A stretch of 64,000 nucleotides of DNA, taken from NCBI GenBank assembly GCA_001781435.1, contig MFLV01000011.1:11268-75267 (forward strand). The letters are read 5' to 3'. The number at the start of each line of letters is the position of its first letter. Within the stretch, counting starts at the first letter, position 1. Below the pieces are notes generated by a model. It saw only the letters and a list, made by a program, of their open reading frames with translations. It searched no databases and was not told where the DNA came from. This DNA is from Candidatus Kaiserbacteria bacterium RIFCSPLOWO2_01_FULL_51_21 (lineage in GTDB: Bacteria; Patescibacteriota; Minisyncoccia; Phycocordibacterales; 2-01-FULL-51-21). Shown here in pieces: positions 1 through 64,000 of the stretch. A program made the position numbers and the translations under genes.

Positions 1-1173
1 GATGCGTGTCGGGTCGTCTTTAGGTTTTGCCTGCATACCGGCAAGTTCGTGCACAAAGGGTTTCATTGCCCCATCCATTCCCACATGATGAATAATGGGA
101 ATGGCATTCGCTTGCGCGAGCGCGAGGTCGTCTTCCCCGAACGCCGGAGCAATGTGTACGATGCCGGTTCCTTCCGCCATGGTGACAAAATCGGCGGTGT
201 AAATTTTCCAAGCATTCTCTTTATTCACAAACGACTCGTTGACAAAGTAATCAAATACCGGCCGGTAACGCTTTCCCGCAAGTTCAGAACCCAAAAACTC
301 CGTCACAATCGTGTACACTCCCTCGAGGGTTCTGAGGCGATCGCGTGCCAGAATAAACCGCTCATCGCCAATTTGCACGAGCACGTAGCTTGCGCCGGCC
401 GCTACGGCAAGCGCCATGTTCCCCGGCAGAGTCCACGGCGTTGTGGTCCACGCCAAAAGATAGGTTCGGGGGCCTGCCCCATCAGAAGCGGACACTTGAG
501 CATCGCCAGCTCCACCAGTTCCAATAGGGTCAAGCAATTCGAATTTAACGGTGATGGCAAGATCAGTAACATCTTTATACCCCTGGCTTACTTCAAAATT
601 CGAGAGTGTCGTCCCGCAACGCGGGCACAACTGCATCGCTTTAAATCCTTCGTAAATGAGTTTTCTGTCGAAGAGCGTTTTAAATGCCCACCACACCGAT
701 TCGGTATAGGAAGTGTCCATCGTCTTATAATCGCGCTCCATATCCACGAATCGTCCCATCCGCGGCACGATACGTTTCCAGTCAGCGACATACCTAAGCA
801 CCCTCTCGCGTGCCGCTTTGTTGAAACGACCAACGCCAAGTATTTCAATATCTTTTTTTGTTTTGATATTGAGCTCCTCTTCGATCTGGTTTTCCAAAGG
901 AAGGCCGTGGCAATCCCAACCCCAGCGTCGGCGCACCCGGAAGCCTCGCATCGTTTTGTAGCGCGGAATAGCGTCCTTAATGGTGCCTGCAAGTATGTGC
1001 CCATAATGCGGCAATCCCGTGGCGAATGGGGGGCCATCATAGAAAATAAACTCCCCCAGAGAGGCTTTCTTCCCTTCGGATTTTTGGAAAATATTGTTTT
1101 TATTCCAGAATTCCAAAACCGCCTCTTCTCTCCTCGCCCGCTCGCTCTTTTCCTTCTGTTTCTCCATGTCCAT
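1..1173 (-). CDS. ileS: Isoleucyl-tRNA synthetase, N-terminal 391 aa; the gene continues beyond the window start
   Basis: Minus-strand translation from the ATG at 1171-1173: MDMEKQKEKSERARREEAVLEFWNKNNIFQKSEGKKASLGEFIFYDGPPFATGLPHYGHILAG...WDCHGLPLENQ. The class I HYGH motif is present and there is no stop before position 1. The listed plus-strand ORF 49..1284 is antisense to this gene. Confidence 0.8.
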   Translation of the reverse strand, partial: MDMEKQKEKSERARREEAVLEFWNKNNIFQKSEGKKASLGEFIFYDGPPFATGLPHYGHILAGTIKDAIPRYKTMRGFRVRRRWGWDCHGLPLENQIEEELNIKTKKDIEILGVGRFNKAARERVLRYVADWKRIVPRMGRFVDMERDYKTMDTSYTESVWWAFKTLFDRKLIYEGFKAMQLCPRCGTTLSNFEVSQGYKDVTDLAITVKFELLDPIGTGGAGDAQVSASDGAGPRTYLLAWTTTPWTLPGNMALAVAAGASYVLVQIGDERFILARDRLRTLEGVYTIVTEFLGSELAGKRYRPVFDYFVNESFVNKENAWKIYTADFVTMAEGTGIVHIAPAFGEDDLALAQANAIPIIHHVGMDGAMKPFVHELAGMQAKPKDDPTRI

Positions 1174-1318
1174 AAAAACCTTTATATTGTAACATTTTTG
1201 AAACCCGCCCAAAAAATCTACCCCAGCAAGAATTTTCGCCCCGGGTTTCCCATTTTCTTGATTTATTTTTTATATATGATATAATAAAAATTAGATTAGG
1301 CCATGGGAGGGCCGAACA

Positions 1319-1960
1319 ATGACTACCATTTCACAGCGAGTCGAAGACCCGCTGCTTGCGGTGTTGCTTCGTCTCTTTCCACACCCGACAGTCAAGGATG
1401 CAATGAACTGTCTGAAGATTGAACAGGTCCAAGATGCCGCGGTCAGGGTGGCAGAAAGAGCACGTCAGTTCGCCATCGACGAAGACGAAAGACGCCGAAC
1501 GAAAGGGGGGAAGGACCTCATCAACTATCGCGGATTTTACGTCGGCGCCGTTGGTATCGGGCTGATCTTAAGTCCCTGGCAAGGTCCCTATCCGTATACC
1601 TGGTTTGCTTTTGCCGCGTTTAACACCAAGCCTTCCAAAAAGGCTCGCAAATATTGCGCTGAAAAGCGACTCATGCGTGGCGCACGCAAGAACAGATGCA
1701 CGTGTTTGGGTGGTCTTGCGGTATCAGGAGAGCTACAGCCTGATGGCCGTAGTGGCATCCAGGGCTTGAATCTCGACCCCTGCGGGGCATGCCGGGATGA
1801 TGCGGCAGGTGAATACCGTTCGCTTTTCCGCAACGGCACCCTCCTCCTCACCGCTCAACCGGGTAGTCAGTTTCGGGAAGTGAAAACAATGTCGCAGCTC
1901 ATGGAGGCCCACGGCGAGAAATGGCCTCAACTGAGTAAGCATCGTGCGGGTCGTCCTTAG
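1319..1960 (+). CDS. CDA-fold zinc deaminase (cytidine/deoxycytidylate deaminase-like) with N- and C-terminal extensions
   Basis: Core ...FYVGAVGIGL...KYCAEKRLMRGA...(38 aa)...PCGACRD matches the C-A-E ... P-C-x-x-C zinc-ligand pattern of tetrameric cytidine deaminases. It has an ~70 aa N-terminal and ~45 aa C-terminal extension. Confidence 0.55.
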   Translation: MTTISQRVEDPLLAVLLRLFPHPTVKDAMNCLKIEQVQDAAVRVAERARQFAIDEDERRRTKGGKDLINYRGFYVGAVGIGLILSPWQGPYPYTWFAFAAFNTKPSKKARKYCAEKRLMRGARKNRCTCLGGLAVSGELQPDGRSGIQGLNLDPCGACRDDAAGEYRSLFRNGTLLLTAQPGSQFREVKTMSQLMEAHGEKWPQLSKHRAGRP

Positions 1961-2042
1961 AGAATGGAACTGGAACATCGGATGTTCTAGTTTACGAGGC
2001 ATCGTCTTGGTAATCTCTCAGTAAGAATATTCGCGTCAACCT

Positions 2043-2079
2043 GCGACCTCGAGTTATGCTCGAGGCGCATTTTTTTTAT
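2043..2079 (+). terminator. Rho-independent terminator after the deaminase gene
   Basis: Hairpin CCTCGAG-ttatg-CTCGAGG followed by TTTTTTTT. Confidence 0.5.
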
Positions 2080-2085
2080 AACTCC

Positions 2086-3795
2086 TCACATCCGCTCGGG
2101 GGTTTTGATGCCAAGGAGAAAAAGACCATTCATCATGGTTTGGTGAAATGCTTTGGTGAGTGCAAGTTTGTAGGGAGATTCGGGGGTATCGTCAATTATT
2201 TTTTCTTTTGCGTACCAGCTGTTGAACGTGCCGGCAAGCTCGGTGAGAAACGTGGCGACATAGTGCGGCTCGTATTCCCGCGCCGCGCGCTCAACAATTT
2301 CAGGAAAACGATATAAGAGTCGTTCAATTTCAATAACCTCTTTCGGCACACGCTCGACGTTATCCGCGCTTCCCGCTCTTCCAAGAATGGAGTGAGCACG
2401 CGTTGCCGCGTATTGAAGATAAGGACCACTGTCGCCCTCAAACGAAACAGATTTTTCAAAATCAAAAACGATATCGCTCCCCATTCCTTGCTTGAGAATG
2501 GAATACTTGATGGCGCCAATTGCGATTGCCTCGATAGTCTCCTGCTCCTTCCCCGTCGCCCGTTCGCTCATTTTCTCCTTCACTCTTTTTGAAACTTCAT
2601 CGATAAGCGACTCGGCAGTAACAATGTCACCAGTGCGCGAGGACATTTTCCCAGACGGGAGCCGCAGCATCCCATGCGGAATATGCACGATTTTTTCCGC
2701 GAGTTTCGCGTTAATGCGGCGAAGCGCGGCAAGAACTACCTTGAAGTACTCGACTATCTCATTGCCCGTGATGGAAACAAAAATGTCAGCCGGGTGACGC
2801 TCCTCTTTTAGAAACGCCAGACCGATTTCTTTTGCTTCATAGGTTGGCAGTCCTTCGGAATTCAGAAACACGCGGGTATGGAGTCCTTCTTTTCCCCCAC
2901 GAAAAACTATAGCCCCCTCACTTTGTTCAAAAACTTCTGGGTGTTCTTCGACAATTCTTTTTCCATATACTCCGCTATAAGATTCAAAATAATAATAATC
3001 AAATCCTGTTCCAGTTTTTTCATTAAATGTTCCCAGTTTTTTATAAATTTTTTCAAATTCCCTGAATGATTCGGCTTTCCCTTCAGAATAAAGTTCTAAT
3101 AAATCCTTTTTTTTACTACCTTTTCCATAGAGGCTTTCATATATTTCTTTATTAATTTCTCGAATTTCTTTTTTGGCTTCCTCCTCTTCTTCATATTTAG
3201 CAGCACCCCATCCGTAAGCCTCTCCCCATTTAACATTTGGTTTCTTCATTTTCCCCCAAAGCGCCTTTGCAACATGAAGCCCGACATCACCCTGATAGCT
3301 TGCCCGCTTCACTTCCGCGCCGGAAAACTCAATGAGCCGCGCAATAGATTCACCAATCGCATTACTCATAAGATGCCCAATGTGAAATTCCTTGAATGGG
3401 TTCGGGTCGGTGTATTCCACCATTACCTTCTTTCCAAGAAGCATCTTGTTCTTTCCCCACTCTTCCCCCGATTCGAGAATTTTCCTTACATTACCGGCAA
3501 AAAAATCCCTTGAGAGAAAAAAGTTGATGAAACCGGCCCCCGCCACGTCAACTTTTTCCACCTCCTCCAGCTGCTGTTGTACGATATATCGTACAACTTT
3601 CTCGGCAAGCTCCCGTGGATTGCCGCCCTGCGATTTCGCCAGTACTAGCGCAACATTGCTCGCATAATCTCCGTGCAAGATATCGGCCGGATGCTCCAGA
3701 TAAATGTCGGGGATGGAGAGACCGAGACTTTTGAGCGCCTCCATTATCGACTGCTTGATTTTCTCAACAATCATTGCGGCCATTGTAGCACGCAC
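2086..3795 (-). CDS. argS: Arginyl-tRNA synthetase
   Basis: EFHIGHL (HIGH motif) and an ArgRS-like anticodon-binding C-terminus. It contains a K/E-rich low-complexity insert (KYEEEEEAKKEIREINKEIYESLYGKGSKKKDLLELY). Confidence 0.9.
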   Translation of the reverse strand: MRATMAAMIVEKIKQSIMEALKSLGLSIPDIYLEHPADILHGDYASNVALVLAKSQGGNPRELAEKVVRYIVQQQLEEVEKVDVAGAGFINFFLSRDFFAGNVRKILESGEEWGKNKMLLGKKVMVEYTDPNPFKEFHIGHLMSNAIGESIARLIEFSGAEVKRASYQGDVGLHVAKALWGKMKKPNVKWGEAYGWGAAKYEEEEEAKKEIREINKEIYESLYGKGSKKKDLLELYSEGKAESFREFEKIYKKLGTFNEKTGTGFDYYYFESYSGVYGKRIVEEHPEVFEQSEGAIVFRGGKEGLHTRVFLNSEGLPTYEAKEIGLAFLKEERHPADIFVSITGNEIVEYFKVVLAALRRINAKLAEKIVHIPHGMLRLPSGKMSSRTGDIVTAESLIDEVSKRVKEKMSERATGKEQETIEAIAIGAIKYSILKQGMGSDIVFDFEKSVSFEGDSGPYLQYAATRAHSILGRAGSADNVERVPKEVIEIERLLYRFPEIVERAAREYEPHYVATFLTELAGTFNSWYAKEKIIDDTPESPYKLALTKAFHQTMMNGLFLLGIKTPERM

Positions 3796-3807
3796 CGAGA
3801 GCCCAAT

Positions 3808-4503
3808 TCAGAGCTTGAGGCGACGGCTGACTGCCTGCCGAATCTCCTTGCGGATTGATTCAACTGAACGCATCTTGCCGCGAGGAGCACAGGTGATTTC
3901 AATCCAGTCAGGCCGCGTTGCGGCAAGAGAGCGGTATTGCCGTATCGCCGCCCGCTGGAGAGAAGGGTTGCGTTCGTGGTAATCTTTTCGCCACTTTGTG
4001 TTATTCAAGTAGGGGCGTTTTTTCTTTTCGGCGATAAATTTCTGCGAGACGGCAAGGAGCACATGTAAATAAATTACGAGCGACGGTCGCGGTATGCCGA
4101 GCTCCCGGTACTCAAGCTTTTCAAGCCACTTGATAAAAGCACTCCGCTTCCTCCCGGACGAAAATTTTGCCGACTGGTATGCCGCATTGCTCGGCGTGTA
4201 GCGGTTGCAAACCACGACGCCACGGGAAAGCGCCTTGGTAATTTTAGGAATGGCGCTCACGCGGTCGAGTATATAGGGCAACGATGCAATTTCAGGAAAC
4301 ATTGCCACAAAATCGCCGAATTCTCCCGCGAGCGCTCTCCCAACGAGCGCCCCGGCAAGTGATTCCCGGTAGCGGGGAAAATCGAAGTACGCAACGCGGT
4401 GCTTTTTTGAGAGCTCCTTCACGAGCGCTTTCGCTTGAGTCTTCTTGCCGGCTCCGTCGGAGCCCTCAATGACGATAAGACTTCCTTTCTTCATTGTCGA
4501 CAA
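3808..4503 (-). CDS. tmk: Thymidylate kinase
   Basis: LIVIEGSDGAGKKTQ P-loop and an overall Tmk-like sequence. Confidence 0.9.
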   Translation of the reverse strand: MSTMKKGSLIVIEGSDGAGKKTQAKALVKELSKKHRVAYFDFPRYRESLAGALVGRALAGEFGDFVAMFPEIASLPYILDRVSAIPKITKALSRGVVVCNRYTPSNAAYQSAKFSSGRKRSAFIKWLEKLEYRELGIPRPSLVIYLHVLLAVSQKFIAEKKKRPYLNNTKWRKDYHERNPSLQRAAIRQYRSLAATRPDWIEITCAPRGKMRSVESIRKEIRQAVSRRLKL

Positions 4504-4509
4504 TTTCTC

Positions 4510-5778
4510 TTACAAAAATTGCTCGGGAATCGGAAATTGTTTGCATAGAGTTCTCACTTCTTCCCGAATTTCTTTTTTCTTTGCGTCGTTGTCCTTGTTT
4601 TTGAGCGTCTCAACCAGGAGTTCAGCCACTCGAGCGGACTCTTTCTCCTTGAAACCGCGGGTCGTTATCGCCGGCGTACCAAAGCGGATACCGGAAGGGT
4701 CCATCGGTTTCCTCGGGTCATCGGCAATCATGTTCTTGTTAAGGGTAATGCCCACCTCGTCAAGCACCGTCTCCGCTTCTTTGCCCGAAATACCGAGCGA
4801 GCCATGCACGTCGGCAAGAATCAGATGGTTGGATGTCCCCCCACCGATCATGCGGATACTGTGGCGGTGCAGCACTTCCTCCATCGCTTTGGCATTCTTA
4901 AGTATCTGCGCTGCATACGTTTTGAATGAAGGATGCAGGGCTTCACCAAAGGCAACCGCTTTTGCTGCAATGTTGTTCATATGCGGACCCCCTTGAAAGC
5001 CAGGAAAGACCGTTTTGTCTATTTTTTTGGCAATATCTTCGCTCTCTCTCGTCAAAATCATGCCTCCGCGGGGGCCTCGTAGTGTCTTATGCGTGGTGGT
5101 CGTAAGCACATCAAAACCAGAATCAAAGGGGTTCTTCGCGGCACGCCCGGCAATGAGACCGGCGATATGGGCGATGTCCATAACCGCATATGCTCCGACT
5201 TCTCGAGCGATGGAAACAAATTTTTTGTAATCGAGTTCCCGCGAGTATGCCGAAAAGCCCGCGAGTACAATTTTCGGCTTTGCTTCTTTGGCAACGCGCA
5301 ACATTTCGTCGTAATCAATTTCTCCCGTGTCAGGATCTTTCATTTTGTACCGTACAAAGTTGAAGAACTTGGTGATGTAGGTCACGGGATGCCCGTGCGT
5401 AAGATGCCCTCCGTGAGAGAGATCCATGCCGAGCACCGTGTCCCCTGGTTCAAGAAGAGCAAAGTAGAGAGCAACGTTGGCAGGGGCGCCAGAGAGCGGC
5501 TGCACATTGGCAAACTGGCAGTTGAATAATTTTTTAGCCCGCTCGATGGCAATTGTTTCAACAACATCAGTGAACTCCTGCCCACCGTAGTAGCGCTTAC
5601 CGGGATACCCTTCGGAATATTTATTGGTAAGGACCGAGCCCATCGCTTCGCGAACGGCTCGGGATACGTAATTTTCCGAAGGGATAAGCTCCAGCCCTTC
5701 CGCCTCTCGTTGTTCTTCGCCTTCAAGAGCATCAAAAACCTCCTTATCCTGTTTTTGTATGTGTTCGTAGAAATTCAT
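4510..5778 (-). CDS. glyA: Serine hydroxymethyltransferase
   Basis: LELIPSENYVSRAVREAMGSVLTNKYSEGYPGKRYYGG and TTTTHKTLRGPRGG. Confidence 0.95.
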   Translation of the reverse strand: MNFYEHIQKQDKEVFDALEGEEQREAEGLELIPSENYVSRAVREAMGSVLTNKYSEGYPGKRYYGGQEFTDVVETIAIERAKKLFNCQFANVQPLSGAPANVALYFALLEPGDTVLGMDLSHGGHLTHGHPVTYITKFFNFVRYKMKDPDTGEIDYDEMLRVAKEAKPKIVLAGFSAYSRELDYKKFVSIAREVGAYAVMDIAHIAGLIAGRAAKNPFDSGFDVLTTTTHKTLRGPRGGMILTRESEDIAKKIDKTVFPGFQGGPHMNNIAAKAVAFGEALHPSFKTYAAQILKNAKAMEEVLHRHSIRMIGGGTSNHLILADVHGSLGISGKEAETVLDEVGITLNKNMIADDPRKPMDPSGIRFGTPAITTRGFKEKESARVAELLVETLKNKDNDAKKKEIREEVRTLCKQFPIPEQFL

Positions 5779-5789
5779 ACAACAGCATA

Positions 5790-6749
5790 CTACCCGTGGA
5801 GCGCTTTATTGTAACCGCCGGCAACCGTAAGTTCCGCTTTTATGGAGCCATGTGGTTCATAGTCGACCAGTTCCACGTACTCCGGCTTGAAGCTTTCAAG
5901 AGAGTTAAAGGACTCCGTGAAGCGGAGCTTCGGAAATGGTTTGGGTTCGCGCCCGAGTTGTTCCTCGACTTGTGCGCGGTGATTTTCATACATATGCACG
6001 TCTCCAAAAGTATGGATAAATTCTCCCGGTTCTCGCCCGAGAATCTGCGCCACAATGACAGCCAAAAGCGCATAACTTGCAATGTTGAAGGGAACGCCGA
6101 GAAAGACATCGGCGCTACGCTGATAGAGCTGTAAGCATACTTTCCCTTTTTTTATATTGAGTTGGTAAAGATTGTGGCAAATGGGAAAGCGGGCACCTTC
6201 TCCAGGACGCGCCATGGCATAGAGGTATTCCGGATTCCACGAGGTAACGAGGGTATTGTGTGCATCGGCGTCCTTGCGGAGTTCATCAATAGTCCATTGC
6301 AGCTGATCTACCGTTCTGCCGTCAGACGCCGGCCAGCGCCTCCAAAGTTCACCATAAATATGTCTAAGCTCCCCATGTTCCTTCGCAAATGATGCATCGG
6401 TTTTAATCCTCTCAATAAAAGCATCTTTTCCCATGGCAGCCACAAGACCTTTTTCGACTTTTTCGACATAGAGTTTATACGGATAGTCGTCCCATATGTG
6501 CACGTCTTGGTCAACGAGATATTTGATGTTCGATTGGCCGGAGAGAAACCAAAAGAGTTCATGAAGAACCCCCTTCCAATAGACTCGCTTCGTGGTGAGC
6601 ATCGGAAAACCATCTGAGATATCAAAACGGATTTGTCTGCCGAATACGCTGTATGTTTTGACTCCCGTACCTTTATCAACCTGCTCTTCTCCCGTGAGCG
6701 TTTCGCGCAAAAGATCAAGATATTGGTATTCGGGGTGTCTCTTTTCCAT
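5790..6749 (-). CDS. thyA: Thymidylate synthase (ThyA type)
   Basis: MEKRHPEYQYLDLL...PICHNLYQLNIKKGKVCLQLYQRSADVFLGVPFNIASYALL. The start is chosen at MEKRH so that it abuts dcd; the ORF could extend to 6818. Confidence 0.9.
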   Translation of the reverse strand: MEKRHPEYQYLDLLRETLTGEEQVDKGTGVKTYSVFGRQIRFDISDGFPMLTTKRVYWKGVLHELFWFLSGQSNIKYLVDQDVHIWDDYPYKLYVEKVEKGLVAAMGKDAFIERIKTDASFAKEHGELRHIYGELWRRWPASDGRTVDQLQWTIDELRKDADAHNTLVTSWNPEYLYAMARPGEGARFPICHNLYQLNIKKGKVCLQLYQRSADVFLGVPFNIASYALLAVIVAQILGREPGEFIHTFGDVHMYENHRAQVEEQLGREPKPFPKLRFTESFNSLESFKPEYVELVDYEPHGSIKAELTVAGGYNKALHG

Positions 6750-6750
6750 G

Positions 6751-7308
6751 CTAGCGTTTTTTCTTTGCCTTCCGCGGCGCGACGTAGCCCCGAACGTTGT
6801 TGCCTTGATACCTTCCAACTTGGCGATAATTTTTCGCCGTCCGGGACGAAATGGTGGAAAAGGTCAACTGGGCAATCTGCATGCCGGGGCGGAGGATGAT
6901 GGGCACACTGTTAAGATTGCAAAGCTCAAGCGTCACCTGCAAGAAATGCCCGGGATTGATGAGCGATGCTGAGTTATGGACCAAAAGCCCGATACGGGCA
7001 AGGGAGCTTTTTCCGTTCATTTCAATGAGATACACATCCGAACCGAAGTGTTCTTTTGAGCAACCGAGGATTGAGACGCCAGGGTGGAGCACAAATGTTC
7101 CGCCATTCTTTACGGTCACTGTGTGAGTTTTTGGGAAAATCTTTTTTACCGGGTCGATGATGCTTGTGGTATGCGGTTCGGTGATGATGAAGGTGTTGCC
7201 AAGTGAAATATCATAACTCACTGGCTGGAGTCGCTTGCGGTCGAAAGGTTTGAGGACAATCGTGCCATGCTTCACTTCTTTCGCAATGTCGATATCAGAG
7301 AGAAACAT
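6751..7308 (-). CDS. dcd: dCTP deaminase (dUTPase superfamily)
   Basis: MFLSDIDIAKEVKHGTIVLKPFD...VHNSASLINPGHFLQVTLEL is typical of Dcd. Confidence 0.85.
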   Translation of the reverse strand: MFLSDIDIAKEVKHGTIVLKPFDRKRLQPVSYDISLGNTFIITEPHTTSIIDPVKKIFPKTHTVTVKNGGTFVLHPGVSILGCSKEHFGSDVYLIEMNGKSSLARIGLLVHNSASLINPGHFLQVTLELCNLNSVPIILRPGMQIAQLTFSTISSRTAKNYRQVGRYQGNNVRGYVAPRKAKKKR

Positions 7309-7339
7309 ACTTGTGGGTTTATTGTCTTTAATATTCTAG

Positions 7340-7369
7340 CGTAATTCGTGATTCGTAATTCGTAATTCG
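7340..7369. repeat. Heptamer-periodic ATTCGTA/TACGAAT intergenic repeat, single arm
   Basis: gTAATTCGtgATTCGTAATTCGTAATTCGg, 7-nt period, between dcd and the CYTH gene. Confidence 0.6.
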
Positions 7370-7373
7370 GTTC

Positions 7374-8078
7374 TTATTGAACCACGAATATTTTGTCCGT
7401 GCCATAATACTCCGGCCAGTGACTATTGTAGTAGGCAAACATTCGCTCAAGCCGCTCCTGTGGAAGCTCCTCAACGCCGAGCTCGCGCATAAACCCCTCG
7501 AGGGATTGCTTCGCCAAAGGAATCTCCGCGGTGTCATCCACGACTTTCTCAAACTCCGCCAGGTAGCCATAACCGGCGTTTTTATCAAGGCAGACCGTCG
7601 CACTCTTATAAGAATACTCCTCCCGCTCCCGCGACCACTTCGCCTGATAGCGAAAGCCGGCGTCAAGGAGAAGCTGGTCAAGCTCTTCAATTCTCATGCC
7701 GGTGACTGGCGCTTCGAACTCAAGCCGCGAAATCGTATTGTGACTTGAACCTTCATCGAGTGACGCTTTCACAACAAAAAGAAGATTGCGGTCGTCAATA
7801 AGGCGGGTGCGAATTGAAAAATCTTTCCCTCGTTCCAACATATCCGAAAGTTTTTTTTGATCCTCCGGCGAGAATGTGTGTGCAAGTGTCGCGCGAAGTT
7901 TTGAGATATCACCACCGACAAAATAGTGGTTAAGCTGTTTGCTTCGAGTGTGGCAGATAGCGGAAGGATCGAGTGTTTGCATGTCTCTACGCAACTTCTC
8001 TGCGCGTTCGCGATTTCCAAGAAGCGATTTGATTTCGATTTCGCAGGATGGCATGTTCCCAATTATACGCTTCCCCAT
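7374..8078 (-). CDS. CYTH-domain protein (class IV adenylate cyclase / triphosphatase-like)
   Basis: N-terminal CEIEIKSLL (ExExK motif) and a C-terminal YLAEFEKVV segment. Confidence 0.5.
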   Translation of the reverse strand: MGKRIIGNMPSCEIEIKSLLGNRERAEKLRRDMQTLDPSAICHTRSKQLNHYFVGGDISKLRATLAHTFSPEDQKKLSDMLERGKDFSIRTRLIDDRNLLFVVKASLDEGSSHNTISRLEFEAPVTGMRIEELDQLLLDAGFRYQAKWSREREEYSYKSATVCLDKNAGYGYLAEFEKVVDDTAEIPLAKQSLEGFMRELGVEELPQERLERMFAYYNSHWPEYYGTDKIFVVQ

Positions 8079-8129
8079 GAACCCGAGAGAAGCTTACTCT
8101 CGCGAGAGTCCCGTGGTATAACACGAGAA

Positions 8130-8636
8130 ATGCAAAAGCCTCGGGTAAGCACGGTCGTCGCAATAGGCTCTGGCAATCGCGCCATTGGGGAAGGTGGGAA
8201 GCTTCTGTGGCATATCCCTGAAGACCTTAAGCGCTTTAAGGCAATCACCTTGGGACACCCTGTCGTCATGGGACGCAAGACTTTTGATTCTATCGTTGCC
8301 ATCCTCGGCAAACCCTTACCAGGAAGAGTCAGCATCGTGATAACCCGCGATGCCACATGGCACTATCCGGAGGTGATTGTTGTCCATTCGCTTGAAGAGG
8401 GGCTCGCGAAAGCCCGCGAGCTCGACCAAAAAGAAATCTTCATAGGCGGTGGCGGACAAATCTACGAGCAGGCGCTTCCTTTCCTCGATCGCCTGTATCT
8501 CACGCTTATCGACGAGGAAAAAGAAGGCGATTCTTTTTTTCCGCCCTACGAACATCTCTTTACTAAAAAAATTTCAGAGGAAGCGCGTGAATGGAAAGGT
8601 GTTTCTTATCGATGGGTTACCCTTGAGCGCGACTAG
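8130..8636 (+). CDS. folA: Dihydrofolate reductase
   Basis: MQKPRVSTVVAIGSGNRAIGEGGKLLWHIPEDLKRFKAITLGHPVVMGRKTFDSI. The start is an internal Met of ORF 7926..8636. Confidence 0.85.
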   Translation: MQKPRVSTVVAIGSGNRAIGEGGKLLWHIPEDLKRFKAITLGHPVVMGRKTFDSIVAILGKPLPGRVSIVITRDATWHYPEVIVVHSLEEGLAKARELDQKEIFIGGGGQIYEQALPFLDRLYLTLIDEEKEGDSFFPPYEHLFTKKISEEAREWKGVSYRWVTLERD

Positions 8637-8676
8637 CGAGTTTGCTCTCCTCGCATTCACCCGCGGCCGTGGGGCT

Positions 8677-9420
8677 TCACTCTCCGCCCTTTTTCCATCG
8701 GACCCTCCGCCAGAACGGCGCGAATATGTCGTCTTTGAGCGAAACACGGAATTCACTCCAGCCGCGCCTCGTACGCCGACCCTGCCATATCGTTTTCGGC
8801 ACCTCACGAATAACTGCAAGGGGTGTTTGTTCGTTTCCTTCTCCCATGACGAGCACTGCCGCCGCGGCAAGTGCGTCAGCCAGGTTTGCTTGCTCCATTT
8901 TAAGACGCCGCCCGAAGATATCGGGAAGTCCTCGGTAATCGTAGAGCGGCTGAAATCCGGAGTAGCCAAGAGCAAAGCCAATAGCCCCGCGGCGAAGTGG
9001 TGTTGACGTCGAGTCGGTGATAATGACTCCAAGATGTTTTAAACGAAAATGGAGCTTGAGTGCGCGGCGCAGGCGCGAAGCCGAAGCGTCGGGATTCTTC
9101 GGCCAGAGGATGTAGTGCCCTTTGCCGTTGCTCTCATCAATGCCGGCATTTCGAATAAGGACGCCGCGTGCGATCGTGTGAAAAACGTTGCGTCCAGCAG
9201 CGCGCGCATTCGGAAGAAAGAGTGAAGATTCCTTCCGAGCAAGCGCCTTTTTATCATTTGCCTCAACCGGGAGACAAAGTCCTTCATGAATACTTACGAC
9301 TTTTGAGGCAACGGCGAGCACATCTCCCTCTCGAAGTCGGAGGTCCGAATGAAAAATCGCCGCGAGGAGGTCATCGTGTGGCGGAATGAGCGCGTGGAGT
9401 TTGACTGGTCTAACGTACAC
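8677..9420 (-). CDS. CofE-like gamma-glutamyl ligase family protein (F420-0:glutamate ligase homolog)
   Basis: GIDESNGKG and VIITDSTSTPLRRGAIGFALGYSG motifs resemble the CofE / folate-related gamma-glutamyl ligase family. It lies next to folA. Confidence 0.45.
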   Translation of the reverse strand: MYVRPVKLHALIPPHDDLLAAIFHSDLRLREGDVLAVASKVVSIHEGLCLPVEANDKKALARKESSLFLPNARAAGRNVFHTIARGVLIRNAGIDESNGKGHYILWPKNPDASASRLRRALKLHFRLKHLGVIITDSTSTPLRRGAIGFALGYSGFQPLYDYRGLPDIFGRRLKMEQANLADALAAAAVLVMGEGNEQTPLAVIREVPKTIWQGRRTRRGWSEFRVSLKDDIFAPFWRRVRWKKGGE

Positions 9421-9605
9421 TTATTTTACTTCAATCCCTTACAGGGACAAGTCACGAATAGTTTTTTGCTAAAAACTTCCTCGACCCCGCCTCGGATACC
9501 TTTGTATCCTGCGGCTCTGAATCCTCTAAGTATCGGATTCAGCACCTTGTGGATATTTGTGCGAATTGCATTCTCAAAATATCTCACAAGGTCGATTGAT
9601 GTTTC

Positions 9606-10028
9606 CTACTTCACATCGATCCCCATTGACCGGGCGGTACCGGCAATAATCTTAATCGCTTGTTCCATGTCGTTGGCGTTTAAGTCAGGCATTTTCTTTT
9701 CGGCAATTTGACGAAGTTGCTCTTTAGTGACCACTCCCGCCTTTACCGTCGGCGTCTTGCCGGAACCTTTTTCAATACCAAGCGCCTTGAGAAGAAGCCG
9801 CGAGGCGGGTGGAGTTTTTAAAATAAAATCGAATGTGCGATCCTCATAGACAGAAATTTCAACTGGCACGATATCGCCACCCATATTTTTGGTGCGTTCG
9901 TTGAACTTCGTCACAAACTCGCCGATGTTCACTCCTGCGGGACCGAGCGCCGTGCCGATCGGCGGCGCCGGAGTCGCTTTGCCCGCGGGCGCCTGAAGTT
10001 TGATTTTTTTGACTATTTTTTTGGCCAT
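9606..10028 (-). CDS. rplK: Ribosomal protein L11
   Basis: [43 protein letters not shown]. Confidence 0.95.
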
Positions 10029-10135
10029 GAAATTAACTTACAACTTACAACACACAACCTACAACAGAAGCAAACAAAACACAAATTAATTGCTTATCCC
10101 TGTTGTCAGTAGTAGGTTGTTGGTTGTGGGTCGAA
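10029..10135. repeat. CA-rich/GT-rich imperfect inverted repeat (long hairpin) between nusG and rplK
   Basis: acaacttacaacacacaacctacaaca ... tgttgtcagtagtaggttgttggttgtggg. Confidence 0.5.
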
Positions 10136-10681
10136 TTAGATTTTTTTTACTTGTAAAAAATCTAGTTCGACCGGCGTTTCCCGCCCGAACATCGGCACGA
10201 GAACCTTTACCTTACCGCGCTCCTCGTCAATCTCTCCGATACGCCCCTCAAGATCTTTAAACGGCCCATCAACGATGATGACTGCGTCGTTTGGCGAAAG
10301 ATCGATGGTGTGTTTCACAATATCCTCTCCCATACGTCTGAAGAGCTCTTCTATTTCAGCTTTTTCAAGCGGTACTGGATGAACGCCGGAGCCGACAAAG
10401 CCGGTCACCCGCGGCGTGTTGCGGACCACATACCAAGAGTCGTCGGTTACCGTCATATCAACGAGTACGTAACCAGGGTAGATTTTTTCCTCTTCCATGA
10501 CCCGTTTGCCTCCCTTGATTTTTATTTTCTTTTCAGTCGGCACCACAACGCTGAAAATTTTGTCCTCCATGCCAAGCGACTCAATGCGCTGCTTCAAGTT
10601 TCGTGCAACCGCATTTTCATATCCCGCGTAGGTGTGGATGGCGTACCAGTTGCGCTCTGTATGTAATCCCTGTTTCGCCAT
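10136..10681 (-). CDS. nusG: Transcription antiterminator NusG
   Basis: NWYAIHTYAGYENAV...KOW-like C-terminus GRETPVELDFLQV. Confidence 0.95.
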   Translation of the reverse strand: MAKQGLHTERNWYAIHTYAGYENAVARNLKQRIESLGMEDKIFSVVVPTEKKIKIKGGKRVMEEEKIYPGYVLVDMTVTDDSWYVVRNTPRVTGFVGSGVHPVPLEKAEIEELFRRMGEDIVKHTIDLSPNDAVIIVDGPFKDLEGRIGEIDEERGKVKVLVPMFGRETPVELDFLQVKKI

Positions 10682-10686
10682 ATTTT

Positions 10687-10869
10687 CTATGCGCCGATAA
10701 TGAGCTTAAGAATCGTTGTAAAAAAGAAATCGAAGACGCCCAAGAAAAATGCGGTGAAAAGCGAGATGCCGATAACAAAGGCCGAGAGCACCAGCGCCTG
10801 CCGGCGGGTGGGCCAACTCACATGCTTGAGCTCTCCGCGTGTCTCCTTAAGATAATCCGTTATGCGCAT
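10687..10869 (-). CDS. secE: Preprotein translocase subunit SecE
   Basis: A 60 aa protein with a single C-terminal TM helix, in the conserved secE-nusG-rplK order. Confidence 0.8.
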   Translation of the reverse strand: MRITDYLKETRGELKHVSWPTRRQALVLSAFVIGISLFTAFFLGVFDFFFTTILKLIIGA

Positions 10870-11083
10870 ATATTGGCAATTTTAAAAGCCCTCGCGGGCT
10901 TCGTATGGGGGCAGTATACACTACGGTCGGAAACGTGCAATCCCCGTACTAGATTTGGCATTGTCTCCCTGTTGCAACCGTCATCATAAGAGAGGACGAT
11001 GAACCGTGTTTCGAGCACAGCTGATTCAGCTGAACGAGAGAGACAAAGCAACTATGCCAAAATTCAGTGACGGGGCAAGCGGC

Positions 11084-11113
11084 AGAAAAATGAACGGCGC
11101 CGGGGTCGCGGCG
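11084..11113 (+). terminator. Plus-strand intrinsic terminator with no annotated plus-strand gene upstream
   Basis: AACGGCGCCggggtcGCGGCGCCGTTTTTT. Confidence 0.4.
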
Positions 11114-11181
11114 CCGTTTTTTGCGTTGAGGACATTGAGGACTAGGCCTGCGCCGTCCTCCCGCCCGTAGGTTTCTTTTTC

Positions 11182-11499
11182 TTATTGTTCTCGTTGGACG
11201 ACCGGGGGAACGGCAGAGACCTTTCTGCCCGAGCCGTTCGTCCGAATTCCGGCGAGTGTGAAGGCCTGTGCATCAGTCTCGACGTGAAGCACACCAATCC
11301 TCCTCAGCTCCCTCTTGTCCCGAAGATGGTAGCACACCACCCTCACGGACTCTTCTTTCTTCACTACGCCCTCAACACGCAGAAGGTCGTGGGACGGGGT
11401 CTCGCCGATTAAGGTGTACTTGAAAGGCGAGAGTGAAAGATTCTGCTGTTCCGACTGGCGATGCTCCTTCTTCCAGTCTTTCCGGGTCTTCTTGGACAT
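11182..11499 (-). CDS. Hypothetical basic protein
   Basis: ORF only; no recognisable motif. Confidence 0.3.
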   Translation of the reverse strand: MSKKTRKDWKKEHRQSEQQNLSLSPFKYTLIGETPSHDLLRVEGVVKKEESVRVVCYHLRDKRELRRIGVLHVETDAQAFTLAGIRTNGSGRKVSAVPPVVQREQ

Positions 11500-11609
11500 G
11501 TGCTTCTCCCGTAAAAGTTGTACGCGCCAAACGCTACGTGTACGCTATTTTTAACTATAGTACTTCGTAACGAAAAAGTCAAGGAATACCCCTTTAAAGC
11601 GAGCGGTCT

Positions 11610-12398
11610 TTATCTAATCTCGTAGGTAATGGAGACGTTCGAGACAATTTTATTCTCACCAACCGGCACTTCCGGCGCTATTCTATCCCCGCCCATACCA
11701 AGCCCTTCGGCCTTACCGTAGAAAATCGGGTAGGGCTGCTGCCCCGACTCGCTGAAGCTCACGATGCGAACCAAGGTAACATCGAGGTCTTTGGCTAGAG
11801 CCGCAGCTTTTTCCTTTGCGTCACTGATTGCTTTCTTGCGAGCCTCCTGCTGGAGAGCATCTTCATCGTCAATGGTAAAATCAAGTCCGCTCACGTTGGT
11901 GACACCGAACTCCCCGACTCCCGTGAGAAGCTCCCCGGCTTTTTTTGTGTTGCGCACCTTAACCGACAGCGTCTGATTCACGCGATATCCTTTGAGTATC
12001 TGCTTCCCGGGCGGACAACCGTACTGCGTACATACTTGGTTTTGGTACTCGTATTCCGGATAGACTGAATAGTTCACGGTCTTAAGATCTCTCTCCTCCA
12101 CCCCCTGGGCTTTAAGATAGCTAATGACTTTATTGATTTTGCCTGTCGCAACTTCCTGTGCCTCCGCAACCGTGGCTTTCAGTTCATCGACGGAAACCAT
12201 AAAGGTCGCTATGTCCGGCACCGCAAATACCTCGCCCTCGCCGTTAACCGAAATGGTATTGGAGATTGGCACACCTCCGCCGATAAAACGGTAGCCTTTA
12301 AGCTCAGTAACCGTCTTTGAAAGCACAAAAAGGGAAAGTAGCCCGACGAGCAAAAGAACTGCGGCAGACATGTAGGAACGATTGAGCAAGTCTTGCAT
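11610..12398 (-). CDS. SIMPL-domain (DUF541/BP26-like) periplasmic protein
   Basis: N-terminal TM or signal sequence and a SIMPL-like segment ...NYSVYPEYEY...VSNVSITYEI. Confidence 0.55.
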   Translation of the reverse strand: MQDLLNRSYMSAAVLLLVGLLSLFVLSKTVTELKGYRFIGGGVPISNTISVNGEGEVFAVPDIATFMVSVDELKATVAEAQEVATGKINKVISYLKAQGVEERDLKTVNYSVYPEYEYQNQVCTQYGCPPGKQILKGYRVNQTLSVKVRNTKKAGELLTGVGEFGVTNVSGLDFTIDDEDALQQEARKKAISDAKEKAAALAKDLDVTLVRIVSFSESGQQPYPIFYGKAEGLGMGGDRIAPEVPVGENKIVSNVSITYEIR

Positions 12399-12514
12399 AG
12401 TAGCGAATGCGAGTAGTTATCGGTTACTAATACTATTAAAAAAGCAGTATACCCTGTAGTAGATTTTTCGCAAGAAAAACTCACTACAGGGTATACCCGA
12501 AGAGCCCATGGGTT

Positions 12515-13159
12515 CTAATTAAGGGTATCAGCAAGCTTGTGGTTAACGTCGCGGTGATGCATCTCGTCGTTGCGGGTCGCAATAATGACTTCCCTGAGGC
12601 GCGCGGCAGGAGCAAGAGACCAATAGCGGATAGCGAGTGCGGGAGCAGGGATGTTTTTTCGCTCATTCGCCTCCACTTCCGCCAAATACTCGCTATAGCT
12701 GTGGACCGCGGCCTCTTCGAGATATCCGGCGAGACGATGAGCCGTGTGCGGAGAAAAAAGATAGATGCAGAAATAGCTCAAACCAAACACCCATTGCGCG
12801 ACAAATATCAGCAAACGCTCCAGAGACGTCGGCTGAGCGATATGAATAAACACCATCAAATGCATCCGCTCGTTTTCAGCCTCCGCAAGGAGGGTGCGTA
12901 TCCATCCACCATCGTCGCGAAGGTGGCGAAGCGCCTTGAAATGCTGCATCATCCCGCCGACCATCCCCGGCACCGCCGCAACCGTCTCAAGCACCACGGC
13001 ACGGTGTCCGTACCGCTCTCGAAAAAATGTATCCGCAACCCACAGGGCGAATCGCACCAGCCCATAGGCAACCGTGTCACGGAGACCGTGGGGTTTGTAG
13101 TGAAAGAAGAGCTGGTGCTCTGACACTATTATATTGTCCGGGGTAGCGTGTAGATGCAT
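12515..13159 (-). CDS. aox: Alternative oxidase (AOX/PTOX family di-iron ubiquinol oxidase)
   Basis: Diagnostic AOX motifs are present: LETVAAVPGMVGGM, NERMHL, LEEAAVHSY and RNDEMHHRDVNH. Confidence 0.75.
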   Translation of the reverse strand: MHLHATPDNIIVSEHQLFFHYKPHGLRDTVAYGLVRFALWVADTFFRERYGHRAVVLETVAAVPGMVGGMMQHFKALRHLRDDGGWIRTLLAEAENERMHLMVFIHIAQPTSLERLLIFVAQWVFGLSYFCIYLFSPHTAHRLAGYLEEAAVHSYSEYLAEVEANERKNIPAPALAIRYWSLAPAARLREVIIATRNDEMHHRDVNHKLADTLN

Positions 13160-13193
13160 AGATTATGCCTTGAAGAGAGTATAGCAAACAGCC

Positions 13194-13919
13194 CTAGAAA
13201 TGGGCGAGCTGAATCGCCGCAAACAGTACGCCAACTCCGAGAACGGTCATGAAGGTGGTAAGAATTTTCGGGTGAGCATGGTGACTTTCAGGTATAAGGT
13301 CACTCGCGCCGATGTAGAGAAAGAATCCTGTAAAGAGTGCGAGGATGATGCTTAGATATTTTTCCGGCAGGGTAAAAAAAAGAGTTGAGCCCGCGCCAAG
13401 AACCGGCGTAACTGCGTCCACCAAGAGCCAGCGAAATGCACTGCTACGGCGTCCTGCGTTTTTGAGAACTAAATTGACCGTGTTGATGCCGTCGGAGAAG
13501 TCGTGGACAAGAACTGCGGCTGTTACTACTGCGCCAATCGCCGCAGAGACTTGGAATGCCAGGCCAATTGCCACACCGTCGAGGAAGCTATGGAAACAGA
13601 GGCTCCCCGCTCCAAGAATCCCGCGGTGAGTCGAGGCGTGCTCAACCCCCTCTTCCCCACTGTGGGAATGAAAAAAAATTGTTCTATCAAGTAAAAGATA
13701 GAGGAGAAAACCAACGGTAACAAACTGTGTGACGGTTGCGACGTCAAAAAATTGCTGTCCAAGCTCAATCGATTCTGGCAGTAAATCGAAAAAGGCAACG
13801 CCAATGACCGCTCCGGCGCTAAATCCCAAAATCAAGTGCAACTTGTCGCGGAAACGAAGCGCAAAAAGACCGCCGACGAGTGTTGAGACAAACGCAGCAA
13901 AAGCAATGGCAAGTATCAT
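13194..13919 (-). CDS. zupT: ZIP-family zinc/iron transporter
   Basis: HSFLDGVAIGLAF and HDFSDGIN motifs. The start is chosen at MILAIAF to avoid overlapping tRNA-His. Confidence 0.75.
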   Translation of the reverse strand: MILAIAFAAFVSTLVGGLFALRFRDKLHLILGFSAGAVIGVAFFDLLPESIELGQQFFDVATVTQFVTVGFLLYLLLDRTIFFHSHSGEEGVEHASTHRGILGAGSLCFHSFLDGVAIGLAFQVSAAIGAVVTAAVLVHDFSDGINTVNLVLKNAGRRSSAFRWLLVDAVTPVLGAGSTLFFTLPEKYLSIILALFTGFFLYIGASDLIPESHHAHPKILTTFMTVLGVGVLFAAIQLAHF

Positions 13920-13947
13920 ACGAATGTAAGTTAGCGAGTACTTTTTT

Positions 13948-14022
13948 TGGGTGCCTACTGGGATTCGAACCCAGTCTGGCTCCTCCACAGGGAGCAGTGC
14001 TGACCATTACACCATAGGCACC
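13948..14022 (-). tRNA. tRNA-His (anticodon GUG), with encoded CCA
   Basis: Reverse complement GGTGCCTATGGTGTAATGGTCAGCACTGCTCCCTGTGGAGGAGCCAGACTGGGTTCGAATCCCAGTAGGCACCCA; anticodon loop CUGUGGA. Confidence 0.8.
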
Positions 14023-14068
14023 ATCTGTTCAAACTAACAAAGTCTGGATAGGCCAATCGTGTTAGTTT

Positions 14069-14155
14069 TGGTGCGCGGGAGAGGATTTGAACCTCCAAGC
14101 CCTTACGGGCACCACCACCTCAAGATGGCGTGTCTACCGATTTCACCACCCGCGC
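14069..14155 (-). tRNA. Type II tRNA with a long variable arm; anticodon read as GAG (Leu)
   Basis: Reverse complement GCGCGGGTGGTGAAATCGGTAGACACGCCATCTTGAGGTGGTG...GGAGGTTCAAATCCTCTCCCGCGCACCA. Confidence 0.65.
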
Positions 14156-14814
14156 GCATTTTTGTCAAGTTTAAGCGCTTTATATATCTTTTCCTTCTTC
14201 CGCGCTAGACAGACAGCGGTATCGCTATAATACATTTTTTTAATAATTTTCAAAGACTCTTTCTTAGCATACTTAAGCTGGTAGGTAGAACCTTTACCGT
14301 CCTTTGTAATATGCCCTATTACTTCTGACCTCACCCGGAGCGATTGCCGGATCCAATCAATAAAACTCTTACTTGCAGAAGCTAACTGTAAGTAGTACAT
14401 GAAACTTGAACGCCACCGTGGATCCCAATAAGAATAAAAAGATCCGTCACCGTCAAAACATCCGCGCAGAAAATCAAAAAAATACTGCTGAGGAACATCG
14501 ACTGCTCCAATGGTCTTTGACTTGGCAGGCGTTAATCCAATACCAAGTAGAAACTGATAAAACAAAATATCCCCGAATTGAACACGGAAGTAATCTCGTT
14601 TTTTATGTCCACTGGAGTGTTTGGCCAATTTAGAGTCAAGACCGAGACAATGTTTGAATGTTTTAAGCTGTTCAATGTCTTTTGACACAAGAACGATATG
14701 GTATCCATCAATTGAAAGACACCCATCGGTCGCAATAAGTCCAATTGCATAGGCAAATTCCGGCGACCATTTAATTTTTACTTTTCCCTTTGGCTTTACC
14801 CCTCTTGCTCCCAC
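14143..14814 (-). mobile_element. Free-standing LAGLIDADG homing endonuclease gene (two-motif, single-chain type); its 3' end overlaps tRNA-Leu by 13 nt
   Basis: Two LAGLIDADG motifs, YAIGLIATDGCL and FLRGCFDGDGSF. The gene is markedly more AT-rich than its flanks. Confidence 0.8.
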
Positions 14815-14904
14815 ATATCTATTTTACCTCAAGGCCATAGCGTATACCAAATAAATTATACACGAAATCCTCGTTGGCTTGAGAGGTCTTAGCAATCACT
14901 TTTC

Positions 14905-15357
14905 CTATACCGCCGCTACTTCTGCGGGAGATTCTTTATTGTCAGGGGTTTTTAAAACTACCTGTTGCGACCGGCGCATTTGTTTGCGGATTTCTTTTGC
15001 CGCTTTGTTGCGAATATAGTAGAGCTTCGCGCGCCGCACGCGGCTCCGAGACACCTTTTCAATCTTATCGATTGCCGGAGAATAGAGCGGAAATACCCGT
15101 TCAACTCCTACCCCATCAATAACCCGACGTATGGTAAATGTCGCGCCTGCCTCACTGCCATGCTTGCGTGCAAGCACGAGCCCCTCAAATGCCTGGAGGC
15201 GCGCATTCTTCGTCGTTACCTCTTTTTTGTTGGCAGCTTTGGTGTGTTTCAATTCCTCAATTTTTTGCCACACACGCACGGTGTCGCCGGGGCGAACATC
15301 GAGTTTTTTGCGCTCTTCCATATTTACCGGAGAGATTTTGATTTCTGGCATTTTCAT
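14905..15357 (-). CDS. rplS: Ribosomal protein L19
   Basis: [11 protein letters not shown]...[13 protein letters not shown]...[19 protein letters not shown]. Confidence 0.9.
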
Positions 15358-15399
15358 GACGCGAATACTCTAACACGAGCATCACCGCTCCGCAAGAAT

Positions 15400-15520
15400 C
15401 TTTGGTAATGTGCAAGCACATATGGCGGTTGACGTTGACATTCCACCTGCCGTCATTGCGATTCGCGTTGACAACCGAGACGTTTGCGTGCCTCGCGCCA
15501 CCCATACCACCATCCATTGA
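15400..15520 (-). pseudogene. Degenerate duplicate of the 3' end of the upstream 254-aa gene
   Basis: DNA at 15400-15500 is about 75% identical to 15760-15840. Translations VVNANRNDGRWNVNVNRH and VVFAGRRDGGWDVDVYRL align. Confidence 0.45.
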
Positions 15521-15706
15521 ATTCTCTCCGGATTGTATCGGATTCGGAGTCGGAACTCCTTAGTGTGCGGCACCAACTCGTTTCTTTTTTACGGGATTTG
15601 CACCCGAAACCTCGCCACCCGAAGCTTGCGCCGCGGATGCCAGCGTGTTCACATAAAAATATACCTCTCCTTTCGCCGAAGCGAAAGGAGAGGTAGTGAC
15701 CAAGGG

Positions 15707-16471
15707 TCACAGAGTCGCAGCGTCCGAGTTGCGGACAAAGAGGCGGTAGTCGGCATCCCAGCGATAGCCGTAGTCGAGCCGGTAGACGTCGACATCCCAC
15801 CCGCCGTCACGGCGACCCGCGAAGACAACCGAGACGAGATCGTTCTTGTCGATGACGAAAAAGAAGTTCGCCCAGCTATCGGTACGCAGACCGACATTCG
15901 TGCCCTTCTCTTGGCGCTCGATGAGCGATTCGATTTGGGGCAAAGCGAAAACGTGGTTTCGTTCGACGAGGAACGAAACCAGTTCGCCGACGTCTCGTGT
16001 CGAGACCTTAAGGACGGCTTGCGCCATCTCAATGAAGGTCAGCTCTTGGCCCAGTGCATAGATTGAGGCCGGGCTGGGAACTTCTGCTCCCTGTTTGGTC
16101 GACAGCCAGCGATCGATGTTGCCGTCGCGATAGCCGTAGAGGTTTTCGCGGAAGCAGTCCTCCGTCTTCTTTTCGGCGGTTGCCGGAAGTTGCACCAGTC
16201 CCCCGATGCGGTTGAGCACCGCGGCAGGAGGAGCGGTGGAAACGGAGTGCGGCTCGGGCACCACCCTATTGAAGCGCCCCTCGATTGCGTCTTGCAGATA
16301 CGCCTTTAGCTCTTCTGGGTTGAACGGATAGCCGTTCGGCTGCCGTAACTGCCTTCCAAGCTCGAAGAGCTGGCCGGTGATGGATTCGTACAAATCGCCT
16401 GCGACCTGTGCGGCCATGACGATATCTCCTTTAGTTTGAAAAGAGCTGTCCCGGGGAGCGGAAACCCACAC
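15707..16471 (-). CDS. Hypothetical protein on a GC-rich island (function unknown)
   Basis: Long ORF of about 60% GC versus about 50% in the surroundings. C-terminus ...GRRDGGWDVDVYRLDYGYRWDADYRLF. A likely start is at MAAQVAGD (16417). Confidence 0.5.
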   Translation of the reverse strand: MWVSAPRDSSFQTKGDIVMAAQVAGDLYESITGQLFELGRQLRQPNGYPFNPEELKAYLQDAIEGRFNRVVPEPHSVSTAPPAAVLNRIGGLVQLPATAEKKTEDCFRENLYGYRDGNIDRWLSTKQGAEVPSPASIYALGQELTFIEMAQAVLKVSTRDVGELVSFLVERNHVFALPQIESLIERQEKGTNVGLRTDSWANFFFVIDKNDLVSVVFAGRRDGGWDVDVYRLDYGYRWDADYRLFVRNSDAATL

Positions 16472-16513
16472 CCGTCAGCTGAATATAATTATACATCACT
16501 GGACGCCATATTG

Positions 16514-17272
16514 TCAAGCTGTCGTCTGGGTAAGTATTTTTTCGGCTTTTTCGAAATCTTCCGGAAGCGGTGTCTCAAGTTTTATGCGGGCGCCGGAGGG
16601 CAAGCTAAGTTCGAGCGAAAGGGCATGGAGTGCGAGGCGAGTAAACCCGAGCGCACAGGGGCGATTTGGCGCGTAGAGCTTATCACAGACAATTGGATGC
16701 CGAAGTGCTTTAAAGTGCACGCGGATTTGATGGGTACGGCCGGATTTGGGAGAAACTTCAACAAACGAAAACTGCGGCGTCGAAGAAAGCACGCGATACT
16801 CGGTCACCGCTTCACGCAAGGTACCGCGTGCATCGCGCTCGGCGGACCAGAGCGGAAAATCCTTGCGGCTTTTGCCGATGGGAAGATTGATTGTCCCCTG
16901 TTTTTCAGGAAGCGCGCCGTATACAAACGCATTGTAGATTTTTTTGACGCGGCGGTTTTTGAACTCGTTTTTGAGATACTCAAATGCTTTCTGATTTTTC
17001 GCAAGAATCATGATGCCCGAAGTGTCGCGGTCAAGCCGATGCACGATGCCCGGCCTCAAGATTTCACGTCCATCAGAAAGAGAGCCACGCTCACCGATTT
17101 CCGCGAGCGCCGGATAGCGCCGTAAAATCCAGTCCACAAGAGTAGGTTCCTCTGTCTTCCCCCCTGCATGAACCGCAAGACCACTCGACTTATTGACCGC
17201 GAGCACATCAGCGTCTTCGTAGACAACCGTGACATCACTTTCCGAAATTTCGTTTGCGTTTTGAGAATTCAT
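16514..17272 (-). CDS. RluA-family pseudouridine synthase
   Basis: HRLDRDTSGIMILAK catalytic motif. The start is taken at MNSQNAN to avoid overlapping uppS. Confidence 0.8.
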   Translation of the reverse strand: MNSQNANEISESDVTVVYEDADVLAVNKSSGLAVHAGGKTEEPTLVDWILRRYPALAEIGERGSLSDGREILRPGIVHRLDRDTSGIMILAKNQKAFEYLKNEFKNRRVKKIYNAFVYGALPEKQGTINLPIGKSRKDFPLWSAERDARGTLREAVTEYRVLSSTPQFSFVEVSPKSGRTHQIRVHFKALRHPIVCDKLYAPNRPCALGFTRLALHALSLELSLPSGARIKLETPLPEDFEKAEKILTQTTA

Positions 17273-17933
17273 CAAGTATGGCAAAAAATTCTTGCTTGCT
17301 GAACGCCGGCCAGTAGGTTTTGGTGAAAAAAAGTTCGCTGTAAACACTTTGCCACGGCAAGAACCCCGAGAGACGCTGTTCCCCGCCGGTGCGGATGATA
17401 ATGTCCGGGTCCGGCATTGGGTAAGTGAATAAATTCTTTGCAATAAGTGCTTCCGTGATTTCTTCCGGTTCCAGCTGTTGAGCAACAATCCGCTGTACGG
17501 TTCTCACAATTTCAACACGTCCTCCGTAGGCAAGTGCGATATAAAAGTGGATCCCCTCGTTATCCATTGTTTCCGCCTCCGTCTTTGTTATCAACTTCTG
17601 GATATCGAGAGGCAAGAGAGCCAAATCGCCGACACATTTAAGAACGCCCCCTTCCTTTTTAAAATCCGTCATGAAGTCCCGGAGTGACAAACGAATCAGC
17701 TTAAAGAGGTGGGAAACTTCTTCCTCTGTCCGTTTAAGGTTTTCCGTAGAGAGTGCGTATACAATAAGATTTTTTACTCCAACTTCCTTTGCCCACCGAA
17801 TCACCTCTCTGACTTTATCGAGGCCCGCTCGATGCCCTTCAAGCTGCGGGAGATTGCGCTCACGCGCAAAACGACGATTGCCGTCCATAATAATGCCGAC
17901 GCAGGCCGGCGCATTTGCGGTGGTTGTGGTCAT
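17235..17933 (-). CDS. uppS: Undecaprenyl pyrophosphate synthase
   Basis: VGIIMDGNRRFA...YALSTENLKR. Confidence 0.9.
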   Translation of the reverse strand: MTTTTANAPACVGIIMDGNRRFARERNLPQLEGHRAGLDKVREVIRWAKEVGVKNLIVYALSTENLKRTEEEVSHLFKLIRLSLRDFMTDFKKEGGVLKCVGDLALLPLDIQKLITKTEAETMDNEGIHFYIALAYGGRVEIVRTVQRIVAQQLEPEEITEALIAKNLFTYPMPDPDIIIRTGGEQRLSGFLPWQSVYSELFFTKTYWPAFSKQEFFAILDEFSKRKRNFGK

Positions 17934-17935
17934 TG

Positions 17936-18214
17936 TCAGTACACAATACTAAAACCCTCGTATGCTGTCGTCGGTTTCCTCCACACAACGACGATATCCT
18001 TTACATTCGCGAGAATCGGTCCTCTTTTAAGATCTTTCAACAATAGTTCAAGCTTTTCGCGCGTACCTTGTGCGATAATGTGCACCGACCCGTCGAGGAG
18101 ATTTTCCACTGTTCCAACAATGCCAAACCGCCGCGCATGCCGCAGAGCAAAATCCCGATACATCACAAGCTGGACTCGTCCCGTTACAAGGCACTCAATC
18201 TCCTCAATCATCAA
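17936..18214 (-). CDS. acyP: Acylphosphatase
   Basis: VTGRVQLVMYRDFALRHARRFGIVGTVENLLDGSVHIIAQG. Confidence 0.8.
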   Translation of the reverse strand: MMIEEIECLVTGRVQLVMYRDFALRHARRFGIVGTVENLLDGSVHIIAQGTREKLELLLKDLKRGPILANVKDIVVVWRKPTTAYEGFSIVY

Positions 18215-18297
18215 TCATCCTATTGAAACACAGCAAAACATAGGAAAGAAACGATTTTGATACACGCTGTAGGATTCGGACGGTCTTCGGTTTTCTG

Positions 18298-18370
18298 TGG
18301 GCGGTGCAAGACTCGAACTTGCGACCTACCCGGTGTAAACGGGTTGCTCTACCAACTGAGCTAACCGCCC
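18298..18370 (-). tRNA. tRNA-Val (anticodon UAC)
   Basis: Reverse complement GGGCGGTTAGCTCAGTTGGTAGAGCAACCCGTTTACACCGGGTAGGTCGCAAGTTCGAGTCTTGCACCGCCCA. Confidence 0.8.
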
Positions 18371-25827: not shown

Positions 25828-26406
25828 ATGATTGGCCAATTATCCGGAACCATCGCCCGCCATGCCGACGGATTCGTGATGCTTGATGTCGGCGGCGTCG
25901 GCTACAAAATACGGGTTACTGCCACCGTATACCAATCGCTTGCGCATGAGCGGGAACAAGTGACACTCTTCACCCACTTGGCAGTCCGAGAGAACGCTCT
26001 CGACCTGTATGGTTTCCAGGACATGCGAGAACTTCGTTTTTTTGAGCTCTTGATTTCCGTATCGGGTATCGGACCAAAGACGGCCATCGCGATCTTAAGC
26101 ATCGCCGACGTCGGCACTATTGTCGCGGCGGTAAGCGAAGGGAACAGCGCCTATCTCACCAAGGTCGCCGGCATCGGAAGAAAAATCGCCGAGAAAATCG
26201 TTCTCGAACTTCGAGATAAGTTGGGCGCTGTCGAGCCGGGCGAAGGAACCTTGGGAATTAAGGACGATGCTGATGTGCTTGAGGCGCTTCGCTCCCTCGG
26301 CTACCAGAGCGCCGAAGCGCGGGAGGCCCTCAAGCGCATACCGAAAGAAACGATGGGTGCGGGAGGCCGCTTGAAAGCGGCTCTTAAAACACTCAGTGCA
26401 AAATAG
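25828..26406 (+). CDS. ruvA: Holliday junction helicase subunit RuvA
   Basis: MIGQLSGTIA...LISVSGIGPKTAIAILS...LTKVAGIGRKIAEKIV. Confidence 0.9.
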   Translation: MIGQLSGTIARHADGFVMLDVGGVGYKIRVTATVYQSLAHEREQVTLFTHLAVRENALDLYGFQDMRELRFFELLISVSGIGPKTAIAILSIADVGTIVAAVSEGNSAYLTKVAGIGRKIAEKIVLELRDKLGAVEPGEGTLGIKDDADVLEALRSLGYQSAEAREALKRIPKETMGAGGRLKAALKTLSAK

Positions 26407-27655
26407 CATGCGCTACGCCCGAAGGCTCATACCGGATTTCTTTTTCAATTACTATCATTATGCCCTCGCTTTTCTCGGGGCACTCATCTATCGCTTTCCC
26501 TCCTCCAAGCTTACCGTTATCGCCGTAACCGGCACCAAGGGGAAGTCGACAACCGTTGAGCTCGTAAATGCCATCCTTGAAGAGAGCGGGTTCAAAACCG
26601 CGATCGCGGGAACCATTCGCTTTAAAATAGGAAACAAATCAAGGCCAAATCTTTACAAGATGACTATGCCGGGGCGCTTTTTTCTCCAAAAATTCCTCCG
26701 GCAGGCAGTTGATAGCGGCTGCCGTTATGCAGTCCTTGAGATGACGTCGGAGGGCGTAAGGCAGTTTCGGCACAAATATATCGAGCTTGACGCGCTCATT
26801 TTCACAAATATCGCGCCCGAGCATATCGAGTCGCACGGCTCGTTCGAAAAATATCTCGAGGCGAAATTGAAGCTTGTTGGATCGCTCGCCCGCTCCACAA
26901 AAAAGCGCCGTATCATGGTTGCAAATGCCGATGATGCACAGGGAAAAACATTTCTCGCGGCCGCCGGCGCTTCAGAGAAATTTCCCTTTCGCCTTGCAGA
27001 TGCGAAACCCTTTTCCCTGACAGAGAAGGGCATCGATTTCACCTTCGCCAGCCATGCCATGCACTCGCCGCTTATCGGAGAGTTCAATCTTATGAACATT
27101 CTCGCCGCTACGACCCTCGCCAATTCATATGATATATCCTCTGGAACCATTGCACGCGCGCTTGGAAAGGTCCGGCACATTCCCGGACGAGTCGAGTTTG
27201 TCAGCGAAGGACAGCCGTTTAAAGTCGTTGTCGATTATGCCCACACACCCGATTCGCTGCACGCACTCTTCGAGGCGTTTAAAAACAAACGCTTGGTCTG
27301 CATTATCGGCTCGACTGGCGGTGGCCGCGACACGTGGAACCGCCCGCAAAAAGGCACAATCGCTGACCAGTACTGTGATGTCTCAATCATCACTGACGAA
27401 GACCCCTATGATGAAGACCCCGAGAAAATTGTCGCAGAGATAGCAAAAGGTTTTTCAAAACACAAGCCAGAGATTATCATGGACCGCCGCGAGGCAATTC
27501 GAAAAGCAATTTCACTCGCCAAAGCGGACGACGCGGTTCTTATTACCGGGAAAGGCACTGACCCCTACATGATGACTGCCCGCGGTAGGAAAATCCCCTG
27601 GAGCGACACGAAAATCGCGCGAGAAGAGTTACGCGCTATGTCTGGACACGGATAG
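26396..27655 (+). CDS. Mur ligase family protein (MurE/MurF-like, short form)
   Basis: VTGTKGKSTT P-loop, RYAVLEMTSEG and C-terminal VLITGKGTDPYMM. Confidence 0.65.
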   Translation: MQNSMRYARRLIPDFFFNYYHYALAFLGALIYRFPSSKLTVIAVTGTKGKSTTVELVNAILEESGFKTAIAGTIRFKIGNKSRPNLYKMTMPGRFFLQKFLRQAVDSGCRYAVLEMTSEGVRQFRHKYIELDALIFTNIAPEHIESHGSFEKYLEAKLKLVGSLARSTKKRRIMVANADDAQGKTFLAAAGASEKFPFRLADAKPFSLTEKGIDFTFASHAMHSPLIGEFNLMNILAATTLANSYDISSGTIARALGKVRHIPGRVEFVSEGQPFKVVVDYAHTPDSLHALFEAFKNKRLVCIIGSTGGGRDTWNRPQKGTIADQYCDVSIITDEDPYDEDPEKIVAEIAKGFSKHKPEIIMDRREAIRKAISLAKADDAVLITGKGTDPYMMTARGRKIPWSDTKIAREELRAMSGHG

Positions 27656-27731
27656 CGATGTGGAAAAACATATTACTTCTTAACAGAACGGGTATGAGAG
27701 CATACAATAGAGACGTCCCTAACCCAAAAAG

Positions 27732-28613
27732 ATGAACGCTAAAAACGATTTATTTTTCTTTCTTTTTATACTCTTTGTCGTCGGCATTGCCTGGCTTTTA
27801 ACCGGGGGTCCAGAGAAGCTTACCAGCCGAAACCCTTTCCTCTTCCCTCCTCCACCCTTGGGAACCGGAACTACCTACGGATCAGGCGAAGGATGGTTGT
27901 CTTTCCTCAAAGGCAGTGGTAAAGAGAAGCCCTCAACAACCTCGAAAACTCCGGGCGCTACCTCTGCCAGCGCCACAGTCCAACTGCGCAGCAGCTCAGC
28001 AAAAGCGACAAAACCTTCTGAAGAATACGTAACGATTGAGGTAAAGGGGGGAGCTGTCGATATCACCGGCTGGCGCCTGAAAAGCCAAATTACCGGGAGA
28101 GAAACAACAATCGGGAAAGGGGCGGCGCTTGCATACTCCGCGCAGGTAAACCCAGAAAGCGACATCGTGCTTCAGCCGGGCGAAAAGGCAGTGATTGTAA
28201 CGGGCCGCTCTCCAATCGGAGTGTCTTTTCGGCTCAACAAATGTAGCGGCTATTTCGCGCAATTTCAAAAGTTCACCCCTTCGCTTCCCAAACATTGTCC
28301 GGCGCCAGATGAAGAACTAGACCTCTTCGGTCCAAAAAACCTTCCTGATGCGTGTATTGACTTCATTGAACGAGCACCGAGATGCCAAATGGTGGTCTCC
28401 ATGCCAACCACTCTTCCACCGGAATGTGTGCCATTTATCACCGAAAAACTAAACTATAACCAATGCGTCAGCGCTCATCGCAGTGACAGCGACTTCATCG
28501 AACACGAGTGGCGTGTCTACCTCAATCGTCCCGAGGAACTCTGGAAAGCGCAGCGCGAGGTTATCGACCTCATTGATACCTCCGGCAAAGTGATCTCAAC
28601 CGTTACGTACTAG
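27732..28613 (+). CDS. Secreted or membrane-anchored protein with a lamin-tail-like domain (hypothetical)
   Basis: N-terminal TM. EYVTIEVKGGAVDITGWRLKS resembles an LTD motif. Cys-rich C-terminal domain. Confidence 0.45.
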   Translation: MNAKNDLFFFLFILFVVGIAWLLTGGPEKLTSRNPFLFPPPPLGTGTTYGSGEGWLSFLKGSGKEKPSTTSKTPGATSASATVQLRSSSAKATKPSEEYVTIEVKGGAVDITGWRLKSQITGRETTIGKGAALAYSAQVNPESDIVLQPGEKAVIVTGRSPIGVSFRLNKCSGYFAQFQKFTPSLPKHCPAPDEELDLFGPKNLPDACIDFIERAPRCQMVVSMPTTLPPECVPFITEKLNYNQCVSAHRSDSDFIEHEWRVYLNRPEELWKAQREVIDLIDTSGKVISTVTY

Positions 28614-29101
28614 CGGCCGAGCACTTGAAACAAAAATACGCCTGCGGCAACGCTGACATTGAGCGACTCTTTTTTACCGCGCATGGAAATCTCGGCAATC
28701 GTGCCGCATAAAGCAAGAAGGCGGGGCGAAATGCCCCTCTTCTCGTTGCCGAAAAGGACGGCGAGAGGAAATCGCGGTTTGAATTTTTTGTAATCAATCG
28801 CCTTCGGTGACTGTTCAACCGCCACGATATGAAACCTCCCTTCCCCCAGGCGCTTGAGAAGCGCCTGGGGGGATTTCACCTGCTCCCACGGAACAAAATC
28901 CTCCGCGCCGAGCGCCGTTTTATGGAAATCTTTGCGTTTTCTCCCGAAGCGATCAAGCGGTGCCGGCGTGTAGCCGGTGAGATATATCTTCGAGACCCCC
29001 ACCGCATCGGCGGTGCGAAAAATCGAGCCCACATTATGGACGCTTCGGATGTTATGGAGAATGAGGGCTGTTTCTTTTTTCATCCCGTTACTGTAGTACA
29101 C
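28610..29101 (-). CDS. SpoU/TrmH-family RNA 2'-O-methyltransferase
   Basis: LILHNIRSVHNVGSIFRTADAVGV...AVLFGNEKRGIS...NVSVAAGV. Confidence 0.8.
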   Translation of the reverse strand: MYYSNGMKKETALILHNIRSVHNVGSIFRTADAVGVSKIYLTGYTPAPLDRFGRKRKDFHKTALGAEDFVPWEQVKSPQALLKRLGEGRFHIVAVEQSPKAIDYKKFKPRFPLAVLFGNEKRGISPRLLALCGTIAEISMRGKKESLNVSVAAGVFLFQVLGR

Positions 29102-29109
29102 TATACCCT

Positions 29110-29487
29110 ATGATTCTCAATCCCTTCCCCGACCTTTTCTCTCTAAGTTTCTTCGCCCCCTTTCTTTTGCGGCTTATGCTCGGAGTATGGCTTCTCTCTT
29201 CGGCTTATCGGCATGTTCAGAGCCGACACGGCCTGGAAAACAGGCGGTTTTTTCTCTGGTGCACGGTACTCTCAAAAACGATTGTCGGAATTCTTCTCAT
29301 TGCCGGTCTTTGGACGCAAATTGCCGCGCTCCTCGCCGCCCTCATCGCACTTGAAGCACTCTTTGTTCGGAGACGCGTTCCTTTGCTCGCCGAAGAGAGT
29401 CCGTGGTTTTATCTCTTTATCCTCGCCATCTCCTTCTCCCTCCTCGTTCTCGGCGCCGGCGCGTTCGCTTTTGATGTGCCATTGTAG
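29110..29487 (+). CDS. DoxX-like membrane protein
   Basis: Four hydrophobic helices in 125 aa. Confidence 0.5.
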   Translation: MILNPFPDLFSLSFFAPFLLRLMLGVWLLSSAYRHVQSRHGLENRRFFLWCTVLSKTIVGILLIAGLWTQIAALLAALIALEALFVRRRVPLLAEESPWFYLFILAISFSLLVLGAGAFAFDVPL

Positions 29488-29582
29488 AACAAACAACTAA
29501 CAACTCACCACCAACAATAGAAAACCACTCAGTTGTGCGTGATTGGTTGTTTGTTGTATGTTGTGTGTTATAAGTTTACATA
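29488..29582. repeat. CA-rich/GT-rich imperfect inverted repeat upstream of tRNA-Lys
   Basis: acaaacaactaacaactcaccaccaacaa ... ttgtgcgtgattggttgtttgttgtatgttgtgtg. Confidence 0.5.
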
Positions 29583-29655
29583 CCGCCCATAGCTCAGTTG
29601 GTAGAGCGGCTCCCTTTTAAGGAGAAGGTCGCAGGTTCGAATCCTGCTGGGCGGA
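29583..29655 (+). tRNA. tRNA-Lys (anticodon UUU)
   Basis: CCGCCCATAGCTCAGTTGGTAGAGCGGCTCCCTTTTAAGGAGAAGGTCGCAGGTTCGAATCCTGCTGGGCGGA. Confidence 0.8.
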
Positions 29656-29830
29656 CTTGTGGGACAAGTCCGCCGACCGGACTGAGTGCAGGCGAAGGAG
29701 GTGGGGTCGCGCAAAAATTCAACAGAATTTTATGCGTGACCGGATGCGGGGCGAATCCGCCGACCGCAGTGCGACGGCGCGAGGTGGGGTCGCGGAAATT
29801 TCTAGCAAGAAATTATCCGTGACCGGGCTA
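29650..29830 (+). repeat. tRNA-trailer structured repeats: a perfect hairpin overlapping the tRNA-Lys 3' end, then two tandem ~75-nt units each with a 15-16 bp bulged hairpin
   Basis: GGCGGACTTGTgggACAAGTCCGCC. Unit 1 ...GGTGGGGTCGCGCAAAAATTCaacagGAATTTTATGCGTGACC. Unit 2 ...GGTGGGGTCGCGGAAATTTCtagcaaGAAATTATCCGTGACC. Confidence 0.6.
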
Positions 29831-30547
29831 AATACTAAGCACAAACCGCTCGAGCGCGGTTTCGAGGTCGTGGATACCGCGGCGGGAATCGTGGACCAGG
29901 GCGACCAGTTTTGACGAAAGGCTTTTAACTTCCTCAAGCGAATAATTTTTGAGGGACTGCTTTGCTTTTTGAAACGGAAACGGCTTCATGCTCGCCGCCT
30001 CCGCCGTCGCGGCGGAGGCGGCGAGAAGCATACTTTTTACCTGCCAGAAAAGCATGGAGGAAATGTAAGAGAGGGTGTCTTCTCCTTCGCCTTCGCTTAA
30101 AAGCGCTTTGTGAAAGAGTACCCAAAGCCTTTTGCGGTCGCGACGGCCGAGCGCATCGGTAAGCGCAAAAACATTGAACTTCTGGCCTTCCGCCGCCGGA
30201 AAATGCAAAATTTCTGCATCTGTTTTTTCGGCCCCTTCGAGAATGTCCAGCGAAACTTTCTCCTCAAAAAGAATAAACGTGTTATGCGACTCCTGCATGT
30301 CGGAAAGAAGCCCCGACACCCGCTCGATTGTCCCCTTTTCAGAAAGCACCTGGTCAAGCACTGCGATGCGCGACACTTCAAAGAGCCCCTGGCTCGCGAT
30401 GAGTCCCGCGAGCTCTTCAGGAACGAACGACTCGCTGTCAAGCATGGTTACCACTGTCTCGGGCCGCTTCGCCACCACGGCGTCAACGAGCGCGTGCAGT
30501 TTCCTGCGCGCCTTTATGTGGTCCCCGCCGTGGATAAGAAAAAGCAT
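29828..30547 (-). CDS. holA: DNA polymerase III delta subunit-like
   Basis: The N-terminal MLFLIHGGDHIKARRKL...LFEVSRIAVL pattern is typical of HolA. Confidence 0.5.
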   Translation of the reverse strand: MLFLIHGGDHIKARRKLHALVDAVVAKRPETVVTMLDSESFVPEELAGLIASQGLFEVSRIAVLDQVLSEKGTIERVSGLLSDMQESHNTFILFEEKVSLDILEGAEKTDAEILHFPAAEGQKFNVFALTDALGRRDRKRLWVLFHKALLSEGEGEDTLSYISSMLFWQVKSMLLAASAATAEAASMKPFPFQKAKQSLKNYSLEEVKSLSSKLVALVHDSRRGIHDLETALERFVLSI

Positions 30548-30600
30548 GATAGTGATTAGGTTTTAGTGATTAGTTTTAAAGCATTTCTGTAACCTACAAC
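30548..30600. repeat. Imperfect inverted repeat (TAGTGATTAG-type) between polA and holA
   Basis: tagtgattaggttttagtgattag ... ctactcactaatcactag. Confidence 0.45.
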
Positions 30601-33021
30601 CTACTCACTAATCACTAGCCTTTCCGCTTCCCCCCAATTCTTCCCCGCCGAGGCGGTAGCCGCAAACGGCACGCCCGCTGTTTCCGAAAGCGGCAAGATG
30701 CTTTCCATGATTTTTTTAATTTCCGGCACGAGTTTCTGAAGAAGTGCCGTGCGGACCTCATAGACAAGCTCATCGTGCACCTGAAGAAGAAGACGACAGT
30801 CGTTTTCGAGCTTTTCTTTTTGCAGATGCTCGTCGATTCGAATCATTGCGAGCTTGATGATATCAGCGGATGTCCCTTGGAGGGGAGCATTAATCGCCAT
30901 GCGCTCGGCAGAAGCGCGCACGTAGGGAATCGAGGAGCGGATACCCTCGAAATAGCGGCGTCTGCCGAAAAGAGTTTCGGTATAGCCGCGACGCGCTACC
31001 GCAGACTTTATTTTCTCGAGATACTCCGCAAGCCCGGAAAAATTTTTGAAATACTCATTGTAGTAGACTTGCGCTTCAGCGCGCGACGTGCCGAGGTTCG
31101 CCTTCAGCGCGTTTACGCCCATGCCATAGAGAATTCCAAAATTGATAACTTTGGCGCGGCGGCGCATTTCCCGATCCACCTGCTCTGGCGGCACCTTAAA
31201 AACCTCTGCCGCCACTGCCGCGTGGACATCGCCGCCGCTTCGAAAAATGCCGATGAGTTTGCTGTCGCCGCTCATAATTGCCGCAAGTCTGAGTTCTATC
31301 TGAGAATAATCAAGCGTAGCGATTGAAAACCCTTCGTCAGCGACAAAGGCGTTGCGAATTGCTCGTCCTAAGTCAGTACGAATGGGAATATTCTGGAGGT
31401 TCGGACTTGAGGAGGACATGCGCCCTGTCGTCGTCCCGCATTGCTCGAAATGCGCATGGAGTCGGCCACGCTCATCAACCATGAGCGGAATGTTGTCGAT
31501 GTAGGTTGAGAGTAATTTTTGGAGTTCCCGGTATTGTAAAATATCGCCGATAACCGGATGGAGGTTGCGGAGTTTCTCAAGCTCCGACTCGCGGGTTGAT
31601 TTTTGCCCGGTACTCGTTAACTTCTGATTTTTAGAAGCAAGCGCCAGTTTGTCAAAAAGCACCTCGCCAAGCTGGCGCGGGGAATTAATGTTGAAAGTCG
31701 CTCCTGCCTGCTCGTATATTTTCTTCTCGAGTTTCGCGAGTTCGCGATGGTACTTTTCTGAAAGCTCTCGGAGGTATCCGGTGTCAATTTTCACGCCCCG
31801 CGCTTGCATTTTTTCGATAATCGGCATAAGCGGCAGTTCGATCTCGCGGTAGACTCGCTCCAGGCCTTCCTTTTTGATAGCCAAGAGAAGCGCCTCCTCT
31901 GAAGCCTTAAACGAATGCTTTTTGGTGAAGTGAAGAATGTCTTCAAGCGACGGGTTCGTGGTATCGGAATGCAAGAGCCACAAGGCTATGCCCGCTCCTT
32001 TGAGTTCCCGCGGGTCAACCGCCTCTTCGAGAGCCTCCTTCTTCTCCGCTCGAGCAAGCGTTTCTCCGAAGAGCGCGCGCACGCGCACGGCGAGCGTCCG
32101 AAAACTCAAATCGGAAAAAAGTGCGAGAATAGCGCCGACATCAAGCGATTCCCGCCAGGTTTTTTTGGGAAGCGCAAAAATAATCGGTGCATCACGGCGA
32201 ATCTCCGCAAGCATCTTGCTAAAGAGCGCCTCCTCCTCCCCTTCTTTGAGTATCTCGATGATGCGCGGCGAGCAACCCACTTTTTCAAAATGCTTCGGGC
32301 CATACTTTAGCGCCTTATACATTTCTTCAATCGTGCCGAATTCCTTGATGAGCGTGCTCGCCGTTTTCTCACCGATTCCCTTAATGCCAATGATATTATC
32401 CGATGGGTCGCCGCGGAGCCCTTTGTAATCCGGAAGCGAGCGCGGCTTAAAGCCAAAGCGTTCCTTCACCGCCTTTTCATCGTAGAGAATGGTGTCATTG
32501 ATTCCTCTCCTCAGCGTATAGACGCGCACCTTCCTGTCGTCGACAAGCTGGAGTGTGTCCATGTCGCCGGAGGCAATAATGATGTCGGTGTTTTTATCTT
32601 TTTTTAATTTCTCGACAATAGTGCCGAGCATATCATCAGCCTCAAAACCCGGCGCTTCATAGATTTGAATATTGAACGCCTTAAAAATGTCGCGGGAGCG
32701 GTTGATTTGGGCCACCAAGTCGCCTTCAAGCTCGACTCGTTTTGCTTTATATCCCTCGTACGCTTCATGCCGATAGGTGGGACCGGGCAAATCGTAGCAC
32801 GCGGCAAGGTAATCGGGTTTCAAGTCATTAATGATCTTGAGAAGCATCGCTGAGAGTCCATAGAGAGCGCCGGTCGGCTCCCCCTTCGCCGAGGTGAACT
32901 GCGGAAGCGCGTGGTACGCGCGATGAATGATCGCATGCGCGTCAAGGAGCACCAATCGCTTTTTCATACCACCACCTTTCTTCGTTGATAACTTTTCTTT
33001 TGTTGCAACTTTTTTGACCAT
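30601..33021 (-). CDS. polA: DNA polymerase I (5'-3' exonuclease plus polymerase domains)
   Basis: N-terminal KKRLVLLDAHAIIHRAYHAL (FEN domain). C-terminal RRRAKVINFGILYGMG...LLQVHDELVYEV polymerase motifs. Confidence 0.9.
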   Translation of the reverse strand: MVKKVATKEKLSTKKGGGMKKRLVLLDAHAIIHRAYHALPQFTSAKGEPTGALYGLSAMLLKIINDLKPDYLAACYDLPGPTYRHEAYEGYKAKRVELEGDLVAQINRSRDIFKAFNIQIYEAPGFEADDMLGTIVEKLKKDKNTDIIIASGDMDTLQLVDDRKVRVYTLRRGINDTILYDEKAVKERFGFKPRSLPDYKGLRGDPSDNIIGIKGIGEKTASTLIKEFGTIEEMYKALKYGPKHFEKVGCSPRIIEILKEGEEEALFSKMLAEIRRDAPIIFALPKKTWRESLDVGAILALFSDLSFRTLAVRVRALFGETLARAEKKEALEEAVDPRELKGAGIALWLLHSDTTNPSLEDILHFTKKHSFKASEEALLLAIKKEGLERVYREIELPLMPIIEKMQARGVKIDTGYLRELSEKYHRELAKLEKKIYEQAGATFNINSPRQLGEVLFDKLALASKNQKLTSTGQKSTRESELEKLRNLHPVIGDILQYRELQKLLSTYIDNIPLMVDERGRLHAHFEQCGTTTGRMSSSSPNLQNIPIRTDLGRAIRNAFVADEGFSIATLDYSQIELRLAAIMSGDSKLIGIFRSGGDVHAAVAAEVFKVPPEQVDREMRRRAKVINFGILYGMGVNALKANLGTSRAEAQVYYNEYFKNFSGLAEYLEKIKSAVARRGYTETLFGRRRYFEGIRSSIPYVRASAERMAINAPLQGTSADIIKLAMIRIDEHLQKEKLENDCRLLLQVHDELVYEVRTALLQKLVPEIKKIMESILPLSETAGVPFAATASAGKNWGEAERLVISE

Positions 33022-33026
33022 GTTGC

Positions 33027-33110
33027 GTACGCGAATTACGAAGTACGAATTAAGAATTACGGAAATGCCTCAAGCTATTCGTACTTCTTACTTCGTAATT
33101 CATACTTCGA
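33027..33110. repeat. TACGAAT/ATTCGTA heptamer repeat, both arms (inverted), between tsaE and polA
   Basis: cgaattacgaagtacgaattaagaattacgg ... tattcgtacttcttacttcgtaattcatacttcg. Confidence 0.65.
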
Positions 33111-33534
33111 TTGTTATTTCCCGCGTTGTCTCGTCAACGAACGCAAAATGTATCTTCACCGCGTCGCGCGGTAGCGATTCTTTGACCCGGTCCGCCCACT
33201 CTACCACAATAAGGTTTTTCGGATCTTTCGCTGTTTTCTCAAAGCGAAGCTGGCGCAGTTCCTTGGGGCTTTCAAGCCGATATGCATCAATGTGTATGAG
33301 CCGCTCAAATTTTTGGTTTTGAAGAGGGTAGATTTTCTGGAGCACAAAGGTCGGACTTGTTACGATACCGGAAACCCCAAGCGCCTTCGCGAGCGCTTTT
33401 ACAAACGCGCTCTTGCCGGCGCCAAGGTCACCGTAGAGCGCCATAACCACGGCAGTGTGTCCGCGGGGTGCAAGCGCTGCGGTCACTTCTTTTGCGAAGA
33501 CTTCAAGTTCGAAAATACTGCGAACAAGTGCCAT
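33100..33534 (-). CDS. tsaE: tRNA threonylcarbamoyladenosine biosynthesis protein TsaE
   Basis: LYGDLGAGKSAFVKALAKALGV...SPTFVLQKIY. Confidence 0.85.
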   Translation of the reverse strand: MALVRSIFELEVFAKEVTAALAPRGHTAVVMALYGDLGAGKSAFVKALAKALGVSGIVTSPTFVLQKIYPLQNQKFERLIHIDAYRLESPKELRQLRFEKTAKDPKNLIVVEWADRVKESLPRDAVKIHFAFVDETTREITIEV

Positions 33535-33577
33535 GCACGTATTCTAGCAAAATTCAAAATTAAACACGCCGCGATTC

Positions 33578-33763
33578 CTAGGAGTCGCGGCGTGCAACTT
33601 CGTACACCTTGCGGCAGCCCCAATACATGTACAGTCCGCGCATGGCGCTCTCTTGCCGGTCTTCTCCCTGAAGATAGGCAAGGGTGCCATAACTTCCGCA
33701 CTGCAATGTTTCGCAGCCGGAAAGCGCAAGCAGGGCAAGCATAAGTAAAAAACGAAAGACCAT
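33578..33763 (-). CDS. Small putative lipoprotein
   Basis: Signal peptide with lipobox LALSGC. Confidence 0.35.
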   Translation of the reverse strand: MVFRFLLMLALLALSGCETLQCGSYGTLAYLQGEDRQESAMRGLYMYWGCRKVYEVARRDS

Positions 33764-33807
33764 GACCTTCTCCTTCCGCTTCTAGTGTAGCAGTGCCAAA
33801 TAAAAAT

Positions 33808-33872
33808 CCGCTCGTCCTATTCCCGCCGCAAGCGGACGGGGTATTCGGCGAGCGGATCTTTATTTTGAGAAC
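33808..33872. terminator. A-tract / hairpin / T-tract bidirectional terminator-like element
   Basis: aaataaaaATCCGCTCG...CGAGCGGATctttatttt. Confidence 0.4.
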
Positions 33873-34053
33873 CTCACGGTTCTCAACGCTTCACTGCTCT
33901 CCCCCACGGGGAAACTCCCGTGTTCCACCTGCGCTTCGCTTCGGATTCCTGCTTCACTAACTCGCAGGCATCCCCTCCCCCTTTCCTCTCTCCGCATTCA
34001 CCTCCGTAGTAAGAGCTATGGAGGTGAATGCGGATAGAAAAGAAAACGAATTC

Positions 34054-34081
34054 AGGCCAGAGTGTTGTGACACCCTGGCCT
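34054..34081 (-). terminator. Intrinsic terminator of the lipoprotein gene
   Basis: GGCCAGagtgttgtgacacCCTGGCC followed on the minus strand by a TTTTCTTTTC run. Confidence 0.5.
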
Positions 34082-34093
34082 GTTTGCCGCTTT

Positions 34094-34600
34094 TCAACGG
34101 CAGTAGCGTTCTCGGTCGGCGCGATTCCGGCAGAACTCCCGCCGGAGGTCCCAGGACCTGATCTTGGTCCCGGACCGGTCAGAGATCCGGAACGTCCGCA
34201 CGGTGGACGTTCCGATACTCTCCCCGTCCTCGTTTACGAGGACGGCGACGAGTGCAATCTCGTCGGACCGACCCCGGAATATCTTCCGGACCGAGATCCC
34301 CATTGGCGCCCCGAGAGGCGAGATGGTCCCCGCCTCGTAGTAGAGGCCACCAGTCCCGACCTGGTAGATTTTCGCCGCATAGCGGGTCGGATTGATGACG
34401 GGAATTTCGGTATAGGACCCGAACTCCCACCTCCACCCTGGAGATGTCGTCCTCGGCTGGGACGCTACGCCAGACGAGGCGTTCACGGCAGGAGCCGCTT
34501 GGACGTGTGAGCCCTGCACCACCTCAGTACTGGTGCAAGCACCGAGCGCAAGGAGCAGAAACGCGGTGGAAAGAGCGGAAAGCATTTGACGAATGCGCAT
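34094..34600 (-). CDS. Lipoprotein, GC-rich (hypothetical)
   Basis: MRIRQMLSALSTAFLLLALGAC lipobox. About 62% GC. Confidence 0.5.
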   Translation of the reverse strand: MRIRQMLSALSTAFLLLALGACTSTEVVQGSHVQAAPAVNASSGVASQPRTTSPGWRWEFGSYTEIPVINPTRYAAKIYQVGTGGLYYEAGTISPLGAPMGISVRKIFRGRSDEIALVAVLVNEDGESIGTSTVRTFRISDRSGTKIRSWDLRREFCRNRADRERYCR

Positions 34601-34758
34601 GGGATCCTCCCTGTTTGCGCCAGGTTTGTGCACTATGCACAGACCTCATTTGATACTCTATAACAAGCATAACATGTACAGGACAAAAAGTCAATGCTTT
34701 TCACGGCTTAAACCAAGGACAAATTGTGGAGTATTGAAAAACAAGCTACCATTGATAC

Positions 34759-36480
34759 ATGCCCGAATTCCACGAAGACAAGCAGGAGCACAAGCTTTTT
34801 GAGCTTCGAAAAAAAGAAGAGGAAGAGCTTGCCGAAATGCTCTCCCAAAAATACGGCGTCGGGTACCTCGACCTCTCCCGCATGTCCATCAATACCGACG
34901 GTCTGCGGCTTGTCGAAGAGACGAAAGCCCGCGAGGCCGCCCTTGCGGTCTTTGGTATGATCGGCAAGAAACTCGCCGTCGCCATTCGCACTCCAAATAA
35001 TCCGAAAGTTTCGGAAATTCTTGAAGAGCTCGGAAAGCGCGGATACCAGCTGACGCTCTACATGGTCTCCGAAGCGTCTCTCAACCGAGCTTGGGAGCGC
35101 TACAAAGACCTTTCGTTCGCCGTTGAAACAAAGGCCGGCGTACTTGATATCTCCGGAGGAGAGATCGAGAAGCTTCTGGTGAAATTCAAAACGCTCAAGG
35201 ATATCGAGGCGGAGATAATGGAGGTCATTAAAATGAAAAAAGCGTATCGAATCTCGCGGATCCTCGAGACCGTACTCGCGGGCGCCTTCGCCTCAAATGC
35301 TTCCGATGTACACGTCGAGCCGGAGGAAGGCTACGTACGCCTGCGGTACCGCCTCGACGGCGTCCTCACTGACGTCCTCACCTTTGATCGCGATACCTAC
35401 ACGCTTCTTCTTGCGCGCATCAAACTGCTCTCGGGATTGAAACTCAATGTGAAGAGTGAAGCGCAGGACGGGCGCTTCAGCGTCTCCATCAATGACCGCG
35501 ACACTGAAATTCGCACCTCAATTATTCCCGGAGCATATGGCGAGTCAATCGTGCTGAGAGTGCTCAGCCCCGAGATGATCGCGCTTCCTATGGAGGAACT
35601 CGGCGTTGAAGAGCGGCTTTTTAAAATTCTTGAACACGAAATCAGAAAGCCAAACGGCATGATTCTCACGACTGGTCCAACCGGCTCGGGAAAAACCACG
35701 ACACTCTATGCTTTCATGAAACGCATCCACACCCCGCAGGTAAAAATCATTACGATTGAAGACCCGATTGAATATCACCTCCCCGGCGTCGTCCAAACAC
35801 AGGTGGAAAAAGAATATACTTTTGCGCAGGGGCTACGCAGTGCACTTCGGCAGGACCCGGATGTGATTATGGTCGGCGAGATCCGCGATACCGACGTTGC
35901 CGAAACCGCCATTAACGCTGCACTTACCGGACATTTGGTATTTTCAACGCTCCACACCAATAACGCTGCGGGTGCATTCCCAAGGCTTATCGACCTCGGA
36001 GTCAATCCGAAGATCATGAGCTCGGCAGTTTCAATCGTTCTTGCCCAACGCCTTGTCAGGAAACTATGCTTGGCGTGCCGTAAGGAGGTCATCCTTGTGG
36101 GTGATGAGAAAAAAACCGTTGAGCGGGTGCTTAGGAGCATTTACGTCAAGAGTCTAATTCCGGCTGAAGTGACAAAAATGTGGGAGCCGGTTGGATGCAA
36201 AGCCTGCTCCGGCTTGGGCTACAAAGGAAGGATCGGCGTCTTTGAAGCAATAACCATGGACCACGCGATTGAGACCTTGATCAATGAGAATCCGAGTGAG
36301 CGGGAAATCTGGAACGCGGCACGCAAACAAGGAATTCTCACGATGCAGCAGGACGGCGTACGCAAAGTGCTTGCGGGAGTTACTTCTCTTGCCGAACTTG
36401 CGCGTGTGGTTGATTTAAGCGATTTGGAAGAAGCGGGAGACTCTGTTATAACAACCGAAGAAGCACCTTCAAACCCATAA
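34759..36480 (+). CDS. pilB: Type IV pilus / type II secretion ATPase (PilB/GspE family)
   Basis: ILTTGPTGSGKTTTLYAF Walker A. DPDVIMVGEIRD...LVFSTLHTN. C-terminal CxxC...CxxC zinc motif. Confidence 0.9.
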   Translation: MPEFHEDKQEHKLFELRKKEEEELAEMLSQKYGVGYLDLSRMSINTDGLRLVEETKAREAALAVFGMIGKKLAVAIRTPNNPKVSEILEELGKRGYQLTLYMVSEASLNRAWERYKDLSFAVETKAGVLDISGGEIEKLLVKFKTLKDIEAEIMEVIKMKKAYRISRILETVLAGAFASNASDVHVEPEEGYVRLRYRLDGVLTDVLTFDRDTYTLLLARIKLLSGLKLNVKSEAQDGRFSVSINDRDTEIRTSIIPGAYGESIVLRVLSPEMIALPMEELGVEERLFKILEHEIRKPNGMILTTGPTGSGKTTTLYAFMKRIHTPQVKIITIEDPIEYHLPGVVQTQVEKEYTFAQGLRSALRQDPDVIMVGEIRDTDVAETAINAALTGHLVFSTLHTNNAAGAFPRLIDLGVNPKIMSSAVSIVLAQRLVRKLCLACRKEVILVGDEKKTVERVLRSIYVKSLIPAEVTKMWEPVGCKACSGLGYKGRIGVFEAITMDHAIETLINENPSEREIWNAARKQGILTMQQDGVRKVLAGVTSLAELARVVDLSDLEEAGDSVITTEEAPSNP

Positions 36481-36689
36481 ATCTCTAAGCAACACTTTTC
36501 ATGCGAGAAGCTGAGCGTCAAGTCTGGAGATAACTCCAGCACTCCCTTACGGGCGCCAGAGTGTCTCCGACAATAGCCCACATAGGTCGCGAGGACCTCA
36601 GTTGCTTAGAGATGTATGGGTTGGACAGAAAAAATCTGAGAAGAACCACAAAAAGCTCACAAACATGCTATCACAAAAAGAAATATATG

Positions 36690-37706
36690 TCAACCCCCTC
36701 CTCTGAGGCTATTGCCGAAGCAGAAGATGTTTTTCTTGACCAGGCGCTGCGTCCGTCCCGTTTCGACGAATATGTCGGACAGGAAAGCGTCAAAGAGAAC
36801 CTCCGCATACTTCTCACTGCGGCAAGGGAACGGCATCATCCTCCGGAGCATCTTCTTTTTTACGGACCACCGGGCTTAGGAAAAACCACTCTCGCCTATC
36901 TCGTTGCAAAGGAGATGGGAGTTTCAATCAAGGTAACCGCCGGACCAGTCATCGAAAAAGTCGGCGACTTGGCGGCAATTATCACGAACCTCGGCAACGG
37001 AGATATCCTGTTCATCGACGAAATTCATCGCTTGCACAAGACGGTTGAGGAGGTGCTGTATCCGGCGATGGAATCCGGACACCTCGATATCATCTTGGGT
37101 AAAGGCCCATCGGCGCGCACCATACAGCTCGAACTGCCTCCTTTCACCCTCGTCGCCGCAACAACCCGCATCGCACTGCTTTCCGCGCCGCTTCGCTCTC
37201 GCTTCGGGGGCGGAACCTTCAGACTCGACTACTATTCCAACGAGGAAATCGAAAAGATACTTCTCCGTTCGGCGAAAATTCTCGGGACGGATATTAATCG
37301 CGAAGCGCTCCGTGAGATTGCGCGACGGAGTCGCGCAACGCCGCGCACCGCAAATTTTCTCTTGAAACGCGCGCGCGACTTTGCGCAGGTGCACCGGAGA
37401 GCTCTCGACCGGGAAGCCGTCATGGAGGCGCTCAAACTTCTCGGCATCGATGAACTCGGCCTCTCTTCTGCCGACCGTGCCATTCTTAGGGTGATTATTG
37501 AAAAATTTGGAGGAGGTCCCACCGGTCTCAACACGCTCGCCGCGGCAACCTCAGAAGAAGAAGCAACGATTGAGGAAGTGTACGAGCCGTATCTTATACA
37601 GCTTGGGCTCTTAGAGCGTACTCCCCGGGGCCGCACCGCGACCGTGAGGGCCTACGAGCACATCGGCGCACAAGCGCCAAAAACGCCGCAGGAGAAACTT
37701 CTATGA
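36690..37706 (+). CDS. ruvB: Holliday junction helicase RuvB
   Basis: LLFYGPPGLGKTTLAYLVA...ILFIDEIHRL. The start is taken at the internal MSTPSSE. Confidence 0.9.
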   Translation, partial: STPSSEAIAEAEDVFLDQALRPSRFDEYVGQESVKENLRILLTAARERHHPPEHLLFYGPPGLGKTTLAYLVAKEMGVSIKVTAGPVIEKVGDLAAIITNLGNGDILFIDEIHRLHKTVEEVLYPAMESGHLDIILGKGPSARTIQLELPPFTLVAATTRIALLSAPLRSRFGGGTFRLDYYSNEEIEKILLRSAKILGTDINREALREIARRSRATPRTANFLLKRARDFAQVHRRALDREAVMEALKLLGIDELGLSSADRAILRVIIEKFGGGPTGLNTLAAATSEEEATIEEVYEPYLIQLGLLERTPRGRTATVRAYEHIGAQAPKTPQEKLL

Positions 37707-38236
37707 AAATCAATGTCGGCTCAAAAAACGAAGTGAAAGTCGAGGCCGTTCGGGAAATTCTTCAAGACTATCCGCACCTAGCGCTGGCGCAGGTTGAGGG
37801 ATTTGAGGCTGATTCAAAGGTATCAGCACAGCCGAGGTCGCTTGAAGAAACAATACAAGGAGCAATGGCCCGGGCACAAAATGTTTTCGTCAATTGCGAC
37901 TATGCGATTGGGCTCGAATCTGGCCTCATGCATGTTCCAAACAGCAAGAGCGGGTACATGGATGTGTGCGTGTGCTCTATTTATGATGGCAAAGAATTCC
38001 ATCTTGGGCTTTCCTCCGCATGGGAATTTCCCGATCCAGGAATCGTACGCCTCATGACTGAGGAGGGACTTGATATGTCTCAAGCAGTTGTCAAAGCTGG
38101 ACTCACAAAAAATACGAATATCGGAGCAGAAAACGGAGCAATCGGGATTATGACAAAAGGCAGGGTGGACAGGAAAGAATATACGAAACAGGCTCTTCGC
38201 ACCGCTCTCATTCATCTGGAAGAGTTTGATTGTTAA
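37703..38236 (+). CDS. Non-canonical purine NTP phosphatase (YjjX/DUF84-like)
   Basis: MKINVGSKNEVKVEAVREIL...IGLESGL. Confidence 0.6.
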   Translation: MKINVGSKNEVKVEAVREILQDYPHLALAQVEGFEADSKVSAQPRSLEETIQGAMARAQNVFVNCDYAIGLESGLMHVPNSKSGYMDVCVCSIYDGKEFHLGLSSAWEFPDPGIVRLMTEEGLDMSQAVVKAGLTKNTNIGAENGAIGIMTKGRVDRKEYTKQALRTALIHLEEFDC

Positions 38237-38621
38237 TTTTCGTTGCAGAATAATGATTCAATTCATACTTAATAGTCCTTATACTCTTGTGGGCTTAATT
38301 GTTGGAATAATTTCGCTACCAAAAAAGGTAAAGGCTGTGGAATCCCCGCGTGCGATAGTCTTGGAAGTAAAAAGCTTCTGGTGGACTTTCGGTTACTTCA
38401 AAAACGCGCGAGCCGTAACTATTGGCCATTGCGTCCTCCTATCACTCACCATAAGGCCAAGGGACTTGGAGCACGAACTTATTCATGTCTTGCAATTCGC
38501 GCGAGCACCAATAATTTATCCAGCATTGTATTATGTTGAACTCATACGCAAAGGATATAAAAACAATAAATACGAAGAAGAAGCGCATCGAATTGCCGGT
38601 AATGTATACAAGGAGAAATGA
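38226..38621 (+). CDS. Small AT-rich hypothetical protein with an HExxH motif (possible mini metallopeptidase)
   Basis: EHELIHVLQ. GC about 40%. Confidence 0.35.
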   Translation: MIVNFRCRIMIQFILNSPYTLVGLIVGIISLPKKVKAVESPRAIVLEVKSFWWTFGYFKNARAVTIGHCVLLSLTIRPRDLEHELIHVLQFARAPIIYPALYYVELIRKGYKNNKYEEEAHRIAGNVYKEK

Positions 38622-38660
38622 TTCGGCTAATTCATGCTTCCTGATTCATAATTCATTCCT

Positions 38661-39191
38661 ATGGCAGGACACAGTAAATGGGCGCAAATTAAACGAAAAA
38701 AAGAAGCAACTGACGCAAAAAAGAGCCAGATATTTTCTAAATTTGCAAAATTAATCGCCTCTGAATCAAAGAAAGCAAAGGGGGACCGTTCGGCTCCGGG
38801 GCTCCGTCTCGCAATTATGCGCGCGAAAGTGGTAAATATGCCAAACGACAACATTGACCGCGCCATTGAGAAAGGCAAAGGAGACGGAGGCACCGCAATG
38901 GACGAAGTGCTCTATGAAGCATATGGTCCTGGCGGCGTTGCCGTCCTTATTGTCGGCCTTACCGACAATCGAAATCGCACGGCGCAGGAGATAAAACACC
39001 TGCTTTCAAAAAATAATCTTTCACTTGCGGCACCAGGCGCAGCTTCGTGGGCTTTTACAAAAACTGCCGAGGGATACACGCCGCAAACCACGCTCGATCT
39101 GTCAGACACGGACCTCGCCGCGCTTGAAACAATGGTAACCGCCCTTGAAGAGCATGACGATGTCCAAGAAGTATTCACCAATGCCGCATAA
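38661..39191 (+). CDS. yebC: YebC/PmpR-family transcriptional regulator (short)
   Basis: MAGHSKWAQIKRKKEATDAKK. Confidence 0.85.
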   Translation: MAGHSKWAQIKRKKEATDAKKSQIFSKFAKLIASESKKAKGDRSAPGLRLAIMRAKVVNMPNDNIDRAIEKGKGDGGTAMDEVLYEAYGPGGVAVLIVGLTDNRNRTAQEIKHLLSKNNLSLAAPGAASWAFTKTAEGYTPQTTLDLSDTDLAALETMVTALEEHDDVQEVFTNAA

Positions 39192-39726
39192 AAACAAACA
39201 ACCGGCAACGGAGAGAGCGCGCCGAAGTCGTTTGATATATCAAACGACTCGGGTTTTAGCGATTGATCCGGGATTTGGCCGCTGCGGTGTTGCGATCCTA
39301 AATCGAGAAAATAATACTGACACCCTAGTATATTCGTCGTGTGTTGTTACCAGATCTTCAGACTCCTTCCCTGCCCGGCTCAAGACGGTTACCGATGCGG
39401 TAACCGAACTCGCTGATCGTTTCTCTCCCTCCCTCATTGCCCTTGAGCGCCTCTATCTTTCGACAAACCAGAAAACCGCTATGCAGGTGGCTGAGGTTCG
39501 CGGCGCGCTTATTTCGCTTGCCGTTAATCGCGGTATTCCTATGGTTGAATACACGCCGCTCCAAGTCAAAATTGCGATCACTGGCTATGGGAAAAGTGGC
39601 AAGCGTGAAGTGGCGCGCATGATTTCTCTACTGGTATCTCTCCCTCCTAAAAAAGGACGCCTCGACGATGAATACGACGCCATCGCCATCGCGCTGACCG
39701 CCCTTGCCTCCTATCGACTCAAGTGA
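39181..39726 (+). CDS. ruvC: Holliday junction resolvase RuvC
   Basis: RVLAIDPGFGRCGVAIL...DAIAIAL. The start is uncertain because several in-frame Met codons (39145-39181) precede it. Confidence 0.8.
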   Translation: MPHKNKQPATERARRSRLIYQTTRVLAIDPGFGRCGVAILNRENNTDTLVYSSCVVTRSSDSFPARLKTVTDAVTELADRFSPSLIALERLYLSTNQKTAMQVAEVRGALISLAVNRGIPMVEYTPLQVKIAITGYGKSGKREVARMISLLVSLPPKKGRLDDEYDAIAIALTALASYRLK

Positions 39727-39962
39727 ACTATCCACAGGCACACGCTTTCCATATTGCAAAAAAAACTTGTTCTGCTACAACTATGACATTAATTCCATTA
39801 ATTAATTTCCGCGATCGTATGCCGTACTTTGAAGAAGAAAAATTCGGTCTTGTAGACGAGGAAGAGGAGGAAGTAGGGGGAGTTGATTTTGGGGAGAAAG
39901 AGGAGGAAGAGGAGAGTGTGGAAGAAGAGGAAGAGGAGGAGTCAGACTCTGAGGAGGTGTAA
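39723..39962 (+). CDS. Hypothetical protein with a highly acidic (E-rich) tail
   Basis: ORF only: ...EEEEVGGVDFGEKEEEEESVEEEEEEESDSEEV. Confidence 0.3.
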   Translation: MNYPQAHAFHIAKKTCSATTMTLIPLINFRDRMPYFEEEKFGLVDEEEEEVGGVDFGEKEEEEESVEEEEEEESDSEEV

Positions 39963-39963
39963 T

Positions 39964-40002
39964 AGCAAAACACTCCCGACATTACGTCGGGAGTGTTTTG
40001 CT
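39964..40002. terminator. Bidirectional terminator between convergent genes
   Basis: Perfect 15-bp stem CAAAACACTCCCGACattaCGTCGGGAGTGTTTTG. Confidence 0.7.
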
Positions 40003-40003
40003 A

Positions 40004-41215
40004 TTAAGTTACGTCAATGCGAAGAAAACGGTGTTTGCCGACGCGAACCGTCATAGGACTCTGTATCATATACGACACATCCAAAATTTTACCTTTCCCT
40101 ACCTCTTCGATGGCTCCGCTTATAATTAATCGGCGCAGTTGAGTGCGTGATTCGCTTATATTGCGGGTAAGCGCTTCAATGAGCGAAGTCCCCTTCGAAA
40201 CCTCAATCTTTGAAACGGAATCGGGGATCGCTCCTTCACGGAAAGTCTTTTCAAAAGACCTTTTAGCCTTCTCCACTTCCGCGGCAGTATAAAAATACAT
40301 ACTAATTTTCTCTGCAAGCCGAGCTTTTGCGTCACGCGGATTAAGCGACCCTGCTTCCATCCCCGTTTTCATTGACTCAATATCAGCGCGAGGCACTTTT
40401 GTGAGAAGCTCGAACGCCGGCAGAATTTGTGTGTCCGACCAACTCATAACTTTGCCGAACATATCAGAGGAAGAGTCGCCAAAGGTAAGCATGTTTCCTT
40501 CCGTTTTCCCCATTTTCTTTCCCGATGGGTCAATGAGAAGCTTCACCGCAAGTACGAATTTTTCCTTGTTCTTGAGCTGCTTCATAAGAGTGCGCCCCGC
40601 AAGCATATTGAAGGTTTGGTCATTCCCGCCGATTTCCCCATCGACATTCATCGCTGCCGAATCGTAGCCTTGCAGCAGTGGGTACAGAAACTCGTGCAGA
40701 TAAATCGGTTTCTGTTCTTTTTGGCGTACCTGGAACATATCCCGTTCCATGAGCTGTTGTACCGTAAAGTGTGCCGCGAGGTTAAGCACTGCCTCAAAAT
40801 TTAATTTTGAAAGCCACGCGGAGTTATGCAGCAGTTTCGCAGGACTTTTGCCGGAAAAAGAAAGAAAGGCGCTCGCTTGTTTTTTATATCGCTTTGCGTT
40901 TGCGAGAACTTGTTTGCGCGTGAGACGCTGCCTCGCCGCTGTCTTGTCAGTTGGGTCGCCAACCATCCCGGTAAAATCACCGATAAGAAGAATGACCTCG
41001 TGCCCAAATGCCTGCAGTGTCTGGAGTTTCAGAAGCGCCACGATGTGGCCAAGGTGGAGCGTTGGTCCGGTCGGGTCAATACCGAAATAAATACGCACAC
41101 GCTCTCCTCTCGCAAGCTTGTCCCGTAAAAAGTCTTCAGACGGGTAGATGCGCTCGATGCCCCGCGTCAAAAATTCTTGCAGCTCTGCGGCATCCATGGA
41201 TCGGGCCTTTGCCAT
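40004..41215 (-). CDS. tyrS: Tyrosyl-tRNA synthetase
   Basis: GIDPTGPTLHLGH (HIGH) and KMGKT (KMSKS), plus a C-terminal S4 domain. The start is taken at MAKARSMD. Confidence 0.9.
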   Translation of the reverse strand: MAKARSMDAAELQEFLTRGIERIYPSEDFLRDKLARGERVRIYFGIDPTGPTLHLGHIVALLKLQTLQAFGHEVILLIGDFTGMVGDPTDKTAARQRLTRKQVLANAKRYKKQASAFLSFSGKSPAKLLHNSAWLSKLNFEAVLNLAAHFTVQQLMERDMFQVRQKEQKPIYLHEFLYPLLQGYDSAAMNVDGEIGGNDQTFNMLAGRTLMKQLKNKEKFVLAVKLLIDPSGKKMGKTEGNMLTFGDSSSDMFGKVMSWSDTQILPAFELLTKVPRADIESMKTGMEAGSLNPRDAKARLAEKISMYFYTAAEVEKAKRSFEKTFREGAIPDSVSKIEVSKGTSLIEALTRNISESRTQLRRLIISGAIEEVGKGKILDVSYMIQSPMTVRVGKHRFLRIDVT

Positions 41216-41328
41216 AGCTCCTACTGTATCATGAGTGCCTGCTCCGTTAGAAGCCACAAATGCGGTGATTTCTATTCTTAAAAAACCACAATTGTCGTCG
41301 AAAGAGTTATGATATAGGATACTGCTTC

Positions 41329-43905
41329 GTGTCCCGCGGCTCATCGAGTCTGAAGACTCATCAGAGCCTGAACGACCTCCTTTCTCGCGGAGTGCGCAGT
41401 ATCAGAAAATCGATGTTTAGAAATTCTAAAGACCAAAACAAAAGACGGCATCGCCTCGTTCTTTTAATAAGTGTTGCCCTGCTTATCTTAGGTTCCCTAG
41501 CGCTTTGGGCTGCGAGCCTGCGTGTGCCTGACCTTGCCTCATTTGAGGAGCGTAAGGTTGAGCAGTCAACAAAAATCTACGACCGAACGGGCAACGTTCT
41601 CCTCTACGACCTCCACAAAAACGCCGAGCGCACCGTGATTCCCTACGAGGAAATGCCTCGGTATATCAAAAACGCGACTGTTGCAATCGAGGACGAGGAC
41701 TTCTATCAGCACCGCGGCATTAAAATCTCTTCCGTTCTCCGCGCGGTCCTTGCAAACCTCACCTCTCTCGGTTTTGCCCAAGGAGGTTCGACGATTACCC
41801 AGCAAGTGGTAAAAAACTCCCTTCTCACGAACGAAAAAACAATCACCCGCAAACTCAAAGAGTGGATCCTCGCGCTTAAGCTTGAACGCCTTCTGAGTAA
41901 GGAGGAAATTTTGGAGCTCTATCTCAACGAAACTCCTTACGGGGGAAGCCTGTATGGCGTTGAGGCGGCGACTGAGTCCTATTTCGGCAAGGGGGCGGCA
42001 GAACTTACTCTTGCTGAATCTGCGTACCTTGCCGCTCTTCCTCAGGCGCCGACCTACTATTCACCCTATGGGTCGCATCGCGACAAATTAGAAGAGCGAA
42101 GGGAGCTCGTGCTTAAGCAAATGCTTAAAAACGGGTTCGTCACTGATGCAGAGTACAAGGCCGCTCTTACTGAAAAAGTTGACTTCAAGCTGCCTGAGAG
42201 CGGCAGCATTAAGGCGCCGCATTTTGTGTTCTATGTCCGAGAATACCTTGAGCAAAAGTACGGTGGGGAAGCTCTTGAAAACCGCGGGCTTAAAGTGATC
42301 ACCACTCTCGATTACGAGCTTCAGCGCGAGGCTGAGGAAATCATCGCCAAGGGAGTAGCAAGCAACGAAAAAAATTTCAACGCGTCAAACGCCGGCATGG
42401 TCGCAATTGACCCGACGACGGGACAGATTCTTGTCATGGTGGGCTCCCGCAACTATTTTGACCCGGGTATCGACGGCAACTTTAATGTAACGCTCGCAAA
42501 ACGCCAGCCGGGTTCTTCGTTCAAACCTTTCGTGTATGCTGAGGCGCTCATGAAGGGCTACACCCCGGATACAATTGTATTCGATCTTAAAACCCAATTT
42601 TCAACCGCATGCCGTCCGGACGATTTTTCCAAAGAACCGCCCTGTTTTTCTCCCAACAACTACGACGAAAAATTCCGCGGTCCCGTCACTTTCCGTGAAG
42701 CGCTTGCGCAGTCGCTTAACGTGCCTTCAGTCCAGGTACTCTATCTCGCCGGGATTACCGATTCGCTCCGGCTTGCAAAAAATCTCGGCATTACCACCCT
42801 CACTGACGAGGGCCGGTATGGCCTCACGCTCGTGCTCGGCGGCGGTGAAGTCAGGCTTCTTGACATGACCGGCTCCTACGCCGTATTTGCTAACGACGGG
42901 GTGCGCAACACCCCGACCGGCATTCTCAAAGTTGAGGACGGGAGCGGAGCGCCCCTAGAAGAGTATCGGTCAAGTGCTGCTCAAGTGCTTGACCCGCAGA
43001 TCGCCCGGCAGATAAACGACATCCTCTCCGACAACGTCGCTCGGACTCCCGAATTTGGCGAGGACTCCGCACTCTATTTTCCCGGCTACGAGGTCGCGGA
43101 CAAAACAGGAACAACAAACGACTCTCGAGATGCGTGGGTAATTGGCTACACTCCTTCGATTGCTGTCGGGGCTTGGGCGGGCAATAACGACAACAGCCCT
43201 ATGGTAAAAAAAATCGCCGGATTTATTGTGGCTCCCCTGTGGCATGAGTTTATGATAAAGGCGCTCGAAAAATTTCCGAACGAGACTTTTAAAAAACCGG
43301 AATCTGAAGATACTGAAAACCTCAAACCGATTTTAAAAGGCCTGTGGCAAGGAGGAGAACAATACATTATTGACAGTATCTCCGGAAAGCTCGCCACCCC
43401 CGATACGCCACCCGAACTCCGCAAAACAAAAGTAATCACCGACGTGCACTCGACCCTTTACTGGGTTGACAAAGACAATCCAAGGGGCCCGAAGCCGGAA
43501 ACCCCCGAGGCAGATCCTCAATTCCCGTACTGGGAATACCCCGTAGCGCTTTGGAAGCAGTCGAGAGGCATCGTAAGCGGCGGGACTAAGCCGACTGACT
43601 ATGACAATATCCACGGACCGGCCCTTGCGCCGCACGTCCAGATAACAAGCCCCTCCTCAAACGCGACTCTTGCGATGGGCGGGAGGGTTACGGCACAAAT
43701 CACAAGCCAGGGAGCATACCCACTTTCCAAAGTCGACTTCTTTGTAAACGGCACGTTTCTCGGCTCGGCGAACCGTGCCCCGTTCTCTTTCTCATTCGTT
43801 CCCGCCGAACTTAGTTCAGTGAGGGACGAGAACACCCTGCGGGTCGTTGCGTACGACTCGGTTTTAAACAACGGAAGTGATATGGTGAACTTTTATCTCC
43901 GCTGA
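41329..43905 (+). CDS. mrcA: Class A penicillin-binding protein (PBP1A-type transglycosylase/transpeptidase) with a C-terminal Ig-like domain
   Basis: GT51 motifs EDEDFYQHRGI...RLLSKEEILELYLN. TP motifs SSFKPF...KTGTT. Confidence 0.9.
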   Translation: MSRGSSSLKTHQSLNDLLSRGVRSIRKSMFRNSKDQNKRRHRLVLLISVALLILGSLALWAASLRVPDLASFEERKVEQSTKIYDRTGNVLLYDLHKNAERTVIPYEEMPRYIKNATVAIEDEDFYQHRGIKISSVLRAVLANLTSLGFAQGGSTITQQVVKNSLLTNEKTITRKLKEWILALKLERLLSKEEILELYLNETPYGGSLYGVEAATESYFGKGAAELTLAESAYLAALPQAPTYYSPYGSHRDKLEERRELVLKQMLKNGFVTDAEYKAALTEKVDFKLPESGSIKAPHFVFYVREYLEQKYGGEALENRGLKVITTLDYELQREAEEIIAKGVASNEKNFNASNAGMVAIDPTTGQILVMVGSRNYFDPGIDGNFNVTLAKRQPGSSFKPFVYAEALMKGYTPDTIVFDLKTQFSTACRPDDFSKEPPCFSPNNYDEKFRGPVTFREALAQSLNVPSVQVLYLAGITDSLRLAKNLGITTLTDEGRYGLTLVLGGGEVRLLDMTGSYAVFANDGVRNTPTGILKVEDGSGAPLEEYRSSAAQVLDPQIARQINDILSDNVARTPEFGEDSALYFPGYEVADKTGTTNDSRDAWVIGYTPSIAVGAWAGNNDNSPMVKKIAGFIVAPLWHEFMIKALEKFPNETFKKPESEDTENLKPILKGLWQGGEQYIIDSISGKLATPDTPPELRKTKVITDVHSTLYWVDKDNPRGPKPETPEADPQFPYWEYPVALWKQSRGIVSGGTKPTDYDNIHGPALAPHVQITSPSSNATLAMGGRVTAQITSQGAYPLSKVDFFVNGTFLGSANRAPFSFSFVPAELSSVRDENTLRVVAYDSVLNNGSDMVNFYLR

Positions 43906-43907
43906 GA

Positions 43908-44162
43908 TTAGCGTAAATCTTTCACGGTGCCGGGAAGCTCCTCATGAAGCCGCTTGAGAATCGACTCTTTTTTAAGAAGAATTTCTCCGCGCACGAGCGG
44001 CGGGACGGCAAGATACACGGTGCCTCTTTGGTAACGAAGTGCCTCGTTTGAAGTGGGGAATCCAGTCACCGCAGTAATATGCGCCGCTACCCGCTCTCGA
44101 ACGTGGCGTGTGGAAGAGAGAGAGGAAAAGCGTCCAAGGAGTGTTTTAATGTGCTGAAGCAT
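43908..44162 (-). CDS. DUF721 / DciA-like protein
   Basis: An 84 aa protein immediately downstream of dnaN; DUF721 proteins typically sit in this position. Confidence 0.45.
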   Translation of the reverse strand: MLQHIKTLLGRFSSLSSTRHVRERVAAHITAVTGFPTSNEALRYQRGTVYLAVPPLVRGEILLKKESILKRLHEELPGTVKDLR

Positions 44163-44280
44163 ACTTTGTTACCACAACGTAGCGTGAGCGAGGTAATTTT
44201 GCAGCACCGCGAATATTTTTCGCGAACATGGTTTTTTCAGCTTTTTCATAATGCAAATCTTGTAAAAATTATAGGGGGCA

Positions 44281-45372
44281 TTACCGGTTCATTGGCATGA
44301 CGAGGTAGAGAAAGGAGGTGTCTGAAACGTCCCGAATCACCATCGGCTTTCCCGAACCGTTAAAGGTAAGAGAGACGCTGTCTCCGGTAATTGCCTGGAA
44401 ACAATCGGTGAGATATTTGAGATTGAAGTTAATCGTGACGTCCTCGCCCATGATTGCCGCAGTAACCGTGTCGGTTGTTTCCCCGATATCGCTTTTCGCT
44501 GAAATGATGAACTGTTTCTTTTTAGGGTAAACCGTGATGCCAACTTGGTTGAATTTACCTGAAAACACCATCGCCTTCTTAAAGATGAGAAGGAGGTCTT
44601 GTTTCAAGAGTACCACTTCAGTCGCTTTCTCCTTCGGGATAATCTGGCGGTAGTCGGGAAAGGTTCCTTCCACGGTTCGTGAGGTAAGGTACAGGTCGTT
44701 GAAAATAAAGGAGATTTGATGTTCACCGACACGGACCGTCATGTCCCCTCTCGTGCGCTCAAGAACTCGAAGCACCTCCGGCACCGCCCGCACAGGAAGG
44801 AGAAAAGGCTTAAATTCATACGGTTGTTTTGTCGGGATTATTCTTTCAGCGAGACGGAATGAATCAGTGGCAACAAAAACTAACTTATTTCCCTCGGGGT
44901 ATACGTATACACTCCCAAGTTCAGGCTTTACGGTTGATAACGATGCACTGTACCACACTGATTTTATTCCCTTTAGAAAATCTCCTTCATTGAAACGGAG
45001 TGGTTTAGTGGTAATGGTAGGGAGGGTCGGAAAGTCGTCGGGTGAAACGGTGGTAATGAGTGTTTCACTTGTCGGTGTTTTGAGAGAGAAAGTGTTACCT
45101 TTTACTTCCAAAGAAACCGAGGTGTTGTAGGTATTGATGAGTGTGTTAAGAAGAATTTCAGCCGGAACCGCAACAATTCCCTCAGAAGTTGCTTTTACTG
45201 GTATTGTTGCTTCGATGCCAAGCTCAAGATTTGTTGAGCGTATAACAAGAGAGTTGTTTTTAACTGAAAGCAGAAGATAGTTGAGGATGGGAAGTGTTGG
45301 ATGACGTTTAGCAATCCGTTCAGTGATTGAAACAGCCTCAGTAAGTTGTTCACGTACACATTCAAGCTTCAT
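44281..45372 (-). CDS. dnaN: DNA polymerase III beta sliding clamp
   Basis: MKLECVREQLTEAVSITERIAKRHPTLPILNYLLLSVKNNSLVIRS. Confidence 0.9.
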   Translation of the reverse strand: MKLECVREQLTEAVSITERIAKRHPTLPILNYLLLSVKNNSLVIRSTNLELGIEATIPVKATSEGIVAVPAEILLNTLINTYNTSVSLEVKGNTFSLKTPTSETLITTVSPDDFPTLPTITTKPLRFNEGDFLKGIKSVWYSASLSTVKPELGSVYVYPEGNKLVFVATDSFRLAERIIPTKQPYEFKPFLLPVRAVPEVLRVLERTRGDMTVRVGEHQISFIFNDLYLTSRTVEGTFPDYRQIIPKEKATEVVLLKQDLLLIFKKAMVFSGKFNQVGITVYPKKKQFIISAKSDIGETTDTVTAAIMGEDVTINFNLKYLTDCFQAITGDSVSLTFNGSGKPMVIRDVSDTSFLYLVMPMNR

Positions 45373-45601
45373 AGAAGTATTATTTTATTTCTCTATATAA
45401 ATCTTTTACTATTATTAGTGGTGTGGATAGGGTGAAAAGTGATTAAAATCACTTATTTAAAGAACATTTTCTATTTCAAGTTGTTCTTAATGGTGTGAAT
45501 AAGTTTTGTTTTTTATCGGATAACTCCTTTTTATTTTTTTCCATACACATTTGAGACACACATTCTCACTTCTTATCCGCGGCTAATAAAGGGGTTATCC
45601 A
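45373..45601. promoter_or_regulatory. Candidate oriC: AT-rich dnaA-dnaN intergenic region with five or more DnaA-box-like 9-mers
   Basis: TGTGGATAG (45421), TGTGAATAA (45493), TTATCGGATAAC (45513), TTATCCGCG (45572), TTATCCACT (45593). Confidence 0.55.
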
Positions 45602-46987
45602 CTACTTTAACAAAGCTCTGATCTGCTCCAACTCTTCAGTAAGGGTGGAGTTTAGTTTTATTTCGTTTCTCATTTTTTCGCAAGAGTGGATGACGGTGGT
45701 ATGGTCGCGCCCCCCGAGCTTTTGGCCGATGGTCGGATAAGAAACACGGAAGTCTTCTCGTAAAAGGTACATAATAATCTGCCGTGGGCGCACGACTTCC
45801 TTCCGCCGCGTTTTTTCGTAGATGTTCGATTCATCAATCTCATAAAAGTCGGCGACCTTTTTGATGACGTCTTTCACGGAAATAAGCTTTTTAGGGCGCG
45901 AAGTGTCTCGGATAAGATTTTTTACCTCAAGAAGGTCCAATGTTTTTCCTTTAAGTTGTGTTTGACAGATAATTGAGTTCAGCACCCCTTCCAACTCTCG
46001 GATATTTCCTTGGATATTCTCCGCAAGGTGCTCAACAATACTTTTCTCAAGAACAAAATTATTATGGCTTGCCTTTGCTTGGAGAATGGCAACCCGCGAT
46101 TCGTAATCCGGTTCTGCGATATCCGCAACCATGCCTGCCGCAAAGCGGGATTTTAAGCGCTCGTCGATATTTTGTATGTAGTTGGGATGTTTGTCGGAGG
46201 AAAAAACAATCTGCTTGTTGTTGTCGTAGAGAGCGTTAAAAAGATGGAACAGTTCCTCCTGGGTTTTCTCGGTTTTTGAAAAAAACTGTACGTCGTCCAT
46301 AATAAACACATCGTAGACGCGGTACTTCTCTTTAAATTGATTCATTTTGTTTTCCTGCAGGGAGTTCATGTAATCGACTGCGAATTTTTCCGATGTCATG
46401 TAGTAAACTTTCTTACTCGGACTTGTTTTTTTAATATGGTTGCCGATTGCCTGCATAAGGTGCGTCTTGCCGCGCCCGGTGCCTCCGTAAATAAAGAACG
46501 GGTTGTATGCAATGCCGGGTTTTTGAATAATCGCCTGAGCCGCAGCGTAGGCAAGGTTATTGAATGGACCCACGACAAAGGTATCGAAGGTGTACCGCGG
46601 ATTGAGGTTGTCGCTTTTATTGATATTGAAGTCGAAGGGAAGCTCGGAGAGGGGGGTCAGTGTTTTCAGCGATTCCTCTTTTTGTTTCCGACGATCTCTG
46701 GCAATAACATACTCAAGACCGCGTACCCCGTCTGAAAAACCACGCAGGGTTTTGAGGATGAATTTGTGGTACTTTGTGGAAAGCCAGTCTTTAACAAATT
46801 GATTTGGGACTCCAACATACACCACCCCCTCCTCTTGTTTGACGACGTGGGTATCTTTAAACCAAGTGCTGAAGTTCGCTTTCGATATTGAAAGCTCAAT
46901 ATCAACAAGAGCGTTTTCCCAAAGTTGTTTTGGGTCGAGAGTTTTTCCCACCACGTGACTTCTGCTGTTTGTTGTGTACACTTCCAT
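45602..46987 (-). CDS. dnaA: Chromosomal replication initiator DnaA
   Basis: NPFFIYGGTGRGKTHLMQAIGN...VFIMDDVQFF...C-terminal HTH. The ORF could extend to 47068. Confidence 0.9.
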   Translation of the reverse strand: MEVYTTNSRSHVVGKTLDPKQLWENALVDIELSISKANFSTWFKDTHVVKQEEGVVYVGVPNQFVKDWLSTKYHKFILKTLRGFSDGVRGLEYVIARDRRKQKEESLKTLTPLSELPFDFNINKSDNLNPRYTFDTFVVGPFNNLAYAAAQAIIQKPGIAYNPFFIYGGTGRGKTHLMQAIGNHIKKTSPSKKVYYMTSEKFAVDYMNSLQENKMNQFKEKYRVYDVFIMDDVQFFSKTEKTQEELFHLFNALYDNNKQIVFSSDKHPNYIQNIDERLKSRFAAGMVADIAEPDYESRVAILQAKASHNNFVLEKSIVEHLAENIQGNIRELEGVLNSIICQTQLKGKTLDLLEVKNLIRDTSRPKKLISVKDVIKKVADFYEIDESNIYEKTRRKEVVRPRQIIMYLLREDFRVSYPTIGQKLGGRDHTTVIHSCEKMRNEIKLNSTLTEELEQIRALLK

Positions 46988-47289
46988 ATTTTCAAAGGTG
47001 AGTGGCGATGAGGTTGCAAAGGCAGTACTTAGTATAGGCAGGCTTTCGTTTTTGTAAAACTTCCTCAAAAAGCCCGAATGTGTTCATAAGGTGTGCATAA
47101 CGTGTGAACACTGTGAAAAGCGCTTACTGGGGTTTACCCCGTTAGAAGTAGGGCGCGAACATGGTTTTGTGGGTAAAGAAAACAGGTAGACCTCCCCGGG
47201 TAACAAAGAGATTCGCTGTTAAAACTAACTGCGTCCGCGACTTCTAATGGGGTTTACGCGATACGCTAAATACGGTATGGTATCTTTGT

Positions 47290-47424
47290 ATGTCAACCAC
47301 CTATAGACCAAAAAAGCGAAAACGCGGCCGCACGCACGGATTTCTCGCTCGCTCGAGAACTCCTGCCGGGCGGCGAGTGCTTGCCCGCCGACGCAGAAAA
47401 AATAGAAAACGCCTTTCAGTGTAA
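47290..47424 (+). CDS. rpmH: Ribosomal protein L34
   Basis: Manual translation [44 protein letters not shown]. Too short to appear in the ORF track. Confidence 0.85.
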
Positions 47425-47428
47425 AAGT

Positions 47429-47788
47429 ATGCCCTTGACGCGGGTTACCCGCATGGACAAGGAGCTTTTTTCACGAGTTCTCCGGCAGGGAGCAGTGGTA
47501 AGGGGTAACTCCTTTTCTCTTCACTACCAAGCTCTTTCACCTAAAGAAAAGAGCCGCATTGCTGTGGTGGTCTCAAAGCGCGTCGCACGGACAGCTACCG
47601 CAAGGAATCAGCTGAAACGGCGGGGTCGGGAATTTCTAAGAAATCACCTGTCTCAAGGGGGCACTCCCTATGCGGTTATTCTCAGACTCACCCCTACTGC
47701 CGCATCTCGCACGCACGCGCAATTTCGTGAAGAGCTGGGGGTGCTTCTTTACTCTCGCGGCATTGCTACGGCGGAAACCAAGCGTTAG
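47429..47788 (+). CDS. rnpA: RNase P protein component
   Basis: MPLTRVTRMDKELFSRVLRQG...VVVSKRVARTATARNQLKRR. Confidence 0.8.
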   Translation: MPLTRVTRMDKELFSRVLRQGAVVRGNSFSLHYQALSPKEKSRIAVVVSKRVARTATARNQLKRRGREFLRNHLSQGGTPYAVILRLTPTAASRTHAQFREELGVLLYSRGIATAETKR

Positions 47789-47836
47789 ACTCCGCACTTT
47801 CTGTACAGATAAGAAAGTGCGGGGTAAAATGGCGCA

Positions 47837-48595
47837 ATGTGGAGTAGTCTCTATCATGCTGTTTTCTACGACCCAATGTACAACGGGCTCATTTTTCTTG
47901 TCTCGGTTGTTCCGGGCGGTGATGTTGGCATCGCCATTATCCTTCTTACGATAGTCGTTCGGTTCGCTCTTTTCCCTCTCTCGTTAAAAGCAACCCGCAC
48001 CCAGCTTCTTATGCGGGAGCTTGAACCGGAGCTTCGCCGTCTTCGCGAAGAGCTTCCGAAAAACAAAGAGGAGCTTGCTCGGCGCACAATGGCGCTCTAT
48101 AAGGAACACCGCGTCAATCCTTTCTCGAGTTTTCTCTTTTTGCTTGTCCAGATTTTTTTTATCTTCACGCTCTACCTTGTCTTTTGGAAGGGAGGTCTCC
48201 CCAATATCCAAGACGACCTTCTGTACTCCTTTACTCCCTCTCCCGGAGCGGTCAGCACGATGCTCTTTGGCGTTTTAGATATTGCCGGCAAGAGCTTTTT
48301 TCTCGCCGCGATTGCCGGCATTACCCAATACTTCCAAACCAAACTCTCCATCCCCCCGCCCCTTCCCCTTCCGAAAGACAAGAAACCTTCCTTTAAAGAC
48401 GATATGGCGCGCAGCTTCAATTTGCAGATGCGCTACGCACTCCCGGTCATTATTCTTGTCGTTTCGTACACCACCTCGATCGTGGTTGCTCTTTACTTTA
48501 TCGTGAGTAATATGGTGTCCATAGGTCAGGAAGCTTACGTGCGGCGCACGCTAAAGAGGCCCACCGAAGCGCCCCCTACGGGCAATGCACACTGA
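47837..48595 (+). CDS. yidC: Membrane insertase YidC/Oxa1 (short form)
   Basis: GIAIILLTIVVRFALFPLSLKATRTQ...ELPKNKEELARRTMALYKEHRVNP. Confidence 0.85.
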   Translation: MWSSLYHAVFYDPMYNGLIFLVSVVPGGDVGIAIILLTIVVRFALFPLSLKATRTQLLMRELEPELRRLREELPKNKEELARRTMALYKEHRVNPFSSFLFLLVQIFFIFTLYLVFWKGGLPNIQDDLLYSFTPSPGAVSTMLFGVLDIAGKSFFLAAIAGITQYFQTKLSIPPPLPLPKDKKPSFKDDMARSFNLQMRYALPVIILVVSYTTSIVVALYFIVSNMVSIGQEAYVRRTLKRPTEAPPTGNAH

Positions 48596-49106
48596 AGAAA
48601 TCAAAAGCATAATCAGGGAATTTCTTGAACGTCTCACGGTTGCCGTCGAGGATGTTTCGGTTCGCGAGGAGGAAAACCCGCCGCTTTTTCACGTCACCAC
48701 AAAAGATTCCGGTGTGCTTATCGGCATTAACGGGGATAACCTTCGCGCTCTTAATGTTGTGGTGAAGAAAATCGTAGAACGTCGCCTTGGCGCCGAGGCT
48801 GCGGCACAGTTTTTTCTCGATGTGAACGGCTACCAAAGCCGGCATATCGCCGAGGTGAGGAGCAAGGTGCGGATGCTTGCGGAGCGCGCGAGGACATTTA
48901 AATATGACGTTGAGATGAGCCCGATGAACGCCTATGAACGAATGATAGTGCATGCGACTTTCACGAACGACCCGGACATCGCCACTGAATCGGTTGGAGA
49001 AGGCAAATTTCGTCGGGTAGTGTTGAAATATATGCCGAATAAACAACCGGCAACTCACAACTCGCAACCGCTTGAAAGAGACATAGAACTTTTTGGTACC
49101 GTATAG
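48585..49106 (+). CDS. khpB: Jag/KhpB RNA-binding protein (KH plus R3H)
   Basis: An R3H-like ...YERMIVHATF... and the rpmH-rnpA-yidC-jag order. Confidence 0.8.
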   Translation: MHTEEIKSIIREFLERLTVAVEDVSVREEENPPLFHVTTKDSGVLIGINGDNLRALNVVVKKIVERRLGAEAAAQFFLDVNGYQSRHIAEVRSKVRMLAERARTFKYDVEMSPMNAYERMIVHATFTNDPDIATESVGEGKFRRVVLKYMPNKQPATHNSQPLERDIELFGTV

Positions 49107-49174
49107 TCCGGCTGTCGGTCGGTTGCTTGTCCCGAGCTTTGTCGAGGGTGATTATACCTTTCTAAAAGACTCGA

Positions 49175-49224
49175 GGTACGAATAGTTCTATTCGTAATTC
49201 TTAATTCGTGCTTCGCTATTCGCT
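49175..49224. repeat. TACGAAT/ATTCGTA heptamer repeat between convergent jag and the T4SS-like cluster
   Basis: ggtacgaatagttctattcgtaattcttaattcgtgcttcgctattcgc. Confidence 0.6.
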
Positions 49225-50451
49225 TCCAAGCTCAAGGCTCCAGAGGGTGCCGTCGTTTTTATTTTTGAAAAACACGTACCGGTCATCAGGACTTATACTT
49301 GGGTCGACGACATCAATGGTTGTGTTGCTTTGGTCGCTAAGTATCCCGAGGAGCGTTGAGTTTCCTGAATCAAGCTCAATTTTCCAAAGATTGTCAACGA
49401 AGGAAACAGATCCTTGATACCACAAATCAGGATACGTGCCCTCGGGAATTTCTGCCGGGACGGCGCAAAACAGAACCGTGTCCGATAACGTGCTCCACGC
49501 GCACTTTTCGAGAGGGAGGGTGTTAAGGGGCAAGGCAGCTATCTCTTTTGTTTTTGTGTTGAGATTTTTAAGACTTATGCCGCCATATCCGCTCTCCGCA
49601 AACACGACGCGAGAAAGGCTTCGGTTGGCGATTGCTGTAAGTCCCGGAACGTTTCCTAGTACCGAGGTAAGCGTCTTTGAAGTGGTGTTTATGAAATAGA
49701 GAAAGCCCGGTGTCTCCCCCGATGGTTTTGAGGAGAGCATGATCGTACTGGTTGCCGGCCAGCTTACGAGCCATTCTTTTAAAGGTGAAGAAAAAAGAAG
49801 CGTTTTCTTTGCCCCGTTTGGCTGCGATGTTGTGACATCCCCGCCTTCCCCGTTCTCTAAAACATACGCAAGGGTTCCTCCGGGCGAAAGTGTAACGCTT
49901 AGGATATTGCGAGGCAAAAAAGTGCCCGCAAGCTCCCTCTCGGTTGTCCCCGTGGCGATAGCCCCCGAAAAAGTGACGATACTCTCTTCATCAGTATCCA
50001 AATATTGCAATACTGCCCCGCTTCCACCGGGAAGCCACAGCGCGCTTTGAACTTTGGGTATTGTGGTGTTGCTTATCCGCTTTGCTTCTCCAGAAGAGAC
50101 TGAAACACTATACACATGCCCGGTGGCCCTCTCCATATAGAGAACCTGGTATTCCTGGGAATCTTTGAGAGGGAGAAACCCCGCAACGGGTACGGATGTC
50201 AGTTGGCGCAGTTTCTGGACAGAAGAAAAAGAAGTCTCTTCGGTTGTTGAAGAGCCCTGTGTCGAGGAGGTGTCAGAGGAAAAGATGTTTGGCCCTTGGC
50301 CAAAAGGGAAGAAGTCAAAACGGCTTCCGGAGGTTCCTGGCGTGGTGGTTTTGTTCGTTTGCAAATAATAGATGCCAACTATCCCAAGCACAAGGAGGAA
50401 AAAAACAACAGCTATAATAATTATGGTTTGACGTGACATATTAAAAACCAA
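49216..50451 (-). CDS. Membrane-anchored beta-propeller-like protein (hypothetical, T4SS-like cluster)
   Basis: N-terminal TM IIIIAVVFFLLVLGIVGIYY, an S/T-rich linker and repeated beta-strand-rich blocks. Confidence 0.4.
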   Translation of the reverse strand: MVFNMSRQTIIIIAVVFFLLVLGIVGIYYLQTNKTTTPGTSGSRFDFFPFGQGPNIFSSDTSSTQGSSTTEETSFSSVQKLRQLTSVPVAGFLPLKDSQEYQVLYMERATGHVYSVSVSSGEAKRISNTTIPKVQSALWLPGGSGAVLQYLDTDEESIVTFSGAIATGTTERELAGTFLPRNILSVTLSPGGTLAYVLENGEGGDVTTSQPNGAKKTLLFSSPLKEWLVSWPATSTIMLSSKPSGETPGFLYFINTTSKTLTSVLGNVPGLTAIANRSLSRVVFAESGYGGISLKNLNTKTKEIAALPLNTLPLEKCAWSTLSDTVLFCAVPAEIPEGTYPDLWYQGSVSFVDNLWKIELDSGNSTLLGILSDQSNTTIDVVDPSISPDDRYVFFKNKNDGTLWSLELGSE

Positions 50452-50971
50452 CTCCTCCAGTTTTTGGGTCGACGCATGTCTGGCTCCCTCCTTTAATATT
50501 TACCTGTACAGTACCACCAGCCTCGTCACAGTTTTTTTTAAGAGTATCTAGTTTGAGAATATTGTTGTTTTGGGTATCTAGGGGTTTCGCGGGTTCTAGG
50601 TTAAGCGGCACGCTTCCTATACTTAAGTTGAGGATTGATGGATTAATGGCATTGAGTAACAGAAAAGAGCCCAGAAGCAGAAGAAGTCCTAGAATCGCAG
50701 AGACAATTTTATCTCGCCCTTCGCTTTTACTGCTAATGGATTCCCCTCCCATATACTGAAATCCCCCGATGCCGATCATAATAACCGCGAGAAAGGCCGC
50801 GACACCGATGGAAATCTGGAACAGGCTTTGTACAAACCCGCCGACGTTGTCGTTTGTGTAAGTGACGCCGGGAAGTCGCTCAAGCGGAACATACTCTGTT
50901 TGAGCTTGCGCATAAAGAGCGGTGGTAAGAAGCAGAAGCACAATTATTAAGAATGGACGAGCGTATTTCAT
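50441..50971 (-). CDS. Pilin-like protein (VirB2/TrbC-type candidate) with a C-terminal extension
   Basis: Signal peptide MKYARPFLIIVLLLLTTALYAQA and two hydrophobic helices (ISIGVAAFLAVIMIGIGGF; ILGLLLLLGSFLLLNAI). Confidence 0.35.
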   Translation of the reverse strand: MKYARPFLIIVLLLLTTALYAQAQTEYVPLERLPGVTYTNDNVGGFVQSLFQISIGVAAFLAVIMIGIGGFQYMGGESISSKSEGRDKIVSAILGLLLLLGSFLLLNAINPSILNLSIGSVPLNLEPAKPLDTQNNNILKLDTLKKNCDEAGGTVQVNIKGGSQTCVDPKTGGVGF

Positions 50972-51984
50972 TTCTTTGAACCAAAGGAAACGGTGAGACT
51001 CCTGCTTGCCGATTGTAGAATTTGTTTGAGATTTTGGACGACAAGAGCAAGGGTTGCCGTGCCGCTTCCTTCAGCGGTTTGCCGAAGGGTCACGCTTCCT
51101 TTTTTACCCTCCTCTGTGGCAACGGGCATTCCGTTGAGTGTCCACTGATAACGGAGTGCGCCGCTTGTCCTTTCTTTTGCGCTCATAAAATAAGGGACTG
51201 CAACAATGCGGCTCTCCGAGCCACTTAAGAAAAACTCTTTTTGAAGAGCGGTATTAAATTGAATACCCAAAAGAGGGTCATCTTCGTATAAAACCACCTC
51301 TGGAGCCGCGGCTCCGATAATCGCCGCGCCGCTCCCCCTCACCGCGCCGTCGGCAGTCGCGATGTCGACGAAAACGCGTACCGAATCGTTAAGTTTTGGC
51401 CCGTCAATGGTAACGGAGCTTCTCCCGCGTCCCGACTGATTGCCCAAGACCGTAGTGTTGCGCCGCCACGTGTAGATAAGCGTTCCCGGGGAAGCTTCTT
51501 TTCCGGAACTTACCACAAGATGAGGAATCGCCGTCACCATAACCGGTGCGTCCGAAGCGGCAAGCGCCTTGCCTTGGTAGAAAGGCGGCGTGTAAGAGAT
51601 TGCTTGCCAAAGGACGTCAACTGTGGAGATAGTAAGTGTCACCGCGGCAGAAACAGGCGCGCCGCTTGGCTCTGTCACCGCGACCGATATGAGAAGTCGT
51701 GTGCCTACCACGCCGGCCACGGCCGTGGTGTTTTTAACACCAACTCCTGAGGCGCCGCGCTTGCCGTTTATGGTCCAGATGATGGTGGAGCGGTCAAGGT
51801 CAATCGAAGCGCTCTGCAGATGAATGAGGACCTGCGCTCCCGGTGTTGGATTTTCTGGACTTGCGACAATCTCAACCGGGCTCAAGCCCGTCGTTTGCGC
51901 TTGCGTTACCGTGCCCGGAGCAAAAGCGCCGCAGGCCGCGAGCATAACAAGGAGAAAAAAGTTTTGCATTTGGCGTCTGGTCAT
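50968..51984 (-). CDS. Secreted hypothetical protein (T4SS-like cluster)
   Basis: Signal peptide MQNFFLLVMLAACGAFA. Confidence 0.4.
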   Translation of the reverse strand: MTRRQMQNFFLLVMLAACGAFAPGTVTQAQTTGLSPVEIVASPENPTPGAQVLIHLQSASIDLDRSTIIWTINGKRGASGVGVKNTTAVAGVVGTRLLISVAVTEPSGAPVSAAVTLTISTVDVLWQAISYTPPFYQGKALAASDAPVMVTAIPHLVVSSGKEASPGTLIYTWRRNTTVLGNQSGRGRSSVTIDGPKLNDSVRVFVDIATADGAVRGSGAAIIGAAAPEVVLYEDDPLLGIQFNTALQKEFFLSGSESRIVAVPYFMSAKERTSGALRYQWTLNGMPVATEEGKKGSVTLRQTAEGSGTATLALVVQNLKQILQSASRSLTVSFGSKK

Positions 51985-53852
51985 AATTTTTGAGGCAAGG
52001 GGTTTGCAATGATGGGCTTGACCGGAAGTTCTTTCCCCTGTGAAAAATCAAGTTCGGTTTTTGCTTTTTTGATGGCGAGGAGCTGTGAGGGGTCGGACGT
52101 GATGATTTGATCTTCAGTATACGAGGCGATGACTTTAATTGCCACATGTTTAAGACCGGCGAAGAAGATTCCCTCCCCGACGTCTGATTCCAAGAGAAGA
52201 TATTTTTCTTCATCAGTGAGATTGAACGTGTGCTGGATAACGTCAATGGAGGAAGGCGATTGTTTGAGCAGAAGTTGCAGCGAAGAGTTCGAAATCATTG
52301 GAAGGCCGTAGGGCGATTTCAAAAAGTCGTCAACGTCCTGCGTTATTGTCGCGAGCCCGAGATAGTATTTGCGTCCGCGTTTCGCCATGCTGTAGAGAAA
52401 GTTTGCCGTATCCTCCGCTTTCATCATCCACCATGCCTCGTCAATCACCAAAAGGCGTTTTTTGAGCTCTTTGCGAATCGCCGTCCAGATAAAATGCGTG
52501 ACAATGTACATGGCGACGGGTTTCAGTTCGTCTTCCATATCGCGCACCGAAAACACCACGAATTGCTTGTTAATATCAACATTTGTCGGGCGGTTGATGA
52601 ATCCCGCCCATGTGCCTTTGGTGTATTTAGAAAGTCGCTGAACAAGCGATTCCCCGCCCTCCATGCCGGCAAGCACGAGTTCAAAATCAGATATAAGCGG
52701 CGGCTCAACCGAGGTAAAGTCACTGTCGCCGGTAATGTCTTTGAGCGCGTAGGTTTCGGTGATTGCCCGGTCGATGATAGCGTCTTCTTCCGGCGTGAGC
52801 CCCCCGAGCATGATACGAAAGAGCCCCACAAGATTCACAATGTTTGAGCGCAAAACGTCCGTGGCGGATTCGTCTTCCCGCGGAATAGGAAGGTCAAACG
52901 GGTTGATATGGTGCTCCGAGGAGAGCGAAATGTTGAAATATCTCCCGCCAACCGCCTCAGCGAGGTAATCGTATTCCCGCTCCGGGTCGATCACGATGAC
53001 CTCGGTGTCGAACATAAGCGAGCGTAGAATTTCCAACTTCATCGCATAGGATTTCCCGGAACCGGATTTAGCGAACACCACCGAGTTGTAATTCTCAAGC
53101 GAGAAGCGGTCGAAGAGGACAAGCGAAGAGTTGTGCCTATTAATGCCGTAGAGAATACCGCGGTCGGCAGTGAGGTCGAAGGAAATAAAAGGGAAGACGC
53201 TTGAAAGGGGCGAGGAGTTGAGTTTCGAATGCACCCCGAGTATGTCGGTCGCCGTCGGCAGGACGCTTTTGTACCCTTGCTCTTGCTGAAAGAGCGCCGG
53301 CTTTACATACACGAGCTTTGATTCGAGCATAGAGCGGATTTCAGACTCCGCTTTGTCGAGCTCCTCCAGATTAGAGGCGTAAATGGAAACGTATATTCCC
53401 ACTTCAAAAATACGCTCCTGCGCCTGCTGAAGCTGGTCGCGCAGCTGCTCAAGGTCGCGATACGCGGTGTCAAGTTTCGGGTCGCGCACCATTCCCTTCT
53501 CTTCCCGAAGGCTGATTTGGCTTTGCACCTCGGCTACCTTTTTCTGAAATTGCCGCAGTATTGTCGCGGTATCAATAGGGTGGATAAAGATAGAAATGTC
53601 GAAGACTTTTTCAAGATTGATAATCGGCGAAAACCAGTTATCGGTGAGAAAGCGCGGATACGAGATGACAAAGAACGTGCGGACAACCTTGTCGCCGAGG
53701 TTCATTTCTCGCGGGGAAACTTTCAGCGCCGAGGGGGCAATGATGTCTTTCAGTTCAAGCACTCCCGCTTTATAAATTTCTTCGGGGAGAATTGGCGAAA
53801 GGCTCGGCACCGTCGTTGTTTTTTTTGATTTGAAAATATCTAAGAGTGCCAT
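51981..53852 (-). CDS. virB4: VirB4/TrbE-family type IV secretion ATPase
   Basis: Walker A VVFAKSGSGKSYAMK and Walker B RLLVIDEAWWM, with a VirB4-like N-terminal domain. Confidence 0.85.
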   Translation of the reverse strand: MALLDIFKSKKTTTVPSLSPILPEEIYKAGVLELKDIIAPSALKVSPREMNLGDKVVRTFFVISYPRFLTDNWFSPIINLEKVFDISIFIHPIDTATILRQFQKKVAEVQSQISLREEKGMVRDPKLDTAYRDLEQLRDQLQQAQERIFEVGIYVSIYASNLEELDKAESEIRSMLESKLVYVKPALFQQEQGYKSVLPTATDILGVHSKLNSSPLSSVFPFISFDLTADRGILYGINRHNSSLVLFDRFSLENYNSVVFAKSGSGKSYAMKLEILRSLMFDTEVIVIDPEREYDYLAEAVGGRYFNISLSSEHHINPFDLPIPREDESATDVLRSNIVNLVGLFRIMLGGLTPEEDAIIDRAITETYALKDITGDSDFTSVEPPLISDFELVLAGMEGGESLVQRLSKYTKGTWAGFINRPTNVDINKQFVVFSVRDMEDELKPVAMYIVTHFIWTAIRKELKKRLLVIDEAWWMMKAEDTANFLYSMAKRGRKYYLGLATITQDVDDFLKSPYGLPMISNSSLQLLLKQSPSSIDVIQHTFNLTDEEKYLLLESDVGEGIFFAGLKHVAIKVIASYTEDQIITSDPSQLLAIKKAKTELDFSQGKELPVKPIIANPLPQKL

Positions 53853-53855
53853 AGA

Positions 53856-53960
53856 ATTAGAAGTACGAATAACGAATAACGAATAACGAACAGATGCTTG
53901 GAGCGATTCTTAACTTGGCTTGTTTTTTTTCGTAATTCATACTTCGTAATTCGTACTTCA
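53856..53960. repeat. TACGAAT/ATTCGTA heptamer repeat, both arms (inverted) around a T-run, upstream of virB4
   Basis: gaagtacgaataacgaataacgaataacgaa ... tgtttttttt ... ttcgtaattcatacttcgtaattcgtacttc. Confidence 0.65.
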
Positions 53961-54611
53961 TTGAGCCTCCGGGAGGCTCAAGGGCCGTTCCAGTTCGCCG
54001 GGATTAAAAATTTTGTAATAGAGCTCGATAATTTCTTCCGTCCCAAGAACGACACTGCGAATACCACAACGCGTGAGTCCCTGCTCGACAATTGAGGCGC
54101 GCTGTTCAAGCTGGGTGCGGTGTTCCTCGAATGCGGCACTTTCGTCTGCCGCGGCTGTTTTTGACGGCTTTCCAAAAGGCAAAAGGTTTCCGAGCCCCCC
54201 TTTTTTAACGGAAATGAGCGGCGGCGTATAGGGAACGATAACAAAGAAACTCTTCGACATAATGTTCGCCTCTTCAGTAAAGGCTTTTATAAAGTCGATG
54301 TATTCCCGCACCTGGATTTTCATGAGGTCGCTCCCCTGGGCGCGATGCCGCTCTTCGAGGAGCGCGATATAGGGGCGGATGTCGAGTTCCCGCGACTGGA
54401 TGAAAATTTGAATGGAAAACTCGAGCGAGTTAAGAAAGTTCTGAAACTGCAGAAGTATGGCGGATTGCTCGTCCTGGGATTTAAGCGCGAAGTTTAAAGA
54501 AGAGGTCATCAACATCATCCGCAGTCCCCCGTCTTTGAGCACCACGACGCCGTCTCGCACCTCGCGAATCGGAACGAATTCCTGGGTTGTGTTTGTTTTG
54601 GCAGTAGCCAT
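53958..54611 (-). CDS. Hypothetical protein (T4SS-like cluster)
   Basis: ORF only. Confidence 0.4.
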   Translation of the reverse strand: MATAKTNTTQEFVPIREVRDGVVVLKDGGLRMMLMTSSLNFALKSQDEQSAILLQFQNFLNSLEFSIQIFIQSRELDIRPYIALLEERHRAQGSDLMKIQVREYIDFIKAFTEEANIMSKSFFVIVPYTPPLISVKKGGLGNLLPFGKPSKTAAADESAAFEEHRTQLEQRASIVEQGLTRCGIRSVVLGTEEIIELYYKIFNPGELERPLSLPEAQ

Positions 54612-54612
54612 G

Positions 54613-54644
54613 AAGTACGAATAACGAGTTACGAATTACGAATA
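54613..54644. repeat. TACGAAT heptamer repeat, single arm
   Basis: gaagtacgaataacgagttacgaattacgaat. Confidence 0.6.
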
Positions 54645-55027
54645 GGAAAAAAGGTGCGGGACTTTTTAATTAAACCATTACAGATTTTACTTACTACCGT
54701 TGTTTGATTTTCAATGGCCAGATACTCTGCTTCTAAAAGGTATCCAATATCTTTTGCAATGAGTAATTGATTTTGTACTTCAGTAAGAGAACCGAGCGCC
54801 ACGGCGTAAAATTGGGTTTTCTCTTTATAAGAAGAGCGGCTGAATCCTTCCGCAAGGTTTGAAGTAATAGAAACAACAGCTCGACGTAACTGGCTCGTTA
54901 ATCCAAACTGCTCTTCTTTGGGAAAGTTTTTTGTAATTTTGTAAACCATAATAACGAGACGATGCCCCTCTCGCCATACGCGAAGGTCTTTAAACGATTC
55001 TATTTTTTGCTCCTTCTCGTAATTCAT
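54629..55027 (-). CDS. Four-helix-bundle protein (23S rRNA intervening-sequence protein family)
   Basis: LRVWREGHRLVIMVYKITKNFPKEEQFGLTSQLRRAVVSITSNLAEGFSRSS...LGSLTEVQNQLLIAKDIGYL is typical of this family. Confidence 0.7.
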   Translation of the reverse strand: MNYEKEQKIESFKDLRVWREGHRLVIMVYKITKNFPKEEQFGLTSQLRRAVVSITSNLAEGFSRSSYKEKTQFYAVALGSLTEVQNQLLIAKDIGYLLEAEYLAIENQTTVVSKICNGLIKKSRTFFPIRNS

Positions 55028-55060
55028 TTTCGTAATTCTTAATTCGTTCTTCGTAATTCG
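55028..55060. repeat. ATTCGTA heptamer repeat, single arm
   Basis: tttcgtaattcttaattcgttcttcgtaattcg. Confidence 0.6.
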
Positions 55061-55479
55061 TTTTCCTTCGTTCCCGCGTACATGCTTTCCTGAATATCGA
55101 GGCTCCAGGAAAGGTCTTTCAACTTATTCTGCGAAAGCCGCGGTATCGAAAGGAGGGGGGGAATGTTTTTTTCTTGGCCGGCTTTTTGGGGAAGCGTCTT
55201 TTGTTCATGTTTCCAGAGATATAATTTTTTTGAAAAAGCGTAGTAAAATGCCGCTTCAAGCGCATAGATGAACGGACGATTGTTTATTTTATAAAAGGCA
55301 AGGGCGGCGCCGAAAAGAATAATCGGAGCTCCAAGGAGAAGGGCAAGATAGAGTCCGAGGAAGGTGTAGAGGATTACCACAAAACCGCCTGCGCCGGCGA
55401 GGTAGACAAACTGCCGGAATGTTAACGGTCCGATGATTTTATCTTCAATCTCAATAAATTGTGGTACTTGGAATTGCAT
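55039..55479 (-). CDS. Small two-TM membrane protein (VirB3/PrgI-like candidate)
   Basis: FVYLAGAGGFVVILYTFLGLYLALLLGAPIILFGAALAF. Confidence 0.4.
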   Translation of the reverse strand: MQFQVPQFIEIEDKIIGPLTFRQFVYLAGAGGFVVILYTFLGLYLALLLGAPIILFGAALAFYKINNRPFIYALEAAFYYAFSKKLYLWKHEQKTLPQKAGQEKNIPPLLSIPRLSQNKLKDLSWSLDIQESMYAGTKENELRRTN

Positions 55480-55485
55480 ATTGGT

Positions 55486-55590
55486 CAGAAGTACGAAGTA
55501 CGAGTTACGAAGTACGAGTGAAGAAAGAATCGGATGTTTTTTTGAGGTTTCATTTTTATTCGTAATTCGTACTTCTTAATTCGCTATTCG
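55486..55590. repeat. TACGAAT/ATTCGTA heptamer repeat, both arms (inverted) around a T-run
   Basis: cagaagtacgaagtacgagttacgaagtacgagtgaag ... tgtttttttgaggtttcatttttattcgtaattcgtacttcttaattcgctattcg. Confidence 0.65.
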
Positions 55591-56321
55591 ATAGGTTCTT
55601 TGTACGGGTCCACGGTATATGTTTGGGGTTGCTTTGGCTTCTGCGCGGTCTCCATTGCCTGATTCCCTATTCCTGATTCCTGCTTCACTTGGACATTCTC
55701 TCTCGGTAATCGAAACATTTCCAGTAGCTTCGTTTCGGCAATCGTACCGGTCGGCAAATTCGCCGGCACCTCCGCTTTTTTCTGTTCAATTCGTAATTCT
55801 GGTACCTGCGGTTCTGCTGCGGTGGACAGTTCTTCAATCTCCCGGAGTAATTTTTTTCGCTCGATAGTTAGTTCGGGCGGCACTTCGGGTATTTTTGATA
55901 TTTGAGGAATATCCTTTGTGCGCCCAAGCGCTCCAACGGTTGTCTGCGGCGCGAAGACCTCCGGCGCGTTCGCAAGCTCTTGTTCAGCATCCACTTTTGC
56001 ATCTTCCTCAAACATACGACGCAGGGCCTCCCGAATAGGCAAGAAGATTTCCTCATTAACGCTTCCCGTGATAAGTTGCGCTTGCGCGGGCGGAATGTCG
56101 AGCTCACGAGTGAGAGTCTTTGTGAAATCATTTGGTGATTCAAGCCCGAGCATGACGAAGAGCGTTTCGTTCTCAAGTGCCCCCGCCTGGTCAACGTGGA
56201 GCTGATACTTTTTAGCAATGTTTTGGAGCCGCGGTCGCAGGTCGACCGCATTAATGGCATCTTTTATTTCTTTTGGAACCTGCGCGAGTCGTTCTTTTAT
56301 GAGCTGTTGTGTTTCATCCAT
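55584..56321 (-). CDS. Hypothetical protein (T4SS-like cluster)
   Basis: ORF only; charged, P/E-rich C-terminal half. Confidence 0.4.
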   Translation of the reverse strand: MDETQQLIKERLAQVPKEIKDAINAVDLRPRLQNIAKKYQLHVDQAGALENETLFVMLGLESPNDFTKTLTRELDIPPAQAQLITGSVNEEIFLPIREALRRMFEEDAKVDAEQELANAPEVFAPQTTVGALGRTKDIPQISKIPEVPPELTIERKKLLREIEELSTAAEPQVPELRIEQKKAEVPANLPTGTIAETKLLEMFRLPRENVQVKQESGIGNQAMETAQKPKQPQTYTVDPYKEPIE

Positions 56322-56323
56322 AG

Positions 56324-58423
56324 TTATGTGGTTTTAGGTTCTTCTTTTGGTTCTTCGTTTGCTTTTTCTTCGTCCGCAGCTTGTTTTGAGGCTTCAGTGA
56401 CGGCATCAAAAACTTTATCCTTCGGGCTTTTCTTTAGGTTTGCCCGTATTCTAGCGGCGGCGGCACGTTTGGTTGGATTGACGAAGCGGGTGGAGCCAAA
56501 CATATTGGTCTCTACGATTCGGGCATCTGCCTCTTGTCGTGCCCTGCCGCGGCTCTTGATTGCATCCTCAATATTTTTAAGAATAGTGTTGCTTTCTTCT
56601 CTTTTCTTCTTAGCCTCGTCGTATTCCTTTGTTCGCTCGTCCACTTTTTGGTTTGCGCCTTGAAGTTCAGTGTATTCTTTTCTTTGCCGTGCGGCCATTT
56701 CGCCGATGTCCGTTCTTACCGCATTGAATGCCTCTTGAGCCGCTTTCTGTGTTTCCCTTGCAGTTTTCAGTTCTTCCGTAGCCACTTTTTCAAGTCGTAG
56801 TAATTCTGGCAGTTCTGAACGTTTATCTTCTGCTTTCTGCCGGTCTTCTCTCTCTTCTTTTGTTTCTGTCTCTTCGCCGATATATTTGCTGAATTTCAGG
56901 GCCGCCTTCACGTCATCTTCCTTGATCTTGGCGTACCCGCCAGCTACGCCTCCACCTAGAGTAAGCCCCGATATTTTTGCCGCCTCTTTTGTTACGCCGA
57001 GACGGCGTGCATCCATACTTCCTCCCGCAACCTTGAGAAGCCCTTTCGCGGTTGGGCGGGCAATAATCTGCGAGATGTCTTTTGCAAGTCCGCTACGCAT
57101 CGGCTTCCCTTCTTTATTTTCGCCAAGAGCAAGGCGTTTAACCAATCGGCTCTGAGAGAGCGCACTTGCTCCGAGACCGAGCGTGTGTCGCCCAACGAAT
57201 CCGGCAGTGCCCAAAACCTTGTTGAATCCAAAGCTTGTAACCGCGGCACCAAGCTCTCCGCTAAGATCTTTTGTTACCCTGACAGCAATGTATAAAAGGC
57301 CTACGATAACTGCCCAGTTGAAAAAAGCATTTACCGCAAAACCTTGTTCACCTTGTTCGTTAAAGCCGGGAATCTTAGATTGTGCGCCCACAATAAAACC
57401 GCTGTTTGCCACAATAACGATAACCGTAATGAGGAATACGAAGAGGGGTGCCACCGCCGCCTGGCTAACGAGAGTCGTCAGCCACCGGTCGAAGTGTTTT
57501 CTTGTTTTGGGGAGAATGGCGAAGAAAAAAGCTGCGGGAGAGAGAACCATGAGAAAAACAAAAGCGATGAGTCGAGCGATAAGAACAAACGCTCCCATGA
57601 AGAATACCCATGCCGTGATGAGATTGAGGGTGATTTGGAGAATAAGAATTATTGCGGTATTTCCCCTATCGAGCTTCGCGGTAGGAATACTGCCAAACAT
57701 GTCTTTTACTCCCATTCTGCTAAGAAGTGTCGTGCCAACGCTTGGCCTTGTGCCGGCAGTGGCGTTAGTTGCCGCGATCATGCTGTTGTTGAACTGGTTT
57801 GCCACCAAATTTGACGCGTCAATAACAACCCTGGTGATAGGCAGACTGAAGTTAATGAGGAGAGCGACGATAATGAGGCGCGGCAGGAGTGCTTTCATGC
57901 CATAGCCCGAAACCCGCAGGATGGTGGCAATGGCAATCGTAAGGAGCGCAAAGATGAAGAAGAGATTGGTGGTGTCCCGGACGATCTTCCAGCCGTTTTC
58001 TATGGCAAGGACGGCTCCAGGGTCTGCGAGAAAATTGTTTCCGACGGTGAAGGCAATGACGTAGTCAAAAACATAGATGGCAATATAAACAAGGGAAGCG
58101 GAGGCTACCTGGAGTAGCCATAAGATTCCGTTTAAAATGTTTAAACCAGCCCAGCTAAAGAATCCAGTCATACCTGTACCTATGCCTAGCGACTCTGCTC
58201 CCCCCAGAACTGCTATTGCGGCAATAAAAGGAAACCAAAAGACTGCCTCAGCATGTTTGGTCGGGGTGAAAATACCGCCAACAACCACCGCTACACACAC
58301 CGCAATAAGAATTGGGCGGCGGTACACGAGGAAACGTGCACTAAGCCATAAAGAGACTTCACGGTACCGCTCTGACGTTTTTTCGAAAAAGTGTGTCATG
58401 GCGTGGGGGGAAATGCTTGGCAT
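56324..58423 (-). CDS. Large polytopic membrane protein, VirB6/TrbL-like candidate, with a charged coiled-coil C-terminal tail
   Basis: At least eight hydrophobic helices followed by a K/E-rich tail of about 200 aa. Confidence 0.5.
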   Translation of the reverse strand: MPSISPHAMTHFFEKTSERYREVSLWLSARFLVYRRPILIAVCVAVVVGGIFTPTKHAEAVFWFPFIAAIAVLGGAESLGIGTGMTGFFSWAGLNILNGILWLLQVASASLVYIAIYVFDYVIAFTVGNNFLADPGAVLAIENGWKIVRDTTNLFFIFALLTIAIATILRVSGYGMKALLPRLIIVALLINFSLPITRVVIDASNLVANQFNNSMIAATNATAGTRPSVGTTLLSRMGVKDMFGSIPTAKLDRGNTAIILILQITLNLITAWVFFMGAFVLIARLIAFVFLMVLSPAAFFFAILPKTRKHFDRWLTTLVSQAAVAPLFVFLITVIVIVANSGFIVGAQSKIPGFNEQGEQGFAVNAFFNWAVIVGLLYIAVRVTKDLSGELGAAVTSFGFNKVLGTAGFVGRHTLGLGASALSQSRLVKRLALGENKEGKPMRSGLAKDISQIIARPTAKGLLKVAGGSMDARRLGVTKEAAKISGLTLGGGVAGGYAKIKEDDVKAALKFSKYIGEETETKEEREDRQKAEDKRSELPELLRLEKVATEELKTARETQKAAQEAFNAVRTDIGEMAARQRKEYTELQGANQKVDERTKEYDEAKKKREESNTILKNIEDAIKSRGRARQEADARIVETNMFGSTRFVNPTKRAAAARIRANLKKSPKDKVFDAVTEASKQAADEEKANEEPKEEPKTT

Positions 58424-59943
58424 TCATTGAGCTGTTGAACAGTGGTTGGGTCGAGCGCGCTCGTCGTTGATTGAATGTCTGCGCTGGCTTGCTGAGCGTC
58501 GGCGACATCGGCCTGCGTGTGGATGAAGTGGCCGCTCAAGAGCCCTGCGTACTGGTTCGCCACCTGATTGAGGGTCGTCGGGTCGTTTGTGCTTGCCGCG
58601 ACGCTATCGAGCTGCTGGAGAAGTGCGATATTAGTATCGGCGCGGGTGATGGCGTCTTTAAGCGCCGTAAGGGTTGGGGTAAGCGCCGCAAGGGTGCCTG
58701 ACGCCGCGATAATACGGTCGTTCGCCACAGAGAGGTCGGAGTCTGAGAGCAGTCCCGATTGGATTTTGTTGTTGTAGCAAGAAATGACGTTTTCAATGAG
58801 CCGCGTTGAATTCGAGAGCACGGCAAGCGAGAATCCTTGAACCGCCTGGTAGTCCTGCTCAATTGCGATTGAAGCCTGAATGTTTGCTCGGAGTGCCGTT
58901 CTCGTTGAGCTAAGGACTTGGTCGGTGGAGACAGTCGTCGCCGAGCCGAGCCGGGAGGTGTAGGAAGAGCGTCCTCCGGTGCCTGAACTGCTTAAGCCGA
59001 AAAGTCCCTGGGCTCCCGTAAGCGCTTGCTTGGCGATCTGGCCCATGAGCGCACTGATGATCTCGTCGATTTCGTCGGCAAGCTCGAGCTGGCGCTGGCC
59101 GCTCCCAAGCGTATTGTTAAGTTGCTCCTCAATGACTGCCCCGGGAGTTTGGGTCACAATGTCGCAGACGCGAACCGAAGACCCGTCGCCGATTTCCGTG
59201 ACACTCGTGCCCGTGTTTGCTGACGGCGCTTGTTGAGACGGGAATACCTGGCAGTTTTTTTCTTGGCTGAAAGAAAGGAACCCTCTGCCAAAATCAAGTT
59301 TTGCTTTCTCGAGGAATCCAGCGCCTGATATCCGGGCATCGAGCGCCGCTTGAGTCATGACATAGGTGCCATAAGGGTTTGAGAAAGGGTCCATAGTGAG
59401 GGTAGACCACTGTTCAAGGGTGGTGAGACGAACGTTGCTGTCGGTTAAAAATCCCTCTATGTTGCTGACCACCGTAGTCAAGCGGCACTTGACTCTCTCT
59501 CGCGACCGCGAGGTCAAAAGAGAAATCTGGATTTGGAGCTTGAACGGACTGCACAGAAATGCCAGATCGGAGCCGAAAATATAGGCTCCCGCCGCCTTGT
59601 CAGCGACGTCGAGAAGAAATCCTTCAAGGTCGGTAACGAACGCCGGGTTACCCTGAAATCCGGAATTGATCCAATCGACGATGCTTTGCGTGATGGATCG
59701 AAGGAGCATTTTCTCGATTCCATATAAAATGCCGTCAAGAATATTTTCTTTAGTATCAAGAGCGGTCGTAGCTTTTAATATCCCGGCAGTTGGAGGTGAA
59801 AGGACGGTTTTCTGAACATCGGTCGGGACGAGATTCCCCCCGCCTCCGATACCAGGGATACTTTGTGCCAAAACAAGCTGGGGTGCGGCTAAAAGCAGGG
59901 CGAGGAGGAGTGAAAGGGCCTTACTGTGCCAGGAGTTTTGCAT
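58396..59943 (-). CDS. Secreted hypothetical protein (T4SS-like cluster)
   Basis: Signal peptide LSLLLALLLAAPQLVLAQS. Confidence 0.45.
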   Translation of the reverse strand: MQNSWHSKALSLLLALLLAAPQLVLAQSIPGIGGGGNLVPTDVQKTVLSPPTAGILKATTALDTKENILDGILYGIEKMLLRSITQSIVDWINSGFQGNPAFVTDLEGFLLDVADKAAGAYIFGSDLAFLCSPFKLQIQISLLTSRSRERVKCRLTTVVSNIEGFLTDSNVRLTTLEQWSTLTMDPFSNPYGTYVMTQAALDARISGAGFLEKAKLDFGRGFLSFSQEKNCQVFPSQQAPSANTGTSVTEIGDGSSVRVCDIVTQTPGAVIEEQLNNTLGSGQRQLELADEIDEIISALMGQIAKQALTGAQGLFGLSSSGTGGRSSYTSRLGSATTVSTDQVLSSTRTALRANIQASIAIEQDYQAVQGFSLAVLSNSTRLIENVISCYNNKIQSGLLSDSDLSVANDRIIAASGTLAALTPTLTALKDAITRADTNIALLQQLDSVAASTNDPTTLNQVANQYAGLLSGHFIHTQADVADAQQASADIQSTTSALDPTTVQQLNECQAFPPTP

Positions 59944-59945
59944 GA

Positions 59946-60935
59946 TTAATATATCTGGTTTGCAAAAAAGTCAGTACCCGACTCTCCTTCTAGAAAAGTG
60001 ACTCCTCGGCTTTTGGCGTAGGCATACAATGTCTCGAGGGAGACTCCGAGCTCGGAGGAGGCGGTTTTGTATAGTTCGAGTCCTGCAAGCGCAGCCACGG
60101 GGTCGCTGAATAACAAACGCATTTCATCAATGGCGGTTGCAATCGCTTCGGCGTTGTTGATGAGCGAAAGGTGCGCTTGGGCTGCGCCTTTAGGTACGGG
60201 CATTTTTAAAAGAGCGCCGATAACTTTGGTGTAGCTTTCAACGATAATCGAAAGGTCGTCGAGTCTTTTTCCGTCGTTATTTGAAAGAGCTTCAGCGACA
60301 ATAACTATTTCGTGGTCAACGTTCGGTTTTCCGTATCGATTCACAATATCGCCGAGCGCATTGGCATACGCATGAATCGCGGCAGTACTTTCGTCGTTTT
60401 GGATAATAAGATTGCTTGCCGCGTACGTTTTTGGTTGAGGAACGGATACTCTTTGAAGAGCGGCGGTTGCAAGTGAAGTGGAGGTTTCTGAATCGACAGG
60501 AGTGCCTTGCTGTCGAAGGCTTAAATATTTTGCGAATACATCGCGAGCAAGTTTATCTGTTATGGTGGGGGACACTCCCGCGCCCTCTCCTTGCACAGCT
60601 CCCTCAGTGACATCAAGTTTATCGTTCGGTCCTTTTACCAGTGGGTCTCTACCCTCCCGCACCTCCGCACCATCGTCGGTGCCGTCTCCATCAGTGTCTC
60701 CTGCCTGCGGATTAGTGCTCCAGAGCGTTTCTTCCCAGTCGGGGAGGCCGTCAGCGTCTGTGTCCTTTAGAGTATCTTGGCCGATAGAAACACCCTGAGT
60801 GTCGCTTCCGATAAGTGCTAGTCGGAATGTTTCCTTCGGCGCATACTGTGTGCGGTAGAACACAAAACCGATGAGGCATATTGCCGCAAACGCAAAAAGC
60901 GCAAGGGTCCAATTTTTGCTCGGTAAAAAGTTCAA
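59946..60935 (-). CDS. Membrane-anchored protein with DxDxDG Ca-binding-like motifs
   Basis: N-terminal TM. DTDADGLPDWEE...GDTDGDGTDDG. Confidence 0.45.
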   Translation of the reverse strand: MNFLPSKNWTLALFAFAAICLIGFVFYRTQYAPKETFRLALIGSDTQGVSIGQDTLKDTDADGLPDWEETLWSTNPQAGDTDGDGTDDGAEVREGRDPLVKGPNDKLDVTEGAVQGEGAGVSPTITDKLARDVFAKYLSLRQQGTPVDSETSTSLATAALQRVSVPQPKTYAASNLIIQNDESTAAIHAYANALGDIVNRYGKPNVDHEIVIVAEALSNNDGKRLDDLSIIVESYTKVIGALLKMPVPKGAAQAHLSLINNAEAIATAIDEMRLLFSDPVAALAGLELYKTASSELGVSLETLYAYAKSRGVTFLEGESGTDFFANQIY

Positions 60936-61048
60936 GGTAATATTCGGCTGTCTATAAAGTATAGCAGTAGCGCGGGCTATTCTATAGGTTTTTTGTGTGT
61001 ATACGATTCTTTGTTGCGGGGTTCTATAAGGGTGTATACTTTGTAGGC

Positions 61049-61408
61049 ATGAGAGTCTCTTTCATTTTTTGTCTTATAACGGCGCTCGTGGTACTTTCTG
61101 TTCCTTTCTCTGCCCTTGCCCTTATCAGTGGAAGAGCCTTAAGTGGAGGAGTCTTACCTTTTGGCGGTTTTGTTACCTCAATTACCTATTGTAATCAGGG
61201 GGTACTGGAGACCATCAGGCCTGCCGGAAGTTCCCCAAGCACTATTATGTGGCTCTACCCAAGCCCCTTGTATCTTTACAATATGAGTGCCCCACCACAT
61301 GTTGGTCAATGGCAACTCGGCCTTTTGGGTGGGATTGCCTCATGCTATGTTGGTAAAATTTATAGAGGATCTGGTCCAACAATCAAATTTTACGGCTCAA
61401 GTAAATGA
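61049..61408 (+). CDS. Small secreted hypothetical protein
   Basis: Signal peptide MRVSFIFCLITALVVLSVPFSALA. Confidence 0.35.
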   Translation: MRVSFIFCLITALVVLSVPFSALALISGRALSGGVLPFGGFVTSITYCNQGVLETIRPAGSSPSTIMWLYPSPLYLYNMSAPPHVGQWQLGLLGGIASCYVGKIYRGSGPTIKFYGSSK

Positions 61409-61439
61409 TTTTTTTCTAATGATGGACCTCGTAGATCCA

Positions 61440-62228
61440 TCATTTAAGGGAAATGCCCAGTTTAAACCACTTTTTGAGAGAAAGTTCCTCTGCGCGGGCT
61501 TTTGGAGATATACCGAGGGTCTGAAATACCTGCTGGACTTTCCCTTTACCAAAGAAACCGCCTAGATTGCCGGAGAGGAGCTTGCGTTTGTGGGCAAATC
61601 CTATTCGAAGTACCTCGAAAAAGTGCTTCTCGGAGAATCGGGTAAAGTTTTTCTTGGAAATACCATCAATTCGCAAGATGGCCGAATCAACGGCAGGCAC
61701 GGGGCTGAAGCTTCCCCTTTTTACCGTAGCTACATAGTATGGTGTTCCGTATGCTTTTATAGAAAGCGAGAGCAAGGATTCTTTTCTATCGCGGGCGATC
61801 CGTTCAGCGACTTCTTTTTGTACCAGGAGAACCATCTGCTTCGGATACACTGAACTTTCTAAAAGTTTTCGTATGAGTGCTCCCGTGATGTAGTACGGAA
61901 TATTTGCAACGACACTATACTTCCCCGCCGACAGTCCCATTGTAGCTTGGTCAATTTGAAGTGCGTCGCCGTGTATGATAACCAACTGTTTCGCGGAAAT
62001 TTCTTTTGCGAATTGTTTTGTAAGCGGCTCGATAAGACGGTCGTCTTTTTCAATGGCGATAACTTTTCCCATACGTTTCAAAAGTTCTCTCGTGAGTATT
62101 CCGCCACCCGGTCCCACTTCAAGCACGATATCTTTATTGGTGAGACGCGCGGCATCGGCAATTTTTCCCGCGATGGTGGACGACGTAAGAAAATGCTGCC
62201 CCAACGATTTTTTCTTTATAAACAACAC
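61440..62228 (-). CDS. rsmA: 16S rRNA (adenine1518/1519-N6)-dimethyltransferase
   Basis: LGQHFLTSSTIAGKIADAA...VLEVGPGGGILT. Confidence 0.85.
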   Translation of the reverse strand: MLFIKKKSLGQHFLTSSTIAGKIADAARLTNKDIVLEVGPGGGILTRELLKRMGKVIAIEKDDRLIEPLTKQFAKEISAKQLVIIHGDALQIDQATMGLSAGKYSVVANIPYYITGALIRKLLESSVYPKQMVLLVQKEVAERIARDRKESLLSLSIKAYGTPYYVATVKRGSFSPVPAVDSAILRIDGISKKNFTRFSEKHFFEVLRIGFAHKRKLLSGNLGGFFGKGKVQQVFQTLGISPKARAEELSLKKWFKLGISLK

Positions 62229-62260
62229 ACTTTTAGCTATTATGATATATCATAATAATT

Positions 62261-64000
62261 TTATTCGAGATAGATTATTTTCTTTTTCTCTACACGCTCC
62301 TCTACTGGCTCGAGATGTTCGTCGCCTAGGTCGATGATGAATTCCGACGGCACGTTGACGCGTGAAGAGCCGAAAATGGTTCGGACGGCGGCAAAAGAGA
62401 GGAATATTTTTTTGCGTGCGCGAGTAAGTGCAACATACATAAGACGCCGTTCTTCCTCTTCATCCCGCTCTTCCCCCTCGAACCCTTCATGGGGGAAAAG
62501 CCCCTCTTCAAGCCCGGTGATGAAGACAACATCAAACTCCAAGCCCTTCGCGGCATGTACCGTCATAAGTTTAACGCTGTCACGGTCGTCTTTCATCTCA
62601 TCCTGGTCCGTCGCAAGCGCCGCGTCAGTAAGGAGCGCTTCGATTCCCTCTTCTGGAGCAAGGGAATCGTACTTTGTCGCAAGCGTTACAAGCTCTCGGA
62701 TATTCTCAAGCCGCTCTAAATCGTCATCACTTCCCGCTTTTAATTTTTCCTCGAGTCCGCTTCGAGCAATAACAAAACGAATTGTATCGGACGGTTTTTT
62801 TACCCCGATGGATTCTCGGATGTTCGCCAAAAGCTTCTGAAATTGAGCTACCTTTTGTCGTTGTCCCAGATTCATTTTCTCCTCTTGTTTCGCAAACATC
62901 GCGAGGAGCGTTACTTTCCCGATGCCGCGCGGTGGCACATTAATGACGCGCTTCACGTCCGCGAGGCTTCCTGGGTTTAACGCCGCGCGCAAAAAGGCGA
63001 GGACATCTTTGATTTCTTTCCGTTCGAAAAATTGGACGCCGAGTACCTGATAGGGCATGCCTTCCGCAAGCATTGCTTCTTCAAGGACGCGCGACTGGAA
63101 GTTCGCGCGATAGAGTACCGCGATGTCACTCGCGGCAATCCCTTGTCGCAGGAGTTTGTGTGCGGTGCCCGCGACGAAGTTCGCTTCTTCCGTTTCGTCT
63201 GATGCGCCGTAAAGCGATATCCTCTCTCCCGTCGCATTCGAGGTGAAAAGTTTTTTTTCTTTTCGTTTCCGGTTCTTGCGGATGACCTCGTTTGCGGCGG
63301 CAAGAATGGATTTCGTCGAGCGGTAATTTTCTTCAAGCATTACGACTTCGGCGCTCGGATGGCGCACTTCAAATTCCAAAAGATTTTCAAGGTCGGCGCC
63401 GCGCCATGAATAAATATTTTGGTCGATGTCTCCGACAACACACAAATTTCCTTCTTTCGATGCAAGCAGTTCCGCAAGTTCGTTCTGGACGACGTTGGTG
63501 TCCTGGTATTCGTCGATGTGAATATAGCGCCACTGTTTCTGGTACTGCCGGAGGGTCTCCGGATTTTTTCTAAGAAGCACGAGTGTTTTAAGAAGCAAAT
63601 CATCGAAATCAAGAGCTCCCTCATCAAGCAATACCTTTTCATATTTCTGCCAGACCGCAGCGACGGTGCGCTCGAAAAAATCGTTGCCCACCGTCTCACG
63701 GTACTCGGTTTCCGTTACTGCGTTTCCCTTTTGGCGCGAGATGGCATTCAGAATTTTGCGCGGCTCCAGTGTTTTCGGGTCGAGCCCAACTTCCTGCATT
63801 GCAGTCTTTATTCCCCGCACGCTGTCGGAGCGGTCATAGATTTTAAAGTGGCGAGTGAGCCCGAACGCCCGGGCGTTCTCCCTAATGATGTGGACGCCGA
63901 GCGAGTGAAAGGTGGCAACGAAGGGACGATTGTAGAGGAAAATAGGCAAGTTAAGACCTCGGTCTTCCCCGAGGATGCGCCCCACCCGCTCCCGCATCTC
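62261..64000 (-). CDS. uvrD: UvrD/PcrA-family DNA helicase, C-terminal ~580 aa; the 5' end lies beyond the window
   Basis: IHIDEYQDTN, VGDIDQNIYSWRGA, LEENYRST and VKLMTVHAAKGLEFDVVF helicase motifs. The open frame continues to the window edge. Confidence 0.85.
   Translation of the reverse strand, partial: EMRERVGRILGEDRGLNLPIFLYNRPFVATFHSLGVHIIRENARAFGLTRHFKIYDRSDSVRGIKTAMQEVGLDPKTLEPRKILNAISRQKGNAVTETEYRETVGNDFFERTVAAVWQKYEKVLLDEGALDFDDLLLKTLVLLRKNPETLRQYQKQWRYIHIDEYQDTNVVQNELAELLASKEGNLCVVGDIDQNIYSWRGADLENLLEFEVRHPSAEVVMLEENYRSTKSILAAANEVIRKNRKRKEKKLFTSNATGERISLYGASDETEEANFVAGTAHKLLRQGIAASDIAVLYRANFQSRVLEEAMLAEGMPYQVLGVQFFERKEIKDVLAFLRAALNPGSLADVKRVINVPPRGIGKVTLLAMFAKQEEKMNLGQRQKVAQFQKLLANIRESIGVKKPSDTIRFVIARSGLEEKLKAGSDDDLERLENIRELVTLATKYDSLAPEEGIEALLTDAALATDQDEMKDDRDSVKLMTVHAAKGLEFDVVFITGLEEGLFPHEGFEGEERDEEEERRLMYVALTRARKKIFLSFAAVRTIFGSSRVNVPSEFIIDLGDEHLEPVEERVEKKKIIYLE

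What the first reader, a model, noticed from the sequence alone, without database searches (positions are those of the whole stretch)
45373..45601. Candidate replication origin between dnaA and dnaN
A 229-bp AT-rich spacer carries at least five 9-mers within 1-2 mismatches of the DnaA box TTATCCACA/TGTGGATAA. It also has A/T-rich stretches suitable as a DNA unwinding element. The DciA-like DUF721 gene follows dnaN. A weaker box (TGTGGGTAA) lies upstream of dnaA at about 47140.
Basis: partly seen in the sequence, partly recalled or inferred. Interest (0 to 1): 0.5.

Follow-up and report, generated by a model that had tools for sequence, protein, structure and literature searches.

The report
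Chromosome replication origin between dnaA and dnaN
The 229-bp gap between dnaA and dnaN of this uncultured Kaiserbacteria-like (CPR) bacterium is very probably the place where its chromosome starts to replicate, built like the well-studied Bacillus origin, so it is a sound but ordinary annotation.

Summary
The spacer 45373-45601 carries exactly five 9-mers within 1-2 mismatches of TTATCCACA. Three are within 1 mismatch, against 0.08 expected from composition-preserving shuffles. It is the lowest-GC intergenic region of the window and contains the least stable 50-, 100- and 200-bp duplex stretches of all 64 kb.

Next to dnaN lies a complete basal unwinding system (BUS) of the Bacillus subtilis type:
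- a degenerate box abutting a good box (CTATCCACA, 45422-45430);
- a 3-bp G/C spacer;
- four phased 3'-NAT-5' DnaA-trios (45407-45418);
- 34 bp of AT-rich DNA up to the dnaN ATG.

A matrix built only from 61 relatives (Paceibacterota, DnaA 54-69% identical) hits the window once, here, at 40.7 bits; the next best hit scores 10.1. The closest relative has lost all spacer similarity except this core. Distal boxes face the other way and are phased at about 11 bp across the clade.

GC skew switches near the spacer in the window (weak, confounded by gene orientation) and in 62 of 74 relatives after correcting for gene orientation.

The "DUF721" gene gives no Pfam hit itself, but it has a DciA-like fold.

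Verdict: a new member of a known kind, of low to moderate interest.

The parts
44281..45372 (-). dnaN (DNA polymerase III beta clamp), 363 aa. Its ATG lies directly next to the AT-rich element.
   Evidence: Pfam DNA_pol3_beta, all three domains. It follows dnaA in 75 relatives.
45373..45406 (.). AT-rich stretch, the proposed DNA unwinding element (DUE), between the trios and the dnaN start codon.
   Evidence: Together with the trios it forms the least stable 50-bp duplex window of the 64 kb (45368-45417) and the third least stable 30-bp window (45378-45407). Relatives are AT-rich at the same place.
45407..45418 (+). Four phased DnaA-trios. The + strand read 3'->5' is GAT TAT TAT CAT; the - strand is 5'-CTA ATA ATA GTA-3'.
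   Evidence: This is the only place in the window where a box (<=2 mismatches) is followed within 16 bp by more than two consecutive 3'-NAT-5' triplets. The clade consensus is CTA ATA GTA ATA ATA, with T and A conserved every third base. The layout matches published BUS tables.
45419..45421 (.). 3-bp G/C-rich gap (CCA on the - strand) between the box and the first trio.
   Evidence: The clade consensus is G-[C/G]-A. B. subtilis has CCGG at the same place.
45422..45430 (-). Trio-proximal DnaA box CTATCCACA (1 mismatch), oriented towards the trios.
   Evidence: It is identical in the closest relative L001, while the rest of the spacer has diverged. It is the core of the 40.7-bit unique matrix hit.
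45430..45438 (-). Degenerate upstream member of the tandem box pair (TTTTCACCC, 4 mismatches), sharing one base with the proximal box.
   Evidence: In most relatives this position holds a good box, giving TTATnCACATATCCACA. B. subtilis has the same abutting 9+8 arrangement. Assigning this sequence as a box in the window rests on position only.
45494..45502 (-). Middle DnaA box TTATTCACA (1 mismatch), same orientation, 72 bp upstream of the proximal box.
   Evidence: Relatives have a same-orientation box at 60-62 or 67-73 bp, so the window falls in the second class, one helical turn further away.
45537..45545 (+). Weak reverse-oriented box TTTTCCATA (2 mismatches); uncertain.
   Evidence: It lies 115 bp from the proximal box and is about 79 degrees out of the clade's 11-bp phase.
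45573..45581 (+). Reverse-oriented box TTATCCGCG (2 mismatches).
   Evidence: It lies 151 bp from the proximal box, in phase with the clade-wide positions (9 degrees off).
45595..45603 (+). Reverse-oriented box TTATCCACT (1 mismatch), overlapping the dnaA stop codon by 2 nt.
   Evidence: It lies 173 bp from the proximal box, in phase (2 degrees off). Relatives have reverse boxes at the dnaA-proximal end.
45602..46987 (-). dnaA, 461 aa from the conserved ATG, with all four domains.
   Evidence: Pfam DnaA_N, Bac_DnaA and Bac_DnaA_C. Aligns over 440 residues to B. subtilis DnaA (8btg), E = 1.9e-102. Walker A and B, the Arg finger (R281) and the domain IV RDHTTV motif are kept.
47031..47120 (-). 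Likely dnaA promoter (TTTACA-16-TATACT, 47058-47031) preceded by tandem box-like 9-mers 9-11 bp apart: TTATGAACA (47081), TTATGCACA (47092), then TGTTCACAC (47103) and TTTTCACAG (47112). These are autoregulatory and/or an auxiliary origin part.
   Evidence: The boxes and the TATACT are kept in L001 although the surrounding sequence has diverged. In relatives, 60 of 67 upstream boxes lie within 100 nt of the dnaA start, and all 60 are in the dnaA orientation.
43908..44162 (-). 84-aa protein after dnaN; probably a minimal DciA-like (DUF721 / KH-like) helicase operator.

Best explanation
The dnaA-dnaN spacer is the chromosomal replication origin (oriC) of this Kaiserbacteria-like Patescibacterium, or at least its unwinding module.

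Proposed mechanism, inferred by analogy with B. subtilis incC:
1. DnaA domain IV binds the box pair at 45422-45438 and the middle box at 45494-45502. All of these point towards dnaN.
2. From that anchor, a DnaA-ATP oligomer extends through the 3-bp G/C gap onto the trios carried by the window's + strand (3'-GAT TAT TAT CAT-5', 45418->45407).
3. The oligomer stretches that strand and opens the adjacent AT-rich 34 bp (45373-45406).
4. The oppositely oriented boxes at the dnaA-proximal end (45573-45603, perhaps also 45537), phased by about 11 bp, stabilise the complex on one face of the helix, by a second sub-array or a loop.
5. The helicase is then loaded, plausibly with the small DciA-like protein encoded after dnaN.

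Shown here: the sequence elements, their statistical excess, their conservation, orientation and phasing, the low duplex stability, and the skew polarity. Inferred: DnaA binding, unwinding, and firing in vivo.
For: - Box excess over shuffles, and uniqueness within the window.
- Lowest-GC intergenic region and least stable duplex of the 64 kb.
- The composite element (tandem boxes, G/C gap, five NAT trios) is conserved in about 65 of 76 spacers, beginning 45-76 nt before the dnaN ATG.
- A matrix trained on relatives only gives one hit in the window, 45403-45439 (-), at 40.7 bits against 10.1 for the runner-up.
- Against the 82%-identical-DnaA relative, only the box/trio core survives.
- The arrangement matches published BUS entries. 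B. subtilis is 3'-AATAGGTGT TTAGGTGT CCGG GATGAT..-5' with a 12-bp spacer; here the spacer is 11 bp.
- In relatives, box density is 46 times background. Forward boxes lie near dnaN and reverse boxes near dnaA. The reverse boxes show 11.1-bp phasing (R = 0.59 against a maximum of 0.37 in 2000 random sets), and two of the window's three reverse boxes are in phase.
- The cumulative G-C minimum is at 43806 and the best change point at 44000, reached by 20 of 2000 permutations.
- In 74 relatives, GC3 skew corrected for gene orientation switches sign across the spacer. The side effect is +0.073 and is positive in 62 of 74. dnaA behaves like the left side.
- DnaA is canonical, so it should read canonical boxes.
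- In metagenome contigs, 48 of 83 loci with an exact match to the consensus core TATCCACANNNCTAATAGTAATA have dnaA upstream and dnaN downstream. Most of the others carry further DnaA boxes.
Against: - There is no whole-genome skew, no coverage (marker-frequency) data and no biochemistry.
- In the window, the skew switch is weak once gene orientation is taken into account (side effect t = 2.5-3.3). This organism's coding strands are C-rich at third positions, and 14 of 18 genes to the right of the spacer are on the - strand. That inflates the apparent switch. It also means most genes on that side would be transcribed head-on to the fork.
- There is no perfect box. The upstream member of the tandem pair is degenerate in this genome, and there are only four trios, against five or more in most relatives.
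- The published loose BUS rule is met by 50 of 187 boxes in the window, so by itself it proves nothing.
- The relatives are not phylogenetically independent, so the counts and phase statistics overstate significance.
- A -35/-10-like pair overlaps the box and trios, so a promoter role cannot be excluded.
Confidence: 0.82

Rival explanations
1. The origin is bipartite, as in B. subtilis, C. difficile or H. pylori. On this reading the rpmH-dnaA intergenic box cluster (47081-47120) is a required second half, and the dnaA-dnaN spacer alone is not sufficient. This refines the main explanation rather than excluding it.
For: The upstream intergenic region has two <=1-mismatch boxes against 0.06 expected (P = 0.002). 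Tandem boxes there are kept in L001 although the surrounding sequence has diverged. In relatives, box density upstream of dnaA is 9 times background. Bipartite origins that flank dnaA are documented.
Against: 35 of 80 relatives have no <=1-mismatch box in the 400 nt upstream of dnaA. Those that do have them within 100 nt of the start, in the dnaA orientation, next to a -10-like TATACT. That is the layout of an autoregulated promoter. The upstream region has 50% GC, no trios and no low-stability stretch.
Confidence: 0.3
2. The spacer is only a DnaA-controlled promoter and regulatory region for dnaN. The boxes act as operators and the TA-rich repeats as a -10 region. Replication starts elsewhere.
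For: A promoter-like pair, TTTTCA-16-AATAAT, sits on the - strand at 45438-45411, over the box and trios. dnaN has no obvious Shine-Dalgarno sequence. Some relatives have a TATACT-like hexamer 6-7 nt before the dnaN ATG.
Against: Promoter-like hits in the region are no more frequent than in shuffles (4 against 3.9). The -10-like hexamer is not in a conserved register, whereas the 3-nt phase of the T-A dinucleotides is conserved over five repeats. A promoter does not explain the 11-bp phased reverse boxes. Nor does it explain the skew polarity switch in 62 of 74 relatives, or the same core element occurring with box clusters away from dnaN in other lineages.
Confidence: 0.06
3. It is a non-origin DnaA-box cluster (a datA- or DBC-like titration site) that happens to sit next to dnaA, with oriC elsewhere in the genome.
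For: Such clusters exist in model bacteria (general knowledge). No whole-genome view was available here.
Against: Titration sites do not need co-oriented trios or a DUE. The window's skew minimum and the relatives' skew polarity both point here. No other region of the 64 kb combines boxes with unstable DNA.
Confidence: 0.05
4. It is a chance accumulation of box-like 9-mers in AT-rich intergenic DNA.
For: Allowing two mismatches is permissive: there are 187 such 9-mers in the window, and five also fall within 229 bp near 17.4 kb.
Against: 0 of 5000 composition-preserving shuffles reach three <=1-mismatch boxes. The relatives-only matrix gives a unique 40.7-bit hit. The core is conserved in L001.
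Confidence: 0.01

Closest known systems
Bacillus subtilis oriC incC region and its basal unwinding system (DnaA-boxes #6/#7, DnaA-trios, AT-rich 27-mer; Richardson 2016/2019, Pelliciari 2021/2023)
   Same: - It lies between dnaA and dnaN.
- Two co-oriented boxes abut as 9+8 bp: TTATCCACA-AATCCACA in B. subtilis, TTATnCACA-TATCCACA in this clade.
- A short G/C gap follows, the first trio is GAT, and the trios sit on the strand whose 3' end is box-proximal.
- AT-rich DNA comes next, then dnaN.
- Distal boxes are helically phased.
   Different: - The spacer from the upstream box to the first trio is 11 bp here, against 12.
- The later trios start with T or C (TAT, CAT) instead of G or A.
- In this genome the upstream box is degenerate and only four trios are in phase.
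[quoted passage not shown]
- A DciA-like gene is present, rather than the Firmicute DnaD/DnaB/DnaI route (the latter from general knowledge).
- Nothing has been tested experimentally.
Clostridioides difficile oriC2 and other predicted dnaA-dnaN origins (DoriC / Ori-Finder type predictions)
   Same: The dnaA-dnaN spacer holds several boxes and a trio run preceded by a GC cluster and followed by the DUE. A second box cluster lies upstream of dnaA.
   Different: C. difficile unwinding was shown by P1 nuclease and needed both regions. Here the evidence is sequence only, and the upstream cluster is absent from about 44% of relatives.
Escherichia coli oriC
   Same: There are two sub-arrays of DnaA boxes pointing away from each other. 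The DUE lies beyond the outermost box of one sub-array, and that box (R1) points towards the DUE with trio-like triplets in between (box orientations from general knowledge).
   Different: E. coli oriC is not next to dnaA. It uses IHF and GATC/SeqA control and has 13-mer repeats. None of these was seen here.
DciA (DUF721, Pfam PF05258), the ancestral replicative-helicase operator

Membership tests
DnaA-dependent bacterial oriC | A cluster of DnaA boxes in excess of chance and of the local background | tested here: met
   Three boxes at <=1 mismatch against 0.08 expected in shuffles (0 of 5000); five at <=2 mismatches against 1.0 (P = 0.002). This is the only 229-bp stretch of the window with three <=1-mismatch boxes. 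In relatives, density is 1.11 per 100 nt against 0.024 background.
DnaA-dependent bacterial oriC | An AT-rich DNA unwinding element adjacent to the boxes | tested here: met
   GC is 0.28, the lowest of 29 intergenic regions. The least stable 50-, 100- and 200-bp nearest-neighbour windows of the 64 kb flank the proximal box.
DnaA-dependent bacterial oriC | Location at the switch of strand compositional asymmetry (GC-skew minimum) | tested here: inconclusive
   In the window, the cumulative minimum is at 43806 and the change point at 44000, reached by 20 of 2000 permutations. Gene orientation is a strong confounder (GC3 effect -0.11), and the side effect after correction has t = 2.5-3.3. In relatives the orientation-corrected switch is positive in 62 of 74. 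A whole-genome curve was not obtainable.
DnaA-dependent bacterial oriC | Next to dnaA, dnaN or another origin-linked gene | tested here: met
   The gene order is rpmH-rnpA-yidC-jag, divergent from dnaA-[spacer]-dnaN. The dnaA-dnaN order, with a median spacer of 225 bp, is kept in 75 relatives.
DnaA-dependent bacterial oriC | DnaA binding, DnaA-dependent unwinding, and initiation in vivo at this site | not testable with these tools
   This needs footprinting, P1/KMnO4 or strand-separation assays, or marker-frequency data from metagenome reads.
Basal unwinding system (BUS; Pelliciari et al. 2021 definition) | A DnaA box (<=2 mismatches) followed within 16 bp, on the correct strand and in the correct orientation, by at least three 3'-NAN-5' trios | tested here: met
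   The layout is CTATCCACA, then a 3-bp gap, then 3'-GAT TAT TAT CAT-5'. The rule alone is loose, since 50 of 187 boxes in the window pass it. The stricter requirement of four NAT trios is met only here.
Basal unwinding system (BUS; Pelliciari et al. 2021 definition) | A tandem co-oriented second box, with 10-13 bp between the upstream box and the first trio | tested here: inconclusive
   The clade has TTATnCACA-TATCCACA with an 11-bp spacer, within the published 10-13 bp peak. In the window the upstream box is TTTTCACCC. Its 4 mismatches lie within the published tolerance for the weaker box, but it is not convincing on its own.
Basal unwinding system (BUS; Pelliciari et al. 2021 definition) | DnaA with an Arg finger and a hydrophobic ISM residue for ssDNA binding | tested here: met
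   R281 aligns with B. subtilis R264 and is invariant in 80 of 80 relatives. M207 aligns with I190. However, N187 corresponds to V204 and K222 to T239, with K238 adjacent.
Bipartite oriC flanking dnaA (B. subtilis, H. pylori, C. difficile type) | A second box cluster upstream of dnaA that is required for origin function | tested here: inconclusive
   The cluster is present and conserved in the nearest relative. It is lacking in 35 of 80 relatives and is laid out like an autoregulated promoter. Whether it is required cannot be tested here.
DciA / DUF721 (PF05258), for the 84-aa gene after dnaN | A significant match to the Pfam DciA model | tested here: not met
   There is no hit for the window protein at E <= 10. 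Six of 26 family members match weakly, with a best E of 0.0026. None of 21 database homologues carries a precomputed Pfam domain.
DciA / DUF721 (PF05258), for the 84-aa gene after dnaN | A KH-like DciA fold | tested here: met
DciA / DUF721 (PF05258), for the 84-aa gene after dnaN | Interaction with and loading of DnaB helicase | not testable with these tools
   This needs biochemistry.

The most novel reading that the evidence does not exclude
Paceibacterota (CPR) may run a minimal version of the ancestral initiation machinery. It would consist of an almost Bacillus-identical 36-bp box-box-gap-trio module, read by a DnaA that lacks the adenine-contacting Asn of B. subtilis (Ser, Val or Ile in 64 of 80 relatives). 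This would be paired with an 84-aa, domain-only DciA encoded directly after dnaN. If so, trio recognition does not depend on that Asn, and a KH domain alone can operate the helicase. The conserved 36-mer would also be a practical marker for placing oriC in CPR metagenome-assembled genomes.
Probability: 0.35. Interest if true: 0.45.

Novelty: new member of a known kind. Interest (0 to 1): 0.3.

Why it matters
It gives a well-supported origin annotation for an uncultured, host-dependent CPR lineage in which no origin has been studied. The literature searches made here found only dnaA used as a proxy for the origin.

It extends the box/trio unwinding module, proposed to be ancestral, to a phylum that does not occur in the held copy of the published survey table; the largest file of that copy was cut when stored. 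It also yields a simple sequence signature for setting the start of CPR genomes and for coverage-based growth-rate estimates.

It does not change the current understanding of initiation.

Tried and rejected
- Pfam and NCBIfam on the 84-aa ORF gave nothing relevant: no Pfam hit at E <= 10 and one irrelevant NCBIfam hit (E = 0.2). A profile of the family against PDB sequences gave only spurious hits. The afdb50 fold library was unavailable.
- The published loose BUS rule (box, then up to 16 bp, then at least three NAN) was rejected as evidence by itself. 27% of all <=2-mismatch boxes in the window satisfy it.
- The 18-nt palindrome AAGTGATTAAAATCACTT (45437-45454) was rejected as a feature. There are 54 equally good palindromes in 64 kb, and it is not conserved.
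- Rfam gave only a sub-threshold AsdA hit inside the dnaA coding sequence, antisense (27.9 bits against a gathering score of 52). This reflects dnaA sequence conservation, not an RNA in the spacer.
- I considered a leaderless dnaN promoter (a TATACT-like hexamer 6-7 nt before the ATG). It is seen in 19 of 76 relatives, but the window does not fit the pattern.
- The second place with five <=2-mismatch boxes (about 17390-17605) has no <=1-mismatch box. Its intergenic part (17489-17708) has 47% GC. There are no trios.
- Whole-genome skew of the complete relative OZ244961.1 could not be computed, because only 9 kb of it can be fetched.
- Literature searches for a described CPR/Patescibacteria oriC found none.

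Full report
**What is there**

Pfam identifies dnaN at 44281-45372 (-) and dnaA at 45602-47068 (-). Divergent from dnaA lie rpmH (47290-47424), rnpA, yidC and a Jag/R3H gene. Left of dnaN lie an 84-aa ORF, a class A penicillin-binding protein and a class Ib (TyrRS/TrpRS-family) aminoacyl-tRNA synthetase gene. The dnaA ORF as listed starts at a TTG. The ATG at 46987 is conserved in the closest relative and gives a 461-aa protein.

The 84-aa protein is 100% identical to a hypothetical protein of Candidatus Kaiserbacteria bacterium RIFCSPHIGHO2_02_FULL_50_9. All 80 DnaA relatives fetched are Patescibacteria/Paceibacterota MAGs. The window thus comes from a CPR bacterium with about 50% GC.

**Check of the observation**

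The spacer holds exactly five 9-mers within two mismatches of TTATCCACA:
- CTATCCACA, 45422-45430 (-)
- TTATTCACA, 45494-45502 (-)
- TTTTCCATA, 45537-45545 (+)
- TTATCCGCG, 45573-45581 (+)
- TTATCCACT, 45595-45603 (+), which overlaps the dnaA stop codon by 2 nt

Across the window there are 21 boxes at <=1 mismatch, against 8.7 +/- 2.9 expected. Five of the 21 lie in the two intergenic regions flanking dnaA.

Dinucleotide shuffles of the spacer itself give 0.08 boxes at <=1 mismatch against three observed (0 of 5000 shuffles reach three). They give 1.0 at <=2 mismatches against five observed (P = 0.002).

The spacer has 28% GC, the lowest of 29 intergenic regions. It contains the least stable 50-, 100- and 200-bp duplex windows of the 64 kb.

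Two details need correcting. The upstream box TGTGGGTAA is at 47168-47176, not about 47140. The gene after dnaN is not recognisable as DUF721 by Pfam.

**Anatomy**

Read in the dnaA->dnaN direction (the window's - strand), the dnaN-proximal end is:

cTTTTCACC-CTATCCACA-CCA-CTA ATA ATA GTA-AAAGATTTATATAGAGAAATAAAATAATACTTCT-ATG

The complementary strand, which is the window's + strand, reads 3'-GAT TAT TAT CAT-5'. These are four DnaA-trios in the published sense (3'-NAN-5', consensus 3'-GAT-5', first trio usually GAT). They are preceded by a short G/C gap and a box whose TTATCCACA orientation points at them.

Table S2 of Pelliciari et al. gives B. subtilis as 3'-AATAGGTGT TTAGGTGT CCGG GATGATAAT...-5'. 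That is two abutting boxes (9+8 bp), a 4-bp gap, then the trios. This is the same layout as here.

The loose published rule is not discriminating in this window, since 50 of 187 boxes pass it. Four consecutive 3'-NAT-5' triplets after a box occur only here; the next best site has two.

**Comparative evidence**

In 75 species-level relatives (DnaA 54-69% identical), dnaA is followed by dnaN. The spacer has a median length of 225 bp (range 145-421) and 14-49% GC. This conserved gap stands out in a window that is 91% coding by the greedy ORF map.

An expectation-maximisation matrix over the 76 spacers converges on G-TTATCCACA-TATCCACA-G[C/G]A-CTA ATA GTA ATA ATA (30.6 bits). T and A recur every third base over five repeats. 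The site begins 45-76 nt before the dnaN ATG in about 65 of the 76 spacers.

A matrix built from 61 relatives only, without the window, finds one site in the window on either strand: 45403-45439 (-), at 40.7 bits. The runner-up scores 10.1 bits.

The closest relative (L001, DnaA 82% identical) has a spacer that no longer aligns meaningfully, except for TCACCCTATCCACAC.ACTAATA, where 23 of 24 positions are identical.

In relatives, box density per 100 nt is 1.11 in the spacer, 0.22 in the 400 nt upstream of dnaA, and 0.024 elsewhere. Forward boxes cluster at 50-75 and 100-150 nt before the dnaN ATG. Reverse boxes all lie 125 nt or more away, at the dnaA end.

Relative to the proximal box, the middle forward box sits at 60-62 or 67-73 bp; in the window it is at 72 bp. 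The reverse boxes fall on an 11.1-bp lattice (R = 0.59; the maximum in 2000 random sets was 0.37). The window's TTATCCACT (173 bp away) and TTATCCGCG (151 bp) are in phase. TTTTCCATA (115 bp) is not. Helical phasing of distal boxes is also a property of B. subtilis incC. These statistics ignore shared ancestry and are therefore optimistic.

As an independent test of specificity, the exact consensus core TATCCACANNNCTAATAGTAATA was searched in metagenome contigs and found at 83 loci:
- 48 have dnaA upstream and dnaN downstream.
- About 10 more are consistent as far as the contig allows.
- About 12 lie in other lineages between a SurA/PpiD-like rotamase gene and nadA or a HAD hydrolase gene. Most of these carry further DnaA boxes, so they look like origins that are not next to dnaA.
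- About six look like chance matches.

**Strand asymmetry**

The cumulative G-C curve of the window has its minimum at 43806, and the best change point is at 44000 (t = 4.1, reached by 20 of 2000 bin permutations).

This is weaker than it looks. In this organism the coding strand is C-rich at third codon positions (orientation effect -0.11, t = -6). Also, 14 of 18 genes to the right of the spacer are on the - strand, which by itself pushes the + strand skew upwards. After correcting for orientation, the side effect is +0.026 to +0.048 (t = 2.5-3.3).

Pooling 74 relatives (about 4 kb on each side) gives an orientation-corrected GC3 side effect of +0.073. It is positive in 62 of 74 loci, and is 0.089 when dnaA and dnaN themselves are excluded. 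The GC3 skew of dnaA (-0.104) resembles same-strand genes further left (-0.124). dnaN (-0.016) is intermediate towards same-strand genes on the right (+0.109). The polarity is the one expected if forks diverge from about the spacer. It cannot resolve the spacer from the region 1.5 kb away upstream of dnaA. The behaviour of dnaA favours the spacer.

**The initiator**

The DnaA protein has all four domains and aligns over 440 residues with B. subtilis DnaA from the BUS cryo-EM structure (8btg, E = 1.9e-102). Walker A and B, sensor II, the arginine finger (R281, invariant in 80 of 80 relatives) and the domain IV RDHTTV helix are present, so canonical boxes are the expected ligand.

The ssDNA-contacting hydrophobic residue (B. 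subtilis I190) is Met here. The Asn that contacts the trio adenine in B. subtilis (N187) is Val here. Across the clade that position is Ser, Val, Ile, Gln or Leu in 75 of 80 relatives and Asn in only three. This is a difference worth noting but not a contradiction: the authors state that these residues are not universally conserved.

**The region upstream of dnaA**

The rpmH-dnaA intergenic region has 50% GC, no trios and no unstable stretch. It has two <=1-mismatch boxes (P = 0.002). It also has a run of tandem box-like 9-mers at 47081-47120, just upstream of a TTTACA-16-TATACT promoter-like site. The tandem boxes and the TATACT are kept in L001.

In relatives, 60 of 67 upstream boxes lie within 100 nt of the dnaA start in the dnaA orientation, and 35 of 80 relatives have none. 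I read this as an autoregulated dnaA promoter. An auxiliary origin role, as with B. subtilis incA/B, cannot be excluded.

**The gene after dnaN**

The 84-aa ORF has no Pfam or NCBIfam hit. It belongs to a family of mostly 82-91 aa found directly after dnaN in nearly all relatives.

Six of 26 family members hit Pfam DciA (PF05258) weakly, and DciA is the only family hit more than once. All 21 database homologues are unannotated.

**Mechanism and verdict**

The best-supported reading is an ordinary DnaA-dependent oriC of the dnaA-dnaN type with a Bacillus-like basal unwinding system:
1. DnaA anchored on the box pair extends as an ATP-dependent oligomer onto the trios of the + strand.
2. It opens the AT-rich 45373-45418 region.
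3. The back-to-back reverse boxes at the dnaA end, phased on one helical face, assist.
4. A DciA-like protein probably helps load DnaB.

The elements, their excess over chance, their conservation, orientation and phase, the duplex instability and the skew polarity are shown. Binding, opening and firing are inferred.

I found no paper describing a CPR origin. One recent paper uses dnaA as a proxy for the origin when noting that the Patescibacteria T4SS sits next to it.

This is a new member of a known kind: useful for annotation, unsurprising to a specialist.

Noticed in passing
window 49216-61000, - strand: A type IV secretion gene cluster starts 2 kb from dnaA and is transcribed towards the proposed origin. 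It includes TrbC/VirB2-like pilin (50441-50971), a VirB4/TraG-type ATPase (51981-53852), PrgI (55039-55479) and TrbL/VirB6-like (56324-58423). Proximity of the T4SS to dnaA, dnaN, rpmH and rnpA in Paceibacteria is already published (PMC12102498). If the origin call is right, the cluster is head-on to the fork.
   Followed up: partly
window 54629-55027, - strand: A 132-aa '23S rRNA-intervening sequence protein' (PF05635, E = 8e-37; also bAvd-like) sits inside the T4SS cluster.
   Followed up: no
window 43908-44162, - strand; the corresponding ORF after dnaN in L002-L080: A conserved, unannotated family of mostly 82-91 aa follows dnaN in nearly all Paceibacterota relatives. It is confidently predicted to have a KH-like fold whose best match is DciA. 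It looks like a domain-only DciA that Pfam does not detect.
   Followed up: yes
L084, L085, L086, L105, L113, L115, L128, L135, L163 and others (metagenome contigs): The same core (tandem boxes, 3 bp, CTAATAGTAATA, then AT-rich DNA), usually with further DnaA boxes upstream, occurs in other, unidentified lineages. There it lies between a SurA/PpiD-like rotamase gene and nadA or a HAD hydrolase gene, with no dnaA or dnaN nearby. These are probably origins that are not linked to dnaA.
   Followed up: partly
window, all genes; relatives L002-L080: Coding strands are C-rich at third codon positions (GC3 skew orientation effect -0.11 in the window and -0.06 in relatives). Raw GC skew in these genomes is therefore strongly shaped by gene orientation and must be corrected before it is used to place an origin.
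   Followed up: yes
window DnaA residues 204 and 238-239 (inside 45602-46987): The position of B. subtilis Asn187, which contacts the trio adenine, is Val here. It is Ser, Val, Ile, Gln or Leu in 75 of 80 relatives, although the trio A and T are strongly conserved. Lys222 is Thr here with a Lys one residue earlier, whereas 71 of 80 relatives have Lys.
   Followed up: partly
window 45437-45454: A perfect 8-nt-arm palindrome, AAGTGATTAAAATCACTT, lies just upstream of the box pair. It is not significant (54 equally good ones in 64 kb) and not conserved in relatives.
   Followed up: yes
window 46409-46489, + strand: A sub-threshold Rfam hit to AsdA (the antisense RNA of dnaA mRNA, described in Salmonella) lies inside the dnaA coding region: 27.9 bits against a gathering score of 52. 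It most likely only reflects conservation of the dnaA Walker region.
   Followed up: no
window 56001-57000: There is a very strong AT skew (-0.40) on the + strand over the 5' part of the TrbL/VirB6-like gene, meaning its coding strand is A-rich. This probably indicates a low-complexity protein segment.
   Followed up: no
last 30 nt of the dnaA-dnaN spacer in L017, L019, L021, L024-L028, L031 and others: A subclade has a TATACT-like hexamer 6-7 nt before the dnaN ATG (19 of 76 spacers). This spacing would suit a leaderless dnaN transcript starting inside the unwinding region. The window (AATACT, 3 nt before the ATG) does not fit.
   Followed up: partly

What the first reader, a model, noticed from the sequence alone, without database searches (positions are those of the whole stretch)
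49216..61408. Twelve-kb minus-strand type IV secretion-like cluster lacking relaxase and coupling protein, built mostly from unrecognisable secreted or membrane proteins
A clear VirB4 ATPase (Walker A/B) sits with a 699-aa polytopic VirB6-like protein, a pilin-like two-helix protein with signal peptide, a small two-TM protein, four secreted or anchored proteins of unknown fold, and a beta-propeller-like membrane-anchored protein. One of the unknown proteins carries DxDxDG Ca-binding motifs. No VirD4, relaxase, VirB11 or VirB9/10 homolog is recognisable by eye, which argues against a conjugation module. The cluster may instead be a pilus or contact apparatus of the kind implicated in episymbiont-host interaction in small-genome bacteria. 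Most of its components would be new families.
Basis: partly seen in the sequence, partly recalled or inferred. Interest (0 to 1): 0.6.

Follow-up and report, generated by a model that had tools for sequence, protein, structure and literature searches.

The report
Patescibacterial origin-proximal type IV secretion system
This is the relaxase-less, pilin-containing type IV secretion gene cluster that most Patescibacteria (here a Kaiserbacteria/Paceibacteria genome) carry beside their replication origin; it is real and biologically important, but it was described in 2023-2025 and its function is still unknown.

Summary
Window 49216-60935 (minus strand) is one tightly packed 11-gene cluster. It has a bona fide VirB4 ATPase of the Gram-positive (CD1110/MPF_FATA) type and a separate TrsD-like protein. 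It also has a PrgI/VirB3 two-TM protein, a weak but consistent VirB6/TrbL polytopic protein and a VirB2-type pilin.

Five further conserved proteins match no Pfam or NCBIfam family. One of them has TSP3 calcium repeats and one a weak TolB-like signal. No relaxase, VirD4, VirB11 or VirB9/10 is in the 64-kb window.

The cluster lies between ksgA and jag-yidC-rnpA-dnaA-dnaN. The same gene order recurs in 80 Paceibacteria species genomes, where VirB4 is 76-85% identical and DnaA about 60%.

This matches the Patescibacteria-clade T4SS of Quinonero-Coronel et al. 2025 (2,407 of 3,035 genomes; no relaxase; near dnaA/ksgA). Tn-seq showed the counterpart to be essential in Southlakia epibionticum (Wang et al. 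2023).

Added here:
- p338 is three Ig-like domains, not VirB8.
- p411 is weakly TolB-like.
- p515 is a tentative VirB5-like tip protein.
- p245 ends in an invariant DPY(R/K)E tail.
- The pilins carry hypervariable extensions.

The parts
59946..60935 (-). p329: N-terminal TM anchor, two DxDxDG (bacterial TSP3) calcium-binding repeats, then a helical domain. First gene of the cluster.
   Evidence: TM at 7-30. DTDADG at 58 and DTDGDG at 80. TSP3_bac in 17 of 36 orthologues, best 2.8e-10. Found in 37 of 80 related loci at the same position.
58396..59943 (-). p515: Sec-signal protein with a conserved central domain (WINSGFxGxPAF motif, conserved Cys) and a C-terminal long helical bundle. Tentative VirB5-like tip or minor-pilin candidate.
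56324..58423 (-). VirB6/TrbL-like polytopic membrane protein (699 aa) with a variable charged C-terminal tail.
   Evidence: TrbL 3.9e-5, or 23.9 bits against a cutoff of 25.9. CD3337/EF1877 mobilome membrane protein 6e-4. About 7-8 hydrophobic segments. The conserved part is residues 100-470. TrbL is seen in 5 of 32 orthologues.
55584..56321 (-). p245: protein with no TM or signal peptide. It has a conserved ~105-aa helical N-domain, a variable Pro/Glu-rich linker and an invariant C-terminal DPY(R/K)E(P/S)I tail.
   Evidence: No TM or signal peptide. Alignment. The tail motif occurs once in the window and in 64 of 80 loci; 63 of 66 occurrences lie within 12 aa of a stop, all those printed being just upstream of prgI. 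No Pfam or NCBIfam hit.
55039..55479 (-). PrgI / VirB3-like two-TM hairpin protein.
   Evidence: Pfam PrgI 2.4e-10, or 41.3 bits against a cutoff of 27. Hydrophobic hairpin at 23-65. Present in 78 of 80 loci at 50% identity.
54629..55027 (-). Four-helix-bundle protein (23S rRNA intervening-sequence protein family). A sporadic insertion, not a T4SS part.
   Evidence: PF05635 8.4e-37 and TIGR02436 9e-35. Found in only 15 of 80 loci, 13 within the cluster at three different slots and two elsewhere.
53958..54611 (-). TrsD-like protein. It corresponds to the extra N-terminal module of CD1110-type VirB4 proteins.
   Evidence: NCBIfam TrsD/TraD 1.1e-4. It matches CD1110 VirB4 profile positions 2-113 (1.2e-4) and Mycoplasma-ICE VirB4 positions 100-233 (6e-9). 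Present in 79 of 80 loci at 63% identity. Not homologous to VirB4's own N-terminus.
51981..53852 (-). VirB4 ATPase of the MPF_FATA (CD1110) type.
   Evidence: NCBIfam NF045971 368.7 bits against a cutoff of 325, profile positions 185-733. Walker A at 263-268 and Walker B at 467-472. 4ag5 at 5.8e-43. hhalign to pCF10 PrgJ 99.7%. 76-85% identical in 80 Paceibacteria species.
50968..51984 (-). p338: N-terminal signal/anchor helix followed by three tandem Ig/FN3-like beta-sandwich domains.
   Evidence: AF2 pLDDT 93, pTM 0.79. Foldseek PDB hits are Ig-domain arrays (Hoc, NCAM, SiiE, SbsB) at about 1e-8, with no NTF2/VirB8 hit. Present in 77 of 80 loci directly after virB4.
50441..50971 (-). VirB2-type T4SS pilin: signal peptide, two hydrophobic helices and a ~60-aa Cys-containing C-terminal extension.
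   Evidence: TrbC 9.7e-6, T4SS_pilin 1.4e-3 and Mbov_0395 pilin-like 8.3e-6. T4SS_pilin in 35 of 41 orthologues. The core is conserved and the extensions are hypervariable, with proteins of 140-580 aa.
49216..50451 (-). p411: N-terminal TM anchor plus a probable TolB/PD40-like beta-propeller. Last gene of the cluster.
   Evidence: TM at 1-33. The family profile hits 12 TolB sequences in the PDB, 5e-5 to 4e-3. PD40 in 4 of 44 orthologues. Present in 66 of 80 loci.

Best explanation
This is the chromosomal, vertically inherited Patescibacteria-clade type IV secretion system, in its Paceibacteria layout. It derives from the monoderm (MPF_FATA) conjugation machinery but has lost the DNA-processing half.

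Shown here:
- A CD1110-type VirB4 ATPase, with its TrsD-like module encoded separately.
- A PrgI/VirB3 membrane hairpin, a VirB6-like polytopic protein and a VirB2-type pilin.
- All of these co-oriented and tightly spaced, many overlapping, in one block beside oriC.
- Five lineage-conserved accessory proteins that match no curated family.

Inferred mechanism:
1. VirB4, docked through VirB3 onto a VirB6 platform, extracts the Sec-inserted pilin from the membrane and polymerises a pilus or conduit.
2. p515 may prime or cap that pilus as a VirB5-like tip protein.
3. The membrane-anchored extracytoplasmic proteins form the wall-spanning scaffold or adhesive part, in place of VirB8, VirB1 and the Gram-positive adhesins. 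These are p329 (calcium-binding), p338 (3 x Ig) and p411 (TolB-like).
4. The apparatus serves contact-dependent exchange with a host cell rather than conjugation.

The direction and cargo of transport are unknown.
For: Family assignments:
- VirB4 is above the NCBIfam cutoff, with Walker motifs and strong matches to a Firmicute VirB4 structure and to PrgJ.
- PrgI is above the Pfam cutoff.
- TrsD.
- The pilin family matches T4SS_pilin in 35 of 41 orthologues.
- VirB6 matches TrbL weakly.

Not a mobile element:
- GC is 0.496 against 0.501 for the rest of the window.
- No relaxase, T4CP or integrase is among the window ORFs of 250 aa or more.
- The order pcrA-ksgA-p329-p515-VirB6-p245-PrgI-TrsD-VirB4-p338-pilin-p411-(jag,yidC,rnpA)-dnaA-dnaN recurs in 80 species genomes.
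- VirB4 is 80% identical across these genomes, against DnaA at 60% and DnaN at 44%. This indicates strong purifying selection.

Literature:
- The same system is reported in 2,407 of 3,035 Patescibacteria genomes. It nests in MPF_FATA, carries TrsD, PrgI, VirB6 and VirB2, mostly lacks a relaxase, and lies near dnaA, dnaN, rnpA and ksgA in Paceibacteria (PMC12102498).
- The T4SS genes and the pilin array are essential for epibiotic growth of Southlakia (PMC10633639).

Structure-based points: p338 is three Ig-like domains at pLDDT 93.
Against: - No experiment exists for any Paceibacteria T4SS. The essentiality data come from a different class (Saccharimonadia), whose cluster has different accessory genes: an NTF2/VirB8-like protein, an M23 peptidase and a six-pilin array.
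- VirB6 is below Pfam's cutoff.
- No VirB8-like or VirB1-like protein was found in this cluster.
- The VirB5-like call for p515 fails profile-profile comparison.
- Clade membership of VirB4 was not tested by phylogeny.
- A VirD4-like gene may exist elsewhere in the genome. The survey found such genes in most Patescibacteria.
- Pilus formation by any monoderm T4SS has not been seen.
Confidence: 0.8

Rival explanations
1. Import machine. The T4SS takes up DNA, nucleotides or other macromolecules from the host cell, as the H. pylori ComB system and the archaeal Ced system do. This would compensate for missing biosynthesis.
For: Neither a relaxase nor a T4CP is needed for import. ComB likewise has VirB2/3/4/6 without VirD4. 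VirB4 shows a partial CedB match of 2e-8. The authors of PMC12102498 and PMC11665869 favour or raise this reading because comEC is dispensable in Southlakia while the T4SS is essential.
Against: There is no direct evidence. No DNA-binding or nuclease component is recognisable in the cluster. ComB needs ComEC for membrane passage, yet comEC is dispensable in Southlakia.
Confidence: 0.3
2. Effector export. The machine delivers proteins into or onto the host cell without a canonical coupling protein, as the Bordetella Ptl and Brucella VirB systems do.
For: T4CP-less protein-secreting T4SSs exist. p245 has no signal peptide, is encoded in the cluster, and has a disordered linker and an invariant C-terminal peptide. 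That is compatible with either a substrate or an adaptor. Wang et al. suggest protein export as one option.
Against: No effector has been identified. A monoderm needs no T4SS to release Sec substrates. The p245 tail has no known precedent as a T4SS signal.
Confidence: 0.3
3. Adhesion-only organelle. The system builds a VirB2-type pilus with variable surface-exposed extensions for host recognition and attachment, and transports nothing.
For: The pilin core is conserved while its N- and C-terminal extensions are hypervariable, giving proteins of 140-580 aa. Some p515 homologues carry lectin (F5/8 type C) and Ig domains. p338 is an Ig-domain array like those of adhesins.
Against: The window already encodes type IV pilus genes (PilB, PilM), and T4P are the demonstrated adhesion and motility organelle in Saccharibacteria. 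The extreme conservation of VirB4, TrsD and VirB3 suggests more than adhesion.
Confidence: 0.15
4. Conjugative element. The cluster is the mating-pair-formation module of an ICE or an integrated plasmid, or a decaying remnant of one.
For: VirB4, PrgI and TrsD are closest to Gram-positive conjugation proteins.
Against: No relaxase, T4CP, integrase or repeats were found in the window. Composition is native. The position between ksgA and yidC/dnaA is identical in 80 species. All genes are intact and VirB4 is more conserved than DnaA. Only 109 relaxases were found in 3,035 Patescibacteria genomes.
Confidence: 0.03

Closest known systems
Patescibacteria-clade T4SS as surveyed by Quinonero-Coronel et al. 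2025 (Microb Genom; PMC12102498), Paceibacteria layout
   Same: It has the same component set (VirB4, TrsD, PrgI/VirB3, VirB6, VirB2-like pilin) and no relaxase or T4CP near virB4. It has the same neighbourhood (dnaA, dnaN, rnpA, ksgA). The dataset includes many Kaiserbacteria and RIFCSP genomes.
   Different: Nothing differs in kind. The five Pfam-less accessory genes match none of the families the survey names in the sections read. Here they receive fold or motif descriptions.
Southlakia epibionticum ML1 T4SS (SEML1_0006-0019; Wang et al. 2023, Cell; PMC10633639)
   Same: It is origin-proximal, resembles Gram-positive T4SSs and has VirB2-type pilins. No coupling protein or relaxase is recognised in the cluster.
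   Different: The Southlakia cluster has a six-pilin array, an NTF2 (VirB8-like) protein and M23 peptidase/lysozyme genes. This locus has one pilin gene and no VirB8- or VirB1-like gene. Instead it has p329, p515, p245, p338 and p411. Essentiality was tested only in Southlakia.
MPF_FATA conjugative T4SSs of Firmicutes (pCF10 Prg/Pcf; pGO1/pSK41 Trs; CTn2 CD1110 family)
   Same: VirB4 is of the CD1110 type, with 99.7% hhalign probability to PrgJ. It shares the PrgI family VirB3, a separate TrsD as in pGO1, and a monoderm architecture without VirB7/9/10.
   Different: There is no PcfC/VirD4, relaxase, PrgK hydrolase, PrgL/VirB8 or PrgB adhesin. No cluster profile other than VirB4 matches pCF10 PrgC-PcfC. 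A VirB2-type pilin is present, which Gram-positive systems lack. The locus is chromosomal and non-mobile.
MPF_T VirB/D4 systems (A. tumefaciens, R388, pKM101)
   Different: There is no outer-membrane core (VirB7/9/10), VirB11, VirD4 or VirB8. The p515 family shows no profile-level similarity to VirB5.
H. pylori ComB DNA-uptake T4SS
   Same: It is a T4SS with VirB2/3/4/6-like parts that works without a relaxase or VirD4. This provides a precedent for import.
   Different: ComB is a diderm system with ComB7/8/9/10, and it hands DNA to ComEC. No sequence relationship beyond the generic VirB families was tested here.

Membership tests
Patescibacteria-clade T4SS (MPF_FATA-derived) | VirB4 ATPase with intact Walker A/B, of the monoderm FATA type | tested here: met
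   NF045971 CD1110 family scores 368.7 bits against a cutoff of 325. Walker A is at 263-268 and Walker B at 467-472. 4ag5 matches at 5.8e-43.
Patescibacteria-clade T4SS (MPF_FATA-derived) | VirB4 falls in the monophyletic Patescibacteria clade of the VirB4 tree | not tested
   No phylogeny was run. Indirect support: at least 587 relatives among species genomes. All named titles among the best 80 are Patescibacteria lineages (some read only 'uncultured bacterium' or 'bacterium'), and all 80 are 76-85% identical.
Patescibacteria-clade T4SS (MPF_FATA-derived) | TrsD homologue associated with virB4 | tested here: met
   The 217-aa ORF immediately upstream scores TrsD/TraD 1.1e-4 and matches CD1110 profile positions 2-113. 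It is present in 79 of 80 loci.
Patescibacteria-clade T4SS (MPF_FATA-derived) | PrgI/VirB3 homologue near virB4 | tested here: met
   PF12666 scores 41.3 bits against a cutoff of 27.
Patescibacteria-clade T4SS (MPF_FATA-derived) | VirB6-like polytopic membrane protein near virB4 | tested here: inconclusive
   TrbL scores 23.9 bits against a cutoff of 25.9 (E 3.9e-5). It appears in 5 of 32 orthologues at E of 0.01 or better. Topology and position fit.
Patescibacteria-clade T4SS (MPF_FATA-derived) | VirB2-like pilin gene near virB4 | tested here: met
   TrbC 9.7e-6. T4SS_pilin (PF18895) in 35 of 41 orthologues, best 4.7e-10. A signal peptide and two hydrophobic helices are present.
Patescibacteria-clade T4SS (MPF_FATA-derived) | No relaxase or T4CP close to virB4; chromosomal site near dnaA/dnaN/rnpA/ksgA (Paceibacteria) | tested here: met
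   All window ORFs of 250 aa or more were scanned or identified, and none is a relaxase or VirD4. Flanking genes are ksgA and jag/yidC/rnpA/dnaA/dnaN.
Conjugative MPF_FATA T4SS (pCF10 / pGO1 / CTn2 type) | Relaxase and VirD4/TcpA-type coupling protein belonging to the element | tested here: not met
   Neither is in the 64-kb window. The rest of the genome could not be searched.
Conjugative MPF_FATA T4SS (pCF10 / pGO1 / CTn2 type) | VirB8-like (NTF2) protein and VirB1-like cell-wall hydrolase in the cluster | tested here: not met
   There are no Pfam or NCBIfam hits. p338 is an Ig-domain array, not NTF2. No cluster profile matches PrgK or PrgL (low sensitivity). p411, p329 and p245 were not folded.
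Conjugative MPF_FATA T4SS (pCF10 / pGO1 / CTn2 type) | Location on a mobile element (plasmid or ICE) | tested here: not met
   The site is conserved and syntenic in the core chromosome of 80 species. GC is native and there is no integrase.
VirB5 / TraC minor pilin family (for p515 only) | Sequence membership in PF07996 / VirB5 profile | tested here: not met
   There is no Pfam hit in p515 or in 50 homologues. hhalign of the p515 profile against a 36-sequence VirB5 profile gives 7.9% probability.
VirB5 / TraC minor pilin family (for p515 only) | Secreted protein with an elongated three-helix bundle, encoded next to virB6 | tested here: inconclusive

The most novel reading that the evidence does not exclude
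The Paceibacteria version of the T4SS may carry a complete but unrecognised pilus-tip and docking module:
- p515 would be a highly diverged VirB5 homologue. Its C-terminal domain is exchangeable (a helical bundle here, lectin plus Ig domains in some relatives), which would set host specificity.
- The pilin's hypervariable extensions would decorate the filament.
- p245, with no TM or signal peptide, would replace the missing coupling protein as an adaptor or be the conserved substrate. Its invariant C-terminal DPY(R/K)E(P/S)I peptide is what suggests this.

This would be the first VirB5-type tip protein, and a new recruitment signal, in a monoderm T4SS.
Probability: 0.2. Interest if true: 0.6.

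Novelty: already known. Interest (0 to 1): 0.3.

Why it matters
This T4SS is among the most conserved envelope machines of Patescibacteria. Here its ATPase is more conserved than DnaA. In the one species tested, the system is essential for growth on a host. Even so, its cargo and direction of transport are unknown. The system is therefore a central open problem for understanding how ultra-small episymbionts live off other cells.

This particular locus adds no new kind of system. It is a clean, complete Paceibacteria example. It could serve as a reference for the five conserved accessory families, for the tentative VirB5-like protein and for the invariant p245 tail motif.

Tried and rejected
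- **p338 as VirB8/PrgL-like.** Rejected. The confident AF2 model is three Ig-like sandwiches, and Foldseek finds only Ig arrays.
- **TrsD as a duplicate of VirB4's own N-terminal domain.** hhalign shows no similarity. TrsD instead matches the extra N-terminal segment of CD1110-type VirB4 profiles.
- **Cluster profiles against pCF10 PrgC-PcfC.** Each cluster family profile was compared by hhalign with the single pCF10 sequences. Only VirB4-PrgJ was significant. Sensitivity is low because the templates were single sequences.
- **p515.** Foldseek against the PDB found nothing below 1e-3. A PDB sequence-profile search found nothing meaningful. Pfam on 50 homologues gave only sporadic hits. Profile-profile comparison against VirB5 was negative.
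- **VirB6.** A phmmer search of the PDB found nothing.
- **Promoter and terminator scan of the cluster.** Counts were at chance level, so it was uninformative.
- **Conjugative-element reading.** Rejected on synteny, composition and the absence of a relaxase, T4CP or integrase.
- **The plus-strand ORF 60995-61408 as part of the system.** Rejected. It has a homologue in 1 of 80 loci and no family hit.

Full report
**Observation**

ORF listing shows a co-oriented minus-strand block from 49216 to 60935. Spacing is very tight:
- 4-bp overlaps at virB4/p338 and p338/pilin
- an 11-bp overlap at pilin/p411
- a 28-bp overlap at p515/virB6
- 2-bp gaps at p329/p515 and virB6/p245
- only two gaps of about 105 bp

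The block is bounded upstream by ksgA (61440-62228) and pcrA/uvrD. It is bounded downstream by jag, yidC and rnpA on the plus strand, and then by dnaA and dnaN. The locus therefore lies at the replication origin of a small genome. Its GC content (0.496) equals that of the rest of the window (0.501).

**Component identification**

HMM scans give:
- **VirB4 (623 aa).** It scores above the NCBIfam cutoff for the CD1110-family 'VirB4-like conjugal transfer ATPase', matching profile positions 185-733. The next best model is the Mycoplasma-ICE VirB4, then F-type TraC, then VirB4/CagE. The nearest solved structure is the Thermoanaerobacter VirB4 C-terminal domain (5.8e-43), against 6.5e-7 for R388 TrwK. 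hhalign to pCF10 PrgJ gives 99.7%. The Walker A and B motifs are intact.
- **The 217-aa protein upstream.** It matches TrsD/TraD and positions 2-113 of the same CD1110 profile. It is the detached N-terminal module known from pGO1-type systems. It is not a paralogue of VirB4's own N-terminus.
- **The 146-aa two-TM protein.** This is PrgI/VirB3, above cutoff.
- **The 699-aa protein.** It is polytopic and hits TrbL/VirB6 just under cutoff. The same weak hit recurs in orthologues.
- **The 176-aa protein.** It has a signal peptide and two hydrophobic helices, and it hits TrbC/VirB2 and T4SS_pilin. 35 of 41 orthologues hit T4SS_pilin.
- **The 132-aa gene between prgI and trsD.** This is a four-helix-bundle 23S-rRNA-IVP family protein.

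The other five proteins (p329, p515, p245, p338, p411) match no Pfam or NCBIfam family at the whole-protein level.

**What is absent**

Every ORF of 500 aa or more in the window is either a cluster protein (VirB4, the VirB6-like protein, p515) or a housekeeping gene: ArgRS, PolA, PilB, a PBP1A-like protein and PcrA. All other ORFs of 250 aa or more are either housekeeping genes or have no family hit. None is a VirD4, relaxase, VirB11 or integrase. This holds for the window only.

**Source and conservation**

p515 is 100% identical to a hypothetical protein of a Candidatus Kaiserbacteria RIFCSPHIGHO2 MAG, and p338 likewise.

A scan of one genome per GTDB species with VirB4 found at least 587 relatives. 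The best 80 are 76-85% identical, and every informative record title names a Patescibacteria lineage: Kaiser-, Campbell-, Taylor-, Nomura- and Adlerbacteria, Paceibacteria/Parcubacteria, and some auto-labelled Saccharibacteria.

tblastn of all window proteins against these loci shows one collinear order in almost every locus with enough flank: pcrA-ksgA-p329-p515-virB6-p245-prgI-trsD-virB4-p338-pilin-p411-(jag, yidC, rnpA)-dnaA-dnaN.

| Protein | Loci with a hit (of 80) | Median identity |
|---|---|---|
| TrsD | 79 | 63% |
| PrgI | 78 | 50% |
| p338 | 77 | 33% |
| p411 | 66 | 32% |
| VirB6 | 62 | 27% |
| pilin | 61 | 37% |
| p245 | 58 | 32% |
| p515 | 49 | 32% |
| p329 | 37 | 28% |

Many of the misses are truncated contigs or divergence below the tblastn threshold.

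VirB4 (median 80%) is more conserved in these genomes than DnaA (60%), PcrA (54%), KsgA (49%) or DnaN (44%). The four-helix-bundle gene is found in only 15 loci, 13 of them within the cluster at three different slots and two elsewhere. The plus-strand ORF 60995-61408 is found in one locus.

This is a vertically inherited core-genome locus under strong purifying selection. It is not a mobile element.

**Accessory proteins**

- **p338.** It folds with high confidence (pLDDT 93) into an N-terminal helix plus three tandem Ig/FN3-like sandwiches. Foldseek finds only generic Ig arrays such as Hoc, SiiE and SbsB. It is therefore not VirB8-like.
- **p411.** It has an N-terminal TM. Its family profile hits the TolB beta-propeller weakly but repeatedly, and PD40 repeats appear in a few orthologues.
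- **p329.** It has a TM and two DxDxDG loops that belong to bacterial TSP3 repeats, seen in 17 of 36 orthologues.
- **p245.** It has no TM or signal peptide. It has a conserved ~105-aa N-domain, a variable Pro/Glu-rich linker and an invariant C-terminal DPY(R/K)E(P/S)I tail. The motif occurs once in the 64-kb window and in 64 of 80 loci. In 63 of 66 occurrences it lies within 12 residues of a stop codon, in every locus printed just upstream of prgI.
- **p515.** It has a Sec signal and a conserved central domain that was poorly modelled. Its C-terminal three-helix-type bundle was modelled at pLDDT above 95.

**Is p515 VirB5-like?**

For:
- Two homologues pass Pfam's cutoff for DUF4141 at the mature N-terminus.
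  - DUF4141 proteins lie next to traJ (VirB6) in Bacteroides conjugative transposons.
  - CTnDOT TraI was reported to be homologous to VirB5.
  - The link from DUF4141 to TraI is my inference from gene order.
- A VirB5-like N-terminal [IVL]P[VIT]x[DE] motif occurs in 33 of 120 homologues. It occurs in 62 of 120 true VirB5 proteins and in 1 of 87 control proteins.
- Some homologues replace the C-terminal bundle with lectin and Ig domains.

Against:
- Foldseek finds nothing significant.
- Profile-profile comparison with a 36-sequence VirB5 alignment is negative, at 7.9% probability.

I rate 'VirB5-like' at roughly one in three.

**Pilin**

The pilin core is conserved: signal peptide, a Y.PLEPLPG-type motif and two helices ending in TINP.LL. 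The segments before and after the core are hypervariable, giving proteins of 140-580 aa. A few orthologues carry subtilase, VanY or 3D domains.

**Comparison with what is known**

Quinonero-Coronel et al. 2025 (PMC12102498) surveyed 3,035 Patescibacteria genomes. They reported:
- VirB4 in 2,417 genomes. 2,425 of these proteins, in 2,407 genomes, form a monophyletic clade nested in MPF_FATA.
- TrsD, PrgI/VirB3, VirB6 and VirB2-like pilins encoded near virB4.
- Almost no relaxases.
- T4CP homologues mostly far from virB4.
- In Paceibacteria, a neighbourhood of dnaA, dnaN, rnpA, ksgA and rpmH.

Their dataset includes many Kaiserbacteria and RIFCSP bins.

Wang et al. 2023 (PMC10633639) showed by Tn-seq that the corresponding cluster and its pilin array are essential for epibiotic growth of Southlakia epibionticum. 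They noted the missing coupling and relaxase proteins. Reviews describe the role as unknown, with effector delivery or import of DNA and nucleotides as the candidates.

The window's cluster meets every defining feature I could test. Two exceptions remain: the VirB6 score is sub-threshold, and I did not run the VirB4 phylogeny. The cluster fails the defining features of a conjugative MPF_FATA system, namely a relaxase, a T4CP, a VirB8/VirB1-like pair and a mobile context.

**Mechanism**

The component families and their conserved, operon-like arrangement are shown. The rest is inferred:
1. VirB4, with TrsD, docks through VirB3 on a VirB6 platform and extracts the Sec-inserted pilin to build a filament or conduit.
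2. p515 possibly acts as a VirB5-like primer or tip.
3. p329, p338 and p411 act as the extracytoplasmic scaffold or adhesive module.
4. p245 acts as a cytoplasmic partner or substrate.

The purpose would be contact-dependent exchange with a host. I cannot discriminate between import, export and adhesion only.

**Verdict**

The system is already known, and this is a typical Paceibacteria example. The added details on the accessory proteins are modest leads, not established findings.

Noticed in passing
window 55584-56321 (-); related loci L002-L080 just upstream of prgI: p245 has no TM or signal peptide and ends in an invariant DPY(R/K)E(P/S)I peptide after a variable Pro/Glu-rich linker. The motif occurs once in the window and in 64 of 80 loci, almost always within 12 aa of the stop codon. 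It could be a docking peptide or a secretion signal, and it is unexplained.
   Followed up: partly
window 50441-50971 (-); orthologues in L002-L066: The VirB2-type pilin core is conserved, but the N-terminal inserts and C-terminal extensions are hypervariable, giving proteins of 140-580 aa. Single orthologues carry Peptidase_S8, VanY or 3D (cell-wall-active) domains. This suggests surface display, or a substitute for the missing VirB1.
   Followed up: partly
window 54629-55027 (-): A four-helix-bundle (23S rRNA intervening-sequence protein / Avd-like) gene lies inside the T4SS operon. It is present in only 15 of 80 related loci: in 13 it lies within the cluster at three different slots (p245/prgI, prgI/trsD, trsD/virB4), and in two it lies elsewhere. 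It behaves like a sporadically inserted small gene.
   Followed up: partly
window 51981-53852 versus 45602-47068 and other flanking genes: Across the 80 related species genomes, VirB4 is about 80% identical and TrsD 63%. DnaA is 60%, PcrA 54%, KsgA 49%, and DnaN and YidC 44%. The T4SS ATPase therefore evolves more slowly than core replication proteins. The loci were chosen by VirB4 similarity, which inflates the gap somewhat.
   Followed up: partly
window 60995-61408 (+): A 137-aa ORF with a signal or TM segment and several Cys lies between p329 and ksgA on the opposite strand. It has no family hit and a weak homologue at the same position in only one locus (L042). It may be a lineage-specific small secreted protein or a spurious ORF.
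   Followed up: partly
window 34759-36480 (+) and 20231-21370 (-): Type IV pilus genes (a PilB-type T2SSE ATPase and PilM) lie in the same 64-kb window, so the genome has both a T4P and the T4SS. Two large ORFs near PilM (23405-24880 at 491 aa, and 24709-25635 at 308 aa) have no Pfam hit.
   Followed up: no
loci L046, L048, L056, L057, L058, L060, L068: In a subset of related genomes the order of the last two genes is swapped, giving p338-p411-pilin instead of p338-pilin-p411. This is a small rearrangement within an otherwise fixed layout.
   Followed up: no
homologues of p515 (P0051, P0102, P0104, P0115): Some family members replace or extend the C-terminal helical bundle with F5/8-type-C lectin, bacterial surface Ig-like, InlB B-repeat or Big_7 domains. 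This is consistent with an exposed binding module.
   Followed up: partly

What the first reader, a model, noticed from the sequence alone, without database searches (positions are those of the whole stretch)
53856..55590. Heptamer-periodic TACGAAT/ATTCGTA inverted-repeat family occupying many intergenic spacers, densest inside the T4SS-like cluster
Tandem 7-nt units (TAATTCG, AATAACG, AAGTACG variants) form one or two arms of imperfect inverted repeats at eight or more loci: 7340-7369, 21771-21804, 33027-33110, 49175-49224, 53856-53960, 54613-54644, 55028-55060 and 55486-55590. Two-arm copies surround a T-run, for example 53905-53928. Several lie within 0-10 nt of a start codon and replace any Shine-Dalgarno sequence; upstream of the gene at 21772 the sequence runs gaattacgaagtacgaattaagaattacgaATG. 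Between 53856 and 55590 they bracket three consecutive small genes. This looks like a genome-specific REP/MITE-like or regulatory-iteron family. The 7-bp phasing and strict intergenic placement suggest a protein-binding or RNA-structural role in operon punctuation.
Basis: seen in the sequence. Interest (0 to 1): 0.6.

Follow-up and report, generated by a model that had tools for sequence, protein, structure and literature searches.

The report
Heptamer-armed stem-loop elements between genes
The 7-base repeat arrays are real: they are the paired arms of stem-loop elements wedged between genes of a Candidatus Kaiserbacteria genome, built like the "intervening sequences" known from ribosomal RNA genes, and this may link several unexplained 7-base repeat families in bacteria.

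Summary
Period-7 arrays occur at all eight listed sites and at about eleven more, far above chance, and they sit at gene boundaries.

The arrays form the two arms of stem-loop elements. One complete element (54610-55062) encloses a 132-aa four-helix-bundle gene of the family first found inside 23S rRNA intervening sequences (PF05635/TIGR02436, "IVP/S23p"). Three others are ORF-less hairpins, and the rest are single arms.

- **Across ~80 candidate-phyla-radiation (CPR) species:** homologous IVP genes carry period-7 arrays upstream in 68 of 90 cases and downstream in 67 of 90. The unit sequence differs between lineages, but the two arms stay complementary.
- **Outside CPR:** the same layout appears in cyanobacteria, Riemerella, Xanthomonas (accB-IVP-accC with GGGAATC arms) and an Azospirillum 23S rRNA gene. 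It is also described for the Coxiella IVS.
- **Insertion polymorphism:** in the type IV secretion (T4SS-like) operon, relatives have 1-nt spacers, array-only spacers or full cassettes at the same junctions. A near-identical strain differs by one 7-nt unit.

The likely function is inferred, not shown: an IVS-like duplex cut by RNase III that punctuates operon transcripts. Whether it acts as RNA or DNA, and how it moves, remain unresolved. I rate it a new variant of a known kind.

The parts
55027..55062 (-). 5' arm of the complete cassette. Sense strand reads AACGAATTACGAAGAACGAATTAAGAATTACGAAA ATG. It supplies the PrgI stop codon and abuts the IVP start codon.
54629..55027 (-). IVP gene: 132-aa four-helix-bundle protein (PF05635 23S_rRNA_IVP, TIGR02436; distant Avd relative). 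Basic, pI about 9.5.
54610..54651 (-). 3' arm of the complete cassette. It contains the IVP stop codon and ends at the ATG of the TraC-like gene. It pairs with 55027-55062 in the minimum-energy and centroid folds.
55482..55593 (-). ORF-less two-arm hairpin in the p245|PrgI spacer (arms 55548-55593 and 55482-55519). Relatives have a 1-nt spacer or a full IVP cassette at this junction.
53854..53963 (-). ORF-less two-arm hairpin in the TraC-like|VirB4 spacer (arms 53926-53963 and 53854-53897). It is at the same junction as, and has arms similar to, the L007 IVP cassette. One heptamer unit is missing in strain L005.
33029..33110 (-). ORF-less two-arm hairpin in the TsaE|PolA spacer (arms 33074-33110 and 33029-33065).
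21768..21813 (-). Single arm between RuvX and a tRNA-binding-domain gene. It supplies the RuvX stop and abuts the next ATG. It shares a 29-nt identical run with the reverse complement of 33037-33065.
7335..7375 (-). Single arm between the CYTH-domain gene and dcd.
49170..49224 (.). Short palindrome (TACGAATAG/CTATTCGTA) plus a five-unit array, in a spacer between convergent genes.
38628..38658 (+). Degenerate single arm (TAATTCA units) directly upstream of yebC.
10031..10133 (-). Two-arm hairpin of a second heptamer family (ACAACNN/GTTGTNN) filling the nusG|rplK spacer.
29484..29577 (+). Two-arm hairpin of the ACAACNN family, directly upstream of a tRNA gene (29583-29655). The fold is weak (z -1.3).
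30587..30620 (-). Single heptamer array (CCTACAA/CACTAAT units) overlapping the polA stop codon.
25786..25833 (+). Single array of a third family (GACTAAA/GACTATA) ending at the ruvA ATG.
55655..55689 (-). GGAATCA-type array inside the C-terminal coding part of the 245-aa gene. The L007 orthologue lacks this stretch.

Best explanation
The TACGAAT/ATTCGTA arrays are the two arms of stem-loop elements of the same kind as the ORF-bearing intervening sequences (IVS) of 23S rRNA. Here they sit in the stop-to-start spacers of protein-coding operons of a Candidatus Kaiserbacteria (CPR) genome.

**Forms present.**
- The full form is [about five heptamers]-ATG...four-helix-bundle IVP gene...stop-[the same heptamers, reverse-complemented]. 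One copy lies at 54610-55062.
- ORF-less forms are 80-110-nt hairpins at 53854-53963, 55482-55593 and 33029-33110.
- Single arms are presumably decayed copies.

**Behaviour, shown.** The elements are insertions relative to empty junctions in relatives. Their position differs between related species. Arrays change length by 7-nt steps.

**Behaviour, inferred.** Full elements are always in sense orientation and lack their own promoter space, so they are co-transcribed with the host operon. In that RNA the arms form a duplex of about 27-35 bp with scattered mismatches. By analogy with the homologous rRNA IVS, RNase III cuts this duplex. That would split the polycistronic RNA and release the IVP message, making the element tolerable almost anywhere that is transcribed but not translated.

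**Open.** How the elements spread, and what the IVP protein does, are unknown. Movement between same-family hairpins by recombination across the arms is my guess.
For: **In the window.**
- The arrays are real, period-7-specific and at gene boundaries.
- The arms of the IVP gene pair in the minimum-energy and centroid folds. They form a 27-bp closing helix around the whole ORF.
- Solo hairpins fold well beyond shuffled controls.

**Across CPR species (loci).**
- Of 90 IVP genes from about 80 species, 68 have a period-7 array upstream, 67 downstream and 51 both. Every other period from 4 to 11 gives 0-3.
- Unit sequences differ by lineage (GAATTAA, GTATTTC, CGCATAA, GGGTATA and others), yet each gene's own arms stay complementary.
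  - Best 21-nt window: 18 matches for own pairs, 14 for mismatched pairs.
  - Duplex energy: -30.3 against -18.8 kcal/mol, p 2e-18.
- 62 of 71 cassettes are co-oriented with both neighbouring ORFs and none is opposite to both. The median distance from the upstream stop to the IVP ATG is 35 nt.
- In 604 kb of CPR loci there are 280 period-7 arrays against 3-17 at other periods. Of these, 153 adjoin IVP-family ORFs and 127 are solo.
- Solo arrays match the local cassette's unit family in 22% of cases, against 2.6% for cassettes from other loci.

**Insertion polymorphism.**
- Each of the three junctions p245|PrgI|TraC-like|VirB4 is, in different species, 1-7 nt long, array-only or a full cassette.
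- Window versus L007 shows exact stop-to-start insertions.
- L050 carries five IVP-family ORFs in one T4SS operon, one of them truncated.
- Strain L005 differs from the window over 4 kb by one mismatch and one 7-nt unit.

**Outside CPR.**
- Inverted arrays of about 7 nt flank IVP genes on plasmids of Nostoc, Geminocystis, Stanieria and Riemerella.
- The same holds in Xanthomonas, between accB and accC, with GGGAATC arms.
- The same holds inside an Azospirillum 23S rRNA gene.

**Literature.** The Coxiella IVS has a 28-bp terminal stem. It has GACAGAT heptamer repeats before the S23p ATG, with strain-variable copy number. Its mapped RNase III 5' processing site lies at the first repeat; cleavage by Coxiella RNase III was shown in vitro (PMC4990558).
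Against: - No RNA data exist for this organism, so RNase III cutting is inferred only by homology of architecture.
- Arm pairing shows no sense/antisense asymmetry: 42 against 41 cassettes, with similar G-U counts. Selection on the sense RNA is therefore not demonstrated. A DNA-level structure, or simple common origin of the arms, fits equally well.
- The loops of the solo hairpins show no significant similarity to IVP genes. It is therefore undecided whether ORF-less forms derive from full ones or are landing sites for them.
- An 18-mer of the 5' arm that includes the 'ATG' occurs in 38 metagenome contigs, and only one of them carries an IVP ORF.
- The ACAACNN and GACTAAA families in the window were not found next to any IVP gene in my sample.
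- The 80 CPR loci were chosen by similarity to this window's IVP, so they sample one subfamily.
- No RNase III gene lies in the parts of the window I scanned.
Confidence: 0.6

Rival explanations
1. The arrays are plain heptanucleotide microsatellites. They arise and grow by replication slippage in non-coding DNA, have no structure-based role, and their link with IVP genes is incidental.
For: - A unit-number difference separates near-identical strains.
- Heptanucleotide repeats are reported as the commonest long simple repeats in prokaryotes, with slippage proposed as the cause (Mrazek 2007, as summarised in PMC4679880).
- Solo arrays are common.
Against: - Slippage does not create a reverse-complement partner 30-400 nt away.
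- Own arms are complementary well beyond mismatched pairs.
- 153 of 280 arrays adjoin an IVP-family ORF.
- The same multi-unit order recurs at distant loci: 29 nt are identical between 21774-21802 and 33037-33065.
- Arrays fill exact stop-to-start insertions.
Confidence: 0.08
2. The arrays are protein-binding sites. The pentameric, basic IVP protein, or another factor, binds about five 7-nt units on single-stranded RNA or DNA, wrapping them as TRAP wraps its RNA. This would control its own expression and that of neighbouring genes, or mark sites for cassette movement.
For: - Arms have a median of about 36 nt, or 5.1 units, with a mode of 5.
- Both solved relatives are deposited with five chains.
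- The proteins have pI 8.9-9.8.
- Arms and ORF travel together with lineage-specific units.
- Solo arrays often share the local cassette's unit family.
- The family is a distant relative of the DGR accessory protein Avd: the bAvd Pfam model and the NCBIfam Avd model both match below their cut-offs, and the homology is stated in PMC10053308.
Against: - No binding data exist.
- Unit number ranges from 3 to 9, and reaches 13 in Pseudanabaena.
- Many arrays belong to families with no matching IVP in view.
- Coxiella S23p appears not to be made in vivo (PMC4990558).
- This rival is compatible with the best explanation rather than exclusive of it.
Confidence: 0.15
3. The elements are DNA-level mobile elements of the MITE or REP kind. 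An enzyme encoded elsewhere moves them, recognising the arms as hairpins or cruciforms in DNA. The RNA structure would be a by-product.
For: - They have inverted arms, a dispersed family and between-species insertion polymorphism.
- Pairing shows no sense/antisense asymmetry.
Against: - No target-site duplication appears at the two junctions compared.
- No transposase, integrase or RAYT-like gene was found among the window ORFs scanned.
- Strict sense orientation of the ORF-bearing form (62:0) and placement inside rRNA helices point to constraints acting on transcripts.
Confidence: 0.12
4. The arrays are translation leaders for an SD-less organism. They would be unstructured repeats that recruit ribosomes (for example through protein S1) or set up stop-restart coupling, as proposed for the TAACTGA repeats of Beggiatoaceae.
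For: - Arrays end 0-10 nt before several start codons.
- The genome almost lacks SD motifs.
- The three solo hairpins carry 17-34-codon mini-ORFs. Two of them start on an ATGA overlap with the upstream stop. Two end 4-5 nt before the next ATG.
- 5' arms hold stops in all three frames in 45% of cases, against 25% in shuffles.
Against: - Both the purine-rich and the pyrimidine-rich arm are found directly before start codons.
- Most genes have no array.
- Arrays also occur between convergent genes and before a tRNA.
- Bridging ORFs are not general in array-bearing spacers.
- 3' arms show no stop enrichment.
Confidence: 0.05

Closest known systems
ORF-bearing intervening sequences (IVS) of 23S rRNA: Leptospira, Coxiella burnetii (S23p), and here Azospirillum lipoferum
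   Same: - The same protein family is carried (PF05635).
- The terminal arms form a long stem around the ORF.
- Tandem heptamers lie directly before the ATG, with strain-variable copy number (Coxiella, PMC4990558).
- In the Azospirillum rRNA copy both arms are heptamer arrays.
- ORF-less short versions also exist, as in the IVS of Salmonella and Yersinia.
   Different: - The window's copies are not in rRNA. They sit between protein-coding genes, supply stop codons to upstream genes and abut downstream start codons.
- Many copies occur per genome.
- RNase III excision has not been shown here.
Genome-specific intergenic heptanucleotide repeat families: Xanthomonas GGGAATC and Nostoc GGGGA(C/T)T (PMC4692102), cyanobacterial STRR, Beggiatoaceae TAACTGA (PMC4679880)
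   Same: - Units are 7 nt, usually in 3-6 copies.
- Placement is intergenic, often next to start codons.
- Length polymorphism occurs.
- In Xanthomonas there are about 70 inverted pairs per genome.
- I found that Xanthomonas GGGAATC arms flank an IVP gene between accB and accC.
   Different: - Those papers proposed G-quadruplexes or translational regulators and did not connect the repeats with the four-helix-bundle gene.
- TAACTGA repeats are almost all direct and in one orientation.
- The unit here is AT-rich and cannot form G4.
MITEs and REP/BIME elements
   Same: They are short, dispersed, extragenic inverted-repeat elements that fold into hairpins. ORF-less forms occur alongside an ORF-bearing form.
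   Different: - The arms are tandem 7-mers rather than unique terminal repeats.
- No target-site duplication is seen.
- The carried protein is a small helical bundle, not a known transposase.
- No RAYT was seen.
DGR accessory protein Avd
   Same: Distant homology of the carried protein. The bAvd and DivGenRetAVD models match below their cut-offs. The fold is a basic pentameric four-helix bundle.
   Different: There is no reverse transcriptase, template repeat or variable repeat nearby. The protein scores far better on the IVP and TIGR02436 models.

Membership tests
ORF-bearing rRNA-type intervening sequence (IVS) | Carries a PF05635 (S23p/IVP) open reading frame | tested here: met
   For 54629-55027: PF05635 E 8e-37, above the cut-off, and TIGR02436 E 9e-35. 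The solo hairpins carry no such ORF.
ORF-bearing rRNA-type intervening sequence (IVS) | Complementary termini form a long stem enclosing the ORF | tested here: met
   A 27-bp closing helix appears in the minimum-energy and centroid folds of 54600-55075. Own-arm complementarity holds across 83 cassettes.
ORF-bearing rRNA-type intervening sequence (IVS) | Tandem heptamers before the ORF start, with variable copy number (described for Coxiella) | tested here: met
   Arrays abut the ATG. A one-unit difference separates strains at the 53866-53890 array.
ORF-bearing rRNA-type intervening sequence (IVS) | Located inside a 23S rRNA helix (9, 25 or 45) | tested here: not met
   The window has no rRNA. 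The element lies between PrgI and a TraC-like gene.
ORF-bearing rRNA-type intervening sequence (IVS) | Excised from the transcript by RNase III without religation | not testable with these tools
   No transcript data are available. No RNase III gene was found among the window ORFs scanned.
Intergenic heptanucleotide simple-repeat families (LSSR/STRR type) | Head-to-tail 7-nt units, at least 3 copies, one unit family at many loci | tested here: met
   Period 7 with 3.7-6.6 copies at more than 10 loci.
Intergenic heptanucleotide simple-repeat families (LSSR/STRR type) | Enrichment outside coding sequence | tested here: met
   4 of 19 array midpoints fall in ORFs, against 85% coding; p 7e-10.
Intergenic heptanucleotide simple-repeat families (LSSR/STRR type) | Unit-number polymorphism between strains | tested here: met
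   L005 lacks one TTCGTTA unit. Two other arrays were invariant among the strains retrieved.
MITE | Target-site duplication flanking the insertion | tested here: not met
   Filled and empty junctions (window versus L007) show none.
MITE | Derived from an autonomous element that encodes a transposase | tested here: inconclusive
   The full form encodes only a four-helix-bundle protein with no known catalytic role. The loops of the ORF-less forms show no remnant of it.
REP/BIME | Associated RAYT (IS200/IS605-like) transposase in the genome | not tested
   Only this 64-kb window was available. None was seen among the scanned ORFs.
Iterons of a replication origin | Direct repeats of about 17-22 bp next to a rep gene or origin | tested here: not met
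   Units are 7 nt, arrays are dispersed through housekeeping operons, and no rep gene is present.
Intrinsic terminators | GC-rich stem followed by a U-run | tested here: not met
   No terminator-like site falls at any array, and the count is below shuffles. The stems are AT-rich and the T/A-run lies in the loop.
Any curated Rfam family | Match at the gathering threshold | tested here: not met
   Only eight tRNAs were found in the window.

The most novel reading that the evidence does not exclude
The four-helix-bundle IVP gene and its heptamer-array arms form one pan-bacterial mobile 'punctuation cassette'. It can live in any transcribed but untranslated spot, whether an rRNA helix tip or an operon spacer.

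On this reading, the pentameric protein recognises about five 7-nt units of its own arms. The cassettes and their ORF-less offspring would then be the source of much of the unexplained excess of heptanucleotide repeats in prokaryotic genomes. That would include Xanthomonas GGGAATC, cyanobacterial STRR and GGGGATT, and possibly Beggiatoa TAACTGA.
Probability: 0.25. Interest if true: 0.85.

Novelty: new variant of a known kind. Interest (0 to 1): 0.68.

Why it matters
- **rRNA intervening sequences.** They have been treated as an oddity of ribosomal genes. If the same element populates operon spacers throughout the CPR and beyond, it is a general and very old passenger of bacterial transcripts. 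Its rRNA copies would be only the first ones noticed.
- **PF05635/TIGR02436.** This is a very large family of unknown function. The link would give it a concrete, testable context.
- **Heptanucleotide repeats.** The link offers a single explanation for several orphan heptamer repeat families, and for the long-noted excess of 7-nt repeats in prokaryotes.
- **CPR biology.** It would point to RNase III-type processing as a way of shaping expression inside long, SD-less, tightly packed operons such as the T4SS-like cluster.
- **Annotation.** These arrays supply stop codons and alter the ends of neighbouring ORFs, so gene callers mis-extend genes across them, as in L005.

Tried and rejected
1. **ORF remnants in solo hairpin loops.** Local alignment to three IVP genes scored no better than shuffles. 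The appealing shared 'ATGAATTACGAA' is a common array variant found in 38 metagenome contigs, only one of which has an IVP ORF. I therefore dropped the claim that solo hairpins are proven deletion derivatives.
2. **Sense versus antisense pairing, to separate RNA from DNA.** There was no difference.
3. **'7 is not a multiple of 3, so arrays give stops in all frames'.** Enrichment is only modest for 5' arms (45% against 25%) and absent for 3' arms.
4. **Bridging mini-ORFs as a general rule.** They are present in the three family-A hairpins but not general, and not significant.
5. **Periodic mismatches every 7 nt as a hallmark.** They are clear in the window's hairpins but give only a faint lag-7 signal across 83 cassettes.
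6. **Terminator or promoter role.** Not supported.
7. **Known RNA family.** No Rfam match.
8. **Strain-level variation at two other arrays.** None was found.
9. **ACAACNN and GACTAAA families next to IVP genes elsewhere.** Not found in my sample.
10. **The 131-aa ORF at 38226-38621 as a decayed IVP.** It has no Pfam match and carries an HExxH-like motif, so I rejected it.
11. **RNase III gene in the window.** Not found among the ORFs scanned.
12. **Literature link.** Searches for a published link between four-helix-bundle genes and heptamer repeats returned only the Coxiella description.
Full report

Yes. Tandem Repeats Finder reports period-7 arrays at all eight listed loci.

- TACGAAT occurs 25 times against 7.0 +/- 2.7 in dinucleotide-preserving shuffles.
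- A lag scan finds strongly self-similar 21-nt windows only at lag 7: 20 positions, against none at any lag from 4 to 12.
- At a looser threshold there are 20 period-7 regions against 0-7 at other periods.

The same scan reveals further heptamer families. ACAACNN lies at 10031-10133, 29484-29577 and 30587-30620. GACTAAA lies at 25786-25833. GGAATCA lies at 55655-55689.

Where two arrays face each other they fold into long imperfect hairpins, well beyond shuffled controls. In the window these often show six pairs followed by one mismatch.

Arrays sit at gene boundaries. Only 4 of 19 midpoints fall in ORFs, although at least 85% of the window is coding (p 7e-10). The overlap is mostly terminal codons that run into an array.

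**2. Context**

The window is chromosomal DNA of a Candidatus Kaiserbacteria bacterium, a member of the CPR/Patescibacteria. It is seen in many independent assemblies.

It carries housekeeping genes: argS, glyA, thyA, polA, ruvABX, nusG-rplK, a class-Ib (Trp/Tyr-type) aminoacyl-tRNA synthetase and a PBP. It also carries a Gram-positive-type T4SS-like operon with VirB6/TrbL, PrgI, a TraC-like protein and a VirB4-like ATPase.

Only 3 of 61 called genes have a strong SD-like motif. The arrays therefore do not 'replace' an SD that other genes possess.

**3. The key finding in the window**

One of the three small genes bracketed by arrays, 54629-55027, is a four-helix-bundle protein. It belongs to the family named after 23S rRNA intervening sequences (PF05635, E 8e-37; TIGR02436). 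It is a distant relative of the DGR protein Avd, and its closest solved structure is XCC0516 (PDB 2GSC).

- Its upstream array (55027-55062) and downstream array (54610-54651) are reverse complements.
- In the predicted fold of the whole 476-nt unit they form a 27-bp closing helix around the ORF.
- The PrgI stop codon lies in the 5' arm, and the IVP ATG follows that arm.
- The IVP stop lies in the 3' arm, and the next gene's ATG follows immediately.

**4. Is that a coincidence?**

No. I fetched 80 loci from named genomes that encode relatives of this protein. All are CPR lineages or bins labelled otherwise.

- Of 90 distinct genes, 68 have a period-7 array upstream, 67 downstream and 51 both. 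No other period from 4 to 11 exceeds 3.
- The unit differs between lineages (GAATTAA, GAATCAG, GTATTTC, GTAGCAA, CGCATAA, GGGTATA and others), but each gene's two arms match each other.
  - Best 21-nt window: 18 matches for own pairs against 14 for mismatched pairs.
  - Duplex energy: -30.3 against -18.8 kcal/mol, p 2e-18.
- Arms are typically about 36 nt, or five units.
- Cassettes are co-oriented with both flanking ORFs in 62 of 71 cases and never opposed to both. The median distance from the upstream stop is 35 nt, so they have no room for a promoter of their own.
- In 604 kb of these loci there are 280 period-7 arrays against 3-17 at other periods. 153 adjoin IVP-family ORFs and 127 are solo.
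- Solo arrays share the unit family of the local cassette in 22% of cases, against 2.6% for cassettes from other loci.

**5. Insertion polymorphism**

The T4SS operon is conserved across many of these species, but the IVP cassette sits at different junctions.

| Locus | Arrangement |
|---|---|
| Window | PrgI-[IVP]-TraC-like |
| L007 (IVP 77% identical) | TraC-like-[IVP]-VirB4 |
| L010 | [IVP]-PrgI |

Across 15 species, each of the three junctions can be 1-7 nt long, a short array-bearing spacer or a full cassette. L083 has cassettes on both sides of PrgI. L050 has five IVP-family ORFs in one operon, each with its own unit type, and one of them is truncated.

Both of the window's ORF-less hairpins in this operon lie at junctions where relatives carry a full cassette. 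The hairpin at 53854-53963 shares both arms with the L007 cassette at the same junction.

Compared with L007's 1-nt spacers, the window's elements are exact stop-to-start insertions. They replace the last residues of PrgI, and no target-site duplication is visible.

Within the population, strain L005 differs from the window over 4 kb by one substitution and the loss of one TTCGTTA unit.

**6. Beyond the CPR**

IVP genes on plasmids show the same plan.

| Organism | Context | Arms |
|---|---|---|
| Nostoc, Geminocystis | plasmid | GGGAAAA / TTTTCCC |
| Stanieria | plasmid | inverted period-7 arrays |
| Riemerella | plasmid | GGTTTAA / TTAAACC |
| Picosynechococcus | between cas10 and cmr3 | period 8 |
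| Pseudanabaena | between cas6 and cas4 | long direct GCTAAAA / GCCAAAA arrays |

The Azospirillum lipoferum copy lies inside a 23S rRNA gene, about 160 nt downstream of a probe for 23S position ~1090. That is roughly where helix 45 lies, on my own knowledge of 23S numbering. It is therefore a genuine rRNA IVS, with GAGGACG-type heptamer arms on both sides.

In Xanthomonas, the XCC0516-family gene sits between accB and accC. It is flanked by GGGAATCGGGAGTGGAGAATCGGGAATCGG and CCCATTCCCCATTCCCGACTCCCTATTCCC.

**7. What is already known**

- **Coxiella burnetii IVS.** It carries an S23p ORF of the same family. A 28-bp terminal stem borders it. Coxiella RNase III cleaves it in vitro, and its true ends were mapped by RACE within that stem. 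Tandem GACAGAT heptamers lie before the ATG, their number varies between strains, and the RNase III 5' site lies at the first repeat (PMC4990558).
- **CPR rRNA insertions.** Some encode 23S_rRNA_IVP (PMC11270868).
- **Xanthomonas and Nostoc.** GGGAATC repeats (about 186 arrays, about 70 inverted pairs) and GGGGA(C/T)T repeats were described as G-quadruplex candidates. No mention was made of this gene family (PMC4692102).
- **Beggiatoaceae.** TAACTGA repeats before start codons were proposed to be translational signals (PMC4679880).

My searches of the held library found no paper that connects heptamer arrays in general with the four-helix-bundle gene, or that describes such cassettes in operon spacers. 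The library is incomplete, so this is absence of evidence only.

**8. How it most likely works**

Shown:
- The arrays are arms of stem-loop elements that exist with and without an IVP ORF.
- They are insertions at stop-to-start junctions.
- ORF-bearing copies are always in sense orientation.
- Arms keep their complementarity while unit sequences diverge.
- Arrays change by 7-nt steps.

Inferred:
- The elements are co-transcribed with their host operons.
- The arms pair in the RNA.
- As in the homologous rRNA IVS, RNase III cuts the duplex. That separates the flanking cistrons and releases the IVP message. This would explain why the element is tolerated in rRNA helix tips and between genes alike.

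Not resolved:
- **RNA versus DNA.** Pairing is equally good on both strands.
- **Direction of descent.** I cannot tell whether ORF-less forms descend from full ones, because the loops retain no detectable ORF remnant.
- **Means of spread.** Recombination across same-family arms is my guess.
- **Role of the protein.** It is basic (pI about 9.5). Both solved relatives are deposited with five chains, and arms average five units. This makes a 'one unit per subunit' binding model attractive, but it is untested.

**9. Verdict**

The elements work like rRNA intervening sequences and share three of that family's defining features. They fail the 'located in 23S rRNA' criterion, so I call them a new variant of a known kind.

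They also belong descriptively to the intergenic heptanucleotide-repeat families, for which they suggest an origin. Interest is moderately high because the link between a huge orphan protein family, rRNA IVS elements and orphan heptamer repeats is directly testable.

Noticed in passing
L158-L161 (Xanthomonas chromosomes), gene at 1501-1830/1881: A four-helix-bundle gene of the XCC0516/2GSC family sits between accB and accC. It is flanked by the GGGAATC heptamer inverted pair that was published as a G-quadruplex candidate, without any link to this gene.
   Followed up: partly
L099 1501-1863 (Azospirillum lipoferum plasmid AZO_p2): The IVP homologue lies inside a 23S rRNA gene (Rfam LSU match 301-3363), about 160 nt downstream of a probe for 23S position ~1090. 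It has GAGGACG-type heptamer arms on both sides. The record carries no annotation there.
   Followed up: partly
L050 1860-7761: Five IVP-family ORFs lie in a single T4SS operon, one in each spacer and each with its own repeat unit. The copy after VirB4 is truncated.
   Followed up: partly
L094 and L095 (cyanobacterial plasmids): Four-helix-bundle genes are inserted inside CRISPR-Cas operons, between cas10 and cmr3 and between cas6 and cas4. This may explain reported statistical 'associations' of this family with CRISPR modules.
   Followed up: no
window 53857-53961, 55485-55553, 33050-33103; L005 2004-2130: Each ORF-less hairpin holds a 17-34-codon mini-ORF. Two start on an ATGA overlap with the upstream stop, and two end 4-5 nt before the next ATG. 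In strain L005 the loss of one heptamer puts the mini-ORF in frame with VirB4, and the gene caller reports 657 aa instead of 623.
   Followed up: partly
whole window: Shine-Dalgarno-like motifs are almost absent upstream of called genes (3 of 61). Many neighbouring genes are separated by 1-15 nt, which suggests translation by stop-restart coupling.
   Followed up: partly
window 14143-14814 (-): A LAGLIDADG-like ORF lies directly beside two tRNA genes (13950-14021 and 14072-14155). It may be a homing-endonuclease remnant.
   Followed up: no
window 23693-24187: A tandem repeat of 126-129 nt (about 3-3.6 copies, 78-82% identity) lies inside the 491-aa ORF at 23405-24880.
   Followed up: no
window 29484-29655: A heptamer hairpin of the ACAACNN family ends 6 nt before a tRNA gene, so these elements also sit next to non-coding RNA genes.
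   Followed up: no
window 53961-53981: A GC-rich perfect palindrome (TGAGCCTCC-GGGAGGCTCA) lies at the very end of the TraC-like ORF, directly before the hairpin's 5' arm.
   Followed up: no
L002 1-239: The first 239 nt of this contig do not match the window, although the rest is identical. The break falls inside the 245-aa gene. It is either an assembly chimera or a strain rearrangement.
   Followed up: no
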